From: Clostridium sp. | Lineage (GTDB): Bacteria > Bacillota > Clostridia > Lachnospirales > Lachnospiraceae | Assembly (NCBI GenBank): GCA_023664385.1 | Contig: JAMPFU010000012.1 | Coordinates: forward strand, 12,117 to 76,116 | DNA length: 64,000 nucleotides | Reading direction: 5' to 3' | Shown here: piece after piece, positions 1 to 64,000 of the stretch | Numbering within the stretch: position 1 is the first letter of the stretch | How the letters are laid out: the number at the start of each line of letters is the position of its first letter | Position numbers and translations under genes: made by a program | The notes under the pieces: generated by a model | What the model was told of the DNA's origin: nothing | What the model saw: only the letters and a program-made list of their open reading frames with translations | The model's database searches: none

Positions 1-3000
1 AGCAGCGCAAATATCGGCTCCCATATATACACATCCTTTGCAGCGCCAAAGGGATTGTCAATAAATATTGTCTTTGTCCGTATCTCCTCATTTCCAAGCT
101 GATACATGCCTGAAATGTAATTGATAATGGACACAAGGAACTGTATGTAGATACCCTGGGATTGTCCCGTGCTTCCAACAGCCTCCTCATATTTTAAATA
201 CCTGCTCTGCTCCTTGATGCGTTCCCGCTTATAAAGGCTCAGCTTTATTTTGTTCATGTCCGTCACGATAACGCCAAAAAGCTTTTTCAGTGCAAGGCTG
301 CCCCTTATAAATTTAATACGCTCCCTGTCATTTTCATAATCATCAGCCTGCGATACGATACCGTCAATGTAATCGGACATTCTCTGCTTTAAAAATTCAT
401 CCTTGACGTACGGTATTGTAAGCCCTACCATCTGTACTGCCTCATCGTCAACCATAATTCTCGAAAGTTTCGGCAGTTTATCAAGCTCTGTACGGACGTC
501 CATGCATCTCTGTAAGCACTGCTCCTCAAAGTTTGCCTTTATGGTTTCCATGTCAACAAGACTTTTTTCAATCCTGTCCCTCTCAAGCCTTATGTAATCG
601 ACTATGGATTTCAGGTTGTCCATAAGCTCCTTGGCTGCATCATAGGTATCAGGTATGATAACATCATTTCTTATGGTTGCCGCAAGCTCGTAAACCTCCA
701 TCTCGTCCAGTGAAACGGCAGTATTACCCTTAAATTTCAACAGCTCGCTTTTCGCCTTTTCCAAGGACTTACGGCTTCTATCGTAGGCTAAAAGGTTGTC
801 CTCAAAGATTCCTCTCAGCTTATCCTTATTCTCCGAAACAGGCTTTGCATGCTCTAAGCTTATATCATTTGTGACAATGATACGCTTCACATCCTTATAC
901 AGATCAAGCATATATCCCTGCTGCTTTGCATAATTCCGATACTGCTCATCACACTGCTTCGCCTCCGCCTCAAGACGTTCCAGCACCTCCTGACCGTTTT
1001 TCAGGTTTGTGACGATTTCAGATGCAGTTGCACTCTGCTCCTCATAGCTTCCAAATGCCGCCTCAATATTGCTGATGGCGTATTCTATGCTGCCCTCCAG
1101 CCTGCTTGCCGCAGCCTCCACTTCCTTTTTCTTATCCTGAAATGTTTTTAATCTCGCTTTTTGTTTTTCAATGTTCTCCTTGCAGTCTGCCAGCATTTTA
1201 TCATTTGAGGAATAGATTTGGTTGTTTTTCTCCTGCTCCTTTAAATCATCAACGCTGATTCCTCTTTTTTCAATCGCCTTGAGCGTTCTGTCCATTGCAT
1301 GTTTCAAGGTTTCCATAATAAGCTTTTTATCCTCAATGGTCTTTATCTCATCCCTGCCCTCGTCAAGCATCGCCGTAAACCTTGCCTTTATGTCGTCATC
1401 GCTTAACGTAAGCACGTCGCAAGGCTTATCAATGTTATAGTACGGCTTGTAGTGTACCTCCCATTCCGTAACCAAATCCTGAAGCTTTTTCTCGAGTGCC
1501 TCAAGATTTGCAACAGCCTCCTCATCAGCCCTTGAGCCGTCCTCGATGGCGGCTGTCAATCCTCTAATTTCTCCCTCAAGCCTGTCTATGTTTTTCTTAC
1601 ATTCATCGACAGTTTTTTCCTTTTCCTCCACCAAGGCAGAAAGTCTCGTTATGGTGTCAAGCCTTCCGACATCTCCAAGCTTTTCCTCATAGCGTGCCGT
1701 AAGCTCCTCCTGCTCCTGCTCCAAAGCCTTTATTCCATGCTTGATGTCCTTATTTTTCTCCTGGCAGGCAGCAATGTCCGAATCCTGCTCATACATCAGA
1801 CGTCTTGCATCACGAAGCTTGCGTGCCGCATCCATAAGCTCGCTCTCCTGCATACGGATGATAAACTGCTGGTCCTGCCTGTAGGTTGCAAGCATTTCCT
1901 CCTTAAATTCAAGCTTCAAGGCAAGCTCCTTAATGTTGCCTTCCTCCTCCTCAAGCAGCTTTACCCTTGTCTCCTCACTTGTGAGAAATTCTGCATCTGC
2001 ACGTATGCTCAAAACATTTTCTCCCACAATGAAAGCCTTTTCCAAAATAGCGTCCATATCAAATATATTCACCATTTCACTGCCTGTATCGACCCCTGAA
2101 ATATTAGGGTCATCCCTTATAATATCATATTCCTGCACAAGCAAGCCATATGGAAGCTCAGGGTTAATTTCCAAAAGCTCCCTCTGTTTATCCTGTGGAA
2201 GCGCAGAAATGTAATCCATGCCGTACATAGCCTGTATGCCATGTCTTCTCTCAAGATAATCCATAAGCTTCTTTGCAGCGGCAGAAACAGGAATAATCCT
2301 GCCCTCCGAAAGATTTTTTACCCTTTTTTTGTGCCGTTTCATCTCATCGGCAATGGCAGCATTTTCAAGCACGGTGGAGGTAATCCGTTCGGTGATTACC
2401 GTAAGCAGCTCCTCCCCGCCTGAAGCATAAACCGTCTTTATGTTGTCAAGCTTTTGGCTTGCCTCATTATACTGCTTTTCCTTCGCTTCAAGGGCTTCTA
2501 TCAGCTTATCATTTTCAGCCTTGGCAGCCTCGAGCCTTGAAAGCTCAAGCCTCGCCTCACTAAGCCTTTCATTGCTCTCCTTGATTTTTGCCGCCTTGTC
2601 AGAAATTTTCCATGCCAAATCCTTTCTGTCCTCGTCAAGCTGCTCCCTGTGCTCTCCAAAGGTGGCAAAGTTTAAATTGCTCATGGACATTTTAAGTCCT
2701 GCAAGCTGCTCGCTCAAGGAAACGATTTCATCATCGCATGCCTTCTTGATATTTACGGAAACAGCCTGCTCCACCCTTGCCTCCTGAAGCAGCCGCTGTT
2801 TATTTTCGACATTTTCCTGTTTTTCCTTCATCTGCGCTTTAATCACGTCAATCTTTTCCTGCACGATTGCCATGGAGGCATCCATCCGCATTTTGATGTT
2901 GTAGGCATAAGTATGAAGCATATCCTGGTCAAAGGGAGACTGTGCCGTTATCGTCTTCAGCATGGCGTCATGCCTGTGATATTTTTTTCTGTCGGACATA

Positions 3001-4193
3001 TAATCTATATATTCATTCATGCCCTCCTTAAAATTCAAATCATCGGTAAGCTCCTTCAGCTTATCCTCCGTCTCCTTTATGGCAGCCTCCACCTGTCCGA
3101 GATTATCGTACAGCTCGGACAGCTTATTCTTATCCCTTGCCACCTTAAGACATTCCATATATTTTCTCTGCTCATCCTTCTGCGTGCGCTTTTCGTCCCG
3201 AAGTCCTGCAAGCTCTGCCATTTTTTCCTCGTCATCCTTTGCAAACTCCTCGCCTGTAACGCATATGGCAGCCATAAGGCTTTCAAGACGGCTGAGCTCC
3301 TCATACAAATCCATAAATGAGCCTACCTTGTCGGAAAGCACGCCTACAAGCTCCATCTGACGGTCATAGCCCGCCATGTCCTTCTTCTTTTTTGCAAGTA
3401 TGGTAAGCTGCTCACGTATATCCATAAGCATTCTTGCCATAGCATCATCGCCTGTATCTTCACGCTGGGTTTTTACCATAAATGCCTTCTCAATGATTTC
3501 CTCTATGAGCAAATCCTCAACAACACGCCTTGTTGTTTTGTAATTATTTTCAAAATATGTTCTTACATGACCCTCAGTTTTATTGATGCCCCTTATAATC
3601 TCCCACTGGCTTTCGTGAAGCCCATAGCCGCTGATAAACCTCTGATACTCGCCCTTTCTGTCAAACACCCTTACCATAAGGGACATATCCTTATGCTCCA
3701 GGTCCTTTAAATAGGTTCTAAGCCCCTGAAAGCTGACCCGCTCGCCATTTTTTACGAGGGGAAGATTTATAATGTCATTTTTATTGTACTCCCTGTAAAA
3801 AATACAGTAATTAAAATATTCCACCGATGCAACGTCCTTTGACGTCTCGGTGTCGTCCCCTGCCTCCTTTGCCTTTCTGGCGCAAAAGCCTGTCGTCATA
3901 TATCTGTAGCCCTCTGTGCTGTCCTCCTTGTCAAGCCTCCATTCCACGAGAGAGTGAATTGTCGTATTTCCGTTTCCCGTCCTGAATAATTTTTCTATGG
4001 GCTGCTTCTCATCCAAGGTACAATTTGGTATCATGTTCTGCATAAGGAGAAGCATAAGCACGCTTTTTCCTCCACCGTTTGCCAAATCGTAGAGGGTGTT
4101 TTTTCCGTACATTCTCATGGTGAAATCGTCATAAAACTGGGTGCCGAAATTATATTTTACATTATTTACCCTTATTCTGTTTATACTAGGCAT
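1..4193 (-). CDS. SMC/MukB-like coiled-coil ABC-type ATPase; 3' end lies outside the window (>=1397 codons visible). Candidate JetC/MksF/MukB-type subunit
   Basis: Manual reverse-complement translation. The ATG at 4193 is preceded by GGGAGGTG and overlaps the stop of the upstream gene (ATGCCTAG). The N-terminus carries a P-loop-like motif, 'YDLANGGGKSVLM'. More than 1000 aa of E/K/L/Q-rich coiled-coil-like sequence follow; the + strand shows only Ser-rich shadow ORFs. Near position 150-1 there is a signature-like motif 'VGSTGQSQG', then 'TIFIDNPFGAAKD' (Walker B plus D-loop geometry as in MukB 'LSTGE...LLFLDEAARLD'). No stop codon occurs before position 1. Confidence 0.65.
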   Translation of the reverse strand, partial: MPSINRIRVNNVKYNFGTQFYDDFTMRMYGKNTLYDLANGGGKSVLMLLLMQNMIPNCTLDEKQPIEKLFRTGNGNTTIHSLVEWRLDKEDSTEGYRYMTTGFCARKAKEAGDDTETSKDVASVEYFNYCIFYREYNKNDIINLPLVKNGERVSFQGLRTYLKDLEHKDMSLMVRVFDRKGEYQRFISGYGLHESQWEIIRGINKTEGHVRTYFENNYKTTRRVVEDLLIEEIIEKAFMVKTQREDTGDDAMARMLMDIREQLTILAKKKKDMAGYDRQMELVGVLSDKVGSFMDLYEELSRLESLMAAICVTGEEFAKDDEEKMAELAGLRDEKRTQKDEQRKYMECLKVARDKNKLSELYDNLGQVEAAIKETEDKLKELTDDLNFKEGMNEYIDYMSDRKKYHRHDAMLKTITAQSPFDQDMLHTYAYNIKMRMDASMAIVQEKIDVIKAQMKEKQENVENKQRLLQEARVEQAVSVNIKKACDDEIVSLSEQLAGLKMSMSNLNFATFGEHREQLDEDRKDLAWKISDKAAKIKESNERLSEARLELSRLEAAKAENDKLIEALEAKEKQYNEASQKLDNIKTVYASGGEELLTVITERITSTVLENAAIADEMKRHKKRVKNLSEGRIIPVSAAAKKLMDYLERRHGIQAMYGMDYISALPQDKQRELLEINPELPYGLLVQEYDIIRDDPNISGVDTGSEMVNIFDMDAILEKAFIVGENVLSIRADAEFLTSEETRVKLLEEEEGNIKELALKLEFKEEMLATYRQDQQFIIRMQESELMDAARKLRDARRLMYEQDSDIAACQEKNKDIKHGIKALEQEQEELTARYEEKLGDVGRLDTITRLSALVEEKEKTVDECKKNIDRLEGEIRGLTAAIEDGSRADEEAVANLEALEKKLQDLVTEWEVHYKPYYNIDKPCDVLTLSDDDIKARFTAMLDEGRDEIKTIEDKKLIMETLKHAMDRTLKAIEKRGISVDDLKEQEKNNQIYSSNDKMLADCKENIEKQKARLKTFQDKKKEVEAAASRLEGSIEYAISNIEAAFGSYEEQSATASEIVTNLKNGQEVLERLEAEAKQCDEQYRNYAKQQGYMLDLYKDVKRIIVTNDISLEHAKPVSENKDKLRGIFEDNLLAYDRSRKSLEKAKSELLKFKGNTAVSLDEMEVYELAATIRNDVIIPDTYDAAKELMDNLKSIVDYIRLERDRIEKSLVDMETIKANFEEQCLQRCMDVRTELDKLPKLSRIMVDDEAVQMVGLTIPYVKDEFLKQRMSDYIDGIVSQADDYENDRERIKFIRGSLALKKLFGVIVTDMNKIKLSLYKRERIKEQSRYLKYEEAVGSTGQSQGIYIQFLVSIINYISGMYQLGNEEIRTKTIFIDNPFGAAKDVYIWEPIFAL

Positions 4194-4899
4194 CGGCTTC
4201 ACCTCCCAGCACCTTATATATCCTGCCCTTATACTCCTCAAAATAATTTTCCGCTATCGCCTTAAACCGCTTTGTAGGATAATATCTGTCCTCGACCTCC
4301 ACAAAAAGCTTCTGTGCCACAAGGAAATTAAAGGTAAGCTTAATGTAGCCTATGCGGGATGCCCTTGACGCCCTGTTTTTATCCTTGTCGTCAGAGGTTA
4401 CGGCGGGAAGCTCGTCCCACAAAAGGGCGATTGTCTTAAAGCTGTCCTCCTCAAGCTCATTCATGGAATAAACCGACAAATCGGACGTAATTCTTGAAAG
4501 ATAGGAGCTGACCTGCTCGAGCATATCGGAAAGCTTCACATACTCCTTCACCTGATATGCGGCAGAGTCCTGATAAAAGGAAAGCAGGGCATTGTACATA
4601 ATAAAATATACCATGTAAAGCTCCTTGTTTACCCGAAGTCCCAATAGTCTTTTCATATCGTCATTGGTGTACCCGAAGATACGGTTTCCGTCCCCTGCCG
4701 TTATGTATATGGAATCCTCATATTCATAAACATTCAGATTGAGCTTTTTCATCAGTCGGTTTGTAATGTCGTAAACTGCCTGATTGCCGTAATATTCCTC
4801 GTAAAGCTCCCTTGTATCAGCATTGGAACGGGACACCTCCTGCCCTGTTATCAGTGTGGAATATATATCCAGTGCTTTTTCAAGACTTTTTTCCTCCAT
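4186..4899 (-). CDS. Hypothetical 237-aa protein. Size and position match a KITE subunit (MukE/JetB-like), but there is no motif-level evidence
   Basis: ORF-track ORF. Its stop codon overlaps the start of the SMC-like gene, and its start abuts the stop of the 524-aa gene (4899/4902). The identity rests on gene order and size only. Confidence 0.35.
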   Translation of the reverse strand: MEEKSLEKALDIYSTLITGQEVSRSNADTRELYEEYYGNQAVYDITNRLMKKLNLNVYEYEDSIYITAGDGNRIFGYTNDDMKRLLGLRVNKELYMVYFIMYNALLSFYQDSAAYQVKEYVKLSDMLEQVSSYLSRITSDLSVYSMNELEEDSFKTIALLWDELPAVTSDDKDKNRASRASRIGYIKLTFNFLVAQKLFVEVEDRYYPTKRFKAIAENYFEEYKGRIYKVLGGEADA

Positions 4900-4901
4900 G
4901 T

Positions 4902-6476
4902 CTACCCGTTCCTCCTCTCAAAAACCATATCCGTTACAAACGCATTATCCTCCACATTTTCCACCGAAGCATCTGCGGGCATGAGATTGATAATCTCATC
5001 ACTGCGGGGTTCTACGGAAAATGACAGATCCCGAAACCTTATTATGTCCTCCTCCGACATATGTGTGACGACCATTTCCTCAAGCATGGTGTCCTGCTTT
5101 TCAAGCATTTTTTCAATGTCGTAGCTGTTCTTTCCTGCCAAATGTGCCAAAAAAGAGTAATAATCCCTGTTGGAATATATTTCATTTCCAAACTTTATTT
5201 CAAGAATACCGTTAAACTGCTTCAAATCTATTTTTTCCCACTTTTTAATCTGGTCTAACAGCTCCATAAATAACATATAGAAATTTTTTCCAATCTTTGC
5301 GTCCAATATCTCGTCATCGTATTTAAAATCAGGGTCGAGGGCATTTTTTTCCAATTTTTCTCCCTTATCCTTATCATCATTTTTCAACGAAAGCATATTG
5401 TCGATGCTTTTTATGGAAAATGACTTGTTAAGCTTCGGTGCAAAAAAAGGCATGAGCACATGTGCCATATCTGCGGGCTTATCCCGTTCCATCAGCTTGG
5501 ACATCATCTGCCTGAAATCAAATACGGGCCGAAGCTTCCGAAGCTTTGCCCTGCTGATTATGGAATCTGCAAGCTTTGTAAGCTCCACCGTTTCAGAAAT
5601 AAGCTGACTGTGATTATATATGGTTTTTTTTAGCTCCGTCTCAAGACTGCTGATGTCCTCCAATGTTTTCGACCTTAGTCCCTGTGTTCCTTCCCCGCTT
5701 TTCTCATAGCCGGCTCGCTCTATCGCCTTATCCACCAGCGCCTTGTTTTTTGCAAAAAGCTTCTGCTCGTCACTAAACCATTTTGCAGTCGTTTCCATGT
5801 ACTGCTCATATGCTCTTGTTCCCTCAAATACATCCACACTAAGAAGCTTCAAAACATTTTCTTTTTCAAGGGAAAGCTGCTTTACCTGACTGTTAATCCG
5901 CTTTACAACGTCAATGCCGCCCTTAAAATTATTTGAGCTTATGAGCTTCTCCAAAAGGAGTTGGGAAATGTTAATCCTGCTCTCGTCCTTTATCTCCTTT
6001 GTATCAAGATAAAACTCGATGCCCTCGGAGGTTATGTAATAGTAAACGGAGCCGTTTTCCACCCTGCTGTCGATAAGCTTCACTCTCGCTATTTTTCCTG
6101 TCTTTGCTTCAGGGTCATAAAATTTAAACTCAAATGCCCTTCCGTCATTTTTCAGCTTGTCAAATATGTAAAGCACAAGCTGTTTTTCCTCCTCAGGCTC
6201 CTCCTCAATATCAAAATCCCTCCGCAGCAGCTCCGTGAGAAATTTCTCGTACTCCTCGTAGGTAATGTCTTTTTCATGGAAATTATTTTCGTTGATGAAA
6301 AATCTTAAAGATGCCATAGTAATATAGCCCATGTCAAGGAGACTATATTTTCCCTCCTTATATTGGGAAAACGTAGTCTCGCTTAGCACAAAGAACGGAT
6401 AATATTTTTTCAGGTTCTGCATTCTCGTACTGTGCTCTGATATTATTTCATTTATCATCACATGTTTTAATGCCAT
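4902..6476 (-). CDS. Hypothetical 524-aa protein with no P-loop. Size and position match a kleisin (MukF/JetA-like), but this is an inference
   Basis: ORF-track ORF, 20 nt downstream of the vWA gene. Acidic/coiled segments are present and there is no GKS/T motif. The assignment rests on synteny with the 237-aa and SMC-like genes. Confidence 0.35.
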   Translation of the reverse strand: MALKHVMINEIISEHSTRMQNLKKYYPFFVLSETTFSQYKEGKYSLLDMGYITMASLRFFINENNFHEKDITYEEYEKFLTELLRRDFDIEEEPEEEKQLVLYIFDKLKNDGRAFEFKFYDPEAKTGKIARVKLIDSRVENGSVYYYITSEGIEFYLDTKEIKDESRINISQLLLEKLISSNNFKGGIDVVKRINSQVKQLSLEKENVLKLLSVDVFEGTRAYEQYMETTAKWFSDEQKLFAKNKALVDKAIERAGYEKSGEGTQGLRSKTLEDISSLETELKKTIYNHSQLISETVELTKLADSIISRAKLRKLRPVFDFRQMMSKLMERDKPADMAHVLMPFFAPKLNKSFSIKSIDNMLSLKNDDKDKGEKLEKNALDPDFKYDDEILDAKIGKNFYMLFMELLDQIKKWEKIDLKQFNGILEIKFGNEIYSNRDYYSFLAHLAGKNSYDIEKMLEKQDTMLEEMVVTHMSEEDIIRFRDLSFSVEPRSDEIINLMPADASVENVEDNAFVTDMVFERRNG

Positions 6477-6495
6477 TATCGCACCGGTATCTTTC

Positions 6496-8154
6496 CTACA
6501 ACTGACTGTTGAATAAGCTCTTTATCTTGTAAATAATATCCTCACTGTCCGCATTAATGCTGGCAGCTTCGTTAATTCCTGACACGTTCTGTAGCTCATT
6601 TGTATCTGCATCATTGCCATATCCGATTGTGTAAATTGGTATCTTTGCATTTGCAATTGTGCCCTTTATATTATCTAAATGCAGCTCACCGTTTGCATAG
6701 CCATCGGACAGAAGGATAATCATACATTTCGCATCAGGATTTTCCTCATGCTTTTTCTGCACCATATCTATCGCCACAACTAAAGCCTCATAGGTGTACG
6801 TGCTTCCCGAAGCCCGAAGTCCGTCAATGGCACCCTGAAAATAACTTCTCTGATTAAAATCAAACGGTGCAATCGGAAGCTCGATTGTCACATCGGATGA
6901 ATAGCTTACCATGCCAATGTAATTGTTGTCATTGATATACTTGGCACCGTTGGACAGACTGTATTTAAGCTGCTGCATCGGCTCGCCGTCCATGCTGCCT
7001 GAGCAGTCAGCAACAAATACTGCTATAATGTCATTTCCACTATCCTTGTGTCTTTTGTATACCTCCAACGCCTGAACAATCTCGGAGCCGCTTGTCGTAT
7101 AGTCATCCTGATAGTCGTCATTGGCATTAAATCCATTTCTTGTGGCTATCGCCTGAACATCACTGCTAAGCAGATAATCCTTAACGATATCCATTGCCGC
7201 GATTTCCTGTGGCGACTTGTTGTTTTTATTAACAATATAAAGCGGGTTGTCATGTCTTGCACCAAATGGTATAAAATCATATTGGCTTACAAGATTTTTG
7301 TCATTTATATACGCCTGATACTCTGACACAATCGCATCAAAATTCCCCTTTCCTGCACTGTCACGCATCTGCTGGGTTGTATATGCAATGTAAGGAATGT
7401 TGCCGTTAAAGGTCGAAAATGCTTCTATTGCCGTATCGCTGAACATATTGCTCTCGTCTGAGGTTTTCAAAATCTCAATGAGAAGATTAAGTCCTGTTGC
7501 ACTTGTCTGTGGATTTGTATATCCCAAATTAAGCTTTCCCGTTTTTACATCATTGATTACGCTATTTACATCTGTGTAGCCCGAATCCTTTTTCACCAGT
7601 ATTCCTGCCGTATTTCCTACAAGACGGTCTGCAAGCATGTCAAGCTTTGCTCCGCCCGCCTTCGCAAAATCTCCAAACAATTCATTGGACGGTGTATACA
7701 AATCAGGATAATATCTTCCTGAACGGATGTAGTCCGCAGCAAGCCCTGAGCTTACCGAGCGCACCGAAATACTTATAGTTTCTCCACTTTCAAGCGTATA
7801 GCCCCCTGCATTAAATTTTTCCGCAGCTTCTATCAGAAAATTGTCCGTATCCTGACCTGCTTTTTCTCCGGAAGTAAATATCTCAATGTCAATGTCGCCA
7901 TAGCCCTGTACTGCAAGGGGATATTTATCAATACTTGGAAGCTCGTCATACAGCGTATCGTCCTCAAGTGATATGGTACCCTTTTTCGGTGTTGCCTCTG
8001 TAACGCTTATATCCTCAAGCAGCTCATCAACAGGTCTGTCATCCCGTTCTTTTTTGTCAGAAATATTTTTTGTCAGCAGTGCCATAATAATGCCTGCCAT
8101 TAACATTACTACGATAACACCACAGAATACTATTTTCTTTCCGTCGTTGTTCAT
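6496..8154 (-). CDS. Membrane-anchored protein with an extracytoplasmic solute-binding-like region and a C-terminal von Willebrand factor A (vWA) domain
   Basis: A single N-terminal TM segment ('IVFCGVIVVMLMAGIIMALL'). A MIDAS-type motif 'VFVADCSGSMDG', followed by 'YSSDV...', 'ASGSTYTYEAL' and 'ILLSDGYANG', is typical of vWA domains. The SD AAGGGAGGA lies upstream of the ATG at 8154. Confidence 0.6.
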   Translation of the reverse strand: MNNDGKKIVFCGVIVVMLMAGIIMALLTKNISDKKERDDRPVDELLEDISVTEATPKKGTISLEDDTLYDELPSIDKYPLAVQGYGDIDIEIFTSGEKAGQDTDNFLIEAAEKFNAGGYTLESGETISISVRSVSSGLAADYIRSGRYYPDLYTPSNELFGDFAKAGGAKLDMLADRLVGNTAGILVKKDSGYTDVNSVINDVKTGKLNLGYTNPQTSATGLNLLIEILKTSDESNMFSDTAIEAFSTFNGNIPYIAYTTQQMRDSAGKGNFDAIVSEYQAYINDKNLVSQYDFIPFGARHDNPLYIVNKNNKSPQEIAAMDIVKDYLLSSDVQAIATRNGFNANDDYQDDYTTSGSEIVQALEVYKRHKDSGNDIIAVFVADCSGSMDGEPMQQLKYSLSNGAKYINDNNYIGMVSYSSDVTIELPIAPFDFNQRSYFQGAIDGLRASGSTYTYEALVVAIDMVQKKHEENPDAKCMIILLSDGYANGELHLDNIKGTIANAKIPIYTIGYGNDADTNELQNVSGINEAASINADSEDIIYKIKSLFNSQL

Positions 8155-8173
8155 TTATGTATCCTCCCTTTTA

Positions 8174-8788
8174 TTATATACTTGTTTTTTCCTTTGTATC
8201 AGAAGCATTGACCGTATAATCGGATTTTCCCAGCTCCTGCTTTTTTACCTCCTCAAGGCAATTCAGCAGGTCATCCACATATGCCATGTCAAGCGTCGTT
8301 AAATTTGTATCTATGTCAACAATCTGTTCCACAAGCCTGTTGAATTTCCCTACGAGAACATCTCCCTGCTTGCACAAATTATCTAAATATACCGGATTGG
8401 GTCTTGTGTAATAATCATAGGTTTCTATGTATGCCGCAGCACTATCCATATTAGAATGCATCTGCTCAAGGATTTTATAATACATGTCCTTCATGCTGTC
8501 TTCCGTATTATCTGCAAAAAAATCCTCTCTTGATTTTATGCTCTCGTATTGTCTGCTTATGGCATCAACCTGTTTTTTAAAAACTCCCTTTCTATCGCTG
8601 TCCTTAAGCTTTTCCTTTGCTTTCTGTCCCTTTAAAAGCATAAGATTTGCTCCAATTGTATAAATAAGCCACACAGCCGTAAAAGCAATGCTGACGCCCA
8701 CGCCGATGGTGTTTTTGAATACAGACAGCATAAGCAATATAATGATAAACATAATAGCGCTGATTGCATTAACTGCTAAAAAATTCAT
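8174..8788 (-). CDS. Small membrane protein (204 aa from the internal ATG): two TM helices followed by a charged coiled-coil-like cytoplasmic region
   Basis: The ORF-track ORF starts at 8959. I favour the in-frame ATG at 8788 ('MNFLAVNAISAIMFIIILLML...') because it is preceded by AAGGAGA. This gene is the first of the five-gene operon. Confidence 0.45.
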   Translation of the reverse strand: MNFLAVNAISAIMFIIILLMLSVFKNTIGVGVSIAFTAVWLIYTIGANLMLLKGQKAKEKLKDSDRKGVFKKQVDAISRQYESIKSREDFFADNTEDSMKDMYYKILEQMHSNMDSAAAYIETYDYYTRPNPVYLDNLCKQGDVLVGKFNRLVEQIVDIDTNLTTLDMAYVDDLLNCLEEVKKQELGKSDYTVNASDTKEKTSI

Positions 8789-8850
8789 ATGTAGTATATT
8801 CTCCTTACACAATATGATGTAATATGTAATTGCGAAACTATGTTTTTTAG

Positions 8851-8880
8851 ATAATACGTTGTTCAAAATGTATAATTCAA
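8851..8880 (-). promoter_or_regulatory. Candidate sigma-A promoter for the five-gene operon: TTGAAT-N18-TATTAT on the minus strand
   Basis: Reverse complement of 8851-8880 read by eye. It lies about 60 nt upstream of the 8788 start. Confidence 0.3.
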
Positions 8881-8884
8881 TGCA

Positions 8885-9136
8885 TGGCACGCTTGCGCTG
8901 CTTGTCGCACGTAACGGTACTAAGCTCGAAAATACCTCGCTAAGTACCGACGGCTCCAAAGCGCCTTTGCGTATGAATTATACATTTTGCACAACTCACT
9001 TTTTTTGAAACCACTAAGTTGCGCAATTGCCTATATGATGTAATAATATCCTAAGGAATCCGTCTGCTTCGCAGACACCTTGTCACTTTGTCCTAAGGCA
9101 TCCTCCCAGCTTCGCTGGGTCTCTCCTTAGGACATA
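8885..9136. repeat. GC-rich intergenic hairpin-repeat block. The 45-nt element at 9090-9136 has a near-identical second copy at 55951-55995
   Basis: 9049-9078 reads 'tcctaaggaatccgtctgcttcgcagacacc'. 9090-9136 reads 'gtcctaaggcatcctcccagcttcgctgggtctctccttaggacata'. Compare 55951-55995, 'gtcctaagacatcctcccacttcgtgggtccctccttaggacata'. Both have an outer 8-bp stem (gtcctaag/cttaggac) and an inner stem with a CUUCG-type loop. The substitutions between copies are compensatory. Confidence 0.6.
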
Positions 9137-9199
9137 TTATATCATACTTTACGCAAAGAATAAAACTATTATTACCGATATAAGTTGTTTCCTGTAAAG

Positions 9200-9240
9200 T
9201 AAAAAAGCATTTAAGCTATTGCCCTAAATGCTTTTTATTT
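9200..9240 (-). terminator. Rho-independent terminator hairpin at the 3' end of the RelE/ParE gene
   Basis: The stem aaaagcattta / taaatgctttt is followed by a T-run on the minus strand. The hairpin overlaps the toxin stop codon (9235-9237). Confidence 0.5.
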
Positions 9241-9573
9241 GGGATATGTATAATTTTGCTGTTCTTTCAGTATATTTTTCCAATCCCTTTCCTCCCGTAA
9301 CACCCTCAAAATGTGTATTTCATTTTCCAGTTCTTTGATTACATAGAATATAATGGACGGTGGAAAAGCTTTCTTAAAAATGGAATACGAACGATAATGG
9401 ATATGCGTGTTGCCATAGATACCTCCCATATATCCAATGTCTTTTATCTGTTGTTTTATTTCTTTTTCAAATCTGTCGGCACGGTTTTTTCCAAAATCCC
9501 GTTCAATATAATCGGCAATGTCCGTCAAATCGTATATTGCCTCCCACGTCAAAATAACTTTATGCTCTTGCAT
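9235..9573 (-). CDS. Type II toxin-antitoxin toxin, RelE/ParE family
   Basis: 112 aa. The sequence '...IHILRVLREERDW' and the overall RelE/ParE pattern are present. The toxin start overlaps the stop of a 55-aa upstream ORF. Confidence 0.65.
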   Translation of the reverse strand: MQEHKVILTWEAIYDLTDIADYIERDFGKNRADRFEKEIKQQIKDIGYMGGIYGNTHIHYRSYSIFKKAFPPSIIFYVIKELENEIHILRVLREERDWKNILKEQQNYTYPK

Positions 9574-9727
9574 TTCTCCTTATATCCCTCAATTCTGTAA
9601 TTTTTTGGAATGCTTCGTCAATCGGAAGCTCTCTGTCCGCCTCCATGTCATCAATTCCCCTATCCAACATTTGTAACAAATCATCATCTTGCTGTAAAAT
9701 ATTTTTATTATCTACTATCATATCCAT
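9560..9727 (-). CDS. Candidate antitoxin (55 aa) of the RelE/ParE module
   Basis: Manual translation gives MDMIVDNKNILQQDDDLLQMLDRGIDDMEADRELPIDEAFQKITELRDIRRNARA*. The SD AAGGAGTGGGTGAT lies upstream. Its stop codon overlaps the toxin ATG, and the toxin SD (AGGAGAA) lies inside its 3' end. Small acidic proteins in this position are typical antitoxins. Confidence 0.45.
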   Translation of the reverse strand: MDMIVDNKNILQQDDDLLQMLDRGIDDMEADRELPIDEAFQKITELRDIRRNARA

Positions 9728-9767
9728 ATCACCCACTCCTTATTTTCTGTATTTATAGTATTTCATT

Positions 9768-9777
9768 ATTGTACAAT
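9768..9777. promoter_or_regulatory. Perfect 10-bp palindrome ATTGTACAAT in the promoter region of the TA module (candidate autoregulatory operator)
   Basis: Seen directly in the sequence, about 40 nt upstream of the antitoxin ATG, next to a TATAAT-like element. Confidence 0.25.
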
Positions 9778-10184
9778 TTTATTATATACTACATAGCTTA
9801 TCATATTTAAAAGTCCACAACAAGAAATTCTTTCTTCAATAAATTCCTGTTTCCTTGTCTGCACTGCAAAATATCCCTGTGCAAACGCAATCTCCTCCTT
9901 TTGGGGGTCACCATGTAATCCTTTATTTTTCGTTTTGCTCCACTCCTAGGCTGAATCATTTTCGTGACCTCACGAAAATGGTCTAACATATCTTGATTAT
10001 ATATTGGGGATATACACATAAGTATATAGTTTATTATACCATAAAAATATTTCAAATAAAATATCTAACTGTAATTTTCAATCACGTGCCTATAGAACAA
10101 CGCATCTTCGATGCCGTAGTTCGCATCTTGACAGACTCCGTAAGGAACATGGTATAGAAAATTCATCTACATTTCCTATACCAT

Positions 10185-10228
10185 ACAAAAACGGACTACA
10201 ATTCATTGATTATAGTCCGTTTTGTTTT
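10185..10228 (-). terminator. Rho-independent terminator downstream of the YhgE/Pip gene
   Basis: The stem aacggacta / tagtccgtt is followed by TTTTTGT on the minus-strand RNA. Confidence 0.5.
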
Positions 10229-10268
10229 ACTATCCTACATAGCCTGTCAGCGTTGTACAATTGACAAG

Positions 10269-12458
10269 CTACTCTATGGAGTCAGTCCTGTATATAAATT
10301 TTACGCTTCCCCTTACATCATCCGCTTTGCCTGCAAAGGTCTGATACTCCTTTGATACATCTACTACAGCCTTTATTCTCGCTATGAGAACCTCCACATC
10401 TCCGTCAAATGCCTCCACAAGCTTCTGTATGCCCTTCTCGTTAAATTCCTTCATGCCGTTCAAAAGCTGCTCGGAGCCGTCAGAAAGCTCATTTTCTCCT
10501 GAGACAAGAGCAGCCGTTCCATCCTTCAGGGTTTCCATTCCTGAATACAGGGTATTCGTTCCCTCTGTCAGAGTAGATGCACCTGTGGATAAATTTTGTG
10601 CACCTGCATTAAGCTCGGCAGAACCACTTACAAGCTGATTGCTTCCACTGTATGCCGTATCTACTCCTTGTGTATACGTAACAACACCGTCATAAAAAGC
10701 TTTATAGCTGTCAAGCTGCGCAATCAGCGCCTGTATGCTGCCTGCCCCCGACTGTGCTTCGGCAACGGCAGCATTTATTTTTGTAGTGACATCCGATGAA
10801 GCCATATTGTCATTTATGAGGGACTGCACCTTTGCCTCGGTGTTTGCATCAATGACCGCCTGCATGTCTGCGCCTGCAACAGTTGCATCTACTGCTCCGT
10901 CTATCGCTGTCCTTGTAGCATCATCAACTAAGCCTGCGGAAACGGCAGCCTCATAGTCGGCAGACGTCATGCCAAGTCCCTGTGAATCAAGCACCCCCTG
11001 AAGCACCTGCGCCCGCACTGCTTTTTCTACCTCTGCGCGTATTGTCGGTCTGCCTGCATTTACTGCATCCGTAACCTGTGAAAGTGCCGTATTGTATGCC
11101 ATACTATATACTGCGTCACTGTTTAAGGACCCGAGAACGCCACTTAGGGTTTCCTTATAATTTTCAATTGTAAGCTTTGGAACGGAAAGTCCTGCTGCCG
11201 CAAGCTGACTGTCTGCCGCTGCAAGGAGCGAATCAAACACCTGCGCTGCCCCGTCCCTTAAATCCTGACTGCTTCCGCTCAGTGCCGCAAGCCCCTGATT
11301 AAGCTGTACAATTCCCGCATCCAAGGCTTGCGCTCCTGTGCTTATCTGTGCAGCACCCGTACTTATTTGGGAGGCTCCTGTGTTTACTGCGCCTGCGCCT
11401 GTGTGCAGGTCGTTTACACCTGACACAAGCGTTTGTGATTTGGTGACAAGCAATTTAATTCCATCATAAAGCGCCGATGAGCCGTCCACAAGCGCAAGGG
11501 AGGAGTCTGAAAGCGTATCAAGTGACGCCTGTAAATCCTCCAATGTACTTATATCATCTAAGTTAAGGGAGTTAAAAACGTCATTTGTTGCAAGGGTGAT
11601 TGTAGTTGCCATTGAAAAGTCCTTCACGTCCGCCGTGATTTCAACATAGTCGGGAATCGCAAGCTTTTCCTCAGACAGTGCAAGGCTTTCCTGTAGCCCT
11701 GGAAGGGCATATGCCATAACGATGCTTTTGTCCCCATCATTTATAATTTTTCCATTTGAAACCGTTATATTTGTAAATTTGGAATCGTCAACTACCATTC
11801 CTGTTACCATCACAAAAGGAACATATACGGTTTCCTTTTCTCCGTCAATCAAAACCGTTTGTGATTCATTATTTTTATAATCAAATCTTATGGTTACCCT
11901 GCCGCTTTTGCCTGCCAGCTCTGTTGCCGATACAGCCCTGCCATCCAGCTTATAGCTTATCTTCACATCAACAGGAAGCGCCTTGTTCGTTGTTCCCTGA
12001 TAATAGATGTCATTTCCACCGGCGTCCCATATTGTCATATTGTCGGGGTTTATTGTATAGCTTTCATAACCCTTAACATTTTCAATGTTATCAAGCTCCG
12101 ATATATCCTCCAATTGGTCGAGATTTTTTGGGTTCTTCAACCAGTCGCTTACAATTACCTTGTTGATTGTGCCGTCAGCACTTGCAAGAACATACACCGT
12201 TTCCTCCTTGCCTGCCTCAGCCTTATTGTCAATGATTGATTCCATTGCCGTTTCACCTGATGCTTCGTCGGACGCCCGAGACAAGGAAACATCTGCTGTG
12301 CCACTTACCTCCATTCCAGCCTCTGCCGACAGCTCCTGCAGCTGTACCTCTTTTAAATTTGTAACACTGCCTGCACCTGCCGCATAGCCTGCCATACCCG
12401 TAATAAGCGCAGCCGCAACAGCCAAAGAAACAACTTTATACTTTTTCTTATCTCTCAT
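10269..12458 (-). CDS. YhgE/Pip-family (phage infection protein-like) secreted/membrane protein
   Basis: 729 aa with an N-terminal signal/TM. A large extracytoplasmic region carries Ala/Gly/Ser-rich 'TGA..' repeats. It sits immediately downstream of an MMPL transporter, the typical YhgE-MMPL pairing. Confidence 0.55.
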   Translation of the reverse strand: MRDKKKYKVVSLAVAAALITGMAGYAAGAGSVTNLKEVQLQELSAEAGMEVSGTADVSLSRASDEASGETAMESIIDNKAEAGKEETVYVLASADGTINKVIVSDWLKNPKNLDQLEDISELDNIENVKGYESYTINPDNMTIWDAGGNDIYYQGTTNKALPVDVKISYKLDGRAVSATELAGKSGRVTIRFDYKNNESQTVLIDGEKETVYVPFVMVTGMVVDDSKFTNITVSNGKIINDGDKSIVMAYALPGLQESLALSEEKLAIPDYVEITADVKDFSMATTITLATNDVFNSLNLDDISTLEDLQASLDTLSDSSLALVDGSSALYDGIKLLVTKSQTLVSGVNDLHTGAGAVNTGASQISTGAAQISTGAQALDAGIVQLNQGLAALSGSSQDLRDGAAQVFDSLLAAADSQLAAAGLSVPKLTIENYKETLSGVLGSLNSDAVYSMAYNTALSQVTDAVNAGRPTIRAEVEKAVRAQVLQGVLDSQGLGMTSADYEAAVSAGLVDDATRTAIDGAVDATVAGADMQAVIDANTEAKVQSLINDNMASSDVTTKINAAVAEAQSGAGSIQALIAQLDSYKAFYDGVVTYTQGVDTAYSGSNQLVSGSAELNAGAQNLSTGASTLTEGTNTLYSGMETLKDGTAALVSGENELSDGSEQLLNGMKEFNEKGIQKLVEAFDGDVEVLIARIKAVVDVSKEYQTFAGKADDVRGSVKFIYRTDSIE

Positions 12459-12481
12459 GATAATTCCTCCTTATATTTAGG

Positions 12482-14587
12482 TTATGAATACTGTTCTATC
12501 ATTTCCGCAGCTTTTTTCCTCCGGACAAAGCCGATGCTGGTTGCACATATCAGCTTATCAAACAATCTAAGCAATGACGGAAGAATAAGTATAACCGACA
12601 CCATGCTTACCATTGAGCCCCTTGCCATAAGCAGACACATGGAGCTTATCATATCAACCTCAGAGTACATTCCAACGCCAAAGGTTGCAGCAAAAAATCC
12701 AAAAGCACTTACAATAATAGACGGTATGGATGCTGACAGGGCATTTCCTGCTGCCTCCTTTTTGTCAAGCCCGCCAAGTCTTTCACGCTTATATCTTGTC
12801 GTCATAAGTATGGCATAATCCACGGTCGCCCCAAGCTGAATCGTACTGATACATATCGGTGCCACAAAAGGCAGTGCGGTATGCGTAAAGTACGGAATGC
12901 CAAGGTTTATAAATATGGCAAATTCTATTACCGATACAAGAAGCACCGGCAGGGATAGGCTCTTAAACACAAACAATATTATGATAAATATTGCCGCTAT
13001 GGAAAGCCAGCTTACGACCATAAAGTCATGGTCTGTTATCTCTATTAAATCCTTTGTACATGGCGCCTCGCCGATTAGCATGCCATTTGGGTCAAATTTT
13101 TTAAGCACATCGTTTATCTCATCAATCTGCGCATTTACCTCATCTGTGGCAACCTTATATTGGGAGCTTACCATTAACAGCTTATAGTTATCACTTTCAA
13201 GAATTTCAGTTACCGATTCAGGAAGCATCGTCTCAGGAATCAGCGAGCCTACAATTGTTTCCAAGCCTAAAACCGCTTTCACCCCCTCAACTGCTTCAAT
13301 GCCCTCCATCATTTCCTTCATCTGCTTCTGCGACATCGCTGAATCCACAAGTATCATATGCGTGCTTCCCATATCAAACTCATCCTGAAGCTTTGTATTT
13401 GCTATGACAAAATTCATATCCTCAGGAAGCGACTCCGAAAGGTCATAGTAAACCTCTGCCTTCTGATAGCCGTAAAATGCAGGTCCCACAATAGCAAGAA
13501 ACAATAGTATAAATGCAGGTGCAAGCTTAACAACCCGCTTTGCAAATTTATCCATGTTTGGTATGATTGATTTATGCCTTGTCTTTTCAATTGCTTTATC
13601 AAATACAAGTATCATGGACGGAAGTGTCGTCACGCAGCCAATTACGCCAAACACAACTCCCTTTGCCATAACAATTCCAAGATCCTTTCCAAGTGTAAAG
13701 CTCATAAAGCAAAGTGCCAAAAAGCCTGCAACCGTTGTAATGGAGCTTCCCACAACCGAGGATAGGGTTTTTCCGATTGCAGATGCCATTGCACCTTCCT
13801 TATCTTTACCATAATTTCCCTTTTCCTCCGTATAGCTGTGCCACAGGAATATGGAATAGTCCATTGTGACGCCAAGCTGAAGCACTGCCGAAAGTGCCTT
13901 GGTGATATAGGATATTTCTCCAAACACTATGTTTGTTCCAAGGTTCATAAGGATTGCCATTCCTATGCTTGCAAGGAAGATAAACGGTATCAAAAACGAA
14001 TCCATGAAAATCATCATGACAATCGTTGCACAAAGTACTGCAAGCCCTACATAAACCGGCTCCTCAGTCTCACACAATTCTTTCAAATCCGTAACCATTG
14101 CAGACATTCCCGTCACAAAGCATTGCTTTCCCATAAGCTTTCTTATTTCACTGATTGCCTCCATGGTTTCATCTGCACTTGTAGAGGTATCGAAAAATAT
14201 CGCCATAAGTGTTGCATCTTCCTTATTAAATACCTCATAGTATTTGTCAGGAAGAAGCTCCATCGGGATTGACACATCTGCTATGCTGTCATACCATATG
14301 GCTGTTTCAACATGGTTGATTTCCTCTACACGTTCCTTTACATCGGATATTTCCTTTGGGGTCATACCCTCGATTACAACGATGGAAAAAGCTCCCTTTC
14401 CAAAATCATCAAGAAGAATCTCCTGCCCTTTTACCGTATCAATATCTCCCGGAAGATAATCAAGCATATCGTAATTGATACGTGTGTTAAGCATTCCAAA
14501 AAGAGATGGTATAAGGAGTAAAACTGCGATGATTAAAATGGGGATTTTAAATTTTACCACTGCCTTTCCAAATCTGCTCATAGCCAT
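12482..14587 (-). CDS. MMPL/RND-superfamily membrane transporter
   Basis: 701 aa with two blocks of multiple TM helices separated by soluble loops, the MMPL architecture. Confidence 0.65.
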   Translation of the reverse strand: MAMSRFGKAVVKFKIPILIIAVLLLIPSLFGMLNTRINYDMLDYLPGDIDTVKGQEILLDDFGKGAFSIVVIEGMTPKEISDVKERVEEINHVETAIWYDSIADVSIPMELLPDKYYEVFNKEDATLMAIFFDTSTSADETMEAISEIRKLMGKQCFVTGMSAMVTDLKELCETEEPVYVGLAVLCATIVMMIFMDSFLIPFIFLASIGMAILMNLGTNIVFGEISYITKALSAVLQLGVTMDYSIFLWHSYTEEKGNYGKDKEGAMASAIGKTLSSVVGSSITTVAGFLALCFMSFTLGKDLGIVMAKGVVFGVIGCVTTLPSMILVFDKAIEKTRHKSIIPNMDKFAKRVVKLAPAFILLFLAIVGPAFYGYQKAEVYYDLSESLPEDMNFVIANTKLQDEFDMGSTHMILVDSAMSQKQMKEMMEGIEAVEGVKAVLGLETIVGSLIPETMLPESVTEILESDNYKLLMVSSQYKVATDEVNAQIDEINDVLKKFDPNGMLIGEAPCTKDLIEITDHDFMVVSWLSIAAIFIIILFVFKSLSLPVLLVSVIEFAIFINLGIPYFTHTALPFVAPICISTIQLGATVDYAILMTTRYKRERLGGLDKKEAAGNALSASIPSIIVSAFGFFAATFGVGMYSEVDMISSMCLLMARGSMVSMVSVILILPSLLRLFDKLICATSIGFVRRKKAAEMIEQYS

Positions 14588-14724
14588 TACCTCTTTTCCT
14601 TTTACTATAATTTTCCTAAAAGCTTTGTTTCATTAGGAAATATAGTATTAAAACCGACCGAAAACAATAAACACAAAAAAAGATGTGCACAAAATTTGTG
14701 CACACCCTTTAAAATGTACTAAAA

Positions 14725-15294
14725 TTATTTTTTGCTGACACGTTCTAATGTCAGACGGATATTTCCATCAAAAATTCTGCTAAGCTCATATATGGCAGTC
14801 TCCGCATCATCCTTCATGTTCCTTTGCAGCCACTCGAAAATAATGCCTACCACTGCATGCTTATAGAAAAGGGCAACATACATAATATCCATATCAGATA
14901 CTTCCATGCCGTCCGCCTGAACCTTTACAAAATCCAGCATAATCTCCTGTGCGACCCTGTAGAGATACCGCTCAAGCTGTTCACGATTTACGGAATTGTA
15001 AATGTGATAGATAGCCGTCTTGTTCTCAAGCAGAAACTCTGTAATGTGAATGAGTGCATCACGCCATGACTCATACGGTCTGTACTCCTCAAACATAGCC
15101 TGTGCCTGTGTCTCAAATATATCTTCAAGCAGAGCATATATGTCCTGATAATGATAGTAAAATGTATTTCGGCTTATACCGCACTCGCAAACAATATCCT
15201 TAACGGATATTTTTTCAAGTGGACGTTCATTTAAAAGCTTCATGAACGTTTCCTTAATAACCCTTTCAGTTACCGACATATTATGCCTTTCCAA
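14725..15294 (-). CDS. TetR/AcrR-family transcriptional regulator
   Basis: N-terminal HTH 'ISVKDIVCECGISRNTFYYHYQDIYALL'. The true start may be the internal ATG at 15279, just after the fba stop. Confidence 0.7.
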   Translation of the reverse strand: MERHNMSVTERVIKETFMKLLNERPLEKISVKDIVCECGISRNTFYYHYQDIYALLEDIFETQAQAMFEEYRPYESWRDALIHITEFLLENKTAIYHIYNSVNREQLERYLYRVAQEIMLDFVKVQADGMEVSDMDIMYVALFYKHAVVGIIFEWLQRNMKDDAETAIYELSRIFDGNIRLTLERVSKK

Positions 15295-16144
15295 CAGAAC
15301 CGAAAAGCTCCATCTTCTCCTTAACGGTTGCCTTTATAGCCTCTGCACCCGGAGCAAGAAGCTTACGTGGGTCAAAGCCTTTGCCCTGCTGATCCTTGCC
15401 TTCCTCAATATATTTTCTTGTTGCCTCCTGGAAGGAAAGCTGGCACTCAGTATTTACGTTAATCTTTGAAACGCCAAGTGAAATAGCCTTCTTAATCATA
15501 TCCTCAGGAATACCTGTACCGCCATGAAGCACGAGAGGCATAATGCCTGTCTTTTCCTGAACTGCCGCAAGTGTTTCAAAGCTAAGACCTGCCCAATTTT
15601 CAGGGTACTTGCCATGAATATTACCGATGCCTGCTGCAAGCATGTCCACACCCAAATCAGCAATTGCCTTGCACTCATTCGGATCTGCACACTCGCCTGC
15701 ACCGATAACTCCGTCCTCCTCGCCGCCGATGGAACCAACCTCAGCCTCAATGGAAAGTCCTAAGTTATGTGCTACATTTACAAGCTCCCGTGTCTTTGCA
15801 ATGTTCTCCTCAATCGGATAGTGTGAGCCGTCAAACATGATTGAGGTAAAGCCTGCCTTAATACACTTATAGCATCCTTCATAGGTACCATGGTCTAAGT
15901 GAAGCGCTACTGGAACGGTAATTCCAAGCTCCTCGTCCATAGCCTTTACCATAGCCGTAACCGTCTTAAAGCCTGTCATATACTTTCCTGCACCCTCCGA
16001 TACACCTAGGATAACAGGTGAGTTAAGCTCCTGTGCAGTTAAAAGGATTGACTTCGTCCACTCAAGGTTATTGATATTGAACTGACCGACAGCGTACTTG
16101 CCTTCCTTTGCCTTTTTAAGCATCTCTGTAGCTGAAACTAACAT
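15281..16144 (-). CDS. fba: Fructose-bisphosphate aldolase, class II
   Basis: 'LHLDHG', 'HGGTG' and the overall class II FBA sequence. The start at 16144 is preceded by GGAGGAAC; the ORF-track start at 16165 is probably 7 codons too long. Confidence 0.85.
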   Translation of the reverse strand: MLVSATEMLKKAKEGKYAVGQFNINNLEWTKSILLTAQELNSPVILGVSEGAGKYMTGFKTVTAMVKAMDEELGITVPVALHLDHGTYEGCYKCIKAGFTSIMFDGSHYPIEENIAKTRELVNVAHNLGLSIEAEVGSIGGEEDGVIGAGECADPNECKAIADLGVDMLAAGIGNIHGKYPENWAGLSFETLAAVQEKTGIMPLVLHGGTGIPEDMIKKAISLGVSKINVNTECQLSFQEATRKYIEEGKDQQGKGFDPRKLLAPGAEAIKATVKEKMELFGSVGKA

Positions 16145-16433
16145 TTTTTTGTTCCTCCGTTTCATTATATATTTTTGTAATTCGCAGCGTCACGCCACGC
16201 TGTTAATTGCTTTCGCAAAATATTATACAATAAAACCCATTCTTTTACAATGATGAATAATGTGGTTTTATATGAAGCTCTATATGTCTATATGCGTGTC
16301 TTACGGCATGATTGGTTTCCATTTTAATATGTCCCGCCTGTAGCTTTATTATGTACGCTTATATTGCCTGCCCTTCTTCCGAGTATAAAAAATGATACCC
16401 TCTAACGGCATACTATCATTTTTTCTTTGAAGC

Positions 16434-17165
16434 CTATTCATGTACAATATTAAGATATTCATCCAGTCTTTGTTCCTCCAGCTCTGCTATCATGTCTGCA
16501 AAGGGAATTAAATTTCCGTCCGTTGCATATGCCTCTAATGCTTCAAAATATTCCAAACGATTTTCCTTTGCAATGGACACGGGAAGAAATCCCGCCCTCA
16601 TTAGCTGATAGTTCATAATCATACGGGAGGTTCTTCCATTGCCATCAACAAAGGGATGAATTTTTACAAACTCCGCATGCGTCCATGCAGAAAGCTTAAT
16701 ATCATTTTTATCCTTCATTTGCTCCATGTCTGCATAAAATGCCTTTATCTGCTGATACATTTCACCCGGTGTTGGTGGTTTATGCTTAGCGCCCGATATC
16801 CGCACCTCCACATTTCGATAGACCCCGCCCGTTAAAATATTTTCCATAAGCAGTGCATGAATATCCTTAATTATAGTTTCATCCAAAGCTCTTTTCTCAG
16901 AAATACATTTTTTAACGAATTGAAATGCCTTATTATGATTGACAACCTCATAAATCTCCCGAAGCGGTTTCCCACCAACAGATATTCCATCCTCCAAAAC
17001 AGCCTTCGTCTGTATCAGTGTTAATGTATTTCCCTCTATGGCAGTTGAATTGTGTGTATATTCAATTTCGAAGCTTTTGTCAAAGCTTTGAATTGCCTCT
17101 TGCGGTAACTGTTCCCATATTTGACTTAACTGTTCCTTTTTTTGATACAGCACATTATAGTCCAT
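16434..17165 (-). CDS. Fic-family protein (class II, with an N-terminal inhibitory motif)
   Basis: Fic motif 'HPFVDGNGRTSR'. The N-terminal inhibitory-helix motif [S/T]xxxE[G/N] is present as 'STAIEGN'. Confidence 0.75.
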   Translation of the reverse strand: MDYNVLYQKKEQLSQIWEQLPQEAIQSFDKSFEIEYTHNSTAIEGNTLTLIQTKAVLEDGISVGGKPLREIYEVVNHNKAFQFVKKCISEKRALDETIIKDIHALLMENILTGGVYRNVEVRISGAKHKPPTPGEMYQQIKAFYADMEQMKDKNDIKLSAWTHAEFVKIHPFVDGNGRTSRMIMNYQLMRAGFLPVSIAKENRLEYFEALEAYATDGNLIPFADMIAELEEQRLDEYLNIVHE

Positions 17166-17209
17166 ATGCTTTTCCCTCCATCAAATACGCTTTCCCCCTG
17201 TTTTTGTTA

Positions 17210-17545
17210 TTATTTTGTCGCTCCACAGGTTGTACACTTATATCCGTCGAATACTTTTTCGTCATATGCTTTCTTGTCTACCTTCCATTTTTCCTCGTAG
17301 GATGCTTCGTGGTGGATGGTGTCGACTTGGACTTGCCCAGAGCTATAGCTAGAACCCGCTGTTGTAATTATTCCCGGCACATATCGTATGTCATCCTCTG
17401 ACAATGGTGGTCCACATACCGTGCAATGTGTATCTGGATTTGACCCTGAAGCTGTGATATCTATTCTACAATAATTGCAAAAATAATGAAAGTCATAAAC
17501 CGGTTCATCATACGCTTCTTTGTATACAGTTTCATAATGCCCCAC
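17210..17545 (-). CDS. Cys-rich 111-aa ORF (CxxC...CxxC...CxxC, zinc-ribbon-like) with a GTG start and no SD. Probably the C-terminal part of the upstream lipoprotein gene
   Basis: It is in the same frame as 17630..18328. An 84-nt open stretch precedes the GTG and is interrupted only by the TAG at 17630-17632. Confidence 0.35.
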   Translation of the reverse strand: MGHYETVYKEAYDEPVYDFHYFCNYCRIDITASGSNPDTHCTVCGPPLSEDDIRYVPGIITTAGSSYSSGQVQVDTIHHEASYEEKWKVDKKAYDEKVFDGYKCTTCGATK

Positions 17546-17629
17546 TTCATCATGGTGGACGGTTCGGTACTGTGCCTCCCAAGTATGCTGGTGTATGCCA
17601 CCAGTACCATTTCCCTGATTTCCACCTGC

Positions 17630-18328
17630 CTATTCCGTTGTACTCGGCGTTTGCGATACGTGATTGTCTGTGTTTCCTGTCGGTTGCGTTGTGTTATTGT
17701 TGATCGTGCTTCCTGTCGGTTGCGTTGTGTTATTGTTGATCGTGCTTCCTGTCGGTTGTGATGTATGATTGTTGGTCGTACTTCCTGTTGCTTGTGATGT
17801 GTTATTGTTGGTTGTACTTTCTGTTGCTTGTGATGTATCATTTGTATTGTTGTCGGTCGTATTTTCTGCCGTTTGTACTGTCTGTGATGCGTGATTGCCT
17901 GCGATACTTCCTATTGATTGTGATAGGTATGATGCGTGATTATTGGTTGTACTTCCCACTGATTGTGATGTGTCAGATGTATTATTGTCGTTTGTGTTTC
18001 CTGCTGATTGCAATGTTTGTGGTGTGTGATTATTGGTTGTATTTCCTGCTGATTGGGATATGTCAGATGTATCATTGTCAGTCGTGCTTTCTGCCGATTG
18101 TGTTGCGGGATTGTCAGCAGCTTCTTCTATGCTTATTTCATTTTCTTCAGATGCCTGTTTTTCCGAAAGACCGTCCTCTGATACTTCCTCTGCGCTCTGT
18201 ATTTCCGTATTGCTACCACTCTCTAAACCAGTTTTCCCTGTGTCTGATTTACTTTTGACAGCCGTACAAGATGACAGAAACATTATAAAAATAAGCATAA
18301 TTGCAGGAATAATCTTCTTATTTCTCAT
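17630..18328 (-). CDS. Lipoprotein with a Thr/Asn/Ser/Gln-rich low-complexity repeat region
   Basis: Signal peptide plus lipobox 'MFLSSC'. The repeats read 'TNNHTSQPTGST...'. The ORF ends at a TAG that is in frame with the downstream Cys-rich ORF. Confidence 0.55.
   Translation of the reverse strand: MRNKKIIPAIMLIFIMFLSSCTAVKSKSDTGKTGLESGSNTEIQSAEEVSEDGLSEKQASEENEISIEEAADNPATQSAESTTDNDTSDISQSAGNTTNNHTPQTLQSAGNTNDNNTSDTSQSVGSTTNNHASYLSQSIGSIAGNHASQTVQTAENTTDNNTNDTSQATESTTNNNTSQATGSTTNNHTSQPTGSTINNNTTQPTGSTINNNTTQPTGNTDNHVSQTPSTTE
17640..18110. repeat. Imperfect ~36-bp tandem coding repeats (12-aa units) inside the lipoprotein gene
   Basis: Three near-identical copies of 'tgtcggttgcgttgtgttattgttgatcgtgcttcc', then degenerate copies. 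Confidence 0.7.
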
Positions 18329-18499
18329 TTGCTGACACCTCCGTCTGATACATACGCCTCTAACATTTAATTGCAGGCAGTTTGCCTTTGCAATGGAAAT
18401 TCCTAGCCAACTTAATTAGTTCAGAAGCTAAAACCCATAATCCCCATAAATAAAATATAACTTATCGGTCTTTCAAAATCAACTACAAAAGAGACTATT

Positions 18500-19699
18500 C
18501 TAATAATCTTCCCGCAACAAAAAATCCGCCAAATGCACAATCCTAACACCATTAATATTCCCTGTGGCAAGCTCGTCAAGGGTTACCACGTATTTAGGGT
18601 AATGGTCCTTAATCTCAAGCAGATTGGCAACCTCACGGTCAGATTCTTTCGGTAGGTCACGGCACACCTGCACATAAATACGCTCGTCACGCCGTACCGC
18701 AACAAAATCAATTTCTTTCGTTTCGTTCTTTCCGATGTAAACCTCATAGCCTTTTCTGCGAAGCTCGAAATACACGATATTTTCAAGCATGGCAGCAATA
18801 GCTTTCGGATTAAATCCCATCATGCAGTACTTGAGGGAAGCATCTGCAAGATAGAATTTCTCCTGTGTTTTCAGCACTGATTTTCCTTGCAGGTCGTATC
18901 GTTGGCAGCGGTAAATCACAAAAGCCTTTTCCAGCCATTCCAAATAATTATAGACAGCCTCCACCGAAAGAGAACGTCCTTCATTTTTCAGAAACTTTAC
19001 AATGGCATTCGCCGAAAATGTCTTACCCACATTCTCCACTATATACTTCACCACTCGGTTAAAGAGGTCAAAATTCTTAATGTTATGACGTTTTGTGATA
19101 TCACTGGTGATAACGGAATGATAGATACCCTCAACAATCTGATAGGCTGTGTTCTCGTCAAAATCACTTATTGCAACAACTGGAAATCCACCCAGCCGAA
19201 TGTACTCATTTAACAACTCCTTCGGTGCTCGTTCCGTCTGCTTTTTGAAATCCATATACTCGGCAAAGGACAACGTAAATACAGGGATGGAAACATACCT
19301 CCCTGTCAGATAAGTAGATATTTCACTTGACATCAGCTTGGAATTGGAACCCGTAACATAGATATCCGTGTTGGAATTTTCGAGCAGACTGTTGACAGCC
19401 TTCTCCCAACCGACAATCTCTTGAACCTCATCAAGCAGAATATAGTAACGCTCACCATCCGTCATTTTTTCTCTGATGCCATTGTACATATCCTTATCAG
19501 TCATATTGGCGTCAAAATCTTCCGAAGTATAACACATGCTGATAATATGGTCAGCATCGATTCCGCTCCTGATTAAATCTTCCTGCATCATATTTAGAAT
19601 TGTGGACTTGCCACAGCGGCGTATTCCCGCCAGTATTTTTACTAATGGCACATCGCGGTATGTTTTCAGCATATTCAAATAATGTGCTCTGACAACCAT
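18500..19699 (-). CDS. AAA-family ATPase of the AAA_14/DUF4143 type (ATP-binding protein)
   Basis: P-loop 'GIRRCGKST', about 400 aa, with the C-terminal region typical of DUF4143 ATPases. Confidence 0.55.
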   Translation of the reverse strand: MVVRAHYLNMLKTYRDVPLVKILAGIRRCGKSTILNMMQEDLIRSGIDADHIISMCYTSEDFDANMTDKDMYNGIREKMTDGERYYILLDEVQEIVGWEKAVNSLLENSNTDIYVTGSNSKLMSSEISTYLTGRYVSIPVFTLSFAEYMDFKKQTERAPKELLNEYIRLGGFPVVAISDFDENTAYQIVEGIYHSVITSDITKRHNIKNFDLFNRVVKYIVENVGKTFSANAIVKFLKNEGRSLSVEAVYNYLEWLEKAFVIYRCQRYDLQGKSVLKTQEKFYLADASLKYCMMGFNPKAIAAMLENIVYFELRRKGYEVYIGKNETKEIDFVAVRRDERIYVQVCRDLPKESDREVANLLEIKDHYPKYVVTLDELATGNINGVRIVHLADFLLREDY

Positions 19700-19943
19700 A
19701 TTATCGCCTCCTAGTTATGCGTATATAGCCATGTGCAAAACTACATTTTAGAAATAAGATGTTTTTCCCATCTCTAATAAGTATAGCCAAAATAATATAA
19801 AAATTCAATAGTTTTTACTCATTATAAATAAAAACCATTGAATTTTTATGCTTTTTTATTAACTTTTAATCCAAACTTAATTGTTATTTCCTAAAGCCTG
19901 CAATTTCCATAAAGGAAATGCAACAGTCACTTTTAACAATTCC

Positions 19944-22769
19944 CTAAATATATTTCTTCAAATATTCTCCCGTATAGGACTTTTTATTTTTACATATCTG
20001 CTCAGGTGTGCCGCTTGCCACAATTGTACCGCCCCGCTCACCACCTTCAGGTCCTATGTCTATAATATAGTCGGCAGTTTTGATTACGTCCAAATTATGT
20101 TCTATCACCACAACCGTGTTTCCACCCTCCGTCAGTCTCTGCAATATGTCAACAAGCTTGTGGACGTCAGCGAAATGAAGTCCTGTGGTAGGCTCATCAA
20201 GGACATATATGGTTCTGCCTGTGCTTCTTCGGCTAAGCTCCGTTGCAAGCTTTATTCTCTGTGCCTCGCCGCCTGAGAGGGTTGTGGAAGGCTGTCCAAG
20301 CTTGATGTAGCCAAGTCCTACGTCCTGCAATGTAGATATCTTTCTAAGTACAGACGGTACATTTTCAAAAAACTCACATGCCTCGTCAACGGTCATGTCA
20401 AGAACATCATATATGCTCTTGCCTTTATATTTTACCGCAAGCGTTTCCCTGTTATACCGTTTGCCGTGGCACACCTCACATGGCACATACACATCTGCCA
20501 GAAAATGCATCTCAATTTTTATGATTCCGTCTCCCTTACAAGCCTCACATCTTCCTCCCGACACGTTAAAGGAAAATCTGCCCTTTGTGTAGCCCATTGC
20601 CTTTGCGTCCTTTGTGTTGGCAAACAAATCACGTATCAGATCAAATACGCCTGTGTATGTGGCAGGATTTGAACGTGGGCTTCTTCCTATCGGAGACTGG
20701 TCTATATTGATTATTTTGTCAAGCTGCTCAAGCCCAAGTATATCATCATGGTCGCCTGCCTTTATCTTTGCACGGTTCAGCTCCCTTGCAAGCCGCTTGT
20801 AGAGTATTTCATTTACAAGCGAGCTTTTTCCTGAGCCTGACACGCCTGTCACGCAGGTCATAACGCCAAGGGGGAATTTTACGTCAATATTTTTAAGGTT
20901 ATTCTGCCTTGCGCCCTTTACCTCTATAAAGCCTGTGGGCTTTTTGCGTTCGGCAGGCACGGGTATTTTCAGCTTGCCGCTGAGATATGCCCCTGTAATG
21001 GAAGCAGGGCACTTTTTTATGTCCTCCACCGTGCCCTCACACACGACCTCGCCGCCGTTTACGCCTGCGCCCGGTCCTATGTCCACGATGTGGTCGGCAG
21101 CATACATCGTATCCTCATCATGCTCAACAACCAAAAGCGTATTGCCTAAATCACGAAGCCGCTCCAAGGTCTTAATCAGCTTATTGTTGTCTCTTTGATG
21201 AAGTCCTATGCTTGGCTCGTCCAAAATGTAGGCGACGCCAACCAACCCCGAGCCGATCTGTGTTGCAAGCCTGATTCTCTGTGCCTCGCCGCCTGAAAGG
21301 GATGCAGTTGCCCTTGCAAGGGTAAGATAATCAAGTCCTACATTCATGAGGAAGGAAAGTCTGCCCCGTATCTCCTTTATAATCTGCTCACCGATTTTTC
21401 TCTGCCTATCGGTTATGTCCATATTGTCAATAAACTCTATCAGAGCGCCAATGGAACATTCCGTAACATCAGCAATATTTTTCCCGCCTACCGTAACTGC
21501 AAGTATCTCAGGCTTCAGCCTTTTTCCTTTACATTCCTCACATGGAATGGTAGTCATATATGCTTCATAGTCCTGCTTAATAATCTCCGCAGACGTTTCA
21601 CGGTATCTGCGCTGAACATTTTTTATCAGTCCCTCATAGGCAATCATGTAGACACCGCCGCCGCGAGAGCCCTGATATGATACCTTTATGCGCTTATCAC
21701 CCGTTCCGTGCAGAATGACGTCCTTTGATTTTTTATCCAAATCCTTAAATGGGACGTCGAGGGAAAAGCCGTATTCCTTTGAAAGTGCCTCAAGGCAGGC
21801 ATGGGTGTAGCTTTTTTTGTCGCCGCTTGACGCCCAGCCTATAACAGAAATTGCGCCCTCATTCAGGGAAAGGCTTGTATCAGGTATCATAAGGTCAACG
21901 TCAAACTCACTCTTAAAGCCAAGTCCTGTACAACACGGACATGCACCATAAGGATTATTGAAGGAAAAGCTCCTCGGCTCTATCTCATCTATGCTGATTC
22001 CACAATCAGGACACGAAAAGCTTTCGGAGAAAACAAGGGTGTCTCCGTCAATAACATCACATTTCAGTATGCCCTCCGACATTTTAAGCGCCGTTTCGAT
22101 AGAATCGGCAAGACGCCCTTCGATTCCCTCCTTCACTGCCAGTCTGTCAATGACAATGTCAATATTGTGCTTTTTATTTTTATCAAGCTTTATATCCTCA
22201 GATAAATCGTACATGCTGTCGTCAATAACGGCTCGCACAAATCCACTTCTCTTAACCTGTGCAAGAAGCTTCGCATGCTCGCCCTTCCTGCCCCTGATAA
22301 TCGGTGCAAGAATTTGAAACTTTGTCCCTGGCGCAAGCTTCATAATCTCATCCGTCATTTGGTCTGCAGTCTGCTTCATAATTTCCTTGCCGCATTTTGG
22401 ACAATGTGGAATCCCAATTCTTGCGTAGAGAAGCCTGAGGTAATCGTATATCTCTGTAACAGTACCCACGGTAGACCTTGGGTTTCTGTTTGTTGATTTT
22501 TGATCTATGGATATGGAGGGGGAAAGCCCTTCTATTTTTTCCACGTCAGGCTTTTCGGCAAGTCCCAAAAACTGTCTTGCATATGAGGAGAGCGATTCCA
22601 TATATTTCCTCTGCCCCTCAGCATAAATGGTATCAAATGCAAGTGAGGACTTACCTGACCCTGAAAGTCCCGTCAAAACAACAAACTGATCCCTCGGTAT
22701 TTTAATGTCAATATTTTTCAGATTGTGCTCCTTCGCACCTTTTATTGTAATATACTTATGCTCGTTCAT
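19944..22769 (-). CDS. uvrA: Excinuclease ABC subunit A
   Basis: 941 aa. Two ABC ATPase modules ('[12 protein letters not shown]', '[11 protein letters not shown]') with zinc-finger insertions. Confidence 0.95.
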
Positions 22770-22881
22770 GTGTATCCGCCTATCTTATGTTACTTAATTT
22801 TTTATAGAAAGCTTCGTTTCTTTGGCACATTCCTACGAAACCTGCTAAGCTTCAGGCTACAGTGCCAAAGGCACCATGCTC

Positions 22882-23175
22882 TTAAAGGCAATCCTTGCAT
22901 GCCTTTTTAAATTCCATGCTTTTTATCTTTTCCATATATTTCTTCATCGTATTCTGCATGTCAATTTTCTCTTTTTTATCCAAAATGTAAAGCGCAAATG
23001 CAGCTCCCATAATAAAGACTGTCACAAGGCAAATGCTAATCATACATTTTTTCTTTTTCTTGCACTTACATTCCTCATCAAAAATTTCGTCCTGCTCCTC
23101 AAGAACCTCCTCAACTGTTTCCATAGGAATGTCACGTCTCATGGAAATCTCTGCAACCATCTCATCTCTCAACAT
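22882..23175 (-). CDS. Small hypothetical membrane protein between uvrB and uvrA
   Basis: The SD AAGGAGGA lies upstream of the ATG at 23175. It has an acidic N-terminus, a lysine/Cys stretch and one TM helix. Confidence 0.4.
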   Translation of the reverse strand: MLRDEMVAEISMRRDIPMETVEEVLEEQDEIFDEECKCKKKKKCMISICLVTVFIMGAAFALYILDKKEKIDMQNTMKKYMEKIKSMEFKKACKDCL

Positions 23176-23313
23176 AATCTCGTCCTCCTTTTAATCGTTT
23201 TAATTTAATATGATACATCACCGCATCCCGATTAGCCTTCGGCAGGGCGGCGACGGTATTAAGCTTTGAATTTATAAGGCAAATTAAAAACTTAATATAT
23301 AGTATACAACATT

Positions 23314-25311
23314 TTAGGCATCATAATCACGTAAAATAATTTTTAATTTTTTAAGCTCGTCCCTTAATACTGCTGCCTCCTCAAAGTTAAGCTCCGCTGC
23401 TGCCTTGTTCATACGCTTGGTAAGTCTTGCAATTTCCTCCTTGAGCTCCTTCTTCGTCATAGATTCAGGCTCTTTTTTGTTCTTATCAGCCTTTTCTGTC
23501 TCTGTCTCATCGACAGCCTCAAGAGAAATAATGTCCCTGACCTCCTTTCTGATTGTTTCAGGCGTGATGCCGTGCTCTTTATTGTAAGCGTCCTGTATGC
23601 TTCTTCTTCTGTTCGTCTCATCTATCGCCCTTTGCATAGAGCCTGTAACCATATCGGCATACATAATCACATGCCCGTCAACATTTCTTGCGGCCCGTCC
23701 TATCGTCTGCACTAAGGATGTCTCCGAACGCAAGAAGCCCTCCTTATCGGCATCAAGAATAGCCACAAGCGTAATCTCGGGAATATCAAGTCCTTCACGC
23801 AGGAGGTTGATGCCGACAAGAACATCAAAAACTCCCATTCTAAGGTCACGGACTATCTCGATACGCTCAAGGGTATCTATGTCGGAATGGAGATATTTTA
23901 CCTTAATGTCAAGCTGCCTCATATAATCCGTCAAATCCTCAGCCATACGTTTTGTCAATGTCGTAACAAGCACCTTGTGTCCCTTGGCTGTCTCCTGATT
24001 TACCTCTGCAACAAGGTCGTCCACCTGTCCCTTAATAGGTCTTACATCAACCACCGGGTCAAGAAGTCCTGTCGGTCTGATTATCTGCTCCACAAAATTT
24101 TCCTCGTGGGAGCGCTCGTACTCGGCAGGGGTAGCCGACACATAGAGTATTTTGTCAACACGCTCCTCAAATTCCTGAAAATTAAGCGGACGGTTGTCAA
24201 GTGCCGATGGAAGTCTGAAGCCATAATCCACAAGCGTCTGTTTCCTTGCCCTGTCGCCTGCATACATGCCGCGAACCTGCGGCAGCGTCATATGGGACTC
24301 ATCTATAATGAGAAGATAATCGTCGTCAAAAAATTTGAGAAGGGTATTTGGCGTCGCCCCCGGCTCAAGTCCTGCAAGAATACGGGAATAGTTTTCCACT
24401 CCTGAACAAAATCCCGTTTCCCTCAGCATCTCTATGTCAAATTCCGTTCGTTCTGCTATTCTCTGTGCCTCAAGAAGCTTGTCATTTTCCTTGAAATAGT
24501 TTACTCTCTCGTCCAGCTCTCTCTTAATCTCCACAAGCGCCCGTTCCAGCTTGTCCTCTGCTACCACATAATGAGAAGCAGGAAATATGCATGCAAAATT
24601 AAGCGTTCTCTTTATCTCGCCTGTAAGCGGGTCAAACTCTACCAACCGGTCAATCTCATCGCCGAAAAATTCTATTCTGATTCCCGCCTCAAAGGTGGAG
24701 GCAGGAAGAACATCAACAACATCTCCCTTAACCCTGAAGCAGCCACGTGAAAAATCCATCTCGTTTCTTGTATACTGAATGTCAACAAGCTGTCTTATGA
24801 CCTCGTCCCTGTCCTTCGCCATGCCCGGACGAAGGGAAAGCATCATGGATTTATAATCCTCAGGGTCACCGATACCGTATATGCATGAAACCGAGGACAC
24901 AACAATAACGTCCTTTCTCTCAATCAGTGCAGCGGTAGCACTGTGACGCATCTTATCTATCTCGTCATTTACGGACGAATCCTTGGCAATGTACGTGTCG
25001 GTAGAAGGCACGTACGCCTCAGGCTGGTAATAATCATAATAAGATACGAAATACTCCACTGCATTGTGTGGAAAAAATGCCTTAAACTCGCTGTAAAGCT
25101 GTGCTGCAAGCGTTTTGTTGTGTGCCAAAATGATAGTCGGTTTATTGATGGCTGCTATTACATTTGCCATTGTGAATGTCTTGCCTGAGCCTGTAACGCC
25201 AAGGAGCGTCTGCTGTTTTTTGCCGTTTTGAAAACCGTCCACAAGTCCCTGTATGGCTTCCGGCTGGTCACCTGTCGGTGCAAATTCTGATACCAATTCA
25301 AATTTATCCAT
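23314..25311 (-). CDS. uvrB: Excinuclease ABC subunit B
   Basis: Helicase motifs ('GVTGSGKTF') and a C-terminal UvrB/UvrC interaction region. The ATG at 25311 is preceded by GGAGGTTTCTT; the ORF-track start at 25341 is likely too long. Confidence 0.95.
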
Positions 25312-25370
25312 AAGAAACCTCCGTAGTGGATATTTTAACATACTATAAAGGAAAAGTACAGAGCAAATAT

Positions 25371-25382
25371 GAACATTTGTTC
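25371..25382. promoter_or_regulatory. LexA (Cheo) box GAACATTTGTTC upstream of uvrB
   Basis: An exact GAAC-N4-GTTC palindrome about 60 nt upstream of the uvrB ATG. uvrB is a canonical SOS gene in Firmicutes. Confidence 0.5.
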
Positions 25383-25412
25383 TGTACTTTTAATTTTAAA
25401 TGTTATATCATT

Positions 25413-26378
25413 TTAAACAGTCATATACTGTTTCTTATAAGCTTCATATACAAGCTCCTCATTGTAATCAGGAGCATAGGGTTCTGCCGCTTCACACATT
25501 TCTGCTATAACCGCAATGTCCTCCTCCAGCTCGTCGGCTATAACATCTATTTCTTTTGATTTTCTTAGTTTACGGCAGACTTGTGTAATTAGCCTTTTAA
25601 ATTCGCCCTCATCAAATGCCACCTTAACCGCCTGCATAACTGCCACTTTTATTGCTTGCTGTTTTTCTTCCTCAAATAATCTTCCTACCTGTGTCATGCT
25701 AATCCACTCCCTCACATAATTGCTGGTTTTTCTGTCTATTACCTTGTCGGTAAAAACAAGGGTTCCCGAAAGCAGAAACACCATTTTTTCTACATCTGTT
25801 ACCTGTTTTGCCAGTTCTATCGAAGCATTAATCGCTTTTCTTTTTTCCTCTATCGTTTTATATGTCAACGGAAGAATGATAAATTCCATTAATTCCTCAT
25901 CCGTAAGCGTCTCGTTGTTTTGTATTTTTTCCATAAGGCGCTTCTTTATTTCTTCCGAGTCAAGCTCCGATAAGAAAGCTTCCTCAATATTCAGACGGAA
26001 TGCCCCTGTATCATATACCTCCTCGGTTTGCGCCCTGCTCACGTCTGCCGTATATATGACTATCATTCTGATTTGTATGTTATAGATGCCTTCCCGTCTG
26101 TACCGTTCCAAAACCCTTGTGATATATGATATGTATTTTATCTTATTTTCCGTCTTATACTCGCTTTCGTAATCGACAATAGCAACCGTTCCGTCCTCTA
26201 ACAAAAACAGGTTGTCAATCCGAAGCTCGTTTGCCGTTATCTCGGGCAGATTTGTCGGCAGAACCTGAACAATTTTAGGTATGTCGAGTCCGTATGCCTT
26301 GAATGATTTTTCTTTCAGGTTTTCAGCAAAGACCTTACTTATAATGTCTTTGTTTTGATATGCAATGTCATTTCCCAA
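25413..26378 (-). CDS. Rpn/YhgA-like PD-(D/E)XK nuclease family protein (putative transposase-like)
   Basis: 'IDNLFLLEDGTVAIVDYESEYK' resembles the RpnA block 'TDVLYSV...HVVIEHQSK'. The N-terminus resembles the Rpn 'D.VFK.F' segment. The likely start is the TTG at 26378, 7 nt after AAAGGAGGAA; the ORF track extends to 26420. Confidence 0.5.
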   Translation of the reverse strand: MGNDIAYQNKDIISKVFAENLKEKSFKAYGLDIPKIVQVLPTNLPEITANELRIDNLFLLEDGTVAIVDYESEYKTENKIKYISYITRVLERYRREGIYNIQIRMIVIYTADVSRAQTEEVYDTGAFRLNIEEAFLSELDSEEIKKRLMEKIQNNETLTDEELMEFIILPLTYKTIEEKRKAINASIELAKQVTDVEKMVFLLSGTLVFTDKVIDRKTSNYVREWISMTQVGRLFEEEKQQAIKVAVMQAVKVAFDEGEFKRLITQVCRKLRKSKEIDVIADELEEDIAVIAEMCEAAEPYAPDYNEELVYEAYKKQYMTV

Positions 26379-26441
26379 TCGGTTTCCTCCTTTAACTAAG
26401 TGCCGCAGGAGGTTATCCAAATCTGTCTTGCTAAAATTATG

Positions 26442-26611
26442 CTTGTAACAAAATTCCGTTTATATTGGAATTTCATCCGTACTGTAATTTTGCTTGTATC
26501 GAAATTCCGTTCATACTAGAATTTCACTTGCACCAAATTTCTGCCTGTACAACAAATTCATTCGCACCGAAATCCAACTCATACCGAAATTTGCTTGTAC
26601 CACATAAAATC
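26442..26611. repeat. About 3.5 tandem copies of a ~50-bp unit, each containing the dyad GAAATTC...GAATTTC
   Basis: The consensus unit is 'TGCTTGTA.C.AAATTCCGTT.ATA...GAATTTCA.....AATTT'. The copies at 26442-26491 and 26492-26541 are about 75% identical, and later copies decay. Confidence 0.55.
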
Positions 26612-26977
26612 CCCAGCAAAACGTCTGCATACAGTATCTTTCTCAAATACGGACAGCCTCTCTGCTTAAATTGTAATGTAATGAACTCAAAACATCGAAG
26701 TTCCGAATTTTTCTGATTATTTGATGAGGCTTGTACCCCAAAACAGAATAGAAAGATAAATGCTTTAGAGAGATGATAGCACAAGAGCGTATATAATGCA
26801 AGGCATTTTTCTTTTCCAAATTCCAAATTTTTTTATTTTTCAATCGATAACCGGGAAATATCTTATTTAAAAAATTGAGTTATGAAAAATAGACAAAATC
26901 ATAAATAGGCACTTTGAAGTTGCTAATGTTTCGTGAGGTATTTTCCAACTTAGTACAATTATGTGCAATAGTCAAAA

Positions 26978-27049
26978 CGAACATTTGTTCTAACTTTCTA
27001 TTGTAAAAGTAGTTGTGTTGTGTTATAATAAAATTCGAACAGATGTTTG
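26978..27049 (+). promoter_or_regulatory. Candidate SOS-regulated promoter: LexA-like boxes at 26978-26991 (cGAACATTTGTTCt) and 27036-27049 (cGAACAGATGTTTg), flanking TTGTAA-N17-TATAAT (27001-27029)
   Basis: Read by eye. The first box is an exact GAAC-N4-GTTC and shares its 12-mer with the uvrB box. The second box overlaps the predicted transcription start. Confidence 0.4.
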
Positions 27050-27067
27050 TTTTGTGAGGTGACGCTT

Positions 27068-27880
27068 ATGAACAAACTCATACCATTATTTATCCTTCCT
27101 TGTACATTGGCACTTTATGTATTTGACTTTCATTTTTGCAAGCCCCACCCTGCTTCGCAAATTGAAGTCGACACTGAAGCTGTTGGCAAAGCAGAAGCTG
27201 TATTTGCTGCTGAAACCACCAACAGACCTGAACCTATATCTGCTGCCGATAACAGCAATGCTTCCAAGCCTGTACCTGCTGCCGATAACAGCAATGCTTC
27301 CGAACCTATACCTGCTGCCGATAACACAGACACATCTGTACCTTCAGCTAGTGCTGAAGCACCTAACAATACCGAGCCTGCACCCATTACTGAGGGCACT
27401 GCCCCTTCCATGTCCACGCCTGCCTCGGAAACCGTCACGGAAGCACCTGTCGCACCTGTTACGGACGCAGCCACGGAAGTCGAAGCCACTACAGATGTAT
27501 CGCTGTCTTACCCTTCTGATTTGATTGCAGAAGTCAATCGTTATCGAAGCAGCTATGGCTTATCCGCCCTCTCGGAAAGCAGCAGCCTTGATTATGCTGC
27601 GTCTGTAAGATGTCAGGAGCTGCCAGTCAGCATGTCACATACAAGACCTGACGGCAGAAGCTGCAGCACTGTTTATGCAGAGCTTGGCATATATCCGTCC
27701 ATCTGGGGTGAAAATCTTGCCGCAGGATATTACACCTCCACAGGCACAGCATCAGATTGGATGTCCTCCGATGGACATAGGGCAAACATCCTAAATCCTG
27801 CCTTTACAAAATGCGGTGTTGCACACATCTTATGTGATTACGGCTACCATGATTACTGGGTGATACTATTCTCCGACTAG
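27068..27880 (+). CDS. Secreted CAP/SCP-domain protein (YkwD-like) with N-terminal Pro/Ala-rich tandem repeats
   Basis: Signal peptide 'MNKLIPLFILPCTLA'. The C-terminal block 'YRSSYGLSAL...HTRPDG...GENLAAGY...ANILNPAFTKCGVAH' is typical of CAP domains. The ATG at 27068 follows GAGGTGA. Confidence 0.65.
   Translation: MNKLIPLFILPCTLALYVFDFHFCKPHPASQIEVDTEAVGKAEAVFAAETTNRPEPISAADNSNASKPVPAADNSNASEPIPAADNTDTSVPSASAEAPNNTEPAPITEGTAPSMSTPASETVTEAPVAPVTDAATEVEATTDVSLSYPSDLIAEVNRYRSSYGLSALSESSSLDYAASVRCQELPVSMSHTRPDGRSCSTVYAELGIYPSIWGENLAAGYYTSTGTASDWMSSDGHRANILNPAFTKCGVAHILCDYGYHDYWVILFSD
27230..27340 (+). repeat. Three 36-bp tandem coding repeats (PxPAADNSNAS x3) inside the CAP-domain gene
   Basis: The unit 'cctgtacctgctgccgataacagcaatgcttccgaa' is repeated. 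Confidence 0.7.
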
Positions 27881-28126
27881 CAGGTAGCTAAAAACCAGCT
27901 TTCGTTCATTTCAGACGAATGATACTAAGAGTTACTGCTTGAAAATATTTATCCGAGCAACTGAAAAACCGTTTGCATACGCCGACACTTAAATTGCCGA
28001 TTTCAGTTATTTCTACTTTTATAAAAATAACTGAAATCGGCAATTTTTAATACCACTATGTCCAAGATGAATTGCACACATATAATGGTCAGTATTGTAC
28101 AAGTGCGGCAGCTTCTTTAGATACCG

Positions 28127-30223
28127 TTACGCCTTATTATACACAAACACCGTTGCCGATATTTTCGGAACCTTAACCGTCAATGCATTATCCCTTATCT
28201 GATAAGACTCATTGCTTATAACATAGCCCTCCTCTGTCGTCTGCATCAGGCATGTCATATAGCTTCCATCAGAAACGCCAAGCCGTCTTACATATAGAGA
28301 AAGCTCATGCTCCTCATAATCATTATTAAGTACGACGACCGCCGCCTGTTTGTCCGTAAAACGTCCAAAGCTGACAAGCTTATATTTTCCATAAAGAAAA
28401 AGCATTGAGCCTTTTATAAATGCTTCGTTCTGCTTATGTATTTTTATGATTTCCCTGTGAAACTGTATCAGTGCCTTATCCTCTCTGCCCCAAGGGTAGG
28501 TTCTTCGGTTGTCAGGGTCTGTCCAGCCGCAAAGCCCCGCCTCGTCACCATAATATATGGTCGGTGCACCCGGCCACGTCATTTGAAATACAACCGCTTC
28601 CCTGAACACGCCATAGTTTATATTTTCATTTGCCGCCTCGGCTCCCATGGTATGTAGCCTGCCGACACGCCTGTTTGTCCTTGTCAGAAACCTTGAATGG
28701 TCATGGTTTGAAAGCTCATTCATGGCTATCTCAAGAGAATTTTGATTGAATTTGGACATGTGGTGCCTCAAGGAACCTGTAAACGCATCAGGATTGCCAA
28801 GAAGGTCGCCCCGAAATTCATCGCTGTGTTTCTCTACGCCAGTAAGAAACCATGTGATAGGCTCCATAAATGCATCATAATTCATAACCGTGTCCCACTG
28901 GTCGCCCAAAAGCCATGTCTTCGGGTCCCCATAATGCTCTGCAAGTATGATTGCATTTGGATTTGCCGCCTTTACCCTGTTTCTGAAGTCACGCCAAAAT
29001 CTGTGATTAAATTCCTCCGTATAACCAAGGTCAGCAGCAACGTCAAGCCTCCAGCCGTCCGCATTATACGGCGGTGATACCCATTTTTCACCAATTCTCA
29101 TAATATATTCATAAAGCGTTTCCGATTCCTCATAATTGAGCTTTGGAAGCGTATCATGTCCCCACCATCCGTTGTAGGTTGTATTGTACGGCCATTGCCA
29201 ATGGTCCTGAAATTTAAAGAAATTCCTATAAGGACTATCATGGTCAATGTATGCGCCCTTTTCATAGCCCTCCTGTCCCTCATAAATACATTCTCTGTCC
29301 ATCCATTTATTGAAGGAACCGCAGTGATTAAATACACCGTCAATAATAATCTTCATACCCCTTCGGTGGACTTCCTCCACAAGCTTGGCAAAAAGCCGGT
29401 TGCTTGCCTCAAGATTTTCCTTGTCAGTCACCCTCCTTATATATCGGGATGCCTCTTTATTGGTGACTGAACCCTCTCTAAGACAGTCACCATCATCATT
29501 GACAATCACACCAAAATGCGGGTCAACATAATCGTAGTCCTGAATATCATATTTATGATTGGACGGGGACACAAATATAGGATTCAGATATATAACGTCA
29601 ACGCCTAAATCCTTCAGGTAGTCCAGCTTATTCATTACACCCTGCAAGTCACCGCCATAAAAGGAACGCACGTCCATTTCATCAGGATTTTTAAACCAAT
29701 CCGTTACCCGTTTCGTGCCCTCGCCGATATAACAATATTCGTTGTCCAGCACGTCGTTGGATTCATCTCCGTTACAGAAACGGTCGACAAATATCTGATA
29801 AAATACTGCCCCCTTCGCCCACGCAGGCACCTTATAGTCAGGCACAATCTGAAAATTATAGTCAGGATTTAATGTCTTTTGCGCCCCAAGCTTGTTAAAG
29901 GAGCATGTCACATTTCCTGCATGTATCTCAAAATAATACTCTACATCATCATTTACCTCGGCAATGGTATGTTCAAAATAGTCAAACAACGCATCCCTGC
30001 GTCCGATTTTCATCTCACGCCTCTCGCCATTATAAACAATATAAACCGTGTCAACATTTCCAAGTGCCGTTCTGAACCGCAGGGTTACGGATTGTCCCAG
30101 CTTTGGTTCAGCCGGCGTTCTGTAATACTCTGTTCCATCGGAAAACAAAGCGCCTACATTCAGTGCTGTTTTTGTATTAAAAACATAATCAAATACTTTT
30201 TTCGCTGAAGCTCTATCTGACAT
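28127..30223 (-). CDS. Glycoside hydrolase family 13 enzyme (neopullulanase/cyclomaltodextrinase/alpha-glucosidase-like)
   Basis: GH13 conserved regions 'IIDGVFNHCG', 'GWRLDVAADL', 'LAEHYGD' and 'LSNHDHSRF', with an N-terminal 'FYQIFVDRFCNGDESND'. The start at 30223 is preceded by GGAGG; the ORF-track start at 30367 is probably too long. Confidence 0.85.
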   Translation of the reverse strand: MSDRASAKKVFDYVFNTKTALNVGALFSDGTEYYRTPAEPKLGQSVTLRFRTALGNVDTVYIVYNGERREMKIGRRDALFDYFEHTIAEVNDDVEYYFEIHAGNVTCSFNKLGAQKTLNPDYNFQIVPDYKVPAWAKGAVFYQIFVDRFCNGDESNDVLDNEYCYIGEGTKRVTDWFKNPDEMDVRSFYGGDLQGVMNKLDYLKDLGVDVIYLNPIFVSPSNHKYDIQDYDYVDPHFGVIVNDDGDCLREGSVTNKEASRYIRRVTDKENLEASNRLFAKLVEEVHRRGMKIIIDGVFNHCGSFNKWMDRECIYEGQEGYEKGAYIDHDSPYRNFFKFQDHWQWPYNTTYNGWWGHDTLPKLNYEESETLYEYIMRIGEKWVSPPYNADGWRLDVAADLGYTEEFNHRFWRDFRNRVKAANPNAIILAEHYGDPKTWLLGDQWDTVMNYDAFMEPITWFLTGVEKHSDEFRGDLLGNPDAFTGSLRHHMSKFNQNSLEIAMNELSNHDHSRFLTRTNRRVGRLHTMGAEAANENINYGVFREAVVFQMTWPGAPTIYYGDEAGLCGWTDPDNRRTYPWGREDKALIQFHREIIKIHKQNEAFIKGSMLFLYGKYKLVSFGRFTDKQAAVVVLNNDYEEHELSLYVRRLGVSDGSYMTCLMQTTEEGYVISNESYQIRDNALTVKVPKISATVFVYNKA

Positions 30224-30287
30224 ACTTGCAGCCTCCAATTCTAAACATATATCCAGTATTTTAATACAAGTTACGGATTTTAACAAG

Positions 30288-30332
30288 AAGAAAAACAGGG
30301 AAAAGGACAGCCAACGTACGACTGTCCTTTTC
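30288..30332 (-). terminator. Rho-independent terminator after ftsH
   Basis: The stem aaggacag / ctgtcctt is followed by TTTTCCCTGTTTTT on the minus-strand RNA. Confidence 0.5.
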
Positions 30333-30569
30333 GGAGAAGGTATTTTGTTACTTATGGGGTGTAGCAAAAAACTATATAATGTATTGGGGGGTTACAAGTA
30401 TTATTATAACAAACTTTATTAAAAAGTGTGTCTAAACATTTTTTTATTTTTCATTTTTTTTTGTGCATAAATGCTAATAGAAAAAATTTAAAAATTTTAA
30501 AAAACGCTTTTTTTGTATATTATTTATAAAAACTAAAGTGTTTGATGTAGATTTTTACTACTCCTAACA

Positions 30570-32408
30570 TCACTCTGCGTCAAATAATGCCTCAAATTCA
30601 GCCCTGTCAATACGTTCTTTTTCAAGCAGACGTTCCGCACACTTGTGAAGAACCTCCATATTTTCCGTCAAAATACGCTTTGCCTCATCATAACAGTAAG
30701 CAATTATTTTTCTTACCTCTTTGTCTATCATAGCTGCCATTTTCTCACTATAGCTTCTGGAATGTCCCAAATCCCTTCCGAGGAATACCTCCTCGCTGCT
30801 GTCAACCTCATAGTTGATAAGGCCAACATGCTCTGACATTCCGTATTTCACCACCATATCCTGCGCAGCCTTGGTTGCCTGCTTGATATCCTGAGACGCA
30901 CCTGTTGTTATATCGCCAAATATAAGTTCCTCCGCAATACGTCCTCCAAAGCTTACCTGAATATCCTGAAGCAGCTTTGTCTTTGTGGTAAATACATTAT
31001 CATTTTCAGGCAGCGGCATCGTATAACCGCCTGCACCAAGTCCATTTGGAATGATGGAAACAATATGAACAGGTCCCACCTCGCTTAAAACATGGAATAA
31101 AATTGCATGTCCCGCCTCGTGATATGCCGTTATCTTTCTATCCTTCTCAGGCACAAGACGGCTCTTTTTCTCTCCACCTATGCCTAACTTTATAAATGAT
31201 TTGTCAACGTCCTCCTTTGAAATGTACGGACGGTTTTCCTTTGCGGCATTGATTGCCGACTCATTCATAAGGTTTTCCAAATCAGCGCCTGCAAAGCCTG
31301 ATGTCGTTCTTGCAATCTCATGTAAATCCACATCATCGGAAAGCGGCTTGTTTCTTACATGTACCTTTAATATTTCTTCCCTTCCCTTTACGTCAGGTCT
31401 GCCGACCATAACCTTTCTGTCAAAACGTCCCGGACGCAGAATGGCAGGGTCAAGGATGTCAACTCTGTTTGTAGCCGCAAGTATAATAATTCCTTCATTT
31501 GTTCCAAAACCGTCCATCTCAACGAGCATCTGATTTAAGGTCTGCTCCCTCTCGTCATGTCCACCGCCAAGACCTGAGCCTCTCTGTCTTGCAACCGCAT
31601 CAATTTCATCGATAAATACGATACATGGTGCATTTCTTTTGGCATCCTCGAACAAATCCCTCACTCTTGCCGCACCGACACCGACAAACATCTCAACAAA
31701 ATCCGAACCCGATATTGAGAAAAATGGAACACCAGCCTCGCCTGCAACAGCCTTTGCAAGCAGGGTCTTACCGGTTCCCGGAGGACCCTCAAGCAAAACA
31801 CCCTTAGGAATACGGGCTCCCAATGTATTATATTTCTTAGGATCCCTGAGGAAATCCACAATCTCGCTTAATTCTTCCTTTTCCTCCTCAAGTCCCGCAA
31901 CATCCTTAAATGACAGCTTATTGTCTGCGTCAGAGAGCATCCTTGCACGGCTTTTGCCAAAGCTCATGACCTTTCCGCCTCCGCCTGCGCCACCCGACGC
32001 ATTGCTTGTCATTACAACAATAAGGATTACCATAAGTACGGCACCAAGTATTATGGGCAGCCATGTCAAAAATGTACTCTGCTTTGGTACATCGTACATT
32101 GTCATTTTTACCATGCCGTCACCGTACTTCATAATATATTCCTGAACGACATTTACATCGGAAACATAAAATTCCTTTGTTTCCCCTGTATCTCTATAAG
32201 CAAAGGTGACAACACCCGTTGGAACCTCACTGTTTTGGCGGATAACTACCTCGCTTATTCTATCTTCCCTTATATCAATTTGGAAATCATCTATTGTATA
32301 ATTAACATCCGTTTCAGCCCCCTGCTTTGACATCCAAAGCACAATGCAAAAACCGATTACGAAAAGCAAAAGATAAAAACCCAAACTTTTCCTCATGGCA
32401 CTTCTCAT
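30570..32408 (-). CDS. ftsH: ATP-dependent zinc metalloprotease FtsH
   Basis: AAA module '[23 protein letters not shown]', zinc motif 'HEAGHA' and an N-terminal TM region. Confidence 0.95.
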
Positions 32409-32427
32409 TTTACGCTCCCTTCCGACC

Positions 32428-32949
32428 TTATTCCTCTATTACTCCAATGTACGGCAGATTTCTGTATTTCTGCGCACAGTCTAAACCACATCCAACTACA
32501 AACCTGTCAGGAATTACAAATCCTGTCATATCCGGCTCTATGTCAACAACCCTTCTGCCCGGTTTATCTAAAAGGGTTATAATCTTAAAGCTTGCAGGCT
32601 TTCTCTCCTGAAGTATTTTCACAAGATAGGAAAGCGTCCTGCCCGAATCCATAATATCCTCGACAAGAATAACCTCCCTGCCCTCTATGGACTCATCTAA
32701 ATCCTTAATCAGCCGTACAACCCCTGACGACTTTGTATCGTTTCCATAGCTTGTTACGGACATAAAATCCATTGTAACTGGAACATCAAGCCGCTTTGCA
32801 AGCTCACACATAAAGAAAATGCTTCCCTTTAACACTCCAATTATATGCACACTTTTTCCTGCATAGTCCTTATTTATGGTATCTGCCATTTCTTGGATTT
32901 TTTCCGCAACCTTATCTTCACTTATAAGTACGCCTATTTTTTCCGCCAT
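32428..32949 (-). CDS. hpt: Hypoxanthine phosphoribosyltransferase
   Basis: PRPP-binding motif '[14 protein letters not shown]'. The tilS-hpt-ftsH synteny matches B. subtilis. Confidence 0.9.
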
Positions 32950-32950
32950 C

Positions 32951-34351
32951 TTACTCTCCTTTTCCTTTGAAATTTATACACATAACTTTGTACGTATTCT
33001 CATCCACCTTGTAAGCTTCACTGTACCGAAGTCCTACCACCCAAATAATTTCATTGCCACAGGCGATAACAGGCCATGTAAGCCTTTTTATTCTGTCTAT
33101 CTTTTTATCAATAAACAGTCTGGACAATTTCTTAGAACTGCCTTTGCCGTCAATTATAATATAATCCCCAAACTCGGGTGTTCTTATACAAATATTGCCT
33201 TTTATTTTACCATAATCAACCATTTTAGTATAGATTTTTTTTGAAACTTCCATACCTGCCTTCCATGGCTCAACACTTACGGAAAATGTACCAACGTCCG
33301 AAATTTCATAGCATCCACTGCCATCTATGTCAACACTGTACCCTTCCTTTGCGTCACAGCTTTTGGTTATGATGATATTGTCATAGCTTCTTCTTGCACA
33401 TATGCCATAGGGCAGCATAACCTGCTTTCCCGTATCAGCCCTGCAAAGCGCAAGAACCGCCAAAATATGCTTTCTGCTTATATCCTTACGGCTCCCTGCC
33501 ACACGTGCGGCTGCTTCATGGAGCATATGCTCCTTTATAACGTCATCGCAGACCTCAAGCTTATTTATATCAAGCTTAACGCCCCTGCCTGAAGGCTCCT
33601 CCGAAATAACATTTTCCATATCTGCTGCCGCCTTTTCATGTACATACCCATAAACCTTTTCCGCCTCGGCAGCAAGGCTGTAAATGTGTTCTATGGCATT
33701 GGCATTCATTTTCACAAGCTCAGGCAAAATGATATGTCTTATTCTGTTCCTGTCGTAATCAATGGATAAATTTGTAGAATCTGTCCTGTAATCCTGTCCG
33801 ATATCTGCAAGATATTGCTCTATCTCTGCCCGATGGCAGAACAGCAGCGGTCTTATAACATCATCCCTTACGGGTCTTATGCCTGCCATGCCCCGAATCC
33901 CGCTTCCACGAAGCATATTAAATATGAATGTTTCCACTACATCATTTTTGTTGTGCGCCACTGCAAGCCGATTCATATGGTTTTCCTTCATGACCTGACG
34001 GAAGCAGTCATATCTGTACCTTCGTCCTGCCTCCTCAACCGAGCATCCAAGCTCCCCTGCATAAGCCGTTATATCTTTTTGAAAGCATACAAAAGGAACA
34101 CCAAGCACACCGCAAAGCTGCTCGGCGAATTTCTCGTCGGCATCCGCCTCCTCACCTCTTATTCCATGGTTAATGTGTACACAGTAAATGCGGTTTTTTC
34201 CAATGCCAAAGCAATCGGCAAGCTCACACATAACCCTGAGAAGGCATACGGAATCAGGTCCTCCCGAAAGTCCTACCACCATACCCTCCGCATTTTCCAG
34301 CATGTGATTTTCCTCAATATACTTTTTTACGTTTAAAATAAATTTATCCAT
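32951..34351 (-). CDS. tilS: tRNA(Ile)-lysidine synthetase
   Basis: PP-loop 'VVGLSGGPDSVCLL'. Confidence 0.9.
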   Translation of the reverse strand: MDKFILNVKKYIEENHMLENAEGMVVGLSGGPDSVCLLRVMCELADCFGIGKNRIYCVHINHGIRGEEADADEKFAEQLCGVLGVPFVCFQKDITAYAGELGCSVEEAGRRYRYDCFRQVMKENHMNRLAVAHNKNDVVETFIFNMLRGSGIRGMAGIRPVRDDVIRPLLFCHRAEIEQYLADIGQDYRTDSTNLSIDYDRNRIRHIILPELVKMNANAIEHIYSLAAEAEKVYGYVHEKAAADMENVISEEPSGRGVKLDINKLEVCDDVIKEHMLHEAAARVAGSRKDISRKHILAVLALCRADTGKQVMLPYGICARRSYDNIIITKSCDAKEGYSVDIDGSGCYEISDVGTFSVSVEPWKAGMEVSKKIYTKMVDYGKIKGNICIRTPEFGDYIIIDGKGSSKKLSRLFIDKKIDRIKRLTWPVIACGNEIIWVVGLRYSEAYKVDENTYKVMCINFKGKGE

Positions 34352-34423
34352 CTGTTAAAACCTGACATCACCTAACAATATGTACTATATTATAAATCAC
34401 GATTTTGGGGATGTACATAGTTA

Positions 34424-36469
34424 TCACAAAGATTTAACAAGTTTTCCCACAATTATCGTTGCGTCATCCTTGAGCCTGTTTCCCGATATGCCTTGTATTT
34501 CCTCAATAATTTGCTCGGCTATTTCCTCGCTTTCCATATCGCCGCAGGACAAAATCATATCACGGAGATATTCCTCCCTGTTTTCAAAAACAATGCTTTC
34601 CAAAATACCGTCACTCAGCATGACGACCAAATCACCATCATAAAATTTCTTTTCACAGTTTTCCCACTCAGCGCCCTCAACGATACCCACAGGCAGGGAG
34701 GTAGATTTGACTATTTCCATTCTGTCCTCCCGTTTTATATAGGTTGCCGCCGCCCCTTGCTTATACATGGCGCCATAGCCTGTATGCAGGTCGAGTATGA
34801 GCATATCCAGCGTTGCATACCGTTCCCCCTTATTGTGCCTCGACAAATAGGAATTAACAACCTTGATGGACATTTCCTTATCAAAGCCTGCAAGCAGAAG
34901 CTCCTCGAGGGCATCAAGAAGATTTCTGCTGTCCGAGGACGCACGTTCACCGTTTCCCATGCCGTCAGCAATCATAAGCAGCATTCTTCCATCCCTGATA
35001 TCACCCACATAGAAATTATCGCCTGACACCTGATTTTCATAGCGGCTTAACGTCCGTACAGCAACGTCGCACTTAAATTCAGGTCTTTGCTCAAGACAGA
35101 GTATATCATAATTTCTTCCCACAATGGAACGACTATCTTCCTTTAAGCCGAGCCTGATACCCATATGCTCCTCAACAACCTTCCTCACATTATCCGAGAC
35201 AATCAGACGCCCCCTGTTACATTTCAGGGTAATATAAACCTCATATCGGTCACTCCTGTTTTTTGTAAGAACAAGGCTTCTTACCGCTATCTCCATTTTG
35301 TTTAAATCCTCGATAATTTTTGCTTCAATTGTTTTCTTCAAGGGCACAGGATTTGCAAGCTGATTTGTGAAATCGTCTATAATTTCTCCCACATCAGAAA
35401 ACCCGATGCCTGTTCCCGACTCCTTCGCCATCGTGTAGTCAATCCGCTTAAATGCCTTTGCAAGCGATTTTATACGCTTTATAACGAGAAGCGCCCACTC
35501 AGGCGACGTTCCCTCAAGCTCTCCGTTTTTTACCCTCTCATCCACAGCCGCAACCCAGCCTGCGGGAAGGAGAAAAAAAATAAAAAGCGCAGTCACAACG
35601 GCTTTCAGGGAATCCTCCGCAAGCATACTTTCATAAAAGCCAAAGCCCACAGCAAAATACACCGTGGCAAAGGTAATGCCGTAGGCAATGCGCCCGCCCT
35701 TTAATACACAGAGTATGGCAAAGGAAACGATTGCCACAAGAATCCAATTTGTAAGATAATAGTCGTCCCCCGTTTTAATGGACATTACCGCCCCTGCAAT
35801 GGTTGTCCAGCTTATTCCTATACCAAAACCAAACCGATACATTGCATACAAAATACTAAAAAGTGCAAAGCACTCTGCAACTACAATACTGTCATATACC
35901 GAGACAGGCATTCCTGCGAGAGCTGTCGCTGCAAGAGCCACAGCGCTAAGCGCCGCCTGATTTTCAATTGCAATTTTTACATAGTCATTTATGATTGTTC
36001 TTATAGCATAAGAATAAATAACGGCAACCGAAAATGTAAGCGCCGCCTCCGCAAATGCCTCCCCTATGGATATGCTTTCCGGAAAAATAATCCCCCAAGC
36101 TGCGTCAAGAACAAACACAAGCGTTGAAGCAAAAAATATAATCCCGTAATCCTGCCACTTGAAGCTTCTATCCCTTTTCATATTCATGACAAGATAAACC
36201 ATGACAGCAATAATCAAGTACCTGACAGTTTCGCCAGCGCCCATAAATGAAAACACACCCAGCATAAGGCTTATTCCACATGCAAGTCCTCTTTCGCCCA
36301 AATTGCACACTGCAATTAAAAATCCTGCCATAAAAGGATTGATTCCGTAAATATGGCATCTTCCAACAAAAAAAGCTGCCATAACAAGCCAAGCTCTCTT
36401 TAGCAACCGTTCCACCGGATTATTATCTTCTGCGACAACACCTGCAATATCCATTTCTACCTCCCACAC
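34424..36469 (-). CDS. spoIIE: Stage II sporulation protein E (PP2C phosphatase with a multi-TM N-terminus)
   Basis: About 10 TM helices, then a PP2C-like C-terminal domain ('MLSDGI', 'GDGMGNGE'). The position upstream of tilS-hpt-ftsH matches B. subtilis. Confidence 0.85.
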   Translation of the reverse strand: MWEVEMDIAGVVAEDNNPVERLLKRAWLVMAAFFVGRCHIYGINPFMAGFLIAVCNLGERGLACGISLMLGVFSFMGAGETVRYLIIAVMVYLVMNMKRDRSFKWQDYGIIFFASTLVFVLDAAWGIIFPESISIGEAFAEAALTFSVAVIYSYAIRTIINDYVKIAIENQAALSAVALAATALAGMPVSVYDSIVVAECFALFSILYAMYRFGFGIGISWTTIAGAVMSIKTGDDYYLTNWILVAIVSFAILCVLKGGRIAYGITFATVYFAVGFGFYESMLAEDSLKAVVTALFIFFLLPAGWVAAVDERVKNGELEGTSPEWALLVIKRIKSLAKAFKRIDYTMAKESGTGIGFSDVGEIIDDFTNQLANPVPLKKTIEAKIIEDLNKMEIAVRSLVLTKNRSDRYEVYITLKCNRGRLIVSDNVRKVVEEHMGIRLGLKEDSRSIVGRNYDILCLEQRPEFKCDVAVRTLSRYENQVSGDNFYVGDIRDGRMLLMIADGMGNGERASSDSRNLLDALEELLLAGFDKEMSIKVVNSYLSRHNKGERYATLDMLILDLHTGYGAMYKQGAAATYIKREDRMEIVKSTSLPVGIVEGAEWENCEKKFYDGDLVVMLSDGILESIVFENREEYLRDMILSCGDMESEEIAEQIIEEIQGISGNRLKDDATIIVGKLVKSL

Positions 36470-36524
36470 AAATATAAAGCGTAGCCTGCCCTTAAAATAG
36501 TTATTTCTCAGGCGGCGTTTATAG

Positions 36525-36557
36525 ATTATACTTGTCCACAGATAGATTGTCTGTCAA
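36525..36557 (-). promoter_or_regulatory. Candidate spoIIE promoter: TTGACA-N21-TATAAT, the same unusually long spacer as the Spo0A-dependent B. subtilis spoIIE promoter. TGTC-type 0A-box-like sequences flank it
   Basis: The reverse complement of 36525-36557 reads TTGACAgacaatctatctgtggacaagTATAAT. Confidence 0.4.
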
Positions 36558-36587
36558 ATCTTAGTAGGATTTTTAAAATGTTATAGA

Positions 36588-36614
36588 CAAAAAAATAAGG
36601 GGCTGTCGCCCCTT
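36588..36614 (-). terminator. Rho-independent terminator immediately after the divIC-like gene
   Basis: aaggggc-tgtc-gcccctt is followed by a T-run on the minus-strand RNA. Confidence 0.6.
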
Positions 36615-36932
36615 TTATTCCTCAGGTCTTATCACTATCTCATCCGGATATACAAGTCCTAACTTTTCCTTTGCAACGTCCTCTATATACTGCTTCGTCT
36701 TCATATACTGCTCCCTTGCCTCAAGCTCCTGTCTGTCAAGCTCCGTCTGCTCAAGCTTATTCTCAAGTGCCTCCTCCGTATATGTAAGCTCCTTACTCTC
36801 ATTATAAAGGTCAGAAATTTTAAATACTGATGCTGCGCACACAACAACCACAGCCACAACGATAAACATACTGGCTAATCTTGACTGTCTTCTTGTTGAT
36901 TTTTTTCTTCTTTTTGCCATAAGCACACCCAC
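36615..36932 (-). CDS. Septum formation initiator family protein (DivIC/FtsL-like)
   Basis: A basic N-terminus, a single TM helix and a coiled-coil C-terminus. Its position between yabQ and spoIIE matches B. subtilis divIC. Confidence 0.55.
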   Translation of the reverse strand: MGVLMAKRRKKSTRRQSRLASMFIVVAVVVVCAASVFKISDLYNESKELTYTEEALENKLEQTELDRQELEAREQYMKTKQYIEDVAKEKLGLVYPDEIVIRPEE

Positions 36933-36958
36933 TATAAAATAATCATCCTATGTATTTC

Positions 36959-37369
36959 TTATCTGTTTTTCGACATTCTTGGCTTTATTTTAACCCATTT
37001 ATTTATTTTTTTCAACAGTACATTACATTTTTTGCATATTTTTTTACAAATTTTTCTTATAAATACAATCACGTAGCCGGCAGCAAACAGAAACACATAG
37101 CTTACCGTGTAGTGATAAACCAAAAAGCCAAGAAGCATGCCAAACAGCACGTACCATCTCAGACTCCCATAATTGTACCTGTTGATGCAGGCGATTGTAA
37201 TACATGCGCCAAAAAGCCAAAACAGCAAATCTGAAAGTGCAACAAAAAAATTATTATGACGGACAAGCCTTCTGAAGCATCTTATCAAATCATAAAGAAA
37301 GCCCATGCAGACGCCTAACAAAAGACTAATAAGCATCATATTCCACTGACCGCTGATAAATTCATACAT
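36959..37369 (-). CDS. yabQ: Spore cortex biosynthesis protein YabQ-like membrane protein
   Basis: A small multi-TM protein immediately downstream of the yabP-like gene. Confidence 0.5.
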   Translation of the reverse strand: MYEFISGQWNMMLISLLLGVCMGFLYDLIRCFRRLVRHNNFFVALSDLLFWLFGACITIACINRYNYGSLRWYVLFGMLLGFLVYHYTVSYVFLFAAGYVIVFIRKICKKICKKCNVLLKKINKWVKIKPRMSKNR

Positions 37370-37669
37370 CTATCTAAACAACCTTCCGAATAGTTTTGAT
37401 GCAGCTTTTCCCGGCTCCATAATCTCCGAATATGTAATGCTTACGACACAGCCCTGAAACTCTAAATCGCCGCTGTCGCTGTCATATTTCTCCATATGTA
37501 AATCCTCGCCCTTTATGGTAAGCTTTCCAAGCTCAGTATTTAATTCAGCTTCTTTTTCGCCAAAGGACAAAACCTTTTTTACACCCGTAACAGTGCCTTT
37601 TTCTCTGTCGTTAAGGCAAATCCCATGTTTTCCTGCAAGCTCCATAGCATTCCCCCGCTTATAAGACAT
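37370..37669 (-). CDS. yabP: Sporulation protein YabP
   Basis: 99 aa with a YabP-like pattern, 'GKLTIKGEDLHMEKYD...EFQG.V..I.Y'. Confidence 0.65.
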   Translation of the reverse strand: MSYKRGNAMELAGKHGICLNDREKGTVTGVKKVLSFGEKEAELNTELGKLTIKGEDLHMEKYDSDSGDLEFQGCVVSITYSEIMEPGKAASKLFGRLFR

Positions 37670-37700
37670 CGCATATAAAATATTATATGCCGGTTTACGG

Positions 37701-37940
37701 CTACAGATACCTGTACATTTCCTTTGCTTCTTCTTTTTTGCTTGTATCAGCTATCATGGTAACCTCTGCCTTAACAGATTTATTTCCGAAGCTAATCTCT
37801 ATCATGTCTCCTACCTTAACATCATAAGATGCCTTAACAACCTTATCGTTTACCATGACACGTCCCGCATCGCACGCTTCATTTGCAATCGTCCTTCTCT
37901 TAATCAGACGAGAAACCTTTAAATATTTGTCAAGCCTCAT
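37701..37940 (-). CDS. S4-domain RNA-binding protein (YabO/HslR-like)
   Basis: S4 fold signature 'MRLDKYLKVSRLIKRRTIANEACDAGRVMVN'. Confidence 0.7.
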   Translation of the reverse strand: MRLDKYLKVSRLIKRRTIANEACDAGRVMVNDKVVKASYDVKVGDMIEISFGNKSVKAEVTMIADTSKKEEAKEMYRYL

Positions 37941-37959
37941 ATTAATCTCCTTATAAAAT

Positions 37960-37995
37960 TAATAGGTCATCACACCCAAAAGTGAGATGACCCAT
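37960..37995 (-). terminator. Terminator hairpin downstream of hup
   Basis: ggtcatcacac / gtgagatgacc (one mismatch) is followed by a T-rich stretch on the minus-strand RNA. Confidence 0.4.
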
Positions 37996-38021
37996 TAATT
38001 TATGCTTTAATTGTCAGTATC

Positions 38022-38294
38022 TTAGTTGATGGAATCCTTTAAAGCCTTTCCTGCCTTAAACTTAGGAGCCTTTGAAGCAGCAATCTTCATTGTCTCGCCT
38101 GTTCTAGGATTTCTACCCTCTCTTGCAGGTCTCTCAGCCACCTCGAATGTACCAAATCCAACTAACTGAATCTTCTCGCCCTTCTTTAACTCGTCAGCAA
38201 CTGTCTCAGTGAAAGCCTTAAGTACCTTCTCAACATCAACCTTCTTAAGTCCGGTCTTCTCAGCCATGCTTGCAACTAATTCACTCTTGTTCAT
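38022..38294 (-). CDS. hup: DNA-binding protein HU
   Basis: 'MNKSELVASMAEKTGLKKVDVEKVLKAF...GFGTFEVAERPAREGRNPRTGE'. The start at 38294 follows AGGAGGAA. Confidence 0.9.
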   Translation of the reverse strand: MNKSELVASMAEKTGLKKVDVEKVLKAFTETVADELKKGEKIQLVGFGTFEVAERPAREGRNPRTGETMKIAASKAPKFKAGKALKDSIN

Positions 38295-38464
38295 CGAAAT
38301 ATTCCTCCTATAAATAAAAACGTTTTGATTACTCACTTTATTTTAGTAATCCCCATATACTCAAGCTTTAAAAAAAGCCCTACGCATATTTATACCCTTT
38401 TAACCATTAATTGTCAAGTAAAAAAGCCTGCAAAAGCAATATTTTTCAAAAAAAGCATAGCAAA

Positions 38465-39013
38465 TCAGCCTTCCATCTGCCTTCCGAGGAAATTTGCAGC
38501 TATAACTGCAGCCTTCCATTCACTTTCCCCGACCGTTTTATCTCCGTCCTTGCTGAGTAAAATAACAGCGCCGATTGCGTCTCCCTCGCTTATGATAGTC
38601 TGAACAATTTGACCTGAATACTCATTTTCACCATTTCCGGTTATCTTGATAAACTTTTTTTCACCCTTCTTAGCAAAAATAGATTCCCTGTCATTGATGG
38701 CATCCTCAAGCTCCCTGTGCAGGCTTCTTCCCAGCAGCTCCTTTTTCGGAATGCCTGCAACCGCAATAATCTGATCCCTGTCACATACACATACCCCGCA
38801 GCCGAGTATCTGTGCCGCCGCCTCAACATACTGCTGTGCAAATGTGCCAAGCTCGCCTATGGGTGAATATTTTTTTAAAATTATCTCGCCTTCCTTATCG
38901 GTAAATATCTCCAGCGGGTCGCCTTCACGTATCCTAAGAACACGCCTTATCTCCTTAGGCACTACTATTCTTCCAAGCTCATCTATTCTTCTGACAATTC
39001 CCGTAGCCTTCAT
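38465..39013 (-). CDS. spoVT: Stage V sporulation protein T (AbrB-type N-terminal domain plus GAF)
   Basis: 'GIVRRIDELGRIVVPKEIRRVLRIREGDPLEIF', about 180 aa. It is adjacent to the hup/yab cluster. Confidence 0.8.
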   Translation of the reverse strand: MKATGIVRRIDELGRIVVPKEIRRVLRIREGDPLEIFTDKEGEIILKKYSPIGELGTFAQQYVEAAAQILGCGVCVCDRDQIIAVAGIPKKELLGRSLHRELEDAINDRESIFAKKGEKKFIKITGNGENEYSGQIVQTIISEGDAIGAVILLSKDGDKTVGESEWKAAVIAANFLGRQMEG

Positions 39014-39113
39014 TTCTTGTCATACCTCCATCATATTTTTTTCAATGTGATGTTAGTATCTGTAAGAAATGGGGATTTATGCACTTAAAAAAACAGTTTT
39101 TTCTTGTTTTAAG

Positions 39114-41591
39114 TTACCCCACCCATTTTCCAAGGGTAGTAAGAAGCTGCTTCAAATCCAAAGGCTTTGCAACATGCTCATTCATACCAGCTTCCTTTGC
39201 TTCACGTACATCCTCCGCAAATGCATTGGCTGTCATTGCTATAATCGGCACATTTTTTGCGTAATCTCCCGCCATTGCCCTGATTGTGCGTGTAGCCTCA
39301 TATCCGTTCATAACAGGCATTTGGACATCCATAAATATAATGTCATAGTAACCGTCCTCCACCTGCTTTAATTTTTCAACGGCAAGCTTACCGTTAGAAA
39401 CATGTTCAATCTCTATTCCCGTCATTCCGATAATTTCTTTCGCAATCTCTGCATTCAGCTCATTATCCTCAACGAGAAGCGCACGCTTCCCCTTAAAATC
39501 CTTTTTCTGCAAGCCCTCAAATGTTTGTGAAACGTCACTTACATGATTATCTGATTTTTCGGCAGCTTTTTTCCCATTATTCTGAAGCTTAAGGAATATC
39601 GTAACCGTAAATTTCGTACCCACGCCAAGCTTGCTTTCAACCTTAATGTCACCGTTCATCATGCTGACAATATTTTTTGCTATCGACATTCCAAGTCCCG
39701 TACCCTGCACCTTTTCAACTCGGGAATCCTTTGCCCTTGAGAACGGCACGTACAGCTTTTCCAAAAATTCTTCACTCATTCCAATGCCGTTATCCTCAAA
39801 TATAAATTCAAAGCAGCCTACTCTATGATTATTTGTAGGCTTTTCACTAGCGATAAGCTTAAGCTCGCCGCCATCAGGCGTATACTTAACGGCATTTCCA
39901 AGCAAATTCATAAAAACCTGCTGTATGCGCATACTGTCTCCGATTACATTTTCATGTTCCACATTGTTCATGGTAAGCGTAAAGCTATGGTGCTTATCCT
40001 CTATCTGCTGCTTCGACATTGTGACGATATTGTCAATCAGACTTGATAAATTTATATTTTCCGCAACAAGCTCAAGCTTGCCTGACTCTATTTTATTCAT
40101 ATCCAAAACTTCATTAATCAATCCAAGCAGATGATTTGAAGCTACCGTTATCTTATTGAGGCAATCCTCTACACGCGTTTTATCCTCCAAATGCTTTTTC
40201 GCAATGTTCGTCATTCCTATAATGGCATTCATAGGCGTTCTTATATCATGGCTCATGCTGGCAAGGAAATCCGTCTTGGCATTATTGGCACGGTTGGCAG
40301 CCTCGTAGGCATCATGCAGCGCCTTTGTAGCATTTAATTCCTTTCGTTTTTCAGTGTCAACACTTCTTACGGCATAAATCACGTTCGTTACATTACCACT
40401 TTTGTCCTTCTGCGACGGAATAAATGTTGCCGAACACCAGCCGTTGATGGTAGACAGATACTCGTATGTAAGAACGTTCTCATTATTTATTCTCTGCTGT
40501 AATGTATTGATATCCAAAAATGCGCGCATGGCATGTCTGTACTCGATTGTAACATATTCATTTAGTATGACATCAGCCGCCTCTCTATATTTTCCGCCTG
40601 ACCTTTCACGTACCAAATGCGCCCAATCAGGGACAGATATTTCAAATATCTCCCTGCTTTCCAAATTGATTTCCCATGAAGCAAAATATAAGCTGCTGAA
40701 GGATTTTGTTATTTCCATCTGCTTTGTGAGGCTGCGGTTAATCATGGCAAGCTCATTTCTCTTGATTGAGCTTTCCCTGATTACCTCCGTAATATCATTT
40801 GCAAATACAATAGCCATAACATGACCGTTTAAATCATTTCTTGAAAGCAGCGTGACTCTCCTGTAATAACGGTCTGTTTCCGTAATATAATACTCGCAGG
40901 CAATATGCGTATTTCCATTCTCAAATTGTCGGATAAGCTCCAGCGCTGTATTTTGATTTTGCAAATCAGGCGTTAAAAGCTCGGGCTTTTTTACCTTTTT
41001 CCACGCTTGAATCAAAGCATCATAGCTTGTTGGAAATGTAACATTATAAACCCCGCTAAAGGTTTTTCCGTTACTATACCTCACGTCATGATAAAGCATG
41101 CCGTCAGTAACATCAAAGCTGAAATCGAACAGACTGTTTGAAATAACAGCCTCACGATACTGCTTACGTTCCACCTTCAGCATATATTCCATATTTTCTT
41201 TTTCCGTAACATCCTGCATTACGCTTAAAATAAACCGTTTGCCGTCATCAAAGTCGAGAAGCTTTGTTTGACATTCAACAGTGATGAGGGCATCATCCCT
41301 AAGAATATGGTATTTATACTCACAGCTATCTCCCGGCTTTTTAAGTCCTGACGTAATCTCATATACCTTTTTTGAATCCTCGGGAACAATCGTCTCCTGC
41401 ATAACCTCACCAATGGTTTTTCCCTCGGCATCGTCATAATGAAACAATCTTTTAGCCTCAGTATTAAATATTAATATCTCACGCTCTGGAAGCGTGTATG
41501 CAAACACTCCACAGCTTAAGGAATCTGACATATATAGATGCATTGTCAACATGTTTTGAAGTTCTTTTATATCCACGGCACACACCTCCAT
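39114..41591 (-). CDS. Hybrid sensor histidine kinase/response regulator with PAS-like repeats
   Basis: HisKA 'SMSHDIRTPMNAIIGM', an HATPase region, and a C-terminal receiver 'RALLVEDNELN...DIIFMDVQMPVMNG'. Confidence 0.75.
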   Translation of the reverse strand: MEVCAVDIKELQNMLTMHLYMSDSLSCGVFAYTLPEREILIFNTEAKRLFHYDDAEGKTIGEVMQETIVPEDSKKVYEITSGLKKPGDSCEYKYHILRDDALITVECQTKLLDFDDGKRFILSVMQDVTEKENMEYMLKVERKQYREAVISNSLFDFSFDVTDGMLYHDVRYSNGKTFSGVYNVTFPTSYDALIQAWKKVKKPELLTPDLQNQNTALELIRQFENGNTHIACEYYITETDRYYRRVTLLSRNDLNGHVMAIVFANDITEVIRESSIKRNELAMINRSLTKQMEITKSFSSLYFASWEINLESREIFEISVPDWAHLVRERSGGKYREAADVILNEYVTIEYRHAMRAFLDINTLQQRINNENVLTYEYLSTINGWCSATFIPSQKDKSGNVTNVIYAVRSVDTEKRKELNATKALHDAYEAANRANNAKTDFLASMSHDIRTPMNAIIGMTNIAKKHLEDKTRVEDCLNKITVASNHLLGLINEVLDMNKIESGKLELVAENINLSSLIDNIVTMSKQQIEDKHHSFTLTMNNVEHENVIGDSMRIQQVFMNLLGNAVKYTPDGGELKLIASEKPTNNHRVGCFEFIFEDNGIGMSEEFLEKLYVPFSRAKDSRVEKVQGTGLGMSIAKNIVSMMNGDIKVESKLGVGTKFTVTIFLKLQNNGKKAAEKSDNHVSDVSQTFEGLQKKDFKGKRALLVEDNELNAEIAKEIIGMTGIEIEHVSNGKLAVEKLKQVEDGYYDIIFMDVQMPVMNGYEATRTIRAMAGDYAKNVPIIAMTANAFAEDVREAKEAGMNEHVAKPLDLKQLLTTLGKWVG

Positions 41592-41718
41592 ACAGGTTAT
41601 GTGAAAATTTATTTTCCAAGATTATATTTAATCTTCTCCTAATAATATATGCTTTAATTATAGTATGAATTCTTGGGAAAGTAAAGGAGAATTGGGAGGT
41701 GCAGCAGCCCCCCCGAAA

Positions 41719-43806
41719 TCACTGCAGCAGCATATTTCCTGACAATAATGAATTAAAGCTATATTTATCAAATGCATGTATTCCCAGCAAATTTAACAGC
41801 AACGGCAAAATAACAATCAGAGATACAAGAATCATTGCGTAATTGCTGTTTTTTATGCATTTGCACAGCAAGGCAGTCACAATACTTATTACACAAATTG
41901 CGGTAAATCTTATCATCCACAACAACGCACAATATCCCCATATACTGATGTTTCCATTTACATTCGAAAGGCGCATAATAGAAACACAGCTTATGTTTCC
42001 ATTTGTAAGACCAAATTCCCAATTCGCCCATAATAGTTCTGTCAGATACATAAGCAGGAACATTATAGCAATATATAGCAATATAATACCTGCTTTTTTT
42101 ACTTGAAGCTGTTTATGCTTCGCACTTATATTTATAAGTTTATCCATTCCGTATCGGTATTCCTCACCATACATAAATGCAACACCAATGAGTACGGCAA
42201 ACATCAATATTGCTGCATTTTTAACATCGTTTCTATATGTATCACTTCCAAATAAATAGTTCCAGCCCCTGTCATATACAAACTCAACATCAGACTCCTC
42301 CCGGGACAATATATAATCTACATATTTTTTGCATCTTAAAACAGCATTTTCCTTTTTCAGTTCATTCTGAAGCCGCTCACTCAAATTTTCATATTCTGTA
42401 TACGATATAATGTCATTGTTATATTTATAATCCAATTCTTCCAATTTCTCATGCAATTCCTGCATTCTTAAAACTTCCGAATTGATAAATTCAACCTTAA
42501 CATCCGTAACCTCACCCTCAATCTGCTTCATGTAACTACGATAATACAGCTCATTTTCATACCACCTTGCATGTTTGTCCTTATATGTAACAAACTGAAG
42601 GACTAAAATTGCAATAAGCACAAAAATAACCTTATACCCAAATAAAAATTTATACCCATCAAGCGTGGTCAGTCCGTAAATCTTTCCTTTTTTCCATTTT
42701 CCCCTGTATTTTGCAACATTCCTGTATTCGGTTTCTTTCCGTACAAAAACATATGTGCAAATATATAAAACAGCAATTATTAAGACAGCAAAAAGTAAAA
42801 TGTCCACAAAAATTGCTGATATGGGTTTATTCAATATGTTATAGTTGTAATACTGGTAAAAACCGTCTAAGTCCAGCATGTTTATGATTGTGATACGCTT
42901 CAAAAACATGTTGTGAAACAATTTCCCGGAAACATATGTCGAAAACTCCACAGCACATAATATGCCAAAGAGCACATACATAATAACTTCATTCGATGAA
43001 AGAATTGCAAATAACACAGCCAATGCGGTAAGAACACCATATGTAAATATTTTGTGGACTCCTGCACTTACAACAAAACTGCCTATGCTCTGACCGATAG
43101 CGGTTTTTGCATAGCCTAACATAGACTGCACCGGTGCATCAAAGGAAATTTCACCATACAATCCTACAGCCATAACAATATTGACAGCATATACAACAAT
43201 TCCAAATAAACCGACATATAAAAATGCGGCTAAAGCCTTTGTAAATATCAGTCTTCCATCGCCATATCTTGTCGCCTTGAGAAGATTCAGCACTCCGCTT
43301 TTTTTATCCTGCATAACCAAAGCATTGACAGTTATGATTATTACAACAAACACAATGATATCTGTTGCAAAAAAATTTATTGCACGTTCTAAGCCGTAGC
43401 TTCCTGTAAATTGTGGTACAACCTCCTTAAATTTTGAATAATCGCCTTTTGTTTTTTTGAAATTATTTTTTGAAAACTCATCCTGAAAAATAGAAACCTG
43501 ACTGCTTTCATCTGCATTATCCATAACTTCCTGCACGTACAAGTTATACTCCTGTACAGACACGTATTCATCAAATAGTCTTTTATACAAGGGCGCTTCC
43601 ATATCATTCATGTAATGCTCAAAAAAAATATCTGTCTGCTCCCCTGCTTCTTTTTTCGCCTGTCTGTACTCTGACGGACTGATTTCATCCATCGAAAAAG
43701 AAACAAGCAACACTCCAATATTTAGTAACAGCATACCGCACATAACCAGCCATAATTTCCGGTTATTAAAAATCCGGAATATTTCATTTCCGACAAATCC
43801 GCCCAT
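41719..43806 (-). CDS. Large polytopic ABC transporter permease
   Basis: 695 aa with many TM helices, directly downstream of an ABC ATPase gene. Confidence 0.5.
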   Translation of the reverse strand: MGGFVGNEIFRIFNNRKLWLVMCGMLLLNIGVLLVSFSMDEISPSEYRQAKKEAGEQTDIFFEHYMNDMEAPLYKRLFDEYVSVQEYNLYVQEVMDNADESSQVSIFQDEFSKNNFKKTKGDYSKFKEVVPQFTGSYGLERAINFFATDIIVFVVIIITVNALVMQDKKSGVLNLLKATRYGDGRLIFTKALAAFLYVGLFGIVVYAVNIVMAVGLYGEISFDAPVQSMLGYAKTAIGQSIGSFVVSAGVHKIFTYGVLTALAVLFAILSSNEVIMYVLFGILCAVEFSTYVSGKLFHNMFLKRITIINMLDLDGFYQYYNYNILNKPISAIFVDILLFAVLIIAVLYICTYVFVRKETEYRNVAKYRGKWKKGKIYGLTTLDGYKFLFGYKVIFVLIAILVLQFVTYKDKHARWYENELYYRSYMKQIEGEVTDVKVEFINSEVLRMQELHEKLEELDYKYNNDIISYTEYENLSERLQNELKKENAVLRCKKYVDYILSREESDVEFVYDRGWNYLFGSDTYRNDVKNAAILMFAVLIGVAFMYGEEYRYGMDKLINISAKHKQLQVKKAGIILLYIAIMFLLMYLTELLWANWEFGLTNGNISCVSIMRLSNVNGNISIWGYCALLWMIRFTAICVISIVTALLCKCIKNSNYAMILVSLIVILPLLLNLLGIHAFDKYSFNSLLSGNMLLQ

Positions 43807-43812
43807 AACACA

Positions 43813-44673
43813 TCACCCTCCAAACACATAAAGATATACATCTTCCAAATCAGGTTTGACGTTTAATGCATCCCCATTGGGAGCGTGTTCGGATAGAAAG
43901 CGTATTTTAGTATTGTCCCCATATCGAACAGCACTGGAAACTAAATATTGATTCATATACTCTCCAGCTTTCGCAGTATCAACCGTCAATTCCCATACCT
44001 TTCCCTCAAGCTGCTGCTGCATAGTTTCAGGCGAACCAATTTCAACAATTTCGCCCTTTTTCAATAAGATTACTTTATTTGCAATATATTCTATATCCTG
44101 TACAACATGGGTTGCTATCAGTATAATTTTATCCTCCGCATTTTCTGCAATCAGATTTCTTGCATGGATACGTTCCTTCGGGTCAAGTCCGGCTGTAGGT
44201 TCATCAAATACTACAATTTTAGGGTTTCCTAAAAATGCCTGTGCAATCAGAAGCCGCTGTTTCATCCCCCCTGAATATCCGCCTATTTTCTTGTCAAGAA
44301 CATCCAATAAATTGACCTTACCTGCAATTATTTCAATAGCCTCCTGCAGCTCATTTTTGTTCATACCCTTAAGCAATCCCATATAATTCAAGAATCTACG
44401 TCCCGTAAAAAACGGAAATAATCCCTGCTGTTGGGGCATATAACCAAGTATTCCCTTATATGTGTCTCCCATTTTGGAAATATCCATCCCATCCATGCAA
44501 ATACGTCCTGCTGTTGGACGTATATTTTGCACCAACAGCTTCATAAGCGTAGATTTACCTGCACCATTTGGTCCTAAAAGCCCGTATATTCCCGCTGTAA
44601 GCTGACAGTTGACCCCATTGAGTGCTACAAGACTTTTATATTTTTTTGATAATGCTTCAAACTCTAACTGCAT
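43813..44673 (-). CDS. ABC transporter ATP-binding protein
   Basis: Walker A 'GPNGAGKSTL', signature 'YSGGMKQRL', Walker B 'VVFDEPTAGLD'. Confidence 0.85.
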   Translation of the reverse strand: MQLEFEALSKKYKSLVALNGVNCQLTAGIYGLLGPNGAGKSTLMKLLVQNIRPTAGRICMDGMDISKMGDTYKGILGYMPQQQGLFPFFTGRRFLNYMGLLKGMNKNELQEAIEIIAGKVNLLDVLDKKIGGYSGGMKQRLLIAQAFLGNPKIVVFDEPTAGLDPKERIHARNLIAENAEDKIILIATHVVQDIEYIANKVILLKKGEIVEIGSPETMQQQLEGKVWELTVDTAKAGEYMNQYLVSSAVRYGDNTKIRFLSEHAPNGDALNVKPDLEDVYLYVFGG

Positions 44674-44710
44674 GTCATTTCTCCGTTCTTATCCTAACCA
44701 TAAGCATCTC

Positions 44711-46015
44711 CTACTTAATATCAATCCATGTCAGACTCTTTAACTGTTCCTCTGTTAAATCCTCGTAAGGGATATAATTTTCTTCAAGGAATACGCTCCA
44801 GTTTCTTACCGCATAATTGCTTATGTCGCCCGGCAACAAATCCCCAGCCTTATAGCCCGTATAGTCCGTTGCATCTATGTAAATAATATTTTTATCACGA
44901 TCTACCTTCTTTGTATCCGATATATAGGTTCCCTCCTGCGTAAACGATGTCTTTGCTATGTACCATCGGTCTTCCTCACAATCATACAGTGCCTTGAGAT
45001 ACTCCGAAGCTACTACATGCATATATCCCCCAAGCCAGTCAACTCTTGCATCCTCAGCAGTAAACAGCTCCTTTGTATCAGCAAAACGGTCATCACACTC
45101 CCACATCGTAATCACATCTGTTGGAAAATCCGTAGTCTGCACATATTTCTTATTTTTGTCTGCAAAAAATTTCGGATAAGCAGTTTCAAAGGTTCTAAGC
45201 TCAACTGTATCTCCTGTCTGTATATTTATTTCCTCTATTTTATCCACTACTATTGCCGTCATTTTGCTCTTTGCTATTTCATGTATATCTTCAAGATCTT
45301 CCGCTGATTCAACAGTAAAAGTTACTGTACCATCACTAGCATTTGTATACCCATAATCAATATATAACGTGCCCCTATCACTGATTCCGATGATATCTAC
45401 ACCTTCCGAAGATATTCCATCCATATGAGGATAATTCTTTATGCATTTTAATTTATTCCAGCGGACATTGTATGCATATATGGCATTATCCAAATTATAT
45501 GTGTTTAATTGAATTTCTCCATTATGCGTGTGTGCCGCAAAATATATTGTATCCCCCACGGCTATCATATTATGAACTCCGCCGGAATCTGCCATATAAA
45601 TTTCCTTCCTACCCCCTCCATTGTTTCCTAACCTTATTAATTTACTATAACCTTCATAAAATGCTTCCCCAGCTTCATTAATAGAAATATCACTATCACC
45701 ATATGATATATATATGTAATCCCCATAAACCAACAGTTCGATTCCCAACCCCGGAATATAAGCATTACATGTATTATCATTGTGTTCACAGTTTGCCCGA
45801 TTACAGACTACCGCCTTTTCCCCTGTAGCATTATCCATAAAATATAAACGTTCGTCTTTAACATAATACATTCCATCCTCACTAAATGTCTGTCCGTGTC
45901 CACTATACACAATTTCATCAGGAAATTTTTGATTCAACTTGACTGCTATGAATATCCCGACAGCCAAAGCAGCAATAACAAGCAGACAGACACAACATTT
46001 TATGATTTGTTTCAT
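44711..46015 (-). CDS. Secreted/membrane-anchored hypothetical protein, possibly a DUF5050-like beta-propeller
   Basis: N-terminal TM/signal, then recurrent 'YIYISYGDS', 'TIYFAAH' and 'NIIYIDATD' blades. Confidence 0.4.
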   Translation of the reverse strand: MKQIIKCCVCLLVIAALAVGIFIAVKLNQKFPDEIVYSGHGQTFSEDGMYYVKDERLYFMDNATGEKAVVCNRANCEHNDNTCNAYIPGLGIELLVYGDYIYISYGDSDISINEAGEAFYEGYSKLIRLGNNGGGRKEIYMADSGGVHNMIAVGDTIYFAAHTHNGEIQLNTYNLDNAIYAYNVRWNKLKCIKNYPHMDGISSEGVDIIGISDRGTLYIDYGYTNASDGTVTFTVESAEDLEDIHEIAKSKMTAIVVDKIEEINIQTGDTVELRTFETAYPKFFADKNKKYVQTTDFPTDVITMWECDDRFADTKELFTAEDARVDWLGGYMHVVASEYLKALYDCEEDRWYIAKTSFTQEGTYISDTKKVDRDKNIIYIDATDYTGYKAGDLLPGDISNYAVRNWSVFLEENYIPYEDLTEEQLKSLTWIDIK

Positions 46016-46109
46016 ACCTTTTCTCCTTTATCTTGAACATTACCGCATCCTGATTTTACCTCGCAATATGCTCCAATTTACAAAGTAAATCGAGAACTAC
46101 ACCTATTGA

Positions 46110-46170
46110 AAACAAAAAGCAGAAATGGGCTGCCGCAATATAAATATCCTTAATACGGCAGCCATTTCCA
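46110..46170 (-). terminator. Terminator hairpin after the small secreted protein gene
   Basis: aaatgggctgccg / cggcagccattt is followed by a T-rich run on the minus-strand RNA. Confidence 0.4.
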
Positions 46171-46180
46171 CCTTATAAAT

Positions 46181-46564
46181 TTAATAATTTACCGTACATG
46201 ACCCGTATACTTTACTTGGATTTTTTGCATATTTCATTATCGCAATAGCCTCATACTTTCCTAGTGAAGGTGTGGAACTGGTTTTAAAATCGTAATTTTT
46301 CTCGGATACGGTTACTGTTATCAATCCGCAATCTCTGTCTGCTGTAAACCTATTTTCAACATAGGAATCGTGAATTGACAAACGCATTTTCCCAAGCAAC
46401 TTATCATTTCCATTTTCCCGGACATATAATGTATATGCTGTTATGGACTCGCGCATCCCCGTTCCAACAGTCTCAGCATCTGCTTTAATACATACCATGC
46501 TTACCACCATAAACATTGCCATCATAGCTGCCATTATTTTTTTCTTAAACGTGTTTTTTTTCAT
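46181..46564 (-). CDS. Small secreted hypothetical protein
   Basis: Signal peptide 'MKKNTFKKKIMAAMMAMFMVVSMVCIKADA'. The ATG at 46564 follows AAGGGGAGA; the ORF track extends to 46654. Confidence 0.4.
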   Translation of the reverse strand: MKKNTFKKKIMAAMMAMFMVVSMVCIKADAETVGTGMRESITAYTLYVRENGNDKLLGKMRLSIHDSYVENRFTADRDCGLITVTVSEKNYDFKTSSTPSLGKYEAIAIMKYAKNPSKVYGSCTVNY

Positions 46565-47007
46565 TAAAATCTCCCCTTTGCATTTTTTATTTTTATTAAT
46601 GTATATCGATGGAATGCTTAGTTTGAACAAACTATCCTCGATGTATCTGCGCATCCTTACAGTGTCAAAGACAGTTCGTCCCTTAATATCCTCCCCTCTA
46701 TATTAATTTTCCACCGTATCGCTACATTTTGTAAGATAATATATTAGAATTAATAGGGAATTTACTTTCCCTATTATGCTTATGAATTGAATATAACACT
46801 TTAAAACTATATTGTCAATAAATGTCATAAGGTGCCGTATACCATATTCATATTTGATACAACAGAACTGAAAATCTATTAAACGCAATTGTCATAAATG
46901 AAAACATATGGTAGAATACGAACGAGGAACAATCGTGTTACAAGGTGGTAACCTCCCAAAACTTCATGCCCGATTTGCCGGAGTACATAAGAGGGGAGGT
47001 GGCGCAA

Positions 47008-47124
47008 ATGACAGCTTTTGAAATCATTTCGATTTTCATAGGCATATTGGCTTTGCTAATTGCCTTTGGTGGTTTTGTTATAGCGTTGCTTGCCTTTCTC
47101 GATAAGAGGAACAAGCGAAAATAA
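47008..47124 (+). CDS. Candidate type I toxin: 38-aa hydrophobic holin-like peptide (Hol_Tox-like)
   Basis: Not in the ORF track because it is under 60 aa. The translation is MTAFEIISIFIGILALLIAFGGFVIALLAFLDKRNKRK*, and the strong SD GGGGAGGTGG lies 6 nt upstream. It is a single TM helix with a basic tail. The 5' UTR contains a CCUCC stretch able to pair with the SD. Confidence 0.5.
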   Translation: MTAFEIISIFIGILALLIAFGGFVIALLAFLDKRNKRK

Positions 47125-47128
47125 AATA

Positions 47129-47215
47129 AGCCTACCTTGTTACTTAGCCGGTACAGGTAGGCTCATTTAACCAACCGGGAGGCTAACCACTTTGTGGGCG
47201 GTTGCTTCCTCTTTT
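47129..47215. terminator. Two stem-loops downstream of the toxin ORF. The first has a perfect 11-bp stem, agcctacctgt/acaggtaggct. They could act as terminators on both strands
   Basis: Seen in the sequence. On the minus strand, hairpin 1 is followed by TATTTTATTTT. Confidence 0.4.
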
Positions 47216-47223
47216 ATGTACAC

Positions 47224-47252
47224 ATAATATCATATTAGGAATTTTGTTTCAA
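47224..47252 (-). promoter_or_regulatory. Antisense promoter TTGAAA-N17-TATTAT reading into the toxin 3' end (candidate antitoxin sRNA promoter)
   Basis: The reverse complement of 47224-47252 gives TTGAAAcaaaattcctaatatgaTATTAT. The predicted ~95-nt antisense RNA would end at the hairpin-1 terminator, overlapping the last toxin codons. Confidence 0.3.
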
Positions 47253-47349
47253 GGGTAAGTTATCTATTTTTCCGAATGGACAGACTCAATCCTTTTTGAA
47301 AGCGCCATCATCTATAATTAAATCTAATACAACCTTTTATTTATACTGA

Positions 47350-47390
47350 CATAGGAAAACCTCCGAAACACAAGGTTTCAGAGGTTCTGA
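47350..47390 (-). terminator. Terminator after rpsI
   Basis: aacctccgaaac / gtttcagaggtt (with a G-U wobble) is followed by TTTTCC on the minus-strand RNA. Confidence 0.4.
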
Positions 47391-47423
47391 GTCTCTCTTA
47401 TATTTGATAAGAATATCTCCAAA

Positions 47424-47825
47424 TTATCTCTTGGAGAACTGTGGTGCACGTCTTGCTGCCTTGAGACCATATTTCTTTCTTTCCTTCATACGTGGATCCC
47501 TTGTTAAGAAGCCTGCCTTCTTGAGTGCTGGTCTGTAATCAGCGTCTGCCTGAAGAAGAGCTCTTGAAATACCATGTCTGATTGCTCCTGCCTGACCTGT
47601 AAATCCACCACCATGAACATTAACAAGCACGTCAAACTTTCCTGTCGTACCTGTTGTTACAAATGGCTGCTGAACGATTACCTTAAGCGTATTTAATCCG
47701 AAGTAATCATCCATGTCCTTTTTATTTATCGTTATTTTTCCGGTACCTGGTACGAGATATACTCGTGCGATACTGCTTTTTCTTCTACCTGTTCCGTAAA
47801 ATCTTGTACTCTTAGCCACGAACAT
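47424..47825 (-). CDS. rpsI: 30S ribosomal protein S9
   Basis: Sequence identity pattern ('[19 protein letters not shown]'). Confidence 0.95.
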
Positions 47826-47836
47826 TTCCTCCCTTA

Positions 47837-48271
47837 CTAATACTTAATCTCTAAAGTCTCAGGCTTCTGTGCCTGCTGCTTATGCTCAGGTCCTGCATAT
47901 ACATGAAGCTTCTTAATCATTTGTCTGCCAAGTGGTCCCTTTGGAAGCATTCCCTTAACTGCAAGGTAAATAACATCCTCCGGCTTCTTAGCGAGCTTTT
48001 CCTTAAGCGTCTGCTCCTTCATTCCGCCAACATAATCAGAATGATGATAATAAATCTTCTGCTCAAGCTTCTTGCCTGTAACCTTAATCTTATCAGCGTT
48101 GACTACTACTACATAATCACCTGTATCCATATGAGGTGTAAATGTCGGCTTGTTCTTTCCTCTTAAAATACTTGCTATTTCAGATGATAAACGACCTAAT
48201 GTATGTCCCGTGGCATCAACTACATACCACTTTCTTTCAATGTTTGATGGGCTTGCCATAAAACTTTTCAT
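47837..48271 (-). CDS. rplM: 50S ribosomal protein L13
   Basis: '[29 protein letters not shown]'. Confidence 0.95.
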
Positions 48272-48535
48272 TGTGGTTCCTCCTTAAATTAATCCAAACT
48301 ATATCATAGAACGACACGTCTCAAACGCCTCGTCCATAGGAAATAAATTCTTCCTACATCATGCAGACAAATATAATCTTAGCCGAAATGTCCGAAACAG
48401 CTCATATACCACGCCTGCAGCTATCATTTACATTTTCAAAATCAATGGAGTTCAAATGAAAATGTAAACACAAAAGACTACACATGGCGCCGGGGCTTTG
48501 GTGCCATATACAGTCACACTTTTACACAATTAAGT

Positions 48536-48564
48536 ATTATATTACACTCACCCAAGTGTGTCAA
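48536..48564 (-). promoter_or_regulatory. Consensus sigma-A promoter TTGACA-N17-TATAAT about 260 nt upstream of rplM (the long leader is a candidate L13-leader-type regulatory RNA)
   Basis: The reverse complement reads TTGACAcacttgggtgagtgtaaTATAAT. Confidence 0.45.
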
Positions 48565-48605
48565 TGTTTTATCGAAAAAAATTACCAAAAAAATTCATCC
48601 CAGCC

Positions 48606-49340
48606 TTACAAATACTCGATTCCCACAAGGGTAAGCCCGCATGCCTCCACCTTTGGTCCTGCACAACCCCTGTCACATGCCTCAAGAATTTCCTTAACAT
48701 GCTCCGGCTCGTACATACCCATTCCACATTTTAAAAGCGTACCCATGATAATTCTCACCATATTGTACAAAAAGCCATAGCCCTTAATCTGCATGATTAT
48801 CATGCTTCCCTCACGGCGAAAGCTTATGTCCGTAACGTGCCGCACTGTCGTCTCAACCTGCGTTCGCGCAGAGCAAAATGATTTAAAATCATGCTCTCCT
48901 ATCAGGTAGTCTGCTGCCCGCTGCATTTTCTCAATGTCAATTTTATAGTAGACAAACTTAGAATAAAGCCTGACAAGCGGATTAGGAAATTTTGCATTCC
49001 ATATTTTATATTCGTAGGTTTTTATCGTATCGCAAAACCTTGGGTGAAAATCATCTGCCACCTGACTGGATTCCTGTATTCTTATATCATTGGGCAGCCT
49101 CTGATTCAGTGCATAGGAAATTTTTTCCGCAGGTATTCTTGTAACTGTATCAAAAACGGCTACATTTCCGAGGGCATGCACCCCTGAATCTGTGCGGCTC
49201 GCACCGATTACTGCAATTTCCTCCCCAAGAAGCCTGGAAAGCTCCCTGTTTAATACTTCCTCAATCGTGATTCCATTATCCTGAATCTGCCACCCGCAAT
49301 AGTTGGTACCATCATAGGCAACAATAAGCTTAACTCTCAT
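48606..49340 (-). CDS. truA: tRNA pseudouridine(38-40) synthase
   Basis: 'MRVKLIVAYDGTNYCGWQIQ' and the conserved TruA core. Confidence 0.9.
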   Translation of the reverse strand: MRVKLIVAYDGTNYCGWQIQDNGITIEEVLNRELSRLLGEEIAVIGASRTDSGVHALGNVAVFDTVTRIPAEKISYALNQRLPNDIRIQESSQVADDFHPRFCDTIKTYEYKIWNAKFPNPLVRLYSKFVYYKIDIEKMQRAADYLIGEHDFKSFCSARTQVETTVRHVTDISFRREGSMIIMQIKGYGFLYNMVRIIMGTLLKCGMGMYEPEHVKEILEACDRGCAGPKVEACGLTLVGIEYL

Positions 49341-49383
49341 TATTTTTTCCTCTCACATTATTGAACGCCAGCCGTTCCATATA

Positions 49384-50184
49384 TCAAAACTTTACTGCCA
49401 GCCATATGGAAGACACCGTTACGGCAAGCAATACAACATACCCTATCACATCATTCACATCATAAATAAGAGGGTTGAGCTTTGTTCTTCCCTTACCTCC
49501 CATATAACATCTCGCATCCATTGCATCACCCAAACGTCCTGCCCTGTCAATGGCATTTTGAAAAAGCGGCACGATAACATTTCCTATTTTTTTAATTCTT
49601 GCCTTTGGACTTCCACTTTTGAAATCCACCCCTCTTGCATACTGCGCCTTTAATATTCTGTCAAGCTCTCCCGACAAAACGGAAACAAACCTAAGGGCTA
49701 TCGTTATTCCCATTGCAACACCGCCGCTTAAATGAAAGCATTTTTCCAGTCCGTCAGTAAGCTCTGACGGAGTTGTGGTGTACATGAGCATGGACGACAT
49801 CAGTATAATAAGCATCATTCTCCAAAATATAAAACCAAATTTTATAATGCCTTCAAGCGTTACCGACAGTCTGCCGACATGATATAGGACTTGTCCTGCT
49901 GTGGTAACGATATTGACAGCAGAGCAAAGCAAAATAAAAATAAATATGCCTCTCGTTCCCTTTACTATCATTCTGAAATTCACCCTGCTTAGTAATACCG
50001 AAATCAAAAATACGGCTGTCAATATTCCGAATAAATACAAATTTCTGTCTATCAGCAGCATTATAATATATACAATAACAAATCTGATTTTAACCCTTGG
50101 GTCAAGTCTGTGAATACAGGAATCAGCACTGCAATACTGACCCAGCGTAATATCCTTTAACATTACAATGCCACCTCCTTGCAA
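49384..50184 (-). CDS. ecfT: Energy-coupling factor transporter transmembrane protein EcfT
   Basis: About 265 aa and polytopic, at the position of B. subtilis ybaF/ecfT. Confidence 0.85.
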   Translation of the reverse strand: MQGGGIVMLKDITLGQYCSADSCIHRLDPRVKIRFVIVYIIMLLIDRNLYLFGILTAVFLISVLLSRVNFRMIVKGTRGIFIFILLCSAVNIVTTAGQVLYHVGRLSVTLEGIIKFGFIFWRMMLIILMSSMLMYTTTPSELTDGLEKCFHLSGGVAMGITIALRFVSVLSGELDRILKAQYARGVDFKSGSPKARIKKIGNVIVPLFQNAIDRAGRLGDAMDARCYMGGKGRTKLNPLIYDVNDVIGYVVLLAVTVSSIWLAVKF

Positions 50185-50196
50185 AAATGGAAATCA

Positions 50197-52038
50197 CTAC
50201 TTTAATGTGGCTTTAATGGCGTTTACTGCTCCATCCACATCCGTCTCGAAACAATCAACCTCAAGTCCCATGCTTCGCAAAACTACAAGTAGCTGCATTC
50301 CCACAGGCAGGTACTCCAAGGCTCCATATTTCATATACATATGATAAAATGCTTCCCTTACATCACTAAATTCCTCGGCACCCTTATCCTCAAACACAAG
50401 CACTCTATCCGCATATTTTGCTATGCTCTCCATATCATGGCTTACGGCTATTATTGTAATGCCAGCCTCCTTGTTAAGCGCATTTATTATCTCAAGCATC
50501 TGCCTTTTCCCCTCAGGGTCAAGCCCTGCAACAGGCTCATCAAGAATGAGATAATCCGGCTGCATTGCCAAAATTCCTGCAAGCGCAACCCTGCGGCGCT
50601 GCCCTCCCGAAAGCTTATCAAGCGGAAGGTCGTACACATCTTCAGGAAGCCCTACAAGCTTAATGGACTCATAGGCTCTTTTTTCTGCCTCCACCTCGGA
50701 TATGCCTATATTTCTCGGTCCAAATACAACGTCCTCGTAAACATTTTTTGCAAAAAGCTGCTGCTCCGGGTACTGAAATACATACCCTACCTTACATCTT
50801 ATTTTCCTTATATCCGTATACTTATCCCAAAGGTCCACGCCGTCAACATATATGTGTCCGTTTTGGGGTTTAAGCAGCCCTGGGATATGCTGTAAAAGCG
50901 TTGTTTTTCCTGCGCCGGTTCTTCCAATGATGGCAACATACTCTCCTTTGGAAACCGAGAAAGAAACATGTTCAAATATTTTTTTATTGCCATAGGAAAA
51001 GCTTATGTCATCTGCAAGTACAGCCTGCATGGGATTTATCTCTTTGTGCGACTTTCTCTCATTCGGCATTTTTGTATGCAAAAAAAATCTGTGTGGAAAT
51101 CTTGATTTAATGGAATTTGCCATGTCATTAATCCCATACAGGTCAGGTGCAGCAGTAATTCCTGCCTCAAACAGCTTTTTTCCAAGTCCTGCACACGCAG
51201 GAATATCAAGTCCAAATGTAAGAAGCTCCTTCTCCCTTGCAAAAATATCCTTTGGTCTTCCCTTCATGGCAATCGTTCCATTATGCATAATATAAACCAT
51301 ATCCGCATAGGAAAGCTCCTCCATAAGATGGGTTATCATAATAACCGTAATACCCAGCTTCTCGTTTAACTGCTTGATTGCATCCAGTATTTCTTTTCTT
51401 GACTGAGGGTCGAGCATGCTGGTAGCCTCGTCCAAAACGATACATTCAGGCTCCATTGCAAGAACCCCTGCAAGCGCCACCTTCTGTTTTTCCCCTCCTG
51501 ACAAATCATTTATTCTTTTATAAAGCATTTTTTTTCTGTCAGATGCGGCTTTTTTACTGTTTTTTTTGTTGGTATTACCGTATACTACAAGTCCTGCCAT
51601 TTCAATGGCGGATATAACCCGCTCCCAAAGCTTTATCTGTGGTACTCCGATATTTTCTGCTCCAAATGCAACATCCTCGGCAACAATGCTTCCAATAAGC
51701 TGGTCGTCAGGGTTTTGAAATACCATTCCAACATGTTTTCGTATTTCAATCACATTATCCTCATCCATTGCATCAAGTCCCGATATCAATACCGTACCTT
51801 CAATCGGAACTACAAGACGATTTAGTATCTTGGCAAAGGTACTCTTGCCTGAACCGTTTTTTCCTGCAATGGCAATAAAATCGCCCTTTTGGGCATCAAA
51901 ATGAATGCCCCGTATAGCATTTATCATTTCTGTCAGATATCCATCATCGTCCCTATCAAAATATTCAAATGTAAGGTCGCGTATTTTTATCATAATTTGT
52001 AACGAAAAAGCTGCCACATACAGTGCCAGCCTTTTCAT
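50197..52038 (-). CDS. ecfA: Fused tandem ECF-transporter ATPase (EcfA1-EcfA2 in one 613-aa ORF)
   Basis: There are two complete ABC modules (Walker A 'GKNGSGKST' / 'GRTGAGKTT', signatures 'LSGGEKQK' / 'LSGGQRRR', Walker B 'VLDEATSMLD' / 'ILDEPVAGLD') in one continuous frame. The alternative start at 51993 (MIKIRDL) is possible. Confidence 0.8.
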   Translation of the reverse strand: MKRLALYVAAFSLQIMIKIRDLTFEYFDRDDDGYLTEMINAIRGIHFDAQKGDFIAIAGKNGSGKSTFAKILNRLVVPIEGTVLISGLDAMDEDNVIEIRKHVGMVFQNPDDQLIGSIVAEDVAFGAENIGVPQIKLWERVISAIEMAGLVVYGNTNKKNSKKAASDRKKMLYKRINDLSGGEKQKVALAGVLAMEPECIVLDEATSMLDPQSRKEILDAIKQLNEKLGITVIMITHLMEELSYADMVYIMHNGTIAMKGRPKDIFAREKELLTFGLDIPACAGLGKKLFEAGITAAPDLYGINDMANSIKSRFPHRFFLHTKMPNERKSHKEINPMQAVLADDISFSYGNKKIFEHVSFSVSKGEYVAIIGRTGAGKTTLLQHIPGLLKPQNGHIYVDGVDLWDKYTDIRKIRCKVGYVFQYPEQQLFAKNVYEDVVFGPRNIGISEVEAEKRAYESIKLVGLPEDVYDLPLDKLSGGQRRRVALAGILAMQPDYLILDEPVAGLDPEGKRQMLEIINALNKEAGITIIAVSHDMESIAKYADRVLVFEDKGAEEFSDVREAFYHMYMKYGALEYLPVGMQLLVVLRSMGLEVDCFETDVDGAVNAIKATLK

Positions 52039-52060
52039 AATCCTCTACTTTAATTTATGC

Positions 52061-52597
52061 TTATACAAGCTCAAGTATAACCTTCATAGCTCCGTCTCCA
52101 CGACGCTCGCCAACCTTGATTATTCTAGTGTATCCACCCTTACGTGATGCATACTTTGTACCATACTCATCAAAAAGCTTTGCAGTAAGGTCAATCTTCT
52201 TTGTTCCAGCCTTTCTTCCAGCAGCCTCAGTAGGAACCTCAACTACAGGATAAAGAACCTGAAGCATCTGTCTTCTGACATGAAGTCTGGAAGGCTGATC
52301 CTTCTTGATTGTCTTTTGTACCTCATCGTACACAGTTACCTTCTTACCGTCAACAACTTCCTTAACTCTCTTGCCGTCCTTATCCTTTCTTGCAACCTTT
52401 GCAGTTACCGTAACCTCATCGAAGTTATCCTTTTCCTTAATTGCAAGTGTGATAAGATGCTCTGCAATTTTGCGGACTTCCTTAGCCCTAGCCTCAGTCG
52501 TTTCTATTTTTCCATGATAAAGTAACTGTGTTACCTGATTACGAAGTAACGCCTTTCTCTGATCTGATTTCTTTCCAAGCTTTCTATACATAGCCAT
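52061..52597 (-). CDS. rplQ: 50S ribosomal protein L17 with an internal insertion of about 55 aa
   Basis: The N-terminus '[17 protein letters not shown]...ETTEARAKE' and the C-terminus '[17 protein letters not shown]' match L17. The middle '[39 protein letters not shown]' is extra. Confidence 0.9.
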
Positions 52598-52691
52598 GTT
52601 AAATTATCCTCCTTACCTCTAATTTACATTAGGGTCTTCACTTTGCTTACTTAATCCTTCGGCTTAAGTGGATATTGTCCTAAAGCCTTGC

Positions 52692-53648
52692 CTAATCATC
52701 ACCTGCTTTAAGTGATAAACCAAGCTCCTTCAGCTTACCGAGAACCTCCTCAAGAGACTTACGTCCAAGATTTCTAACCTTCATCATATCCTCAGAAGTC
52801 TTGTTTGTAAGCTCCTCCACAGTATTGATGCCTGCTCTCTTAAGGCAGTTATAGGAACGGACGGAAAGCTCAAGCTCATCAATGTTCATCTCAAGCACTT
52901 TTTCCTTGGCATCATCGGTCTTTTCTACCATTACATCAACCGTCTTTGCATTTTCAGACAAATCGATGAAAAGATTAAGATGCTCGCTGAGTACCTTTGC
53001 CGCAAGACTTACAGCCTCATCAGGCGGAAGCGTACCATTGGTAAACACATCAAGCGTAAGCTTGTCATAATCTGTAATCTGACCGACACGTGTATTCTCA
53101 ACAGTGAGATTTACACGCTCCACAGGCGTATATATGGAGTCAATGGCGATTGCATCAATAGATGAATCAAGCTCCTTATTTTTATCAGAGCCTACATAGC
53201 CTCTGCCGTTTGTGATGGTAAGCTCCATCTCCAGCTTTGCTTCCGGACCACTTAAATTTGCTATCACAAGATCTGGATTTAATATTTCAAGGTCACCATC
53301 CACCTGAATGTCACCTGCTGTTACCACGCAGTCACCTGATGCATCAATATATCCCTGCTTTACCTCGCTAGCAGAGCCATTGTTTTTGATGCAGAGCTCC
53401 TTTATGTTCATAACGATTTCAGTTACATCCTCTTTCACTCCCGGAATTGAAGAAAACTCATGCAATACGCCCTTAATTTTAACGAGGCTCACTGCCGTTC
53501 CAGGCAATGATGACAACATAATTCTCCTAAGTGAATTACCAAGTGTTGTACCATATCCTCTTTCCAAAGGCTCAACTACAAATCTGCCGAACGTATTATC
53601 CTCAGAAATTTCAGCGATGTCAATTTTAGGTTTCTCAAATTCAAACAC
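52692..53648 (-). CDS. rpoA: DNA-directed RNA polymerase subunit alpha
   Basis: '[22 protein letters not shown]'. Confidence 0.95.
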
Positions 53649-53707
53649 TATTGCCCCTCCTTTTAGGTGATAGGAATACTCCTATCGTTTATAAGTTACA
53701 TTAGCTT

Positions 53708-54301
53708 TTACTTTGAATATAACTCGACAATAAGGGTCTCATTTACAGGAACGTCAATCTGCTCTCTAAGTGGTCTTTCCAGTACCGTTCCGCTTAATGA
53801 TTCAAGATCTGATTCCATCCAGCCAGGGGTTGTGTGTCCCGTATTCGCCTCTACTATATCCTTATATCTCTGAAGTGATTTGCTCTTTTCTCTTATTTCA
53901 ATCTTGTCTCCTGCCTCAACTCTGTAGGAAGGAATGTTGACGCACTTGCCATTTACTAATACATGCTTATGGTCAACAATCTGTCTTGCTTCTCTCCTTG
54001 TTCTGGCAAAGCCCATACGGAAAACGATGTTGTCAAGTCTAAGCTCAAGCAGCATCATAAGGTTAGGACCTGCAAGACCAGGCATCTTCTGTGCCTTTTC
54101 AAATAAATTACGGAAAGGCTTTTCAAGTACACCATAAATAAACTTAGCCTTCTGCTTCTCACGAAGCTGCATACCATACTCGCTTACCTTTCTGTTTGCT
54201 CTATTTAACTTTCTTTTTGACTTTTTATTTACGCCGAGATACATTGGCTCCATACCCAAAGATCTGCATCTCTTAAGAACTGGGGTTCTATCTACTGCCA
54301 T
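53708..54301 (-). CDS. rpsD: 30S ribosomal protein S4
   Basis: The start at 54301 (MAVDRTPVLKRCR) follows TAGGAGGT. The ORF-track start at 54349 would overlap rpsK. Confidence 0.95.
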   Translation of the reverse strand: MAVDRTPVLKRCRSLGMEPMYLGVNKKSKRKLNRANRKVSEYGMQLREKQKAKFIYGVLEKPFRNLFEKAQKMPGLAGPNLMMLLELRLDNIVFRMGFARTRREARQIVDHKHVLVNGKCVNIPSYRVEAGDKIEIREKSKSLQRYKDIVEANTGHTTPGWMESDLESLSGTVLERPLREQIDVPVNETLIVELYSK

Positions 54302-54318
54302 TTTCTTTGTACCTCCTA

Positions 54319-54717
54319 TTAAACTCTTCTTCTTTTTGGCGGACGACATCCGTTATGTGGAACAGGAGTCACGTCTCTTATGCTGACAACCTCAAGACCG
54401 CAAGCGGAAAGCGCACGTATAGCCGCCTCTCTACCTGAACCAGGTCCCTTTACCATAACGTCAATTGTCTTAAGACCATATGGTAAAGCAGCCTTTGCTG
54501 CTGTCTCTGCTGCCATCTGTGCAGCGTAAGGAGTAGACTTCTTTGAACCTCTAAAGCCCAATCCACCAGCACTAGCCCAGGATAATGCGTTACCCTCGGC
54601 ATCCGTCAATGTAACAATTGTATTATTAAATGATGACTGAATATGAGCCTGTCCACGTTCAACGTTTTTTCTGACACGCTTCTTTGTCACTTTTTTAGTA
54701 GTAACCTTCTTAGCCAT
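54319..54717 (-). CDS. rpsK: 30S ribosomal protein S11
   Basis: Sequence pattern. Confidence 0.95.
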
Positions 54718-54735
54718 TAACCTAAACCTCCCTGA

Positions 54736-55104
54736 TTACTTCTTCTTATTAGCTACCGTCTTCTTAGGACCTTTACGGGTTCTTGCGTTTGTCTTAGTCT
54801 TCTGACCACGAACAGGCAATCCCTTTCTGTGACGGATTCCACGATAGCAGCCAATTTCCTGTAAACGCTTAATATTAAGAGCTATCTCTCTACGTAAATC
54901 TCCCTCTACAACCTGAGTTTCATTGATAACTTCACTGATTCTCTTAACCTCATCATCAGTAAGGTCACGAACTCTTGTATCCGGATCTACATTTGCTTCT
55001 TTAAGAATTCTTGCTGAAGAAGTCCTGCCTATACCATAAATATAAGTAAGACCTATCTCGACACGCTTCTCTCTTGGTAAATCAACACCTGAAATACGAG
55101 CCAT
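54736..55104 (-). CDS. rpsM: 30S ribosomal protein S13
   Basis: The start '[10 protein letters not shown]' at 55104 follows GGAGGT. The ORF-track start at 55158 adds 18 unlikely codons. Confidence 0.95.
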
Positions 55105-55445
55105 TCTAAATATACCTCCGAAATTTTCTTCTTGCACCTTTTTCTGCTTTTTCGGCATCCTTTGTCCTGAATTGGTGCATGATATCCAAATACAAAGGTG
55201 AAATGTGTACCGATGGTAACAGAAAAACTAATCTGTAATAGTTATATAAATAGCATATCAAATGCTACAGCCGCTTTTTTGTTGATAGAAAACTTTATTT
55301 TCTATCCGCAAGGTCCTTCGGACCGTGCTATCAGTTAGTAACGTGATATGGAATGGTATCACGTGCACAAATACAAGGCGCATTTACAGATGGGCCATCA
55401 TCCTACACACCTTGTTCTAACTTTTTTGTCAATGGTTTAAAATGA

Positions 55446-55559
55446 TTAACCCTGACGCTGTTTGTGCTTTGGGTTTTCGCAGATTATACGAATACTGCCT
55501 TTTCTTTTAATGACTTTGCACTTATCGCAAATTGGTTTTACTGATGCTCTAACCTTCAT
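55446..55559 (-). CDS. rpmJ: 50S ribosomal protein L36
   Basis: Manual translation gives [37 protein letters not shown]. It is absent from the ORF track because it is shorter than 60 aa. Confidence 0.9.
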
Positions 55560-55689
55560 TAAAATGCACTCCTTTCGATACAACTTAAAAAAGTCCGCTA
55601 CAAATTGATATTCTAACATTTTCCAGAATATAATGCAAGCAGTTTTTTAATTAATTTATCAATAATTTGGCTGTTTTAAAGGCTTTTTG

Positions 55690-55908
55690 CTATTTAGCCC
55701 TCCAAGTGATTCTTCCTTTTGTAAGGTCATATGGTGAAAGTACAACCGTAACCTTATCTCCCGGAAGAATTTTTATATAATTCATTCTGAGCTTTCCGCT
55801 TATATGTGCAAGAACCTTGAGTCCATTTTCCAGCTCAACCTGAAACATTGCGTTTGGAAGCTTCTCAAGGACTACACCTTCCATTTCTATTTCGTCTGCT
55901 TTTGGCAT
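55690..55908 (-). CDS. infA: Translation initiation factor IF-1
   Basis: Sequence pattern. Confidence 0.95.
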
Positions 55909-55950
55909 ATATATCTCCTCCTATACTCTGCTGCACGCTTACATGTGCTA

Positions 55951-55995
55951 GTCCTAAGACATCCTCCCACTTCGTGGGTCCCTCCTTAGGACATA
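55951..55995. repeat. Second copy of the 45-nt nested-hairpin element, abutting the map stop codon in the map-infA spacer
   Basis: See the 9090-9136 entry. Confidence 0.6.
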
Positions 55996-56763
55996 CTATA
56001 ACTCAATTCCCTCTGCCCGTGACAGAATAATCGGATCGCCCTCCGTTATAAGAATTGTGTTCTCATAATGGGAGGAAAGCTCCCCGTCTGCCGTAACGAC
56101 TGTCCAGTCATCGTCCAGCCATTCTACCTCATAGGTTCCTACGTTAATCATAGGCTCTACCGCTATCGTCATTCCTGCTCTCAGCTTCGGACCCTTTCTC
56201 GGTCTTGTAAAATTTGGAATTTCAGGCGCCTCATGCAAGTTTGTACCTACACCATGACCTACCAAATCCCTTACAGCAGAGTAACCTCTTGCAGTAATAT
56301 AATCAAATACTGCCCTTGAAATATCATTTACATGATTTCCGTCCCTGCACACCTTCAATGCTTCAAAAAAGCTTTCCTTCGTAACCTTCATAAGTCTTTC
56401 CGCCTTCTCGCTTACCTTTCCTACAGGATAGGTTCTTGCGGAATCAGAATGATAACCCTTATATATTACACCTGCATCAAGACTTATGATGTCGCCTTCC
56501 TGAAGGATTCTATCCCTAGAAGGAATCCCATGCACAACCTCATCATTTACGGAGGTACATATTGATGCCGGATAACCATTATAGTTTAAAAATGATGGTA
56601 CACACCCATAGCTTTTAATTACGTCCGCCCCAAGCTTATCAATATCATAGGTTGATATGCCCGGCTTAATTATCTTTCGGATTTCCTCATGCGTTATGGC
56701 AAGTATTCTGCCTGCCTCCTTCATAAGCTCAATCTCTCTATGGGATTTAATAATAATAGCCAT
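55996..56763 (-). CDS. map: Methionine aminopeptidase type I
   Basis: Sequence pattern. Confidence 0.95.
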   Translation of the reverse strand: MAIIIKSHREIELMKEAGRILAITHEEIRKIIKPGISTYDIDKLGADVIKSYGCVPSFLNYNGYPASICTSVNDEVVHGIPSRDRILQEGDIISLDAGVIYKGYHSDSARTYPVGKVSEKAERLMKVTKESFFEALKVCRDGNHVNDISRAVFDYITARGYSAVRDLVGHGVGTNLHEAPEIPNFTRPRKGPKLRAGMTIAVEPMINVGTYEVEWLDDDWTVVTADGELSSHYENTILITEGDPIILSRAEGIEL

Positions 56764-56767
56764 TTTT

Positions 56768-57418
56768 TTACTCTCCTAAAATGCCTACAATTGCATTAAA
56801 TACATCCTTCATATCCTTTGTTCCGTCAACCTCAGCAATAACGCCCTTCTTTGTATAATAATCAATAAGAGGCTGCGTCTGCTCATGGTAAACGGAAAGT
56901 CTGTTAAGAACCGTCTCAGGCTTATCATCATCTCTTAAAATAAGGTCCTCGCCGCATTTATCACATTTTCCCTCTACCTTTGTAGGATTGTACTTAATAT
57001 GATAGGTTGCGCCGCAGCCTACACATGCCCTTCTTCCTGACATTCTGTTTACGATGTTTTCATCTGGCACCTCCACATTGATTGCATAGTCAATGCTCTC
57101 ACCGGCTGCTGAAAGTGCTTTGTCTAACGCTTCTGCCTGTGGAATTGTTCTTGGGAAACCATCAAGCACATATCCGTTTTTGCAGTCGTCAGCCTTAAAT
57201 CTATCCATAATAAGGTCTACAACAAGCTCATCCGGTACAAGAAGTCCCTTATCCATATACTCCTTCGCCTTTGCGCCAAGCTCTGTTCCATTTTTTATGT
57301 TTGCCCTGAATATATCCCCTGTTGAAATGTGTGGAATAGAATATTTGTCTGCTATCATCTTAGCCTGTGTTCCTTTTCCTGCACCAGGTGCACCCAACAT
57401 AATAATCTTCATAAACAT
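56768..57418 (-). CDS. adk: Adenylate kinase
   Basis: '[11 protein letters not shown]' and the zinc-lid cysteines. Confidence 0.95.
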
Positions 57419-57524
57419 TACCTCCTAAATTTTTTTGAACATTACCGCATTTCATATACGGTTTTACAAAACAAGTTATAAAACTAGGAATTGGGCTGCC
57501 GTATTTTCACAGCAACCCTTATTC

Positions 57525-58844
57525 CTAACTATTTAAAAATCCTGAATAATTCCTAACAATCATTTTTGATTCTATCTGCTTTATTGTCTCAACGATTACA
57601 CCAACAATGATGATAAGCGATGTTCCACCGAAGGACACGCTTGCACCAAACCAACCGTTAAAGAAGATTGGAATGATAGCGACTATGATAAGACCAACAG
57701 CGCCAATAAACACGATATAATTGAGTATCTTATTCAGATAATCCTGTGTCGGCTTACCCGGTCTTATACCCGGTATAAAGCCTCCGCTTCTTTTCATGTT
57801 ATTTGCTATCTCCATCGGATTAAACGTAACCGATGTGTAGAAATAAGCAAAGAAGAAAACCAAAAGGATATATACCAAAAGTCCTATGCTTGCCCAAGGA
57901 TGATCCGGATTACACCAATAGGACTGATTCATGCCCTCAAAAATCTTCGCCCAAGTTCCTGATACGTTAATGCTGAACAGACTTGTAACAACTGATGGCA
58001 CCGAAAGGATTGACGATGCAAAGATGATAGGAATAACGCCTGAGGTATTCACCTTCAGCGGAATGTGGCTTGCCTGTCCGCCAACCATTCTTCTTCCCTG
58101 AACCTTCTGTGCATATTGAACAGGTATTTTTCTTACACCGTCCTGAAGCAGCACTACAAGAACGATTGTAACGATTACAACTGCCAATATAACCACAACA
58201 GCGATTGTCTGATTTACAATATCCTTACCCTTTACAAACATCACGTAAAGATTATAAAAATCATCAGGCATTCTTGAAACAATATTGATTAAAAGTATAA
58301 TTGATATACCGTTTCCAACACCGTAATCCGTAACCTTTTCCCCAAGCCACATAACAAATGCGCTACCTGCCGTAAGTGTAACAATAACAGTAAAATAACC
58401 AAGCGTCGTGTTTATGGTGAAATAATGTCCTCTGTCAAAGCCTATGGAAAGACCAAGGCTTTCAATGACAGCGAGAAGCAGGGTCACATACCTTGTGATT
58501 GCCGTCATCTTTTTACGTCCGTCCTCACCATCTCTCTGCATCTCCTCAAGAGCCGGAATGGCTATTGTGAGAAGCTGTATGATAATTGAGGATGTGATGT
58601 ATGGCGTTACATTTAGGGCAAATATGGTCATCTGTGTAAATGAACCACCCGTAAAGGTTGCAAGCAAATTACCTGCACCGGAATCACCAAACATAGAGTC
58701 CATATATGCCTTTATGCCCTCTGTGTCAAGACCAGGAAGCGGAATATGGGAACCAAGTCTTATGACAACCATGATAAAGAATGTAAAAAGCAAACCATTT
58801 CGTATATCCTTTACTTTAAGGGCGTCTCTCAAGGTTTTGAACAT
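57525..58844 (-). CDS. secY: Preprotein translocase subunit SecY
   Basis: Sequence pattern and synteny. Confidence 0.95.
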   Translation of the reverse strand: MFKTLRDALKVKDIRNGLLFTFFIMVVIRLGSHIPLPGLDTEGIKAYMDSMFGDSGAGNLLATFTGGSFTQMTIFALNVTPYITSSIIIQLLTIAIPALEEMQRDGEDGRKKMTAITRYVTLLLAVIESLGLSIGFDRGHYFTINTTLGYFTVIVTLTAGSAFVMWLGEKVTDYGVGNGISIILLINIVSRMPDDFYNLYVMFVKGKDIVNQTIAVVVILAVVIVTIVLVVLLQDGVRKIPVQYAQKVQGRRMVGGQASHIPLKVNTSGVIPIIFASSILSVPSVVTSLFSINVSGTWAKIFEGMNQSYWCNPDHPWASIGLLVYILLVFFFAYFYTSVTFNPMEIANNMKRSGGFIPGIRPGKPTQDYLNKILNYIVFIGAVGLIIVAIIPIFFNGWFGASVSFGGTSLIIIVGVIVETIKQIESKMIVRNYSGFLNS

Positions 58845-58846
58845 AC

Positions 58847-59287
58847 CTAAACCACCTCAACTTTTCCACCAAGCGCCTCGATTTTCTCAGCGGCAGCTTT
58901 ACTGAAAGCGTTTACCTTAACAGTAAGCTTCTTAGTTAACTCTCCATTTCCCAATATCTTAACACCATCTCTTGGATTCTTGACAACACCTGCCTCAATC
59001 AGAGTTGCAACCGTTACCTCAGAACCGTCCTCAAATCTTTCAAGAGCAGACAGATTGATTGCAACGATTTCCTTGTGATTTCTGCAAGTGAATCCTCTCT
59101 TTGGTATTCTTCTATAAAGTGGCATCTGACCACCTTCAAAGCCTGGTCTAGGTGCACCTGAACGAGCCTTCTGGCCCTTGTGTCCCTTACCTGCGGTCTT
59201 GCCATTTCCTGAACCATGTCCACGGCCTCTCCTGAAATTACCGCTTGTCACAGCACCATCAGCAGGCTTTAAGTTCGATAAATCCAT
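58847..59287 (-). CDS. rplO: 50S ribosomal protein L15
   Basis: Sequence pattern. Confidence 0.95.
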
Positions 59288-59313
59288 GACTGTACCTCCT
59301 AATTCAAATACTA

Positions 59314-59496
59314 TTAAACTTCCTCTACCTTAACTAAGTGACTAACCTGTTTTACCATTCCAAGTGTTGCTGCATTATTTGGAAGCTCAACGCTCTTATT
59401 AAGCTTTCTAAGTCCAAGTGCCGCAACGGTAGCTCTATGCTTTGGAATAGCTCCGATAGGTGACTTAACTAACGTAACCTTTAACTTATCTGCCAT
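59314..59496 (-). CDS. rpmD: 50S ribosomal protein L30
   Basis: Sequence pattern. Confidence 0.95.
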
Positions 59497-59510
59497 TTTT
59501 AAATCCCTCC

Positions 59511-60020
59511 TTAGTTAAGAATCTCATCTAAAGATTTGCTGCGAAGCTTTGCAACTTCCTCAGGAGACTTAATCTCAGCAAGTCCTGCGATAGTAGCAAG
59601 AACAACATTCTGCTTATTATTTGAACCTAAGGACTTTGTACGGATATTCTTGTAGCCTGCAAGCTCAAGTACAGAACGGGCAGGACCACCTGCAATAATA
59701 CCAGTACCCTTTGGAGAAGACTTAAGCAATACCTTCGCACTGCCGAAGCTGCCTTCCCAATCATAAGGAATACTTCCGTTCTCATTAATTTTAACCTTAA
59801 CTAATTTTTTGATTGCGTCCTCTTTACCCTTGCGGATGGCTTCCGGAATTTCCGCAGCCTTTCCTACGCCGGCGCCTACATGACCGTTTTTGTCTCCGAC
59901 AACCACAAGAGCAGCAAATCTCATGTTACGTCCGCCCTTAACAACTTTAGTAACACGCTTAATGTTTACAACATTTTCTTCTAATTCTAACTTACTCGCA
60001 TCTATGATTTCATGCTTCAT
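59511..60020 (-). CDS. rpsE: 30S ribosomal protein S5
   Basis: The start '[15 protein letters not shown]' at 60020 follows AAGGAGGAA. The ORF-track start at 60071 would overlap rplR. Confidence 0.95.
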
Positions 60021-60039
60021 ATGTCGCTTTTCCTCCTTA

Positions 60040-60408
60040 TTAGAATTCCAATCCAGCTTCTCTTGCTGCATCTGCTAATGCCTTAATCTTACCATGATAA
60101 ACAAATCCGCCTCTGTCAAAAACAACTGTCGTTATTCCTGCGTCAAGGGCTCTTTTTGCTATAACCTTTCCAAGATAAGCAGCCGCTGCCACATCATTTG
60201 TCTTCTCAAGCTCAGCCTTTACATCCTTCTGAACAGTGGAAGCAGACACTAAAGTATGTCCAGCCGTATCATCAATAATCTGAGCGTACATATGATTATT
60301 ACTTCTGAATACTGCTAAACGAGGTCTTGCTGCTGTGCCGCTGAAACGGTTACGAACTCTTAAATGCTTTTTAACACGTCTAACGCTTCTTGATTCTTTA
60401 TTAATCAT
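60040..60408 (-). CDS. rplR: 50S ribosomal protein L18
   Basis: Sequence pattern. Confidence 0.95.
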
Positions 60409-60426
60409 CTCATTAACACTCCTTAA

Positions 60427-60966
60427 TTATTTCTTACCGGTCTTACCAACCTTACGTCTGATAACCTCATAATCGTACTTGATACCCTTGCCCTTATATG
60501 GTTCAGGAGCTCTCTTTTCTCTTATTTCGGCTGCGTACTGTCCAACCTTTTCTTTATCAATACCACTTACAACAATCTTATTTCCGTCAACGGTAGTGGA
60601 AATTCCCTCAGGATCAGACATCTCTACCGGATGTGAATATCCAAGAGAAAGCGTAAGCTTGCTGCCCTGCTTTGCTGCCCTGTAACCAACTCCGTTTACC
60701 TCAAGCGTCTTTGTATATCCTTCCGTAACACCAACAACCATGTTGTTAATCAGTGTTCTTGTAAGACCGTGAAGTGATTTCATTTTCTTTAAATCGTTTG
60801 GCCTTTTTACTAAAATTTCCTCACCCTCTTTGGTGATTTCCATTTCAGCAGGGAGCACTCTCTCAAGAGTTCCCTTTGGTCCCTTTACAGTCACCTTATT
60901 ATTTTCTGCTATATCAACAGTAACACCTGCCGGTACAGCGATAGGCATTCTTCCAATTCGTGACAT
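60427..60966 (-). CDS. rplF: 50S ribosomal protein L6
   Basis: Sequence pattern. Confidence 0.95.
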
Positions 60967-61001
60967 TTCGCCTTATCCTCCTTATAATTTTTAATGTGCA
61001 T

Positions 61002-61403
61002 TTACCAAATGAAAGCAAGCACTTCTCCGCCGACATTCTGCTTTCTTGCTTCCTTATCAGTAAGCACACCCTTGTTCGTTGAAATGATAGCTGTTCCAAG
61101 TCCTCCAAGAACCTTTGGAAGCTCATCCTTTGATGCGTACACACGAAGTCCCGGCTTAGAAATTCTTTTCAGTCCGGTAAGTACCTTCTCGTTCTTGTTT
61201 GCACCATATTTCAGTGTAACTCTTATCGTCTTGAAGTTTCCTTCCTCAACAACGTCAACTGCCTTAACATATCCCTCGTTAAGAAGAATATCCGCAATCG
61301 CCAGCTTCATCTTAGATGCCGGTATATCTACTGTATCATGTTTTGCAGTATTTGCATTACGAATTCTTGTAAGCATATCTGCAATTGGATCGCTCATTGA
61401 CAT
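61002..61403 (-). CDS. rpsH: 30S ribosomal protein S8
   Basis: The start '[17 protein letters not shown]' at 61403 follows TAGGAGGC. Confidence 0.95.
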
Positions 61404-61439
61404 AATTCTTTTGCCTCCTATATTATTTAGAAATTGCAA

Positions 61440-61625
61440 TTACCAACTTGACTTCTTAACGCCAGGTATCTGTCCCTTATATGCTAACTCACGGAAGCAG
61501 ATTCTGCAAATTCCGTATTTTCTCAAATATGCATGTGGACGACCACATATCTTACAGCGGGTGTACTCTCTTGTTGAAAACTTCTGAGCACGCTGCTGTT
61601 TAACCTTCATTGATGTTTTTGCCAT
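61440..61625 (-). CDS. rpsN: 30S ribosomal protein S14 (type Z, zinc-binding; 61 aa)
   Basis: '[23 protein letters not shown]'. Confidence 0.95.
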
Positions 61626-61639
61626 GTTAATCCCTCCTA

Positions 61640-62179
61640 TTACTTCTTAAATGGCATACCGAAAAGAGTTAATAATTCGCGGGCTTCCTCGTCAGTATTT
61701 GCCGTAGTGACAAATATAACGTCCATACCTCTTACCTTATCAATCTTATCGTACTCGATTTCCGGGAAAATAAGCTGCTCCTTAATGCCAAGCGCATAGT
61801 TTCCTCTGCCGTCAAATGCATTAGGATTAACACCTCTGAAGTCACGTACACGTGGAAGTGCAAGGTTTACAAGTCTGTCAGTAAACTCATACATCTTTTC
61901 GCCACGAAGTGTAACCTTGCATCCGATAGGCATTCCCTCTCTAAGCTTGAAGTTTGCAACCGACTTCTTTGCTCTTGTAACAACAGCCTTCTGACCTGTT
62001 ATAATCTCTAAATCCTTTATAGCTGCATCAAGCACCTTAGCATTCTCTCTTGCCTCACCAACACCCATGTTGATAACAATCTTCTCAAGCTTTGGCACCT
62101 GCATAACATTTTTATATCCGAACTTTTTTGTCATAGCATCTTTAATCTCGTTGCTATACATATCCTTAAGTCTGCTCAA
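61640..62179 (-). CDS. rplE: 50S ribosomal protein L5
   Basis: Sequence pattern. Confidence 0.95.
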
Positions 62180-62206
62180 AATCCTATGCCTCCTTTCTTA
62201 GTATTC

Positions 62207-62524
62207 CTAGTCAATAGCCTCAAGCTTACCATTTACCTTGGCAGCTCTCGTCTTGTCTTTCTTCTCACCTATAAAACCGATTCTAACTGGTTTACCCTTA
62301 TAAAGGTACATTACGTTAGATATATCAATAGGCGCTTCCTTGTCAATAATTCCGCCCTGCTGATTCTGCATGCTCGGCTTACTGTGTCTGTGAACAATAT
62401 TAACACCCTCAACAAGCACCTTATTATTTTTAGTATCAACTGCTAATACTTTTCCTTCTTTGCCTTTATCCTTACCGGCAATTACTCTGACGAGATCATC
62501 TTTTTTTATTTTCGTTGTTGCCAC
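62207..62524 (-). CDS. rplX: 50S ribosomal protein L24
   Basis: Sequence pattern. Confidence 0.95.
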   Translation of the reverse strand: MATTKIKKDDLVRVIAGKDKGKEGKVLAVDTKNNKVLVEGVNIVHRHSKPSMQNQQGGIIDKEAPIDISNVMYLYKGKPVRIGFIGEKKDKTRAAKVNGKLEAID

Positions 62525-62536
62525 AGTCTCTACCTC

Positions 62537-62905
62537 CTATAATACTTCCGGTGCAAGAGAAACAATCTTCATAAACTTCTTATCACGAAGCTCTCTTGCA
62601 ACAGGTCCAAATATACGGGTTCCTCTTGGGTTTCCGTCTTCCTTTATGATAACTGCTGCATTCTCATCAAACTTGATGTAGGAACCGTCCTTACGGCGTG
62701 CGCCCTTCTTAGAACGTACTACTACGGCCTTTACAACGTCACCCTTCTTTACAACTCCGCCCGGCGTTGCATCCTTAACGGAGGCAACTATGATATCGCC
62801 GATGTTTGCATATCTTCTGGTTGAACCGCCTAATACTCTGATGCAGAGAAGCTCCTTAGCACCTGTATTGTCGGCAACCTTAAGTCTTGTTTCCTGCTGA
62901 ACCAT
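62537..62905 (-). CDS. rplN: 50S ribosomal protein L14
   Basis: Sequence pattern. Confidence 0.95.
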
Positions 62906-62919
62906 TGCTTATGCCTCCT

Positions 62920-63174
62920 TTACTTCGCTTTCTCAATTATCTCAACAAGTCTCCATCTCTTATCCTTTGAAAGTGGTCTTGTTTCCATAACTTTTACTCT
63001 ATCGCCAATCCTGCACTCATTTTTCTCATCATGAGCCTTCAACTTGTAAGTTCTCTTTACAATCTTACCGTAAAGAGGATGCTTTACATTGTCAACGATT
63101 GAAACAACAATTGTCTTATCCATTTTATCACTTGTAACTAAGCCTACACGTGTTTTTCTAAGATTTCTGTCCAC
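62920..63174 (-). CDS. rpsQ: 30S ribosomal protein S17
   Basis: Sequence pattern. Confidence 0.95.
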
Positions 63175-63197
63175 AATAATTCCTCCTTTTACGATAA

Positions 63198-63398
63198 TTA
63201 GTTAGCCTTTTGGGCTATTATAGTCTGTATTCTGGCGATGTTTCTTCTGACATCCTTAATTCTGCTTGTATTCTCTAGCTGATTAGTGGCATTCTGGAAT
63301 CTCAAGTTGAATAATTCCTTCTTAGCAGCTACTAAATCGCTCTGTAATTCTTCAAGTGATTTTGCCTTTAATTCTTCTTTATATTCTTTCAGCTTCAC
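63198..63398 (-). CDS. rpmC: 50S ribosomal protein L29
   Basis: Sequence pattern. Confidence 0.95.
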
Positions 63399-63400
63399 TG

Positions 63401-63835
63401 CTATTTACCTCCTTCGCTGGCTTCTAAGTCTGCCTTTGACACGATCTTACACTTCAACGGAAGCTTGTGTGTCGCAAGACGGAGTGCCTCCTTTGCAGTC
63501 TCCTCAGGAACACCTGCAATCTCAAAAAGCACCCTTCCCGGCTTAACAACTGCAACCCAGTATTCAAGCGAACCCTTACCGGAACCCATACGGGTCTCAG
63601 CAGGCTTAGCTGTTACCGGCTTATCAGGGAAAATCTTTATCCAAACCTTACCATTACGCTTTACATAACGTGTCATGGCAATACGGGCAGCCTCAATCTG
63701 ATTTGACTTAATCCATGCAGGCTCCATAGCCACAATACCATACTCACCATTTGTTATTTTATTTCCTCTAAGCGCCTTACCCTTCATAGAGCCTCTAAAC
63801 TGCTTACGACGCTTAACTCTCTTAGGCATTAACAT
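63401..63835 (-). CDS. rplP: 50S ribosomal protein L16
   Basis: Sequence pattern. Its ATG overlaps the rpsC stop (TAATG). Confidence 0.95.
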
Positions 63836-64000
63836 TATTTATCGCTCCCTTCCTTATTTTCCTTAGTAGGAAGTATCTCTCCATGGTAAATCCATGTCTT
63901 AACACCAACTTTACCGTATGTTGTATCTGCCTCAGCAAACCCGTAGTCAATATCAGCACGGAGCGTCTGGAGCGGTATTGTACCCTCGCTGTAAAACTCT
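63835..64000 (-). CDS. rpsC: 30S ribosomal protein S3, C-terminal fragment (5' end outside the window)
   Basis: Manual translation of the 3' end gives ...[10 protein letters not shown]. Its position upstream of rplP fits. Confidence 0.8.

Follow-up and report, generated by a model that had tools for sequence, protein, structure and literature searches.

The window, by which we mean the whole 64-kb stretch of DNA that was analyzed, carries five consecutive open reading frames (ORFs) on its minus strand, which the ORF listing gives as 204, 552, 524, 237, and at least 1397 amino acids long (Table 1). This matches the sizes and tight packing of the original prediction, as do the 2-nt gap and 8-nt overlap at the end of the series; the first two gaps had been put at 20 nt each, and in gene order from the 204-aa ORF the four distances are 19, 19, 2, and -8 nt. 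Shine-Dalgarno (SD)-like motifs precede all five starts, as had been claimed (AAGGAG, GGGAGG, AGGAAAG, GAGGAGG, and GGGAGG), the one ahead of the 524-aa gene being weak. No terminator-like site was found in the 19-nt gap between the second gene and the third, and dN/dS values indicate that purifying selection acts on all five genes. The 204-aa ORF has an alternative, longer TTG start at 8959, which lacks an SD motif. At the other end of the series, the frame of the largest gene stays open for 1397 codons from 4193 onward and runs off the window at base 1.

Table 1. Features of the five-ORF stretch and its upstream border (positions in the window).
Feature	Positions	Strand	Details
jetC (type III JetC, SMC-family ATPase)	1..4193	-	PADLOC; 1397 of 1466 codons in window, last 69 beyond base 1
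jetB (type III JetB, KITE subunit, DUF6063)	4186..4899	-	237 aa; PADLOC, Pfam
jetA (type III JetA, kleisin)	4902..6476	-	524 aa; PADLOC
Junction of vWA gene and jetA	6477..6497	-	blastn breakpoint; alignment of cassette-free relatives
Membrane-anchored SBP_bac_11 + vWA (MIDAS) protein, cassette gene 2	6496..8154	-	552 aa; Pfam
2-TM hairpin + helical-domain protein, cassette gene 1	8174..8788	-	204 aa; ATG at 8788
Dispersed repeat, 22-nt inverted termini (8858-8879, 8974-8995)	8802..8998	.	directly upstream of cassette
ParE toxin (9235-9573) + 55-aa antitoxin-like ORF (9560-9727)	9235..9727	-	PF05016

Their sequences identify the 524-aa, 237-aa, and at-least-1397-aa proteins as JetA, JetB, and JetC of Wadjet type III, a class used here in the sense of the Doron et al. 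2018 scheme as encoded in PADLOC; the kleisin/KITE/SMC set of the Wadjet/Muk group that had been proposed is thus borne out by matches of all three proteins to type III models. JetA matched the JetA3 model PDLC00560 with an E value of 3.6e-214 (residues 1-521 against profile positions 1-507 of 511), and JetB matched the JetB3 model PDLC00571 (E 3.1e-102) as well as Pfam DUF6063 (E 1.8e-47; 162 bits, with a cutoff of 27). The part of JetC inside the window matched the JetC3 model PDLC00581 with an E value of 0 and 1632 bits over profile positions 1-1404 of 1473; in contig L001, whose DNA is 96% identical to that of the window and continues it leftward, the full-length protein of 1466 aa scored 1793 bits over the whole profile. 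All three ATPase motifs expected of the SMC gene were located: a P-loop, LANGGGKSV, at residues 37-45, and, in the C-terminal part, a signature-like VGSTGQSQG and a Walker B strand, KTIFIDNPFG. These head motifs are invariant in 70 loci, with frames intact, unlike the middle region of JetC, which in an alignment of related loci is only 20-44% conserved. The Walker B aspartate is followed by N instead of the usual E, so the ATPase chemistry may differ from that of studied SMCs. No sequence similarity to MukE, MukF, or MukB was detectable for the trio, and hhalign against E. coli MukE gave no match. The first Foldseek matches of AF2 models of JetA and JetB were MukF and MukE, and MukE chains made up 7 of the 9 top matches for JetB; both models are of low confidence (pLDDT 64 and 50), and the E values were only ~4e-3 to 7e-3.

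As a type III reference we used the operon on the Pontibacillus sp. ALD_SL1 megaplasmid (NZ_CP062975; L088), the one canonical operon examined, in which the order is JetD-JetA-JetB-JetC. The window trio resembles it in matching the type III HMMs end to end, in a JetB of the DUF6063 family, in the order JetA-JetB-JetC with genes that overlap or nearly do so, and in the JetC head motifs, including the unusual D-N-P-F-G Walker B. Protein identity between the two is only ~25%, however, and the Pontibacillus JetC has 1705 aa versus 1466 aa here; the reference operon is carried on a plasmid, whereas JetABC of the window is chromosomal and syntenic, not on a plasmid or island. A further difference is JetD itself, whose gene overlaps the start of JetA in the canonical operon and is missing from the window trio.

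The original prediction had proposed looking for JetD, as a sign of Wadjet, to the left of the SMC gene, which is the wrong side for type III, given that JetD precedes JetA in the canonical operon examined. It was found on neither side: L001 has a radical SAM gene after JetC and JetD neither upstream nor downstream, and within ±10 kb of JetABC in related loci no JetD was seen in either direction, the representative neighbors on both sides being housekeeping or membrane genes. None of the 10 ORFs of 255-466 aa in the 64-kb window is JetD. Pontibacillus JetD, used as a tblastn and phmmer query, gave zero matches in 81 sources at E <= 10; JetA and JetB of the same operon, included as positive controls, gave 46 and 81 matches in this search.

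JetABC lies in a conserved chromosomal setting, with a fructose-bisphosphate aldolase gene on its upstream side and, downstream and in this order, genes for radical SAM, malic enzyme, and MoxR. The aldolase, malic enzyme, and MoxR are found repeatedly around it in related loci of Lachnospiraceae such as Wujia and Coprococcus. Cultured carriers include Coprococcus hominis, C. aceti, and C. ammoniilyticus. The radical SAM gene directly follows JetC in 44 loci, at a distance of 9-93 nt, and about one-third of the loci that keep JetABC do not have it. Its product is SplB/PA0069-like, of a DNA-repair-related family, and could be a functional partner of JetABC. Between loci, identity of JetABC correlates with identity of its radical SAM and MoxR neighbors (rho 0.76-0.84). 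JetABC is under strong purifying selection (dN/dS 0.004-0.07 at dS of ~0.4-0.57; 0.004-0.018 for jetB). Viral contigs yielded no relatives, and plasmids a single distant one. A candidate defense gene, PDC-S01, lies ~10 kb away. Because of the conserved synteny and the strong purifying selection, JetABC does not fit the accessory island suggested earlier.

These data bear on whether JetABC could still be a working anti-plasmid Wadjet, with its nuclease supplied in trans by a JetD elsewhere in the genome or by some other effector, for which the SplB/PA0069-like radical SAM protein would be a candidate. The models that match best, JetA3, JetB3, and JetC3, do belong to a defense database, the radical SAM gene follows JetC closely and diverges in step with JetABC, and PDC-S01 is not far away. 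In described Wadjet systems, however, jetD is a member of the operon (reviews), and the searches above found it neither around the related loci nor in the window; the radical SAM gene is absent from about a third of the loci, and housekeeping synteny with very low dN/dS is atypical of defense islands. We therefore regard a nuclease acting in trans as unlikely, though as the best of the alternatives.

The first two genes of the series form a cassette of a different kind. The 552-aa protein has a single N-terminal hydrophobic segment (residues 4-32) followed by Pfam matches to SBP_bac_11 (residues 107-342; E 1.2e-14) and VWA (residues 379-538; E 2e-19), and 15 relatives all share its MIDAS residues D383, S385, S387, T452, and D484, in agreement with the vWA domain, MIDAS, and solute-binding-like region read from the sequence originally. 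With one N-terminal anchor ahead of them, both domains are predicted to be extracytoplasmic; the SBP domain, fused to the vWA/MIDAS domain, is putatively of the oxyanion type. The protein has >2000 relatives, and the SBP_bac_11 + VWA architecture occurs in 120 of 120 among the matches listed. The 204-aa protein, whose family comprises 102 representatives, begins with a hydrophobic hairpin, and its helical domain would be cytoplasmic by the positive-inside rule. It had no match in Pfam, XpaC model included; in size and topology, we take it to resemble XpaC.

In 45 of 67 loci with vWA-gene relatives, the gene immediately upstream of the vWA gene encodes a homologue of the 204-aa protein. Distant relatives of the cassette have the arrangement [small 2-TM protein]-[SBP-vWA]-[TelA], which invites comparison with xpaC-telA of Bacillus and Enterococcus. 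As in the window, a small 2-TM/helical-domain protein there adjoins the SBP-vWA protein, and the small proteins are homologous (hhalign probability 98.2%, E 3.5e-14). Unlike the window cassette, the distant branch includes TelA (PF05816, E 5.6e-72); this linkage is confined to the 41-50% identical branch and does not extend to the 56-66% identical relatives, and no TelA gene was found in the window. Since relatives of the cassette either stand on their own or have TelA, flotillin, or FtsH-like genes beside them, its likeliest role, judged from these neighbors, is in envelope or toxic-anion stress.

Alignment with relatives showed where the two modules meet. The stop codon of the vWA gene, TAG, overlaps the conserved jetA SD, AGGAAAG, and similarity to cassette-free relatives begins at this junction, with the blastn breakpoint at 6497; three of these relatives (L004, L006, and L007) share another sequence upstream of jetA. 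In the window's lineage, the cassette took the place of the native sequence ahead of jetA as far as the ribosome-binding site, which makes co-transcription likely. Read-through from the cassette probably transcribes JetABC there. With 19 nt between the genes and the native upstream region gone, JetABC has probably become tied to the cassette in its expression, which makes the regulatory link real, though young. On its other side, the cassette has a variable left border marked by the dispersed repeat, of which another copy lies at 17649-17846 of L005 and a partial one at 26869-26966 of the window; the segment 8828-9086 is missing from L001. The RelE/ParE module and hairpin repeats said to border the locus are real (ParE, PF05016 with E 5.4e-10; hairpin/inverted repeats at 8800-9140). 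The segment from ~8815 to 10265 is missing in L005, and ParE with its antitoxin-like ORF is a lineage-specific insertion outside both modules.

The original prediction had combined all five genes into one membrane-tethered or signal-coupled system, in which a vWA/solute-binding sensor and its 2-TM partner would relay a signal from the envelope to a Wadjet/Mks-like SMC complex. The shared strand, the 19-nt gaps without a terminator-like site, a cassette abutting the jetA ribosome-binding site, purifying selection on 5 of 5 genes, and a vWA gene in the slot held by JetD in the canonical type III operon are all what such a system would lead one to expect. Neighborhoods in relatives, however, show the vWA and membrane genes to be unlinked to the SMC genes elsewhere: of 68 related loci, only 3 have the vWA gene ahead of JetA, all with JetA at least 93% identical, while another relative with a 93% identical JetA (L004) has no cassette and carries an ABC-transporter pair in that place, and Jet genes are present in 0 of 61 loci bearing vWA-gene relatives. 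Moreover, the cassette has conserved partners of its own elsewhere (TelA, flotillin, and a protein with a sigma-70 region 4-like match), and its vWA and SBP domains would face away from the DNA. Because the membrane cassette sits there only in this species group, the five-gene arrangement is best taken as chance juxtaposition; conserved functional coupling is not supported, and a single five-gene system seems highly improbable. Operon-like tight packing can come from recent insertion, and neighborhoods in relatives should be checked before a composite system is proposed.

Least credible of all is that JetABC is a decaying, nonfunctional remnant of a type III operon after JetD loss: JetD was not found and the Walker B strand lacks its usual glutamate, but frames are intact, head motifs are invariant in 70 loci, dN/dS is 0.004-0.067 at dS of ~0.4-0.57, and the D-N Walker B is also present in JetC of the JetD-containing Pontibacillus operon.

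We consider it probable, then, that the stretch consists of two unrelated modules, joined into one apparent transcription unit only in the window's species group, and that JetABC is most likely an MksBEF-like SMC complex that works without a nuclease. Losses of this kind are already documented for the Wadjet group. JetABC belongs to a clade in which no JetD Toprim nuclease gene was detected in the vicinity and the trio is inherited together with its chromosomal neighbors. In the mechanism we propose, JetC dimers, bridged by JetA and JetB, would load on DNA and extrude loops with ATP, as other Wadjet/Muk-group complexes do; without JetD, the captured DNA would not be cut by JetABC. Unable to cut, JetABC is most likely a MksBEF/MukBEF-like organizer of the chromosome or other large DNA, not a plasmid-cleaving defense. 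The cassette would have been inserted between the aldolase gene and jetA, where the gap is variable.

MukBEF of E. coli and MksBEF of Pseudomonas aeruginosa are likewise kleisin-KITE-SMC trios without an MksG/JetD nuclease, their gene order and sizes fit, and the locus is chromosomal and conserved; the low-confidence models of JetA and JetB also match MukF and MukE first. Unlike MukBEF, the trio is a product of the type III branch, in Clostridia, with no detectable sequence similarity, and its chromosome-organizing role is a prediction, with indirect support from the conserved synteny, the divergence in step with flanking genes, and the very low dN/dS. More tentatively, and as a possibility we would put below even odds, a type III Wadjet branch may have lost its nuclease and been domesticated in a clade of gut Lachnospiraceae to serve as a second SMC complex that folds the chromosome and is inherited vertically, possibly acting with the tightly linked SplB/PA0069-like radical SAM protein; a MksBEF/MukBEF-like condensin would then have arisen independently of the proteobacterial ones, with expression captured by an envelope-stress cassette in the window's species.

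What the locus offers, in our view, is a Wadjet type III-like JetABC clade that lacks any detectable nuclease gene in its vicinity and is a fixed part of the chromosomes of common gut Lachnospiraceae. If studied, it could provide a Firmicute counterpart to MksBEF/MukBEF and a natural test of a Wadjet motor unable to cut DNA. Pipelines that label these genes Jet may miscount them as plasmid defense. Carriers of the JetABC clade include some cultured Coprococcus species.

Frame checks and the ORF listing confirmed that the five co-directional minus-strand ORFs of the original prediction are real (see table). They are separated by gaps of 19, 19, 2, and −8 nt, and an SD-like sequence precedes every start, that of the 524-aa gene being weak. 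The motifs quoted at the time were all found in the sequence: P-loop LANGGGKSV, signature-like VGSTGQSQG, and Walker B strand KTIFIDNPFG in the large protein and MIDAS motif DCSGSMDG in the 552-aa protein. The kleisin/KITE/SMC assignment was likewise borne out, with matches spanning nearly the full PADLOC Wadjet type III profiles for JetA (524 aa; E 3.6e-214), JetB (237 aa; E 3.1e-102), and JetC (large protein; E 0). JetB also matches Pfam DUF6063, for which a literature search was without result; JetA and JetC were unrecognised by Pfam and NCBIfam, the SMC/Rad50 model matches being coiled-coil noise far below cutoffs. Sequence searches of PDB chains with JetA (as a profile), JetB, and JetC returned no relevant match, and folds were therefore examined via structure models. 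MukE chains made up seven of the nine best structural matches to the JetB model, followed by other KITE proteins; this model is weak (pLDDT 50), as none of the listed homologues falls below 78% identity, and a 16-sequence JetB3 profile had no hhalign match to E. coli MukE. The assignment of JetABC stands, to which the predicted fold adds modest support.

Features of the window and of related loci (window coordinates unless a locus is named)
Feature	Position	Strand	Remark
2-TM/helical ORF, 204 aa	8174-8788	-	204 aa counted from ATG at 8788
SBP-vWA ORF, 552 aa	6496-8154	-	ORF listing
jetA ORF, 524 aa	4902-6476	-	ORF listing
jetB ORF, 237 aa	4186-4899	-	ORF listing
jetC frame	4193 to base 1	-	open throughout, 1397 codons
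Radical SAM gene, 295 aa	L001 10382-11269		beyond window left end
Pontibacillus jetC	L088 11284-16401		in JetD-containing operon
352-423-aa protein	L086/L087 6096-7367		23 similar loci; no window counterpart
~200-nt dispersed repeat	8802-8998; 26869-26966; L005 17649-17846		22-nt inverted termini (8858-8879, 8974-8995)
Sigma-70-like site	8880-8851	-	in one terminus of ~200-nt repeat
Segment missing from L001	8828-9086
~50-nt GC-rich hairpin repeat	9090-9141; 55951-56000; L005 1549-1597; L006 4602-4651
82-aa ORF	9807-10055	-	L001 counterpart 81 aa
TetR regulator (189 aa), MMPL-family transporter (701 aa), 729-aa repeat-rich protein	10269-15294	-
399-aa protein	18500-19699	-	~10 kb upstream of cassette
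286-aa ABC-type ATPase	43813-44673	-

An identical JetB protein was found on contig JAMPEW010000018.1 (L001), whose DNA is 96% identical to window positions 1-8824. JetC is 1466 aa long in L001, and the last 69 codons of jetC are therefore missing from the window. Where the original prediction had asked whether JetD, the Wadjet Toprim nuclease, follows the SMC gene, L001 has 27 nt, a 295-aa radical SAM gene, an 86-aa ORF, malic enzyme, and a MoxR ATPase, with no JetD downstream of JetC. The sole match in a JetA search of plasmids was a distant operon on a Pontibacillus megaplasmid (NZ_CP062975), annotated with a JetD-domain protein and ordered JetD-JetA-JetB(DUF6063)-JetC, with JetD overlapping the JetA start. 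Because this JetD sits before JetA, the type III nuclease had to be looked for upstream of JetA too, and it is the vWA gene that occupies the corresponding position in the window. Neither the JetABC-flanking neighbours run against PADLOC nor the 10 window ORFs with JetD-like size include a JetD. With the Pontibacillus JetD as query (tblastn and phmmer, E ≤ 10), zero matches were obtained among 1468 ORFs of the window and the related loci, against 46 and 81 for the positive controls, JetA and JetB from that operon. Unannotated upstream ORFs of 394-407 aa and 667-698 aa, present at some loci, were ruled out as JetD because they have neither a Pfam match nor phmmer similarity to it. In type III JetC the Walker B motif reads hhhhD-N-P-F-G, not the usual D-E, at 70 loci that lack JetD and equally in the Pontibacillus operon that has it, which suggests that ATPase chemistry may be unusual throughout the type III branch; for the signature motif, the window has STGQ and Pontibacillus SGGE.

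A JetA alignment, scanned against a single genome from each species, identified 261 relatives, from which the best 80 loci (JetA 53 to 97% identical) were taken. These carry Lachnospiraceae-type names, e.g., Wujia and Coprococcus, and JetA-JetB-JetC was found at every one with sufficient contig; carriers in culture include Coprococcus hominis CLA-AA-H212, C. aceti H2_11, and C. ammoniilyticus H1_22. Directly after JetC, 44 loci have the radical SAM gene, at a gap of 9 to 93 nt, usually with malic enzyme and MoxR next, and JetABC identity tracks that of the radical SAM and MoxR genes beside it across loci (Spearman rho, 0.76 to 0.84). JetC frames are intact and head motifs invariant in 70 loci, dN/dS against three close relatives is 0.004 to 0.018 for JetB and 0.054 to 0.067 for JetA and JetC (dS about 0.4 to 0.57), and a scan of viral contigs found no relatives of JetA. 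On these grounds the proposed accessory island fails; the JetABC locus acts as a core gene set, unlike the accessory-island pattern.

Among the best 80 of the 261 JetA loci, 68 have room for the vWA and small partner genes, which were present at only three (L003, L005, and L008), where JetA identity is 93% or more; another close relative, L004, has a 93% identical JetA but an ABC-transporter pair where the cassette would be. Elsewhere, fructose-bisphosphate aldolase, LemA, rhomboid, MatE, DegV, GreA, DUF6034, or subtilase genes lie upstream of JetA. The SBP_bac_11 + VWA architecture of the 552-aa protein is shared across its large family, and among 85 loci with 41 to 66% identical relatives, none of the 61 with enough downstream sequence has JetA, JetB, or JetC there. 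In 45/67 loci the vWA gene is immediately preceded by a homologue of the 204-aa protein, and the conserved unit is therefore a two-gene cassette. The original prediction of a membrane-tethered or signal-coupled Wadjet variant is thus unsupported: by its own criterion, with the vWA and membrane genes next to Jet genes only here and at three close relatives, their adjacency is chance, a lineage-specific accident of insertion.

Other cassette neighbours are a flotillin/Band_7 protein, FtsH-like proteases, a riboflavin operon, or a 352-423-aa protein that precedes the small 2-TM gene in the 58-63% branch, weakly matches sigma-70 region 4 (E 8.4e-4), and may be a third cassette component or regulator. 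In the 41-50% branch the order is small 2-TM/helical protein, SBP-vWA, and TelA (Pfam E 5.6e-72), and the small proteins there share homology with the 204-aa family (hhalign probability, 98.2%; E 3.5e-14). At 50% identity, the 204-aa family comprises 102 representatives; a resemblance to XpaC, which had seemed possible, found no support in Pfam, as the 204-aa protein and 44 family members matched no Pfam family. A scan of viral contigs for the vWA protein found nothing. The TelA link and the SBP_bac_11 family, which we take to be of the molybdate/sulfate-binding type, would fit a cassette role in envelope or toxic-anion stress.

In comparison with the cassette-free loci L004, L006, and L007, homology begins at 6497, one base past the vWA stop codon, and picks up again at 10270. 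In the alignment, this TAG codon and the conserved jetA SD (AGGAAAG) overlap, and upstream of jetA the three cassette-free loci have another sequence, common to all of them; thus, the cassette replaced the native jetA upstream region in this lineage. The 19-nt vWA-jetA gap holds no terminator-like site, and transcription of all five genes by read-through would be the simplest expectation from the sequence.

JetABC is a nuclease-less Wadjet-group SMC operon, a kind already recognised. The supplement to the Burmann et al. preprint has a list of such operons. By analogy with studied Wadjet/Muk-group complexes, JetABC would load onto DNA and extrude loops; without JetD, it would be incapable of the extrusion-then-cleavage reaction that defines Wadjet immunity. 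MukBEF and Pseudomonas aeruginosa MksBEF are nuclease-less group members that organise chromosomes, and losses of MksG/JetD have been mapped to several places in the Wadjet tree; for these reasons a nuclease-free, MksBEF-like role appears most likely. Two rivals are retained: that a nuclease is supplied in trans, and that JetABC has the radical SAM protein as a partner. That protein, which follows JetC and diverges in step with JetABC, may be a functional partner or just a syntenic neighbour. Its relatives are the PA0069/Rv2578c families (NCBIfam E 2.4e-47, under cutoff), presumably SplB-like "DNA repair photolyase" relatives. The selection data contradict the reading of JetABC as a degraded remnant. 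The operon is of note as derived from the uncharacterised type III branch and fixed in gut Lachnospiraceae.

The aldolase-to-jetA interval is plastic among close relatives: the TetR, MMPL, and 729-aa genes, sited in the window between aldolase and cassette, are found in L004 and L005 and not in L008, and the ParE segment is missing from L005. Because the window matched no Rfam RNA family, the structured-looking stretch upstream of the cassette is no known riboswitch. The ~200-nt repeat, sited at the cassette's variable left border, looks MITE-like, and 8828-9086 is missing from the 96%-identical L001. The ~50-nt repeat, intergenic at several places in this and related genomes and without an Rfam match, looks REP-like. 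Adjoining the ParE module, the 82-aa ORF is apparently a gene fragment, its match to PADLOC PDC-S13 (E 3.6e-18) being confined to the final 60 positions. Further along the window, the 399-aa protein matches PADLOC candidate defence family PDC-S01 (E 7.8e-150), and the 286-aa ATPase has moderate mad3, AriA, and HEC matches (best E 2.5e-27) that may reflect generic ATPase similarity.

Follow-up and report, generated by a model that had tools for sequence, protein, structure and literature searches.

A conserved asparagine at the predicted catalytic glutamate position of Walker B in type III Wadjet JetC proteins

How does an SMC-like complex use ATP when the glutamate expected after its Walker B aspartate is an asparagine? 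SMC complexes are thought to be ATP-hydrolysis-driven DNA loop extruders. The window, the whole 64-kb stretch of DNA analysed here, opens inside a minus-strand gene that raises this question. A preliminary description read its product as an SMC/MukB-like ABC ATPase with an STGQ signature and an IFID Walker B followed by Asn, and proposed a naturally hydrolysis-impaired clamp. The gene and its partners are as follows.

1..4193, minus strand: jetC3 (partial), type III Wadjet SMC-like ABC ATPase (ORF translation; PADLOC JetC3 PDLC00581)
4186..4899, minus strand: jetB3, KITE-like partner (DUF6063), 237 aa (PADLOC JetB3 3e-102; Pfam DUF6063 2e-47)
4902..6476, minus strand: jetA3, kleisin-like partner, 524 aa (PADLOC JetA3 4e-214)

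From its start at 4193 (MPSINRIRV...) the jetC3 ORF continues past the first base of the window, its reading frame unbroken across 1397 codons. The part inside the window is the first 1397 aa of about 1466 aa; some 69 C-terminal aa fall outside it, judged from full-length homologues of 1466-1470 aa. The translated part matches the PADLOC profile PDLC00581 with 1632 bits (E=0) over profile positions 1-1404 of 1473. On the minus strand the gene order is jetA3, jetB3, jetC3, with an 8-nt overlap of jetB3 with the start of jetC3, and PADLOC and Pfam place JetA3 and JetB3 (DUF6063) in one operon with JetC3, the combination that marks type III Wadjet. These results identify the product of 1..4193 (minus strand) as the JetC of a type III Wadjet: an SMC ATPase of the MukB kind that has a long coiled coil and is encoded in one operon with JetA3 and JetB3. 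This identity, like the missing JetD treated below, lay beyond the view of the preliminary description.

Type III Wadjet systems of B. thuringiensis and the B. cereus group were reportedly treated by Doron in 2018 and Liu in 2022. The type III JetC of the B. cereus group and others resembles the window protein in its JetA3/JetB3/JetC3 profiles, its length of ~1470 aa and its DUF6063 partner. Pfam detected no ATPase domain in JetC3, and an Rfam scan of the window gave no matches. LmuB was considered as an identity for JetC3 and rejected: the sole PADLOC LmuB matches were weak (3e-6) and confined to the coiled coil, which we regard as noise, and the partner genes are JetA3 and JetB3, not LmuA/LmuC.

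The ATPase head motifs near the two ends of the translated part are listed here.

4062..4082, minus strand: Walker A / P-loop, A38-N-G-G-G-K43-S44, pairing with MukB NGAGKS (hhalign); LANGGGKS in 80/80 species
162..176, minus strand: ABC signature (C-loop), G1340-S-T-G-Q1344, pairing with MukB LSTGE; helix cap in the model
54..68, minus strand: Walker B strand I1376-F-I-D1379 plus N1380, pairing with MukB FLD1406-E1407; Asn at the canonical SMC/ABC catalytic Glu site
33..53, minus strand: P1381-F-G-A-A-K-D1387; P-F family-wide, A-A-K-D (D-loop-like, ending at 33..35) subfamily-specific

The signature and Walker B lie in the peptide ...GSTGQ...TIFIDNPFGAAKD..., and reverse-complement translation up to window base 1 ends in ...KYEEAVGSTGQSQGIYIQFLVSIINYISGMYQLGNEEIRTKTIFIDNPFGAAKDVYIWEPIFAL, which reproduces the translation of the last codons quoted in the preliminary description. 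Residues 38-44 (ANGGGKS) form a Walker A of the GxxGxGK[ST] kind, in which N39, G42 and K43 are invariant family-wide; the signature is LSGG[QE]-like, with S, G and Q likewise invariant across the family. At Walker B, JetC3 departs from the rule of hhhhD followed by a catalytic Glu: hhhhD is present (IFID, with D1379 at 57..59, gac), and D+1 is Asn (N1380 at 54..56, aat). The earlier D-loop-like reading of AAKD holds within the subfamily, where its Asp is conserved, but not across the family.

That N1380 occupies the catalytic position depends on the alignment register. JetC3 has diverged too far from type I JetC and MukB for Pfam or PDB sequence detection: PDB sequence-profile searches with full-length, C-head and mini-head alignments returned coiled-coil, linker or chance matches only; sequence alone does not connect the JetC3 heads with any solved head. 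Local hhalign comparison with E. coli MukB paired STGQ/STGE, FIDN/FLDE and VQLI/MQLI in the C-half (P=6e-4) and the Walker A motifs in the N-half (P=1.2e-4), with hhalign probabilities of 28-55% against a MukB template of Neff 1.0; a search for E. coli MukB homologues gave only MukBs of at least 87% identity and so no gain for the MukB profile. We built an AlphaFold (AF2) model for a naturally short homologue of 787 aa (P0141; pLDDT 85.7, pTM 0.69). In this model two head halves flank long helices, the bipartite head of an SMC protein, S-x-G-Q caps helix 663-685, and Walker B is β-strand 695-698, then D700-N701. The topology runs from the signature helix cap through a β-strand to D-N, a helix and a β-strand. 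Foldseek with the model gave MukB 7nyw as the top match (E 5.6e-17), next type I JetC (9qxu/8dk2/8q72/8as8), then Smc, Rad50 and type II JetC. These matches to MukB and JetC heads (E about 1e-17) and the 1632-bit PADLOC JetC3 match bear out the SMC/MukB-like ABC ATPase proposed before.

Motif pairing with MukB and the topology of the model together place N1380 at the position of MukB E1407, in agreement with the earlier assignment of STGQ as signature, IFID as Walker B and Asn at the catalytic site. The MukB-like spacing claimed alongside was right in its co-linear layout but not in its ~33 aa: the signature Ser and the Walker B Asp stand 38 residues apart in JetC3 and 40 in MukB. A shifted alignment or a bulge could in principle put some other acidic residue at the catalytic position, an objection that the preliminary description had itself raised, and the weakness of the sequence links (empty PDB HMM searches, the low hhalign probabilities) leaves room for it. 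We consider it very improbable because the model β-strand ends at the invariant Asp, 38 residues past the signature Ser and in the canonical helix-strand succession, because both head halves align to MukB co-linearly and independently, and because the ±5 residues around the Walker B Asp include no conserved acidic one; D1387 is subfamily-specific and E1392 is variable in distant members.

N1380 and the head motifs are invariant in the 120 best homologues of JetC3 (120/120). The same pocket motifs recur in 80/80 species genomes despite overall identity as low as 42%, and N1380 is again invariant, encoded by AAC in 39 and AAT in 41. Both Asn codons are in use at this invariant residue (synonymous saturation at N1380), and the conservation is far beyond chance. 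Among ~105 distant relatives the Walker B Asp is invariant; D+1 is N in ~95, a distant branch has S or A, and neither E nor D occurs at D+1. The pattern is D-[N, rarely S or A]-P-F. D-N is also found in JetD-linked type III operons (Pontibacillus ILADNPFG, B. mycoides LISDNPFS, B. cereus LVTDNPFG), whose JetC3 proteins share D-N-P-F, S-x-G-Q and N-x-x-E with the window protein; the B. cereus-group evidence comes from relatives of the B. thuringiensis YBT-020 system, not from the YBT-020 sequence itself. Two further JetD-linked type III operons fit the D-N or D-A pattern as well, one from Sedimentibacter and one at another locus, L011, which has D-A; Ser or Ala at D+1 is tolerated in some JetD-linked type III members.

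A D-E Walker B occurred in none of the 120 close homologues, ~105 distant representatives and 80 species genomes. The preliminary description had allowed that homologues might show D-E and the Asn be a strain mutation or sequencing error; every close homologue and species genome keeps the Asn instead. A sequencing error, strain-specific mutation or pseudogene thus has a negligible chance of explaining it, being refuted by the identical motif in 120 homologues, 80 species genomes and distant genera, and by the intact ORF. Type I/II JetC proteins were sought on plasmids for a D-E contrast, but the MukB-head query returned MukBs only and the JetD query nothing beyond more type III operons. For type I JetC the D-E pair is taken from the literature (10.1101/2022.10.04.510915), and for MukB it was read from sequence; with their canonical D-E (JetC E1022, MukB D1406-E1407) both differ from the D-N of JetC3. 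Comparison of the predicted proteins shows that the E-to-N replacement is of ancient origin, defines the clade (D-[N>>S/A]-P-F) and is maintained by strong purifying selection, and on the same comparison the Walker B Asn characterises type III JetC proteins as a whole. Its presence in all of them, including B. cereus-group operons of the plasmid-restricting kind, marks it as a design feature rather than a defect. We found no paper describing the type III JetC Walker B Asn.

Judged by its motifs, namely the Walker A Lys, Walker B Asp and S-x-G-Q, the JetC3 head is shown to retain the elements for Mg-ATP binding and for sandwiching between two heads. Other positions vary. The H-loop position is R, H, Y, F or W among distant relatives, and MukB, like JetC3, is without the H-loop His (QLIIAAP). 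B. cereus-group JetC3 proteins have G-K-G in Walker A in place of G-K-S/T; the window protein differs from them with its canonical G-K-S, and has Arg at the H-loop position. The loss of the catalytic Glu, the variable H-loop, the missing Walker A Ser/Thr in the B. cereus group and the lack of a Pfam ATPase domain would all fit a decayed site, with a head that no longer binds nucleotide and a JetC3 that serves purely as a structural coiled-coil scaffold. This is improbable, since relatives with as little as 25% identity still keep the Walker A Lys, the Walker B Asp and the signature S-G-Q unchanged although the rest of the protein has diverged, and since synonymous codons are saturated at the motif residues, where decay would mean drift.

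JetC3 may instead be the naturally hydrolysis-impaired clamp first proposed, which is one of two live readings of these motifs; S/A tolerance at D+1, the B. cereus-group G-K-G and the variable H-loop count toward impaired hydrolysis. Natural Walker B variants of hhhhD[Q/S/T/E] or hhhhDD form are known from Lamassu LmuB, in which slow ATP hydrolysis is inferred and thought to be a safeguard or timer (PMC10586767; PMC12663957). LmuB is, like JetC3, an SMC-like defence protein with a non-canonical Walker B (hhhhDD in long LmuB, hhhhD[Q/S/T/E] in short), but it is SbcC/Rad50-derived, has a zinc hook, ~650 aa and the partners LmuA and LmuC, and its D+1 residue drifts among Q/S/T/E whereas that of JetC3 is fixed as Asn. 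The degenerate sites of heterodimeric ABC exporters have lost the Walker B catalytic Glu and kept ATP binding (PMC7544095). This loss is common to JetC3 and the exporters ABCB11, TAP1, CFTR NBD1 and TM287/288; however, the exporters keep one canonical hydrolysing site, whereas in a JetC3 homodimer both sites would be the same and without the Glu.

Type I JetC (E. coli GF4-3, P. aeruginosa PA14) and MukB are the best structural matches of JetC3 and share its head-plus-coiled-coil build, co-linear motifs and kleisin and KITE partners. In type I JetC the substitution E1022Q eliminates both ATPase activity and plasmid cleavage (10.1101/2022.10.04.510915). The field expects a shared extrusion-cleavage mechanism, which in its type I version is hydrolysis-dependent. 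Like types I and II, the B. thuringiensis type III Wadjet restricts plasmids, and it requires the JetD Toprim Glu; its anti-plasmid activity was demonstrated in B. subtilis, and it is the only type III system so shown. Restriction in vivo by type III together with the expected hydrolysis-driven mechanism argues for a working motor, and hence for some other catalytic residue. One motif is a candidate for that role.

3573..3584, minus strand: N204-K-T-E207 (INKTEGHV), in a loop that directly precedes the coiled coil; putative counterpart of the Q-loop or stand-in for the catalytic residue

JetC3 would then be a fully competent motor ATPase with a relocated general base, most plausibly E207 of N-x-x-E-G-x-V: a Q-loop-like Gln would have turned into Glu and, as a compensating change, the Walker B Glu into Asn. 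The base might also come from E84, H80 or a partner subunit. Neither N204 nor E207 varies in any of the diverse family members examined, Bacillus and Pontibacillus among them, or in 80/80 species, and E207 is kept where D+1 is S or A. The P0141 model has N-x-x-E as a loop between helices 199-208 and 215-222, and the motif loop lies ~14 residues ahead of the coiled-coil helix, the usual SMC Q-loop site. That Asn is strictly kept in most lineages and does not drift points to a specific chemical role, and plasmid restriction by type III in vivo, set beside the hydrolysis that type I requires, also favours such a base. The placement of the catalytic Glu varies among P-loop ATPase classes, but we know of no precedent for an ABC-class ATPase with a Q-loop Glu as base. 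The hhalign alignment of JetC3 with MukB is gapped and uninformative around N204-x-x-E207, the equivalence of this motif to the Q-loop is putative, and the Walker A G-K-G of B. cereus-group members speaks against selection for fast Mg-ATP turnover. We regard a relocated base as possible but doubtful.

A further feature separates the window's clade from other type III Wadjet systems. Four JetDs used as tblastn queries detected no JetD Toprim nuclease (PF09983 JetD_C) in the 64-kb window or near jetABC3 in 80 related Lachnospiraceae loci (0/80, ±8 kb), while as positive controls the JetDs match each other at E 1e-13 to 1e-50. The related loci were gathered with the close-family JetC3 alignment, and the search covered ±8 kb per relative and 64 kb on one side here. 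ORFs flanking jetABC3 had no PADLOC match. The synteny jetABC3 - radical SAM - malic enzyme - MoxR, in which the downstream radical SAM gene is PA0069/Rv2578c-like, is seen in 40-45 of the 80 species, relatives 93-95% identical carry radical SAM, malic enzyme and MoxR in the region past the window start, and the window is core chromosome (UvrA, UvrB, FtsH, SpoIIE). The clade thus differs from type III Wadjet in being without JetD and in having housekeeping synteny rather than a defence island. The lack of JetD in 80 loci and the conserved chromosomal synteny suggest a nuclease-less JetABC in these Lachnospiraceae, although a JetD could be encoded elsewhere in the genome.

MksBEF is likewise a chromosomal SMC-kleisin-KITE trio without a JetD/MksG nuclease. 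MksB is of a type I-like lineage with canonical D-E, in which it differs from JetABC3; a chromosome-organising role for JetABC3 is putative. The C. cellulovorans Wadjet was set aside as a comparison; it is a type I-like system and not relevant.

We lean towards a joint reading in which JetC3 is a slow ATP-gated clamp or switch and the Lachnospiraceae JetABC a nuclease-less DNA-organising or DNA-sequestering complex. JetC3 would most likely gate DNA as such a clamp or switch, its two identical sites hydrolysing ATP slowly, or only once a non-Walker-B residue is brought in, and its cycle would be dominated by long-lived engaged heads rather than by fast motor cycling. The Lachnospiraceae complex, apparently without JetD and vertically inherited at a fixed chromosomal locus, is probably MksBEF-like, organising or sequestering DNA rather than cutting plasmids. 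More tentatively, and short of an even chance, we propose that all type III Wadjet-family complexes are without the canonical catalytic Glu in both symmetric sites and are either non-motor ATP-latched clamps or users of a relocated base (E207), and that the JetD-less Lachnospiraceae branch is an unrecognised chromosomal SMC-like system.

Asn across the whole JetC3 family raises the question of how type III complexes use ATP. A whole Wadjet type with fixed Asn (or Ser/Ala), including systems that restrict plasmids in vivo, is a natural experiment on whether canonical hydrolysis is needed for SMC-based DNA recognition. A non-motor latch that recognises DNA without loop extrusion would, if real, overturn the assumption of shared extrusion-cleavage for all Wadjet types, and an ABC/SMC ATPase with E207 as base would represent a new type of catalytic architecture. 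With its vertical inheritance and without JetD, the Lachnospiraceae branch would give abundant gut Clostridia a chromosomal SMC-like system that had so far gone unrecognised. Defence-annotation pipelines may overlook JetABC3 or mislabel the module as Wadjet. JetABC3 without a nuclease is widespread in gut Lachnospiraceae (488 species genomes).

PADLOC assigns the window protein to JetC of type III Wadjet (PDLC00581, 1632 bits, end-to-end alignment), encoded behind jetA3 and jetB3 in an operon. The features concerned, all on the minus strand, are:

4193 to window base 1, minus strand: jetC3 (partial), an uninterrupted 1397-codon ORF beginning MPSINRIRVNN...
54..56, minus strand: codon aat of N1380
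57..59, minus strand: codon gac of D1379
4899..4186, minus strand: jetB3 (PADLOC JetB3, also Pfam DUF6063), upstream of jetC3
6476..4902, minus strand: jetA3 (PADLOC JetA3), upstream of jetC3
6496..8154, minus strand: 552-aa protein with an SBP_bac_11-like domain and a C-terminal VWA domain, ending 20 nt before jetA3
8174..8959, minus strand: 261-aa ORF without family match, preceding the 552-aa gene
19944..25341 and 30570..36469, minus strand: UvrA, UvrB, FtsH and SpoIIE homologues

Reverse-complement translation in the frame ending at window base 1 reproduces the peptide quoted in the preliminary description, reaching the window edge with ...EEAVGSTGQSQGIYIQFLVSIINYISGMYQLGNEEIRTKTIFIDNPFGAAKDVYIWEPIFAL. 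Full-length JetC3 homologues have 1466-1470 aa, so about 69 residues of the protein lie beyond the window.

The JetC3 head is very diverged, since Pfam and NCBIfam detected no ATPase domain in it and searches of PDB sequences with JetC3 profiles returned coiled-coil noise only. A fold model was made for the short homologue P0141 (787 aa, both head halves complete) from a 53-sequence alignment. The model was confident (pLDDT 85.7, pTM 0.69), and its top structural matches were MukB (7nyw, 5.6e-17) and type I JetC (9qxu, 8dk2, 9qxx, 8q72, 8as8), followed by Smc, Rad50, type II JetC and Lamassu LmuB. In it, a helix (663-685) is capped by the invariant S-x-G-Q. Next comes a hydrophobic four-residue β-strand (695-698) that terminates in D700-N701, and after it a helix and another strand; as modelled, the elements stand in the canonical ABC order, with the signature first, Walker B next, then the D-loop region and the H-loop strand. 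Profile-to-sequence comparison with E. coli MukB scored weakly, with both halves independently co-linear throughout: the N-half (P=1.2e-4) pairs NGGGKS with NGAGKS, and the C-half (P=6e-4) pairs STGQ with STGE, FIDN with FLD1406-E1407, and VQLI with MQLI. Signature Ser and Walker B Asp are 38 residues apart in JetC3 and 40 in MukB. The family alignment holds no conserved acidic residue near the Walker B Asp that could take the catalytic position instead; D1387 of AAKD is subfamily-specific, and distant members differ at the E of IWEP. For these reasons the MukB-like register proposed earlier, with STGQ as signature, IFID as Walker B and Asn in place of the catalytic Glu, stands. P0141, used solely as a foldable proxy, is a JetC3 relative whose head halves are complete and whose coiled coil and hinge together span no more than about 290 aa; this short form may be a mini-SMC occurring in nature or the product of an assembly deletion.

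The Asn is no peculiarity of this strain. The 120 best homologues (overall identity 45-93%) all carry VGSTGQSQG and T[IV]FIDNPFGAAKD without change. When 1.84 billion cluster representatives were searched exhaustively with phmmer, 494 relatives emerged. Among about 105 that are full-length (identity in this domain down to 25%), the residue after the Walker B Asp (D+1) is N in about 95; a single distant branch has S or A, and E or D never occurs, giving the family motif hhhhD-[N/S/A]-P-[F/W]-[G/S/A]. The sole invariants across diverse heads are R8, N39, G42, K43, Q52, P56, F70, H80, E84, G102, N204, E207, the signature S/G/Q, Walker B D, N1401 and Q1404. A scan of species-representative genomes found a relative in 488; the best 80 of these, all Lachnospiraceae-type (Coprococcus hominis and Eubacterium ruminantium ATCC 17233 among them), have identical pocket motifs though overall identity drops to 42%, and encode the Asn as AAC (39) or AAT (41), a case of purifying selection acting at the amino-acid level.

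Type III operons with JetD carry the D+1 substitution too:

Pontibacillus JetC3: SGGE...ILADNPFG
B. mycoides JetC3: SGGQ...LISDNPFS
B. cereus pRML04 JetC3: SGGQ...LVTDNPFG
Sedimentibacter JetC3: D-N
L011 (a metagenomic, defence-island locus) JetC3: D-A

Recurrence of the Asn in homologues, species genomes and JetD-bearing operons excludes a sequencing error or strain-specific mutation, and it likewise disposes of the preliminary description's other refuting condition, D-E in the homologues. The Glu-less Walker B characterises type III JetC across the clade. It appears unreported: our literature search found no paper mentioning it.

In the Bacillaceae, Sedimentibacter and L011 operons the order is JetD-JetA3-JetB3-JetC3, in defence-island-like surroundings. 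Walker A in JetC3 of the B. cereus group reads G-G-K-G rather than G-K-[S/T] (L005:3804-4550, B. mycoides p481; L093:12344-13100, B. cereus pRML04), a second departure from a canonical Mg-ATP site, on top of D-N, in JetD-carrying operons. Behind the QLIV strand, the window subfamily has Arg at the H-loop position (QLIVPAR; residues 1404-1410 of homologue P0001, beyond the window start), where the remaining JetC3 branches have His, Tyr, Phe or Trp. In E. coli MukB (QLIIAAP), too, no His is found there.

With Walker A Lys, Walker B Asp and the signature invariant, ATP would still be bound, sandwiched between two JetC3 heads, while the general base is missing at Walker B. We incline slightly towards JetC3 being a slow ATP-latched clamp or switch; the hydrolysis-impaired clamp of the preliminary description is plausible. 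E→Q has a universal effect in SMC/ABC proteins; in type I JetC, the Walker B mutant E1022Q is unable to hydrolyse ATP, and with it DNA is no longer cleaved nor plasmids restricted (10.1101/2022.10.04.510915). Lamassu LmuB is a natural precedent, with a Walker B of hhhhDD or hhhhD[Q/S/T/E] and inferred slow hydrolysis (PMC10586767, PMC12663957). Ser or Ala at D+1 is tolerated in JetD-linked members, the H-loop varies, and the Mg-coordinating Walker A Ser/Thr is lost in the B. cereus group. Degenerate sites without the catalytic Glu are also described for heterodimeric ABC exporters (PMC7544095), which, however, keep a second, canonical site. Wadjet-III has been termed 'largely uncharacterized', with the extrusion-cleavage principle assumed for it; plasmid restriction in B. 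subtilis by the type III operon of B. thuringiensis depends on the JetD Toprim Glu. A relocated catalytic base would reconcile the Glu-less motif with a motor mechanism; its prime candidate, invariant E207 of the N-x-x-E-G-x-V loop, directly precedes the coiled coil, where the Q-loop sits in SMC proteins, but the MukB alignment is gapped around this loop, and we rate relocation as the less likely of the two.

At the window's locus the Glu-less JetC is combined with absence of JetD. Four JetD queries, which matched one another at E 1e-13 to 1e-50 as positive control, found no JetD in the 64-kb window, nor in loci L002, L004, L006, L008 and L012, nor in the 80 species loci (L013-L092, best 80 of 488 genomes) including ±8 kb flanks. 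In these 80, the genes downstream of jetA3-jetB3-jetC3 encode a PA0069/Rv2578c-like radical SAM protein (40), a malic enzyme (45) and MoxR (36), a synteny persisting from 95% to 42% JetC3 identity. The window belongs to the core chromosome of a Lachnospiraceae bacterium of spore-former type (UvrA, UvrB, FtsH, SpoIIE, amylase, MMPL), and its nearest genomes are MAGs, e.g. Lachnospiraceae UBA7076 (JetC3 identity 94-95%). Given the missing JetD, conserved synteny and chromosomal setting, JetABC3 of this clade looks like a vertically inherited system, nuclease-less at the locus, rather than a mobile defence island; in architecture it resembles MksBEF. The L011 operon contrasts in setting, being flanked by WYL, HNH, PLD and SNF2 genes typical of a defence island.

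The 552-aa and 261-aa ORFs probably lie outside the system, because they are limited to the closest relatives (3/80 loci). Rfam gave no match in the window, where large ORFs lie nearly all on the minus strand. One relative has a ToxN-like toxin gene upstream of jetA3 (L004:2980-3369, minus strand). The radical SAM protein (291-295 aa; kin to the PA0069/Rv2578c 'DNA repair photolyase'/SplB-like families) begins 15-20 nt past the jetC3 stop in 40 of the 80 species (compare L004:12424-13311 and L008:11426-12301), and its gene may be co-transcribed with jetC3.

Follow-up and report, generated by a model that had tools for sequence, protein, structure and literature searches.

We present here the analysis of a stretch of about 370 bp, which we read, with a probability of roughly 0.8, as a type I toxin-antitoxin module carried on the chromosome, its toxin belonging to the TxpA/BsrG family (Pfam Hol_Tox) and its antitoxin RNA being of the SR4/RatA style. 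The stretch lies in a window of 64 kb, i.e. the whole DNA that was analysed, in which searches with the DNA, the 38-aa peptide and its 31-aa paralogue revealed no further copy. Judged from sequence, the module belongs to an already known type, has a bsrG/SR4-like build, and appears well preserved and otherwise ordinary. The first-pass annotation of this DNA had listed a short ORF, its Shine-Dalgarno (SD) sequence, a leader CCTCCC, two hairpins and a minus-strand promoter, and all of these were found where it had placed them. The elements of the module are as follows.

46889..46917, plus strand: toxin promoter, -35 TTGTCA, 17-nt spacer, TG-extended -10 TAGAAT (consensus scan)
46924..47216, plus strand: predicted toxin mRNA of ~293 nt (84-nt leader, 38-codon ORF, 92-nt 3' UTR)
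46924..46957, plus strand: 5' arm of helix P1, including the anti-SD CCUCCC (46952-46957); pairs with 47177-47211
46969..46981, plus strand: small leader hairpin, consensus CCGG-UUUG-CCGG (RNAalifold pairs 69-72/77-80)
46993..47002, plus strand: Shine-Dalgarno GGGGAGGUGG, with almost no variation across 74 sequences; predictions have it largely paired
47008..47124, plus strand: toxin ORF of the Pfam Hol_Tox / TxpA-BsrG family, 38 aa, translation MTAFEIISIFIGILALLIAFGGFVIALLAFLDKRNKRK
47086..47118, plus strand: hairpin in the last 12 codons of the ORF, -12.2 kcal/mol, nucleotides almost invariant
47129..47163, both strands: hairpin 1, -17.2 kcal/mol; on the minus strand the predicted antisense terminator, on the plus strand a 3'-UTR stem-loop
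47177..47211, plus strand: 3' arm of P1 (hairpin 2), in which SD-like GGGAGG faces the leader CCUCCC; invariant CCACUUUG
47113..47217, minus strand: predicted antitoxin RNA of ~100 nt (5' stem-loop, linker, terminator)
47224..47252, minus strand: antitoxin RNA promoter, -35 TTGAAA, 17-nt spacer, TG-extended -10 TATTAT (consensus scan)

The plus-strand promoter (46889..46917), the helix closing the mRNA 5' to 3', and the identity of hairpin 2 as the 3' arm of this helix were absent from the first-pass annotation.

The likeness of the ORF product to Hol_Tox toxins, noticed earlier from its appearance, was borne out by the profile search, in which the 38-aa peptide matched PF16935 (Hol_Tox) with an E-value of 4.1e-8 and 33.4 bits against a gathering threshold of 23.3. 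The same model is passed by BsrG (34.5 bits; the sequence used was verified as 100% identical to phage SPbeta (SPBc2) DNA), by TxpA (31.3 bits) and by the 31-aa paralogue (52 bits). Pairwise BLASTP of the peptide with BsrG gave no alignment, and it is therefore through the profile HMM only that the two are linked. At E-values up to 1, no Pfam match to the Fst family was obtained, and the sole match besides Hol_Tox was a sub-threshold one to MaAIMP_sms. The single transmembrane helix with a basic tail was seen as proposed (19-residue hydropathy windows of up to 2.9, residues ~6-31, tail KRNKRK), which gives the peptide the usual dimensions of Hol_Tox-type toxins, i.e. fewer than 60 aa, one helix and a basic C-terminal cluster. 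The ORF evolves as a protein: pairwise codon differences amount to 8929 synonymous vs 4599 non-synonymous, and for Gly12 all four synonymous codons are in use among relatives. A 59-aa reading from GTG at 46945 was rejected; such N-terminal extensions vary or are missing in relatives, and the ATG is the start with a strong conserved SD.

Using the 38-aa peptide plus two leader-encoded residues as a query, at least 487 relatives were obtained from species-representative genomes, almost all of them labelled Lachnospiraceae, and 70-75 loci were fetched for comparison (70 for the block limits, 73 for foldings, 75 for the antisense promoter). The module is multi-copy, forms tandem arrays, and several copies per genome are common. 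It is found in strain-variable islands, near recombinases, relaxases, integrases and phage genes; its relatives occupy many genomic contexts, often at contig ends, and 13 of them are on contigs predicted to be viral. Next to the module in the window come rpsI and two protein genes without a Pfam match, and no endolysin or phage gene adjoins it. Placement by the core genes rpsI-rplM recurs in at least six genomes, the module being repeatedly convergent to the rplM-rpsI operon, just downstream of it, and in a sister strain the same site holds the 31-aa paralogue in a near-identical shell. Searches by tblastn of 50,697 phage genomes and of a plasmid collection gave no match; hydrophobic peptides may escape such searches through the low-complexity filter, although the BsrG control worked. 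PHROG returned weak matches, to families of unknown function. In the literature on PF16935/Hol_Tox and on type I systems of Lachnospiraceae, no study of the subfamily of this peptide was found.

The same observations bear on the strongest competing explanation, which we consider rather unlikely, namely that the ORF encodes a real antisense-regulated small membrane protein that is not a toxin, e.g. a ComI-like regulator or a protein that modulates a membrane complex, the level of which is tuned by the antisense RNA. Such a role would agree with the position next to rpsI-rplM and with a weak match to NCBIfam ComI (TxpA-like competence inhibitor), although the 18.3 bits of the latter are far under the cut-off of 55. 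It would also have precedents, as Fozo et al. describe TxpA as not toxic in E. coli, YhzE-2 as showing no toxicity and family members without detectable toxicity, for which non-toxic roles are argued, and BsrG itself acts without membrane permeabilisation. However, the features of the module are those of addiction systems (multiple and tandem copies, variable islands, recombinase, relaxase, integrase and phage neighbours), and its mRNA is heavily locked. We keep to a probable toxin, with phage defence or the stabilisation of islands and mobile elements as candidate roles.

The module is bounded by two facing sigma-A-type promoters located ~335 bp apart, each with 10 of 12 consensus matches plus the TG. 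In the toxin promoter, for which a start at ~46924 is predicted, -35 and -10 are both conserved in alignment A2. The conserved block, as defined on 70 loci, extends exactly from the toxin -35 box (46889) through the facing minus-strand -35 box (47252), and DNA upstream of 46888 is without conservation in other species. The 0.3-0.5 identity there in the 70-locus alignment is AT-rich background. Promoter-like matches as such are close to chance here (10 found vs 7.6 ± 2.6 in shuffles), and it is the comparative evidence, i.e. the Pfam match, the block limits, the promoter present in 75/75 loci and the RNA fold, that places the locus above chance. The minus-strand promoter recognised earlier was recovered at 47252..47224, and in all 75 loci it has the form TTGxAx followed by a 17-nt spacer; the -10 box, which carries a TG extension in 71 of them, ends 92-132 nt beyond the stop codon. 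Both boxes and the spacer length are kept, the spacer sequence drifts, and this is the pattern expected from purifying selection on a working promoter.

Two stable hairpins downstream of the ORF had been pointed out and both are present, but they are not shared terminators as was then supposed, since each U-run sits on one strand only. Hairpin 1 is equally stable on either strand (-20.5 vs -20.7, 73 loci) and five of its ten pairs show changes on both sides. Its U-tail UUAUUUUAUUUU, which overlaps the toxin stop codon, occurs on the minus strand only, so that hairpin 1 is assigned as the antisense terminator, and this order of hairpin and minus-strand U-run is conserved in relatives. Hairpin 2, when folded locally, is the terminator of the toxin mRNA and is followed by the U-tract UCUUUUAU on the plus strand only. 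The earlier suggestions of a ~90-100-nt antisense RNA ending at hairpin 1 and of a txpA/RatA-type arrangement thus agree with the convergent promoter (75/75) and with the U-tailed terminator overlapping the stop codon, both being claims at the level of sequence. The predicted antitoxin RNA is a perfect complement of the toxin mRNA from its last ~3 codons through its 3' UTR, folds with -34.8 kcal/mol (z = -2.7), and has a plan of two hairpins that is found again in every sequence group. No Rfam covariance model reached its gathering score in the region 46000-48000, the best overlapping match being rli43 with 18.8 bits vs 100, and the RNA shell of the module belongs to no described Rfam family.

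One could suppose that in this particular copy the facing promoter is inactive or plays no regulatory part, the toxin being controlled purely through the folding of its mRNA, or else in trans by an RNA that another copy supplies. Near-chance frequencies of promoter-like matches in an AT-rich region, and the single copy in the 64-kb window in a group where several per genome are common, would leave room for this. We find it improbable, as boxes and 17-nt spacing are kept in 75/75 loci over a varying spacer sequence, and the minus strand has a U-tailed terminator at a suitable distance.

The remaining evidence concerns the toxin mRNA, the ends of which were taken from the promoter and the terminator U-tract. 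The full-length plus-strand RNA has a minimum free energy of -108.5 kcal/mol (z = -5.9 vs shuffles). The strong SD reported earlier, GGGGAGGTGG at 46993-47002, was confirmed, with its GGAGG core (46995-46999) 8 nt before the ATG, and the suspicion that the leader CCUCC could sequester it found its counterpart in the RNAalifold consensus, where CCUCC:GGAGG is a pairing (CCTCCC at 46952-46957). Since these SD:anti-SD pairs are invariant, they cannot gain support from co-variation. The small leader hairpin has GC-to-AU double changes in three sequences, is weakened in this copy by a G-to-A change, and is absent from the module of the 31-aa paralogue (L084). In the hairpin of the last codons 97.9% of cells are paired and 4 of 13 pairs never vary; the same region is an alternative partner of the SD, in ~40% of the predicted free-state ensemble.

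The main structural element is helix P1, in which the two arms form 25-29 bp with a mean energy of -38.5 kcal/mol (73 loci); its 5' arm is missing in 3/73 loci. RNAalifold did not return P1 from the whole-mRNA alignment, because the MAFFT alignment shifts the three sequence groups against each other in the arms, and proposed instead an alternative fold with SD:anti-SD pairing and the 5' arm paired with hairpin 1. The structure of the free mRNA is therefore regarded as an ensemble, and P1 was examined without an alignment (cognate and non-cognate energies, plus vs minus strand) and then column by column. Across the three sequence groups cognate arms pair with -39 to -41 kcal/mol vs -23 to -31 for non-cognate ones, an advantage of 8-16 kcal/mol. 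P1 is stronger on the plus than on the minus strand in 73/73 loci (mean -38.5 vs -27.7 kcal/mol), and this asymmetry comes from G-U pairs, which work on the plus strand only. In P1 columns 86% of cells are paired vs ≤53% with partners slid, and 19 pairs change on both sides vs 10.6 ± 2 in shuffles (0/500); in the 3' arm, columns C305-T311 of alignment A2 are invariant.

Complementary arms of 34 bp may also be looked upon as terminal inverted repeats, bounding a small mobile element that is non-autonomous and has an incidental ORF, and the block is indeed short (370 bp), multi-copy, and present in many genomic contexts, often at contig ends. This explanation is very improbable, as the arms lie between the two promoters, whereas the conserved block reaches farther out on either side, they co-vary so as to keep pairing and not sequence, their plus-strand-only G-U pairs make the plus strand better in 73/73 loci by ~11 kcal/mol, the ORF is under protein-level selection, and the window/L084 breakpoints showed no target-site duplication. 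A phage holin or antiholin of a lysis cassette, brought to mind by the 'holin-like' name of the Pfam family, the weak PHROG matches and the 13 relatives on predicted viral contigs, is barely credible, given that rpsI and two proteins without a Pfam match, and no endolysin or phage gene, adjoin the ORF, that the phage genomes gave no tblastn match, and that a dedicated convergent antisense RNA gene is a signature of type I systems and not of lysis cassettes.

For the type I module preferred here, the following mode of action can be proposed. The two facing promoters would give the ~293-nt plus-strand toxin mRNA and the ~100-nt minus-strand antisense RNA, which would overlap the whole 3' UTR and the last codons of the mRNA. 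In the mRNA alone, its first ~34 nt would pair with ~35 nt near the 3' end as P1, burying the 5' end and keeping the leader anti-SD CCUCCC on the SD-like GGGAGG of the 3' arm, and the real SD would be partly masked by the conserved region that forms the hairpin of the last codons. Pairing of the antisense RNA with the 3' region would then produce a duplex of ~100 bp, by analogy with known systems a probable substrate of RNase III, and would open P1, whereupon the freed CCUCCC could clamp the real SD and block translation. Once the supply of antitoxin fails, the structured mRNA would be translated, and the 38-aa membrane peptide would stop growth or lyse the cell. The computed part of this scheme is the SD switch: when the 3' region is blocked in folding (mean of 73 loci), SD-leader pairing is predicted thermodynamically to rise from 0.42 to 0.89, and the probability of the SD being unpaired to fall from 0.12 to 0.03, a modest change, given that the SD is largely paired whether or not the 3' region is blocked. 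The comparative data suggest a three-site switch composed of anti-SD, SD and SD mimic.

The closest known system is bsrG/SR4 of the B. subtilis prophage SPbeta. The P1 helix of bsrG joins nt 1-35 to nt 232-262, and SR4 binding opens this helix and extends the SD sequestration from 4 to 8 bp (Jahn & Brantl 2013, PMC3834814). Both toxins have 38 aa, a single transmembrane helix and a basic C-terminus and match the same Pfam model; both mRNAs are of similar length (~295 nt there, ~293 nt predicted here), pair their first ~35 nt near the 3' end, hold the SD in a paired region (here by prediction) and have the stop codon just before or in the 3' stem-loop, with hairpin 1 positioned as SL3 of bsrG. 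A convergent cis-antisense RNA overlapping the 3' end of the mRNA is likewise common to both, here as a prediction, and the opening of P1 with tighter SD sequestration by the antitoxin is experimental in bsrG and computed here. The differences are that the peptides are not alignable pairwise; that SR4 has 183 nt and four stem-loops, in contrast to ~100 nt and two stem-loops predicted here; that in most loci the 3' arm of P1 is itself the mRNA terminator, a separate one being present, as in bsrG, only in 'group 3' relatives; that the proposed SD clamp is the leader CCUCCC parked on SD-like GGGAGG of the 3' arm; and that the host belongs to Lachnospiraceae, not Bacillus, and this copy lies outside a prophage.

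A 3'-overlapping antisense RNA, SD/anti-SD and terminator layout are what defines the TxpA/RatA and BsrE-G-H families in T1TAdb. With txpA/RatA of the B. subtilis skin element, whose duplex is degraded by RNase III, and with EF3263 (txpA)/RatA of Enterococcus faecalis, whose antisense RNA was detected at ~110 nt, the module shares the toxin family and the convergent 3'-end antisense RNA; unlike here, TxpA has 59 aa and RatA ~220 nt, and there is no RNA sequence similarity (no Rfam match). In hok/Sok and aapA1/IsoA1 the full-length mRNA is similarly closed by 5'-3' pairing with an anti-SD on the SD, but in those systems 3' processing activates the mRNA and the antisense RNA is directed at the 5' or translation-initiation region, whereas the target proposed here is the 3' arm itself; the toxin families are also unrelated to the Hol_Tox peptide. 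Clostridium bolteae is a member of Lachnospiraceae. For this species, within Clostridiales, Fozo et al. 2010 predicted TxpA-like sequences in silico, a set which has the host clade, the toxin family and the in silico character in common with our module and which consists of toxin ORFs only. The antitoxin promoter, RNA architecture and co-variation of the Lachnospiraceae module were not found reported in the literature searched.

Experiments on type I systems come mainly from E. coli, Bacillus, Staphylococcus, Enterococcus, Helicobacter and C. difficile. The module leaves the existing understanding of how such systems work unchanged, and offers a clean, testable example for gut Lachnospiraceae, where it is very common, with both genes, both predicted transcript ends and the key helices now defined. 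The comparative data back the biochemically mapped 5'-3' helix P1 of bsrG in a second lineage. Two further ideas appear unlikely to us. One is that the RNA shell is a portable cassette swapping toxin ORFs, a shell which may comprise the two promoters, the P1 arms with anti-SD and SD mimic, and hairpin 1; the other, separate one is that read-through from rplM-rpsI adds antisense RNA, in which case the toxin would be released as ribosome synthesis declines. On the practical side, the module could become a part for counter-selection or plasmid stabilisation in Lachnospiraceae, which are hard to engineer. It also flags a strain-variable island beside rpsI and explains some of the contig breaks in Lachnospiraceae assemblies.

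Comparison with relatives and RNA folding give good in silico support to the placement of the locus at about 46889-47252 as a probable further type I toxin-antitoxin module of the TxpA/BsrG kind. The ORF, the two stem-loops 3' of its stop codon and the facing minus-strand promoter, all named in the first-pass annotation, were found within 46880-47260, as was the leader CCUCC that it had mentioned, here as part of CCTCCC. The features of the module are as follows.

46889..46917, plus strand: predicted toxin promoter, TTGTCA-17-TAGAAT with TG extension (consensus scan)
46924-46957 with 47177-47211, plus strand: P1, the long-range helix of the predicted toxin mRNA (5' and 3' arm)
46952-46957, plus strand: leader CCTCCC, the anti-SD (read from the sequence)
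Upstream of the toxin ORF, plus strand: Shine-Dalgarno sequence (SD) GGGGAGGTGG, core GGAGG 8 nt 5' of the ATG (read from the sequence)
47008..47124, plus strand: putative toxin ORF of 38 aa, product MTAFEIISIFIGILALLIAFGGFVIALLAFLDKRNKRK
47129-47163: first stem-loop 3' of the stop codon (hairpin 1)
47177-47211: second stem-loop 3' of the stop codon
47252..47224, minus strand: predicted antisense promoter, TTGAAA-17-TATTAT with TG extension (consensus scan)
~47217 to ~47113, minus strand: predicted antisense RNA, roughly 100 nt

According to its hydropathy profile, the peptide is a single hydrophobic helix (about residues 6-31) followed by a KRNKRK tail. The PF16935 search proposed by the first-pass annotation places it above the cut-off of Pfam Hol_Tox (33.4 bits, gathering score 23.3), and both BsrG and TxpA of B. 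subtilis pass on the same model. The BsrG query is 100% identical to an ORF of phage SPBc2, so this control is sound. Since these two toxins pass and TxpA-family members were previously annotated as 'holin-like toxins' (Fozo et al. 2010), Hol_Tox takes in the TxpA/BsrG type I toxins. The same authors noted TxpA-like sequences in Clostridiales, for which a later review names Clostridium bolteae. Pairwise BLASTP of the peptide against BsrG gave no match, thus the two are linked at profile level only.

Codon differences between pairs of the 51 distinct ORF sequences comprise 8929 synonymous and 4599 non-synonymous ones, with all four codons used at Gly12 and five at Leu17; judged by these comparisons, the toxin ORF is a protein-coding gene. 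N-terminal extensions proposed by gene callers (52-70 aa) were rejected, as they are not conserved in relatives, which leaves the ATG at 47008 as the real start. Third positions vary freely up to the last ~12 codons (47084-47121), which are nearly invariant at the nucleotide level in all sequence groups. These codons form a hairpin (47086-47118) for which the SD is an alternative pairing partner, and the pattern points to an RNA-level constraint on top of coding.

The protein search returned 196 clusters, all at E <= 1e-2 and most with PF16935, several of them named 'putative holin-like toxin' (Lachnospiraceae, Dorea, Hungatella, Enterocloster and others). Scanning one genome per species gave at least 487 encoding sites, of which the 80 best were fetched. 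Almost all of these 80 are labelled Lachnospiraceae, and several genomes among them carry 2-3 copies of the module. Many fetched loci have a contig end no more than a few hundred bases away; in short-read assemblies the module probably acts as a repeat at which contigs break. Neighbours of a 39-aa homologue (P0089) include serine recombinases, Mob_Pre relaxases, an integrase, a DDE transposase, phage capsid genes and RelB/YoeB. Thirteen relatives lie on predicted viral contigs; curated phage and plasmid collections gave no match.

Promoter-like matches in the AT-rich stretch around the module are near chance level in the consensus scan, so the evidence for the module has to come from its relatives. 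Across an alignment of 70 loci, identity to the window is no more than background upstream of 46888, rises at the -35 and -10 boxes of the toxin promoter, stays at 0.7-0.99 throughout leader, ORF and 3' UTR, and returns to background beyond 47257. Within the minus-strand promoter it is 0.71 at the -35 box, 0.22 in the spacer and 0.67 at the -10 box. On this alignment, what is conserved as a unit is the module with its two promoters. Searched locus by locus, the minus-strand promoter is present in 75/75 loci (-35 TTGAAT, TTGAAA, TTGCAA or TTGAAC, exactly 17 nt, TAxxxT), with the TG extension in 71 and the -10 box ending 92-132 nt beyond the stop codon. Boxes and spacing kept while the spacer drifts are the pattern that selection for promoter function leaves.

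For the predicted transcript 46924-47216 the computed fold has an energy of -108.5 kcal/mol (z = -5.9). In it the first 34 nt are paired with 47177-47211 as P1, of 25-29 bp counting G-U pairs. Relatives split into three sequence groups whose P1 arms differ at many positions; duplex energies are -39 to -41 kcal/mol when a 5' arm is matched with its own 3' arm, and only -23 to -31 kcal/mol with the arms of other groups. A DNA inverted repeat is dismissed as the explanation, because the plus-strand duplex beats its minus-strand mirror in 73/73 loci (means -38.5 vs -27.7 kcal/mol), which makes P1 a plus-strand RNA structure. When P1, hairpin 1, the leader hairpin and the ORF-end hairpin were counted column-wise as one structure, 86% of cells were paired, compared with at most 53% with partners slid, the unpaired cells being mostly out-of-register groups; 19 pairs changed on both sides vs 10.6 +/- 2.0 in shuffles (0/500). 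From the same alignment RNAalifold gave an alternative fold, whose pairing partners are leader CCUCC and the SD on the one hand, ACAAGGUGG and the 5' side of hairpin 1 on the other, and the free mRNA is therefore best viewed as an ensemble. The leader ACAAGGUGG (46940-46949) and hairpin 1 strand (47130-47140) contain one co-varying pair (AU 47, GC 18, GU 6), and their pairing might represent a metastable fold that arises during transcription and competes with P1.

Three loci (L038, L073, L075) keep the ORF, 3' arm and antisense promoter with the P1 5' arm lost or replaced (duplex about -16 kcal/mol); these copies may have decayed or be regulated in another way. Group 2 loci have an additional small hairpin, GUGUCCGUAAGGACAU, 3' of hairpin 1. 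Group 3 loci (L058, L059, L060, L065, L069) have an extra dedicated terminator hairpin 3' of the P1 3' arm, and bsrG likewise carries a separate one there.

The predicted antisense RNA consists of a 5' stem-loop complementary to the P1 3' arm and a terminator complementary to hairpin 1, a two-hairpin plan present in all sequence groups. Hairpin 1 is similarly stable on both strands (-20.5 and -20.7 kcal/mol). After the terminator comes UUAUUUUAUUUU, a stretch overlapping the toxin stop codon and last codons. Among non-coding motifs, CCACUUUG is the best conserved, unchanged in 74 sequences; it forms part of the loop that the 3' hairpin has when folded locally, and it includes a YUNR-type UUUG. 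Loops of this type nucleate RNA-RNA kissing in antisense systems, and by analogy the CCACUUUG loop could be such a nucleation site.

In ensembles computed for 73 loci, the SD of the free mRNA is unpaired with a probability of 0.12, its partners being the leader (0.42) and the ORF-end region (0.40). Blocking the 3' region, as a mimic of antisense binding, brings pairing of the SD with leader CCUCC(C) to 0.89 and the unpaired probability to 0.03. The P1 3' arm contains an SD-like GGGAGG, which would keep hold of the anti-SD as long as P1 is closed. This predicted behaviour agrees with that measured for bsrG/SR4 of prophage SPbeta, where bsrG nt 1-35 pair with nt 232-262, nt 1-33 become single-stranded on SR4 binding and the SD helix is extended from 4 to 8 bp. 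SR4 additionally promotes mRNA degradation, and the txpA/RatA duplex is cleaved by RNase III; by analogy, we infer that the module may combine SD sequestration with duplex decay.

The locus resembles both B. subtilis systems in its toxin family, the layout of its genes, the architecture of its predicted mRNA and, as computed, a putative regulatory switch. It differs in the shorter, two-hairpin antitoxin, in the P1 3' arm doubling as terminator, in the host clade and in that Rfam returned no described family for either RNA. No study of this Hol_Tox subfamily was found in the literature. As a way into type I toxin-antitoxin biology and tools in gut Lachnospiraceae, the module has moderate interest.

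The module is convergent with rpsI and lies between the rpsI-rplM-truA cluster, whose rpsI-rplM part is directly downstream at five further species-level loci, and a 157-aa ORF. In the sister strain GCA_023664775.1 (98.7% identity over rpsI-truA), homology to the window ends at 47356 and restarts at 47264 (L084, the sister-strain locus, 10402-12060 compared), with genes for DpnI and DpnD (DpnD-PcfM) between these breakpoints. The stretch between module and rpsI terminator (47264-47356) is strain-variable. The sister-strain module shares promoters, P1 arms, 3' UTR and even the antisense spacer with that of the window. Its small leader hairpin is missing, and its ORF specifies a paralogue of 31 aa, MSTYEVLTLLILFGTFLVALLAYIDRNNKRK (Hol_Tox score 52 bits). 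Such a paralogue in an almost identical shell suggests recombination exchanging the ORF core between paralogues. Modules of the sister strain stand in tandem (12030-12606, minus strand of L084), and the contig ends inside the second copy.

On the other side, neither the 157-aa ORF (46181-46654, minus strand) nor the 434-aa ORF (44711-46015, minus strand) has a Pfam match, and an ABC-transporter ATPase gene comes next (43813-44673). Upstream of the 157-aa ORF (46654..46181) there is a near-consensus minus-strand promoter, TTGACA-17-TATATT with TG (46818..46790), followed by the palindrome TAATAGGGAA-TTTAC-TTTCCCTATTA (46751-46775); together (46751-46818) they may form a leader or attenuator of that ORF.
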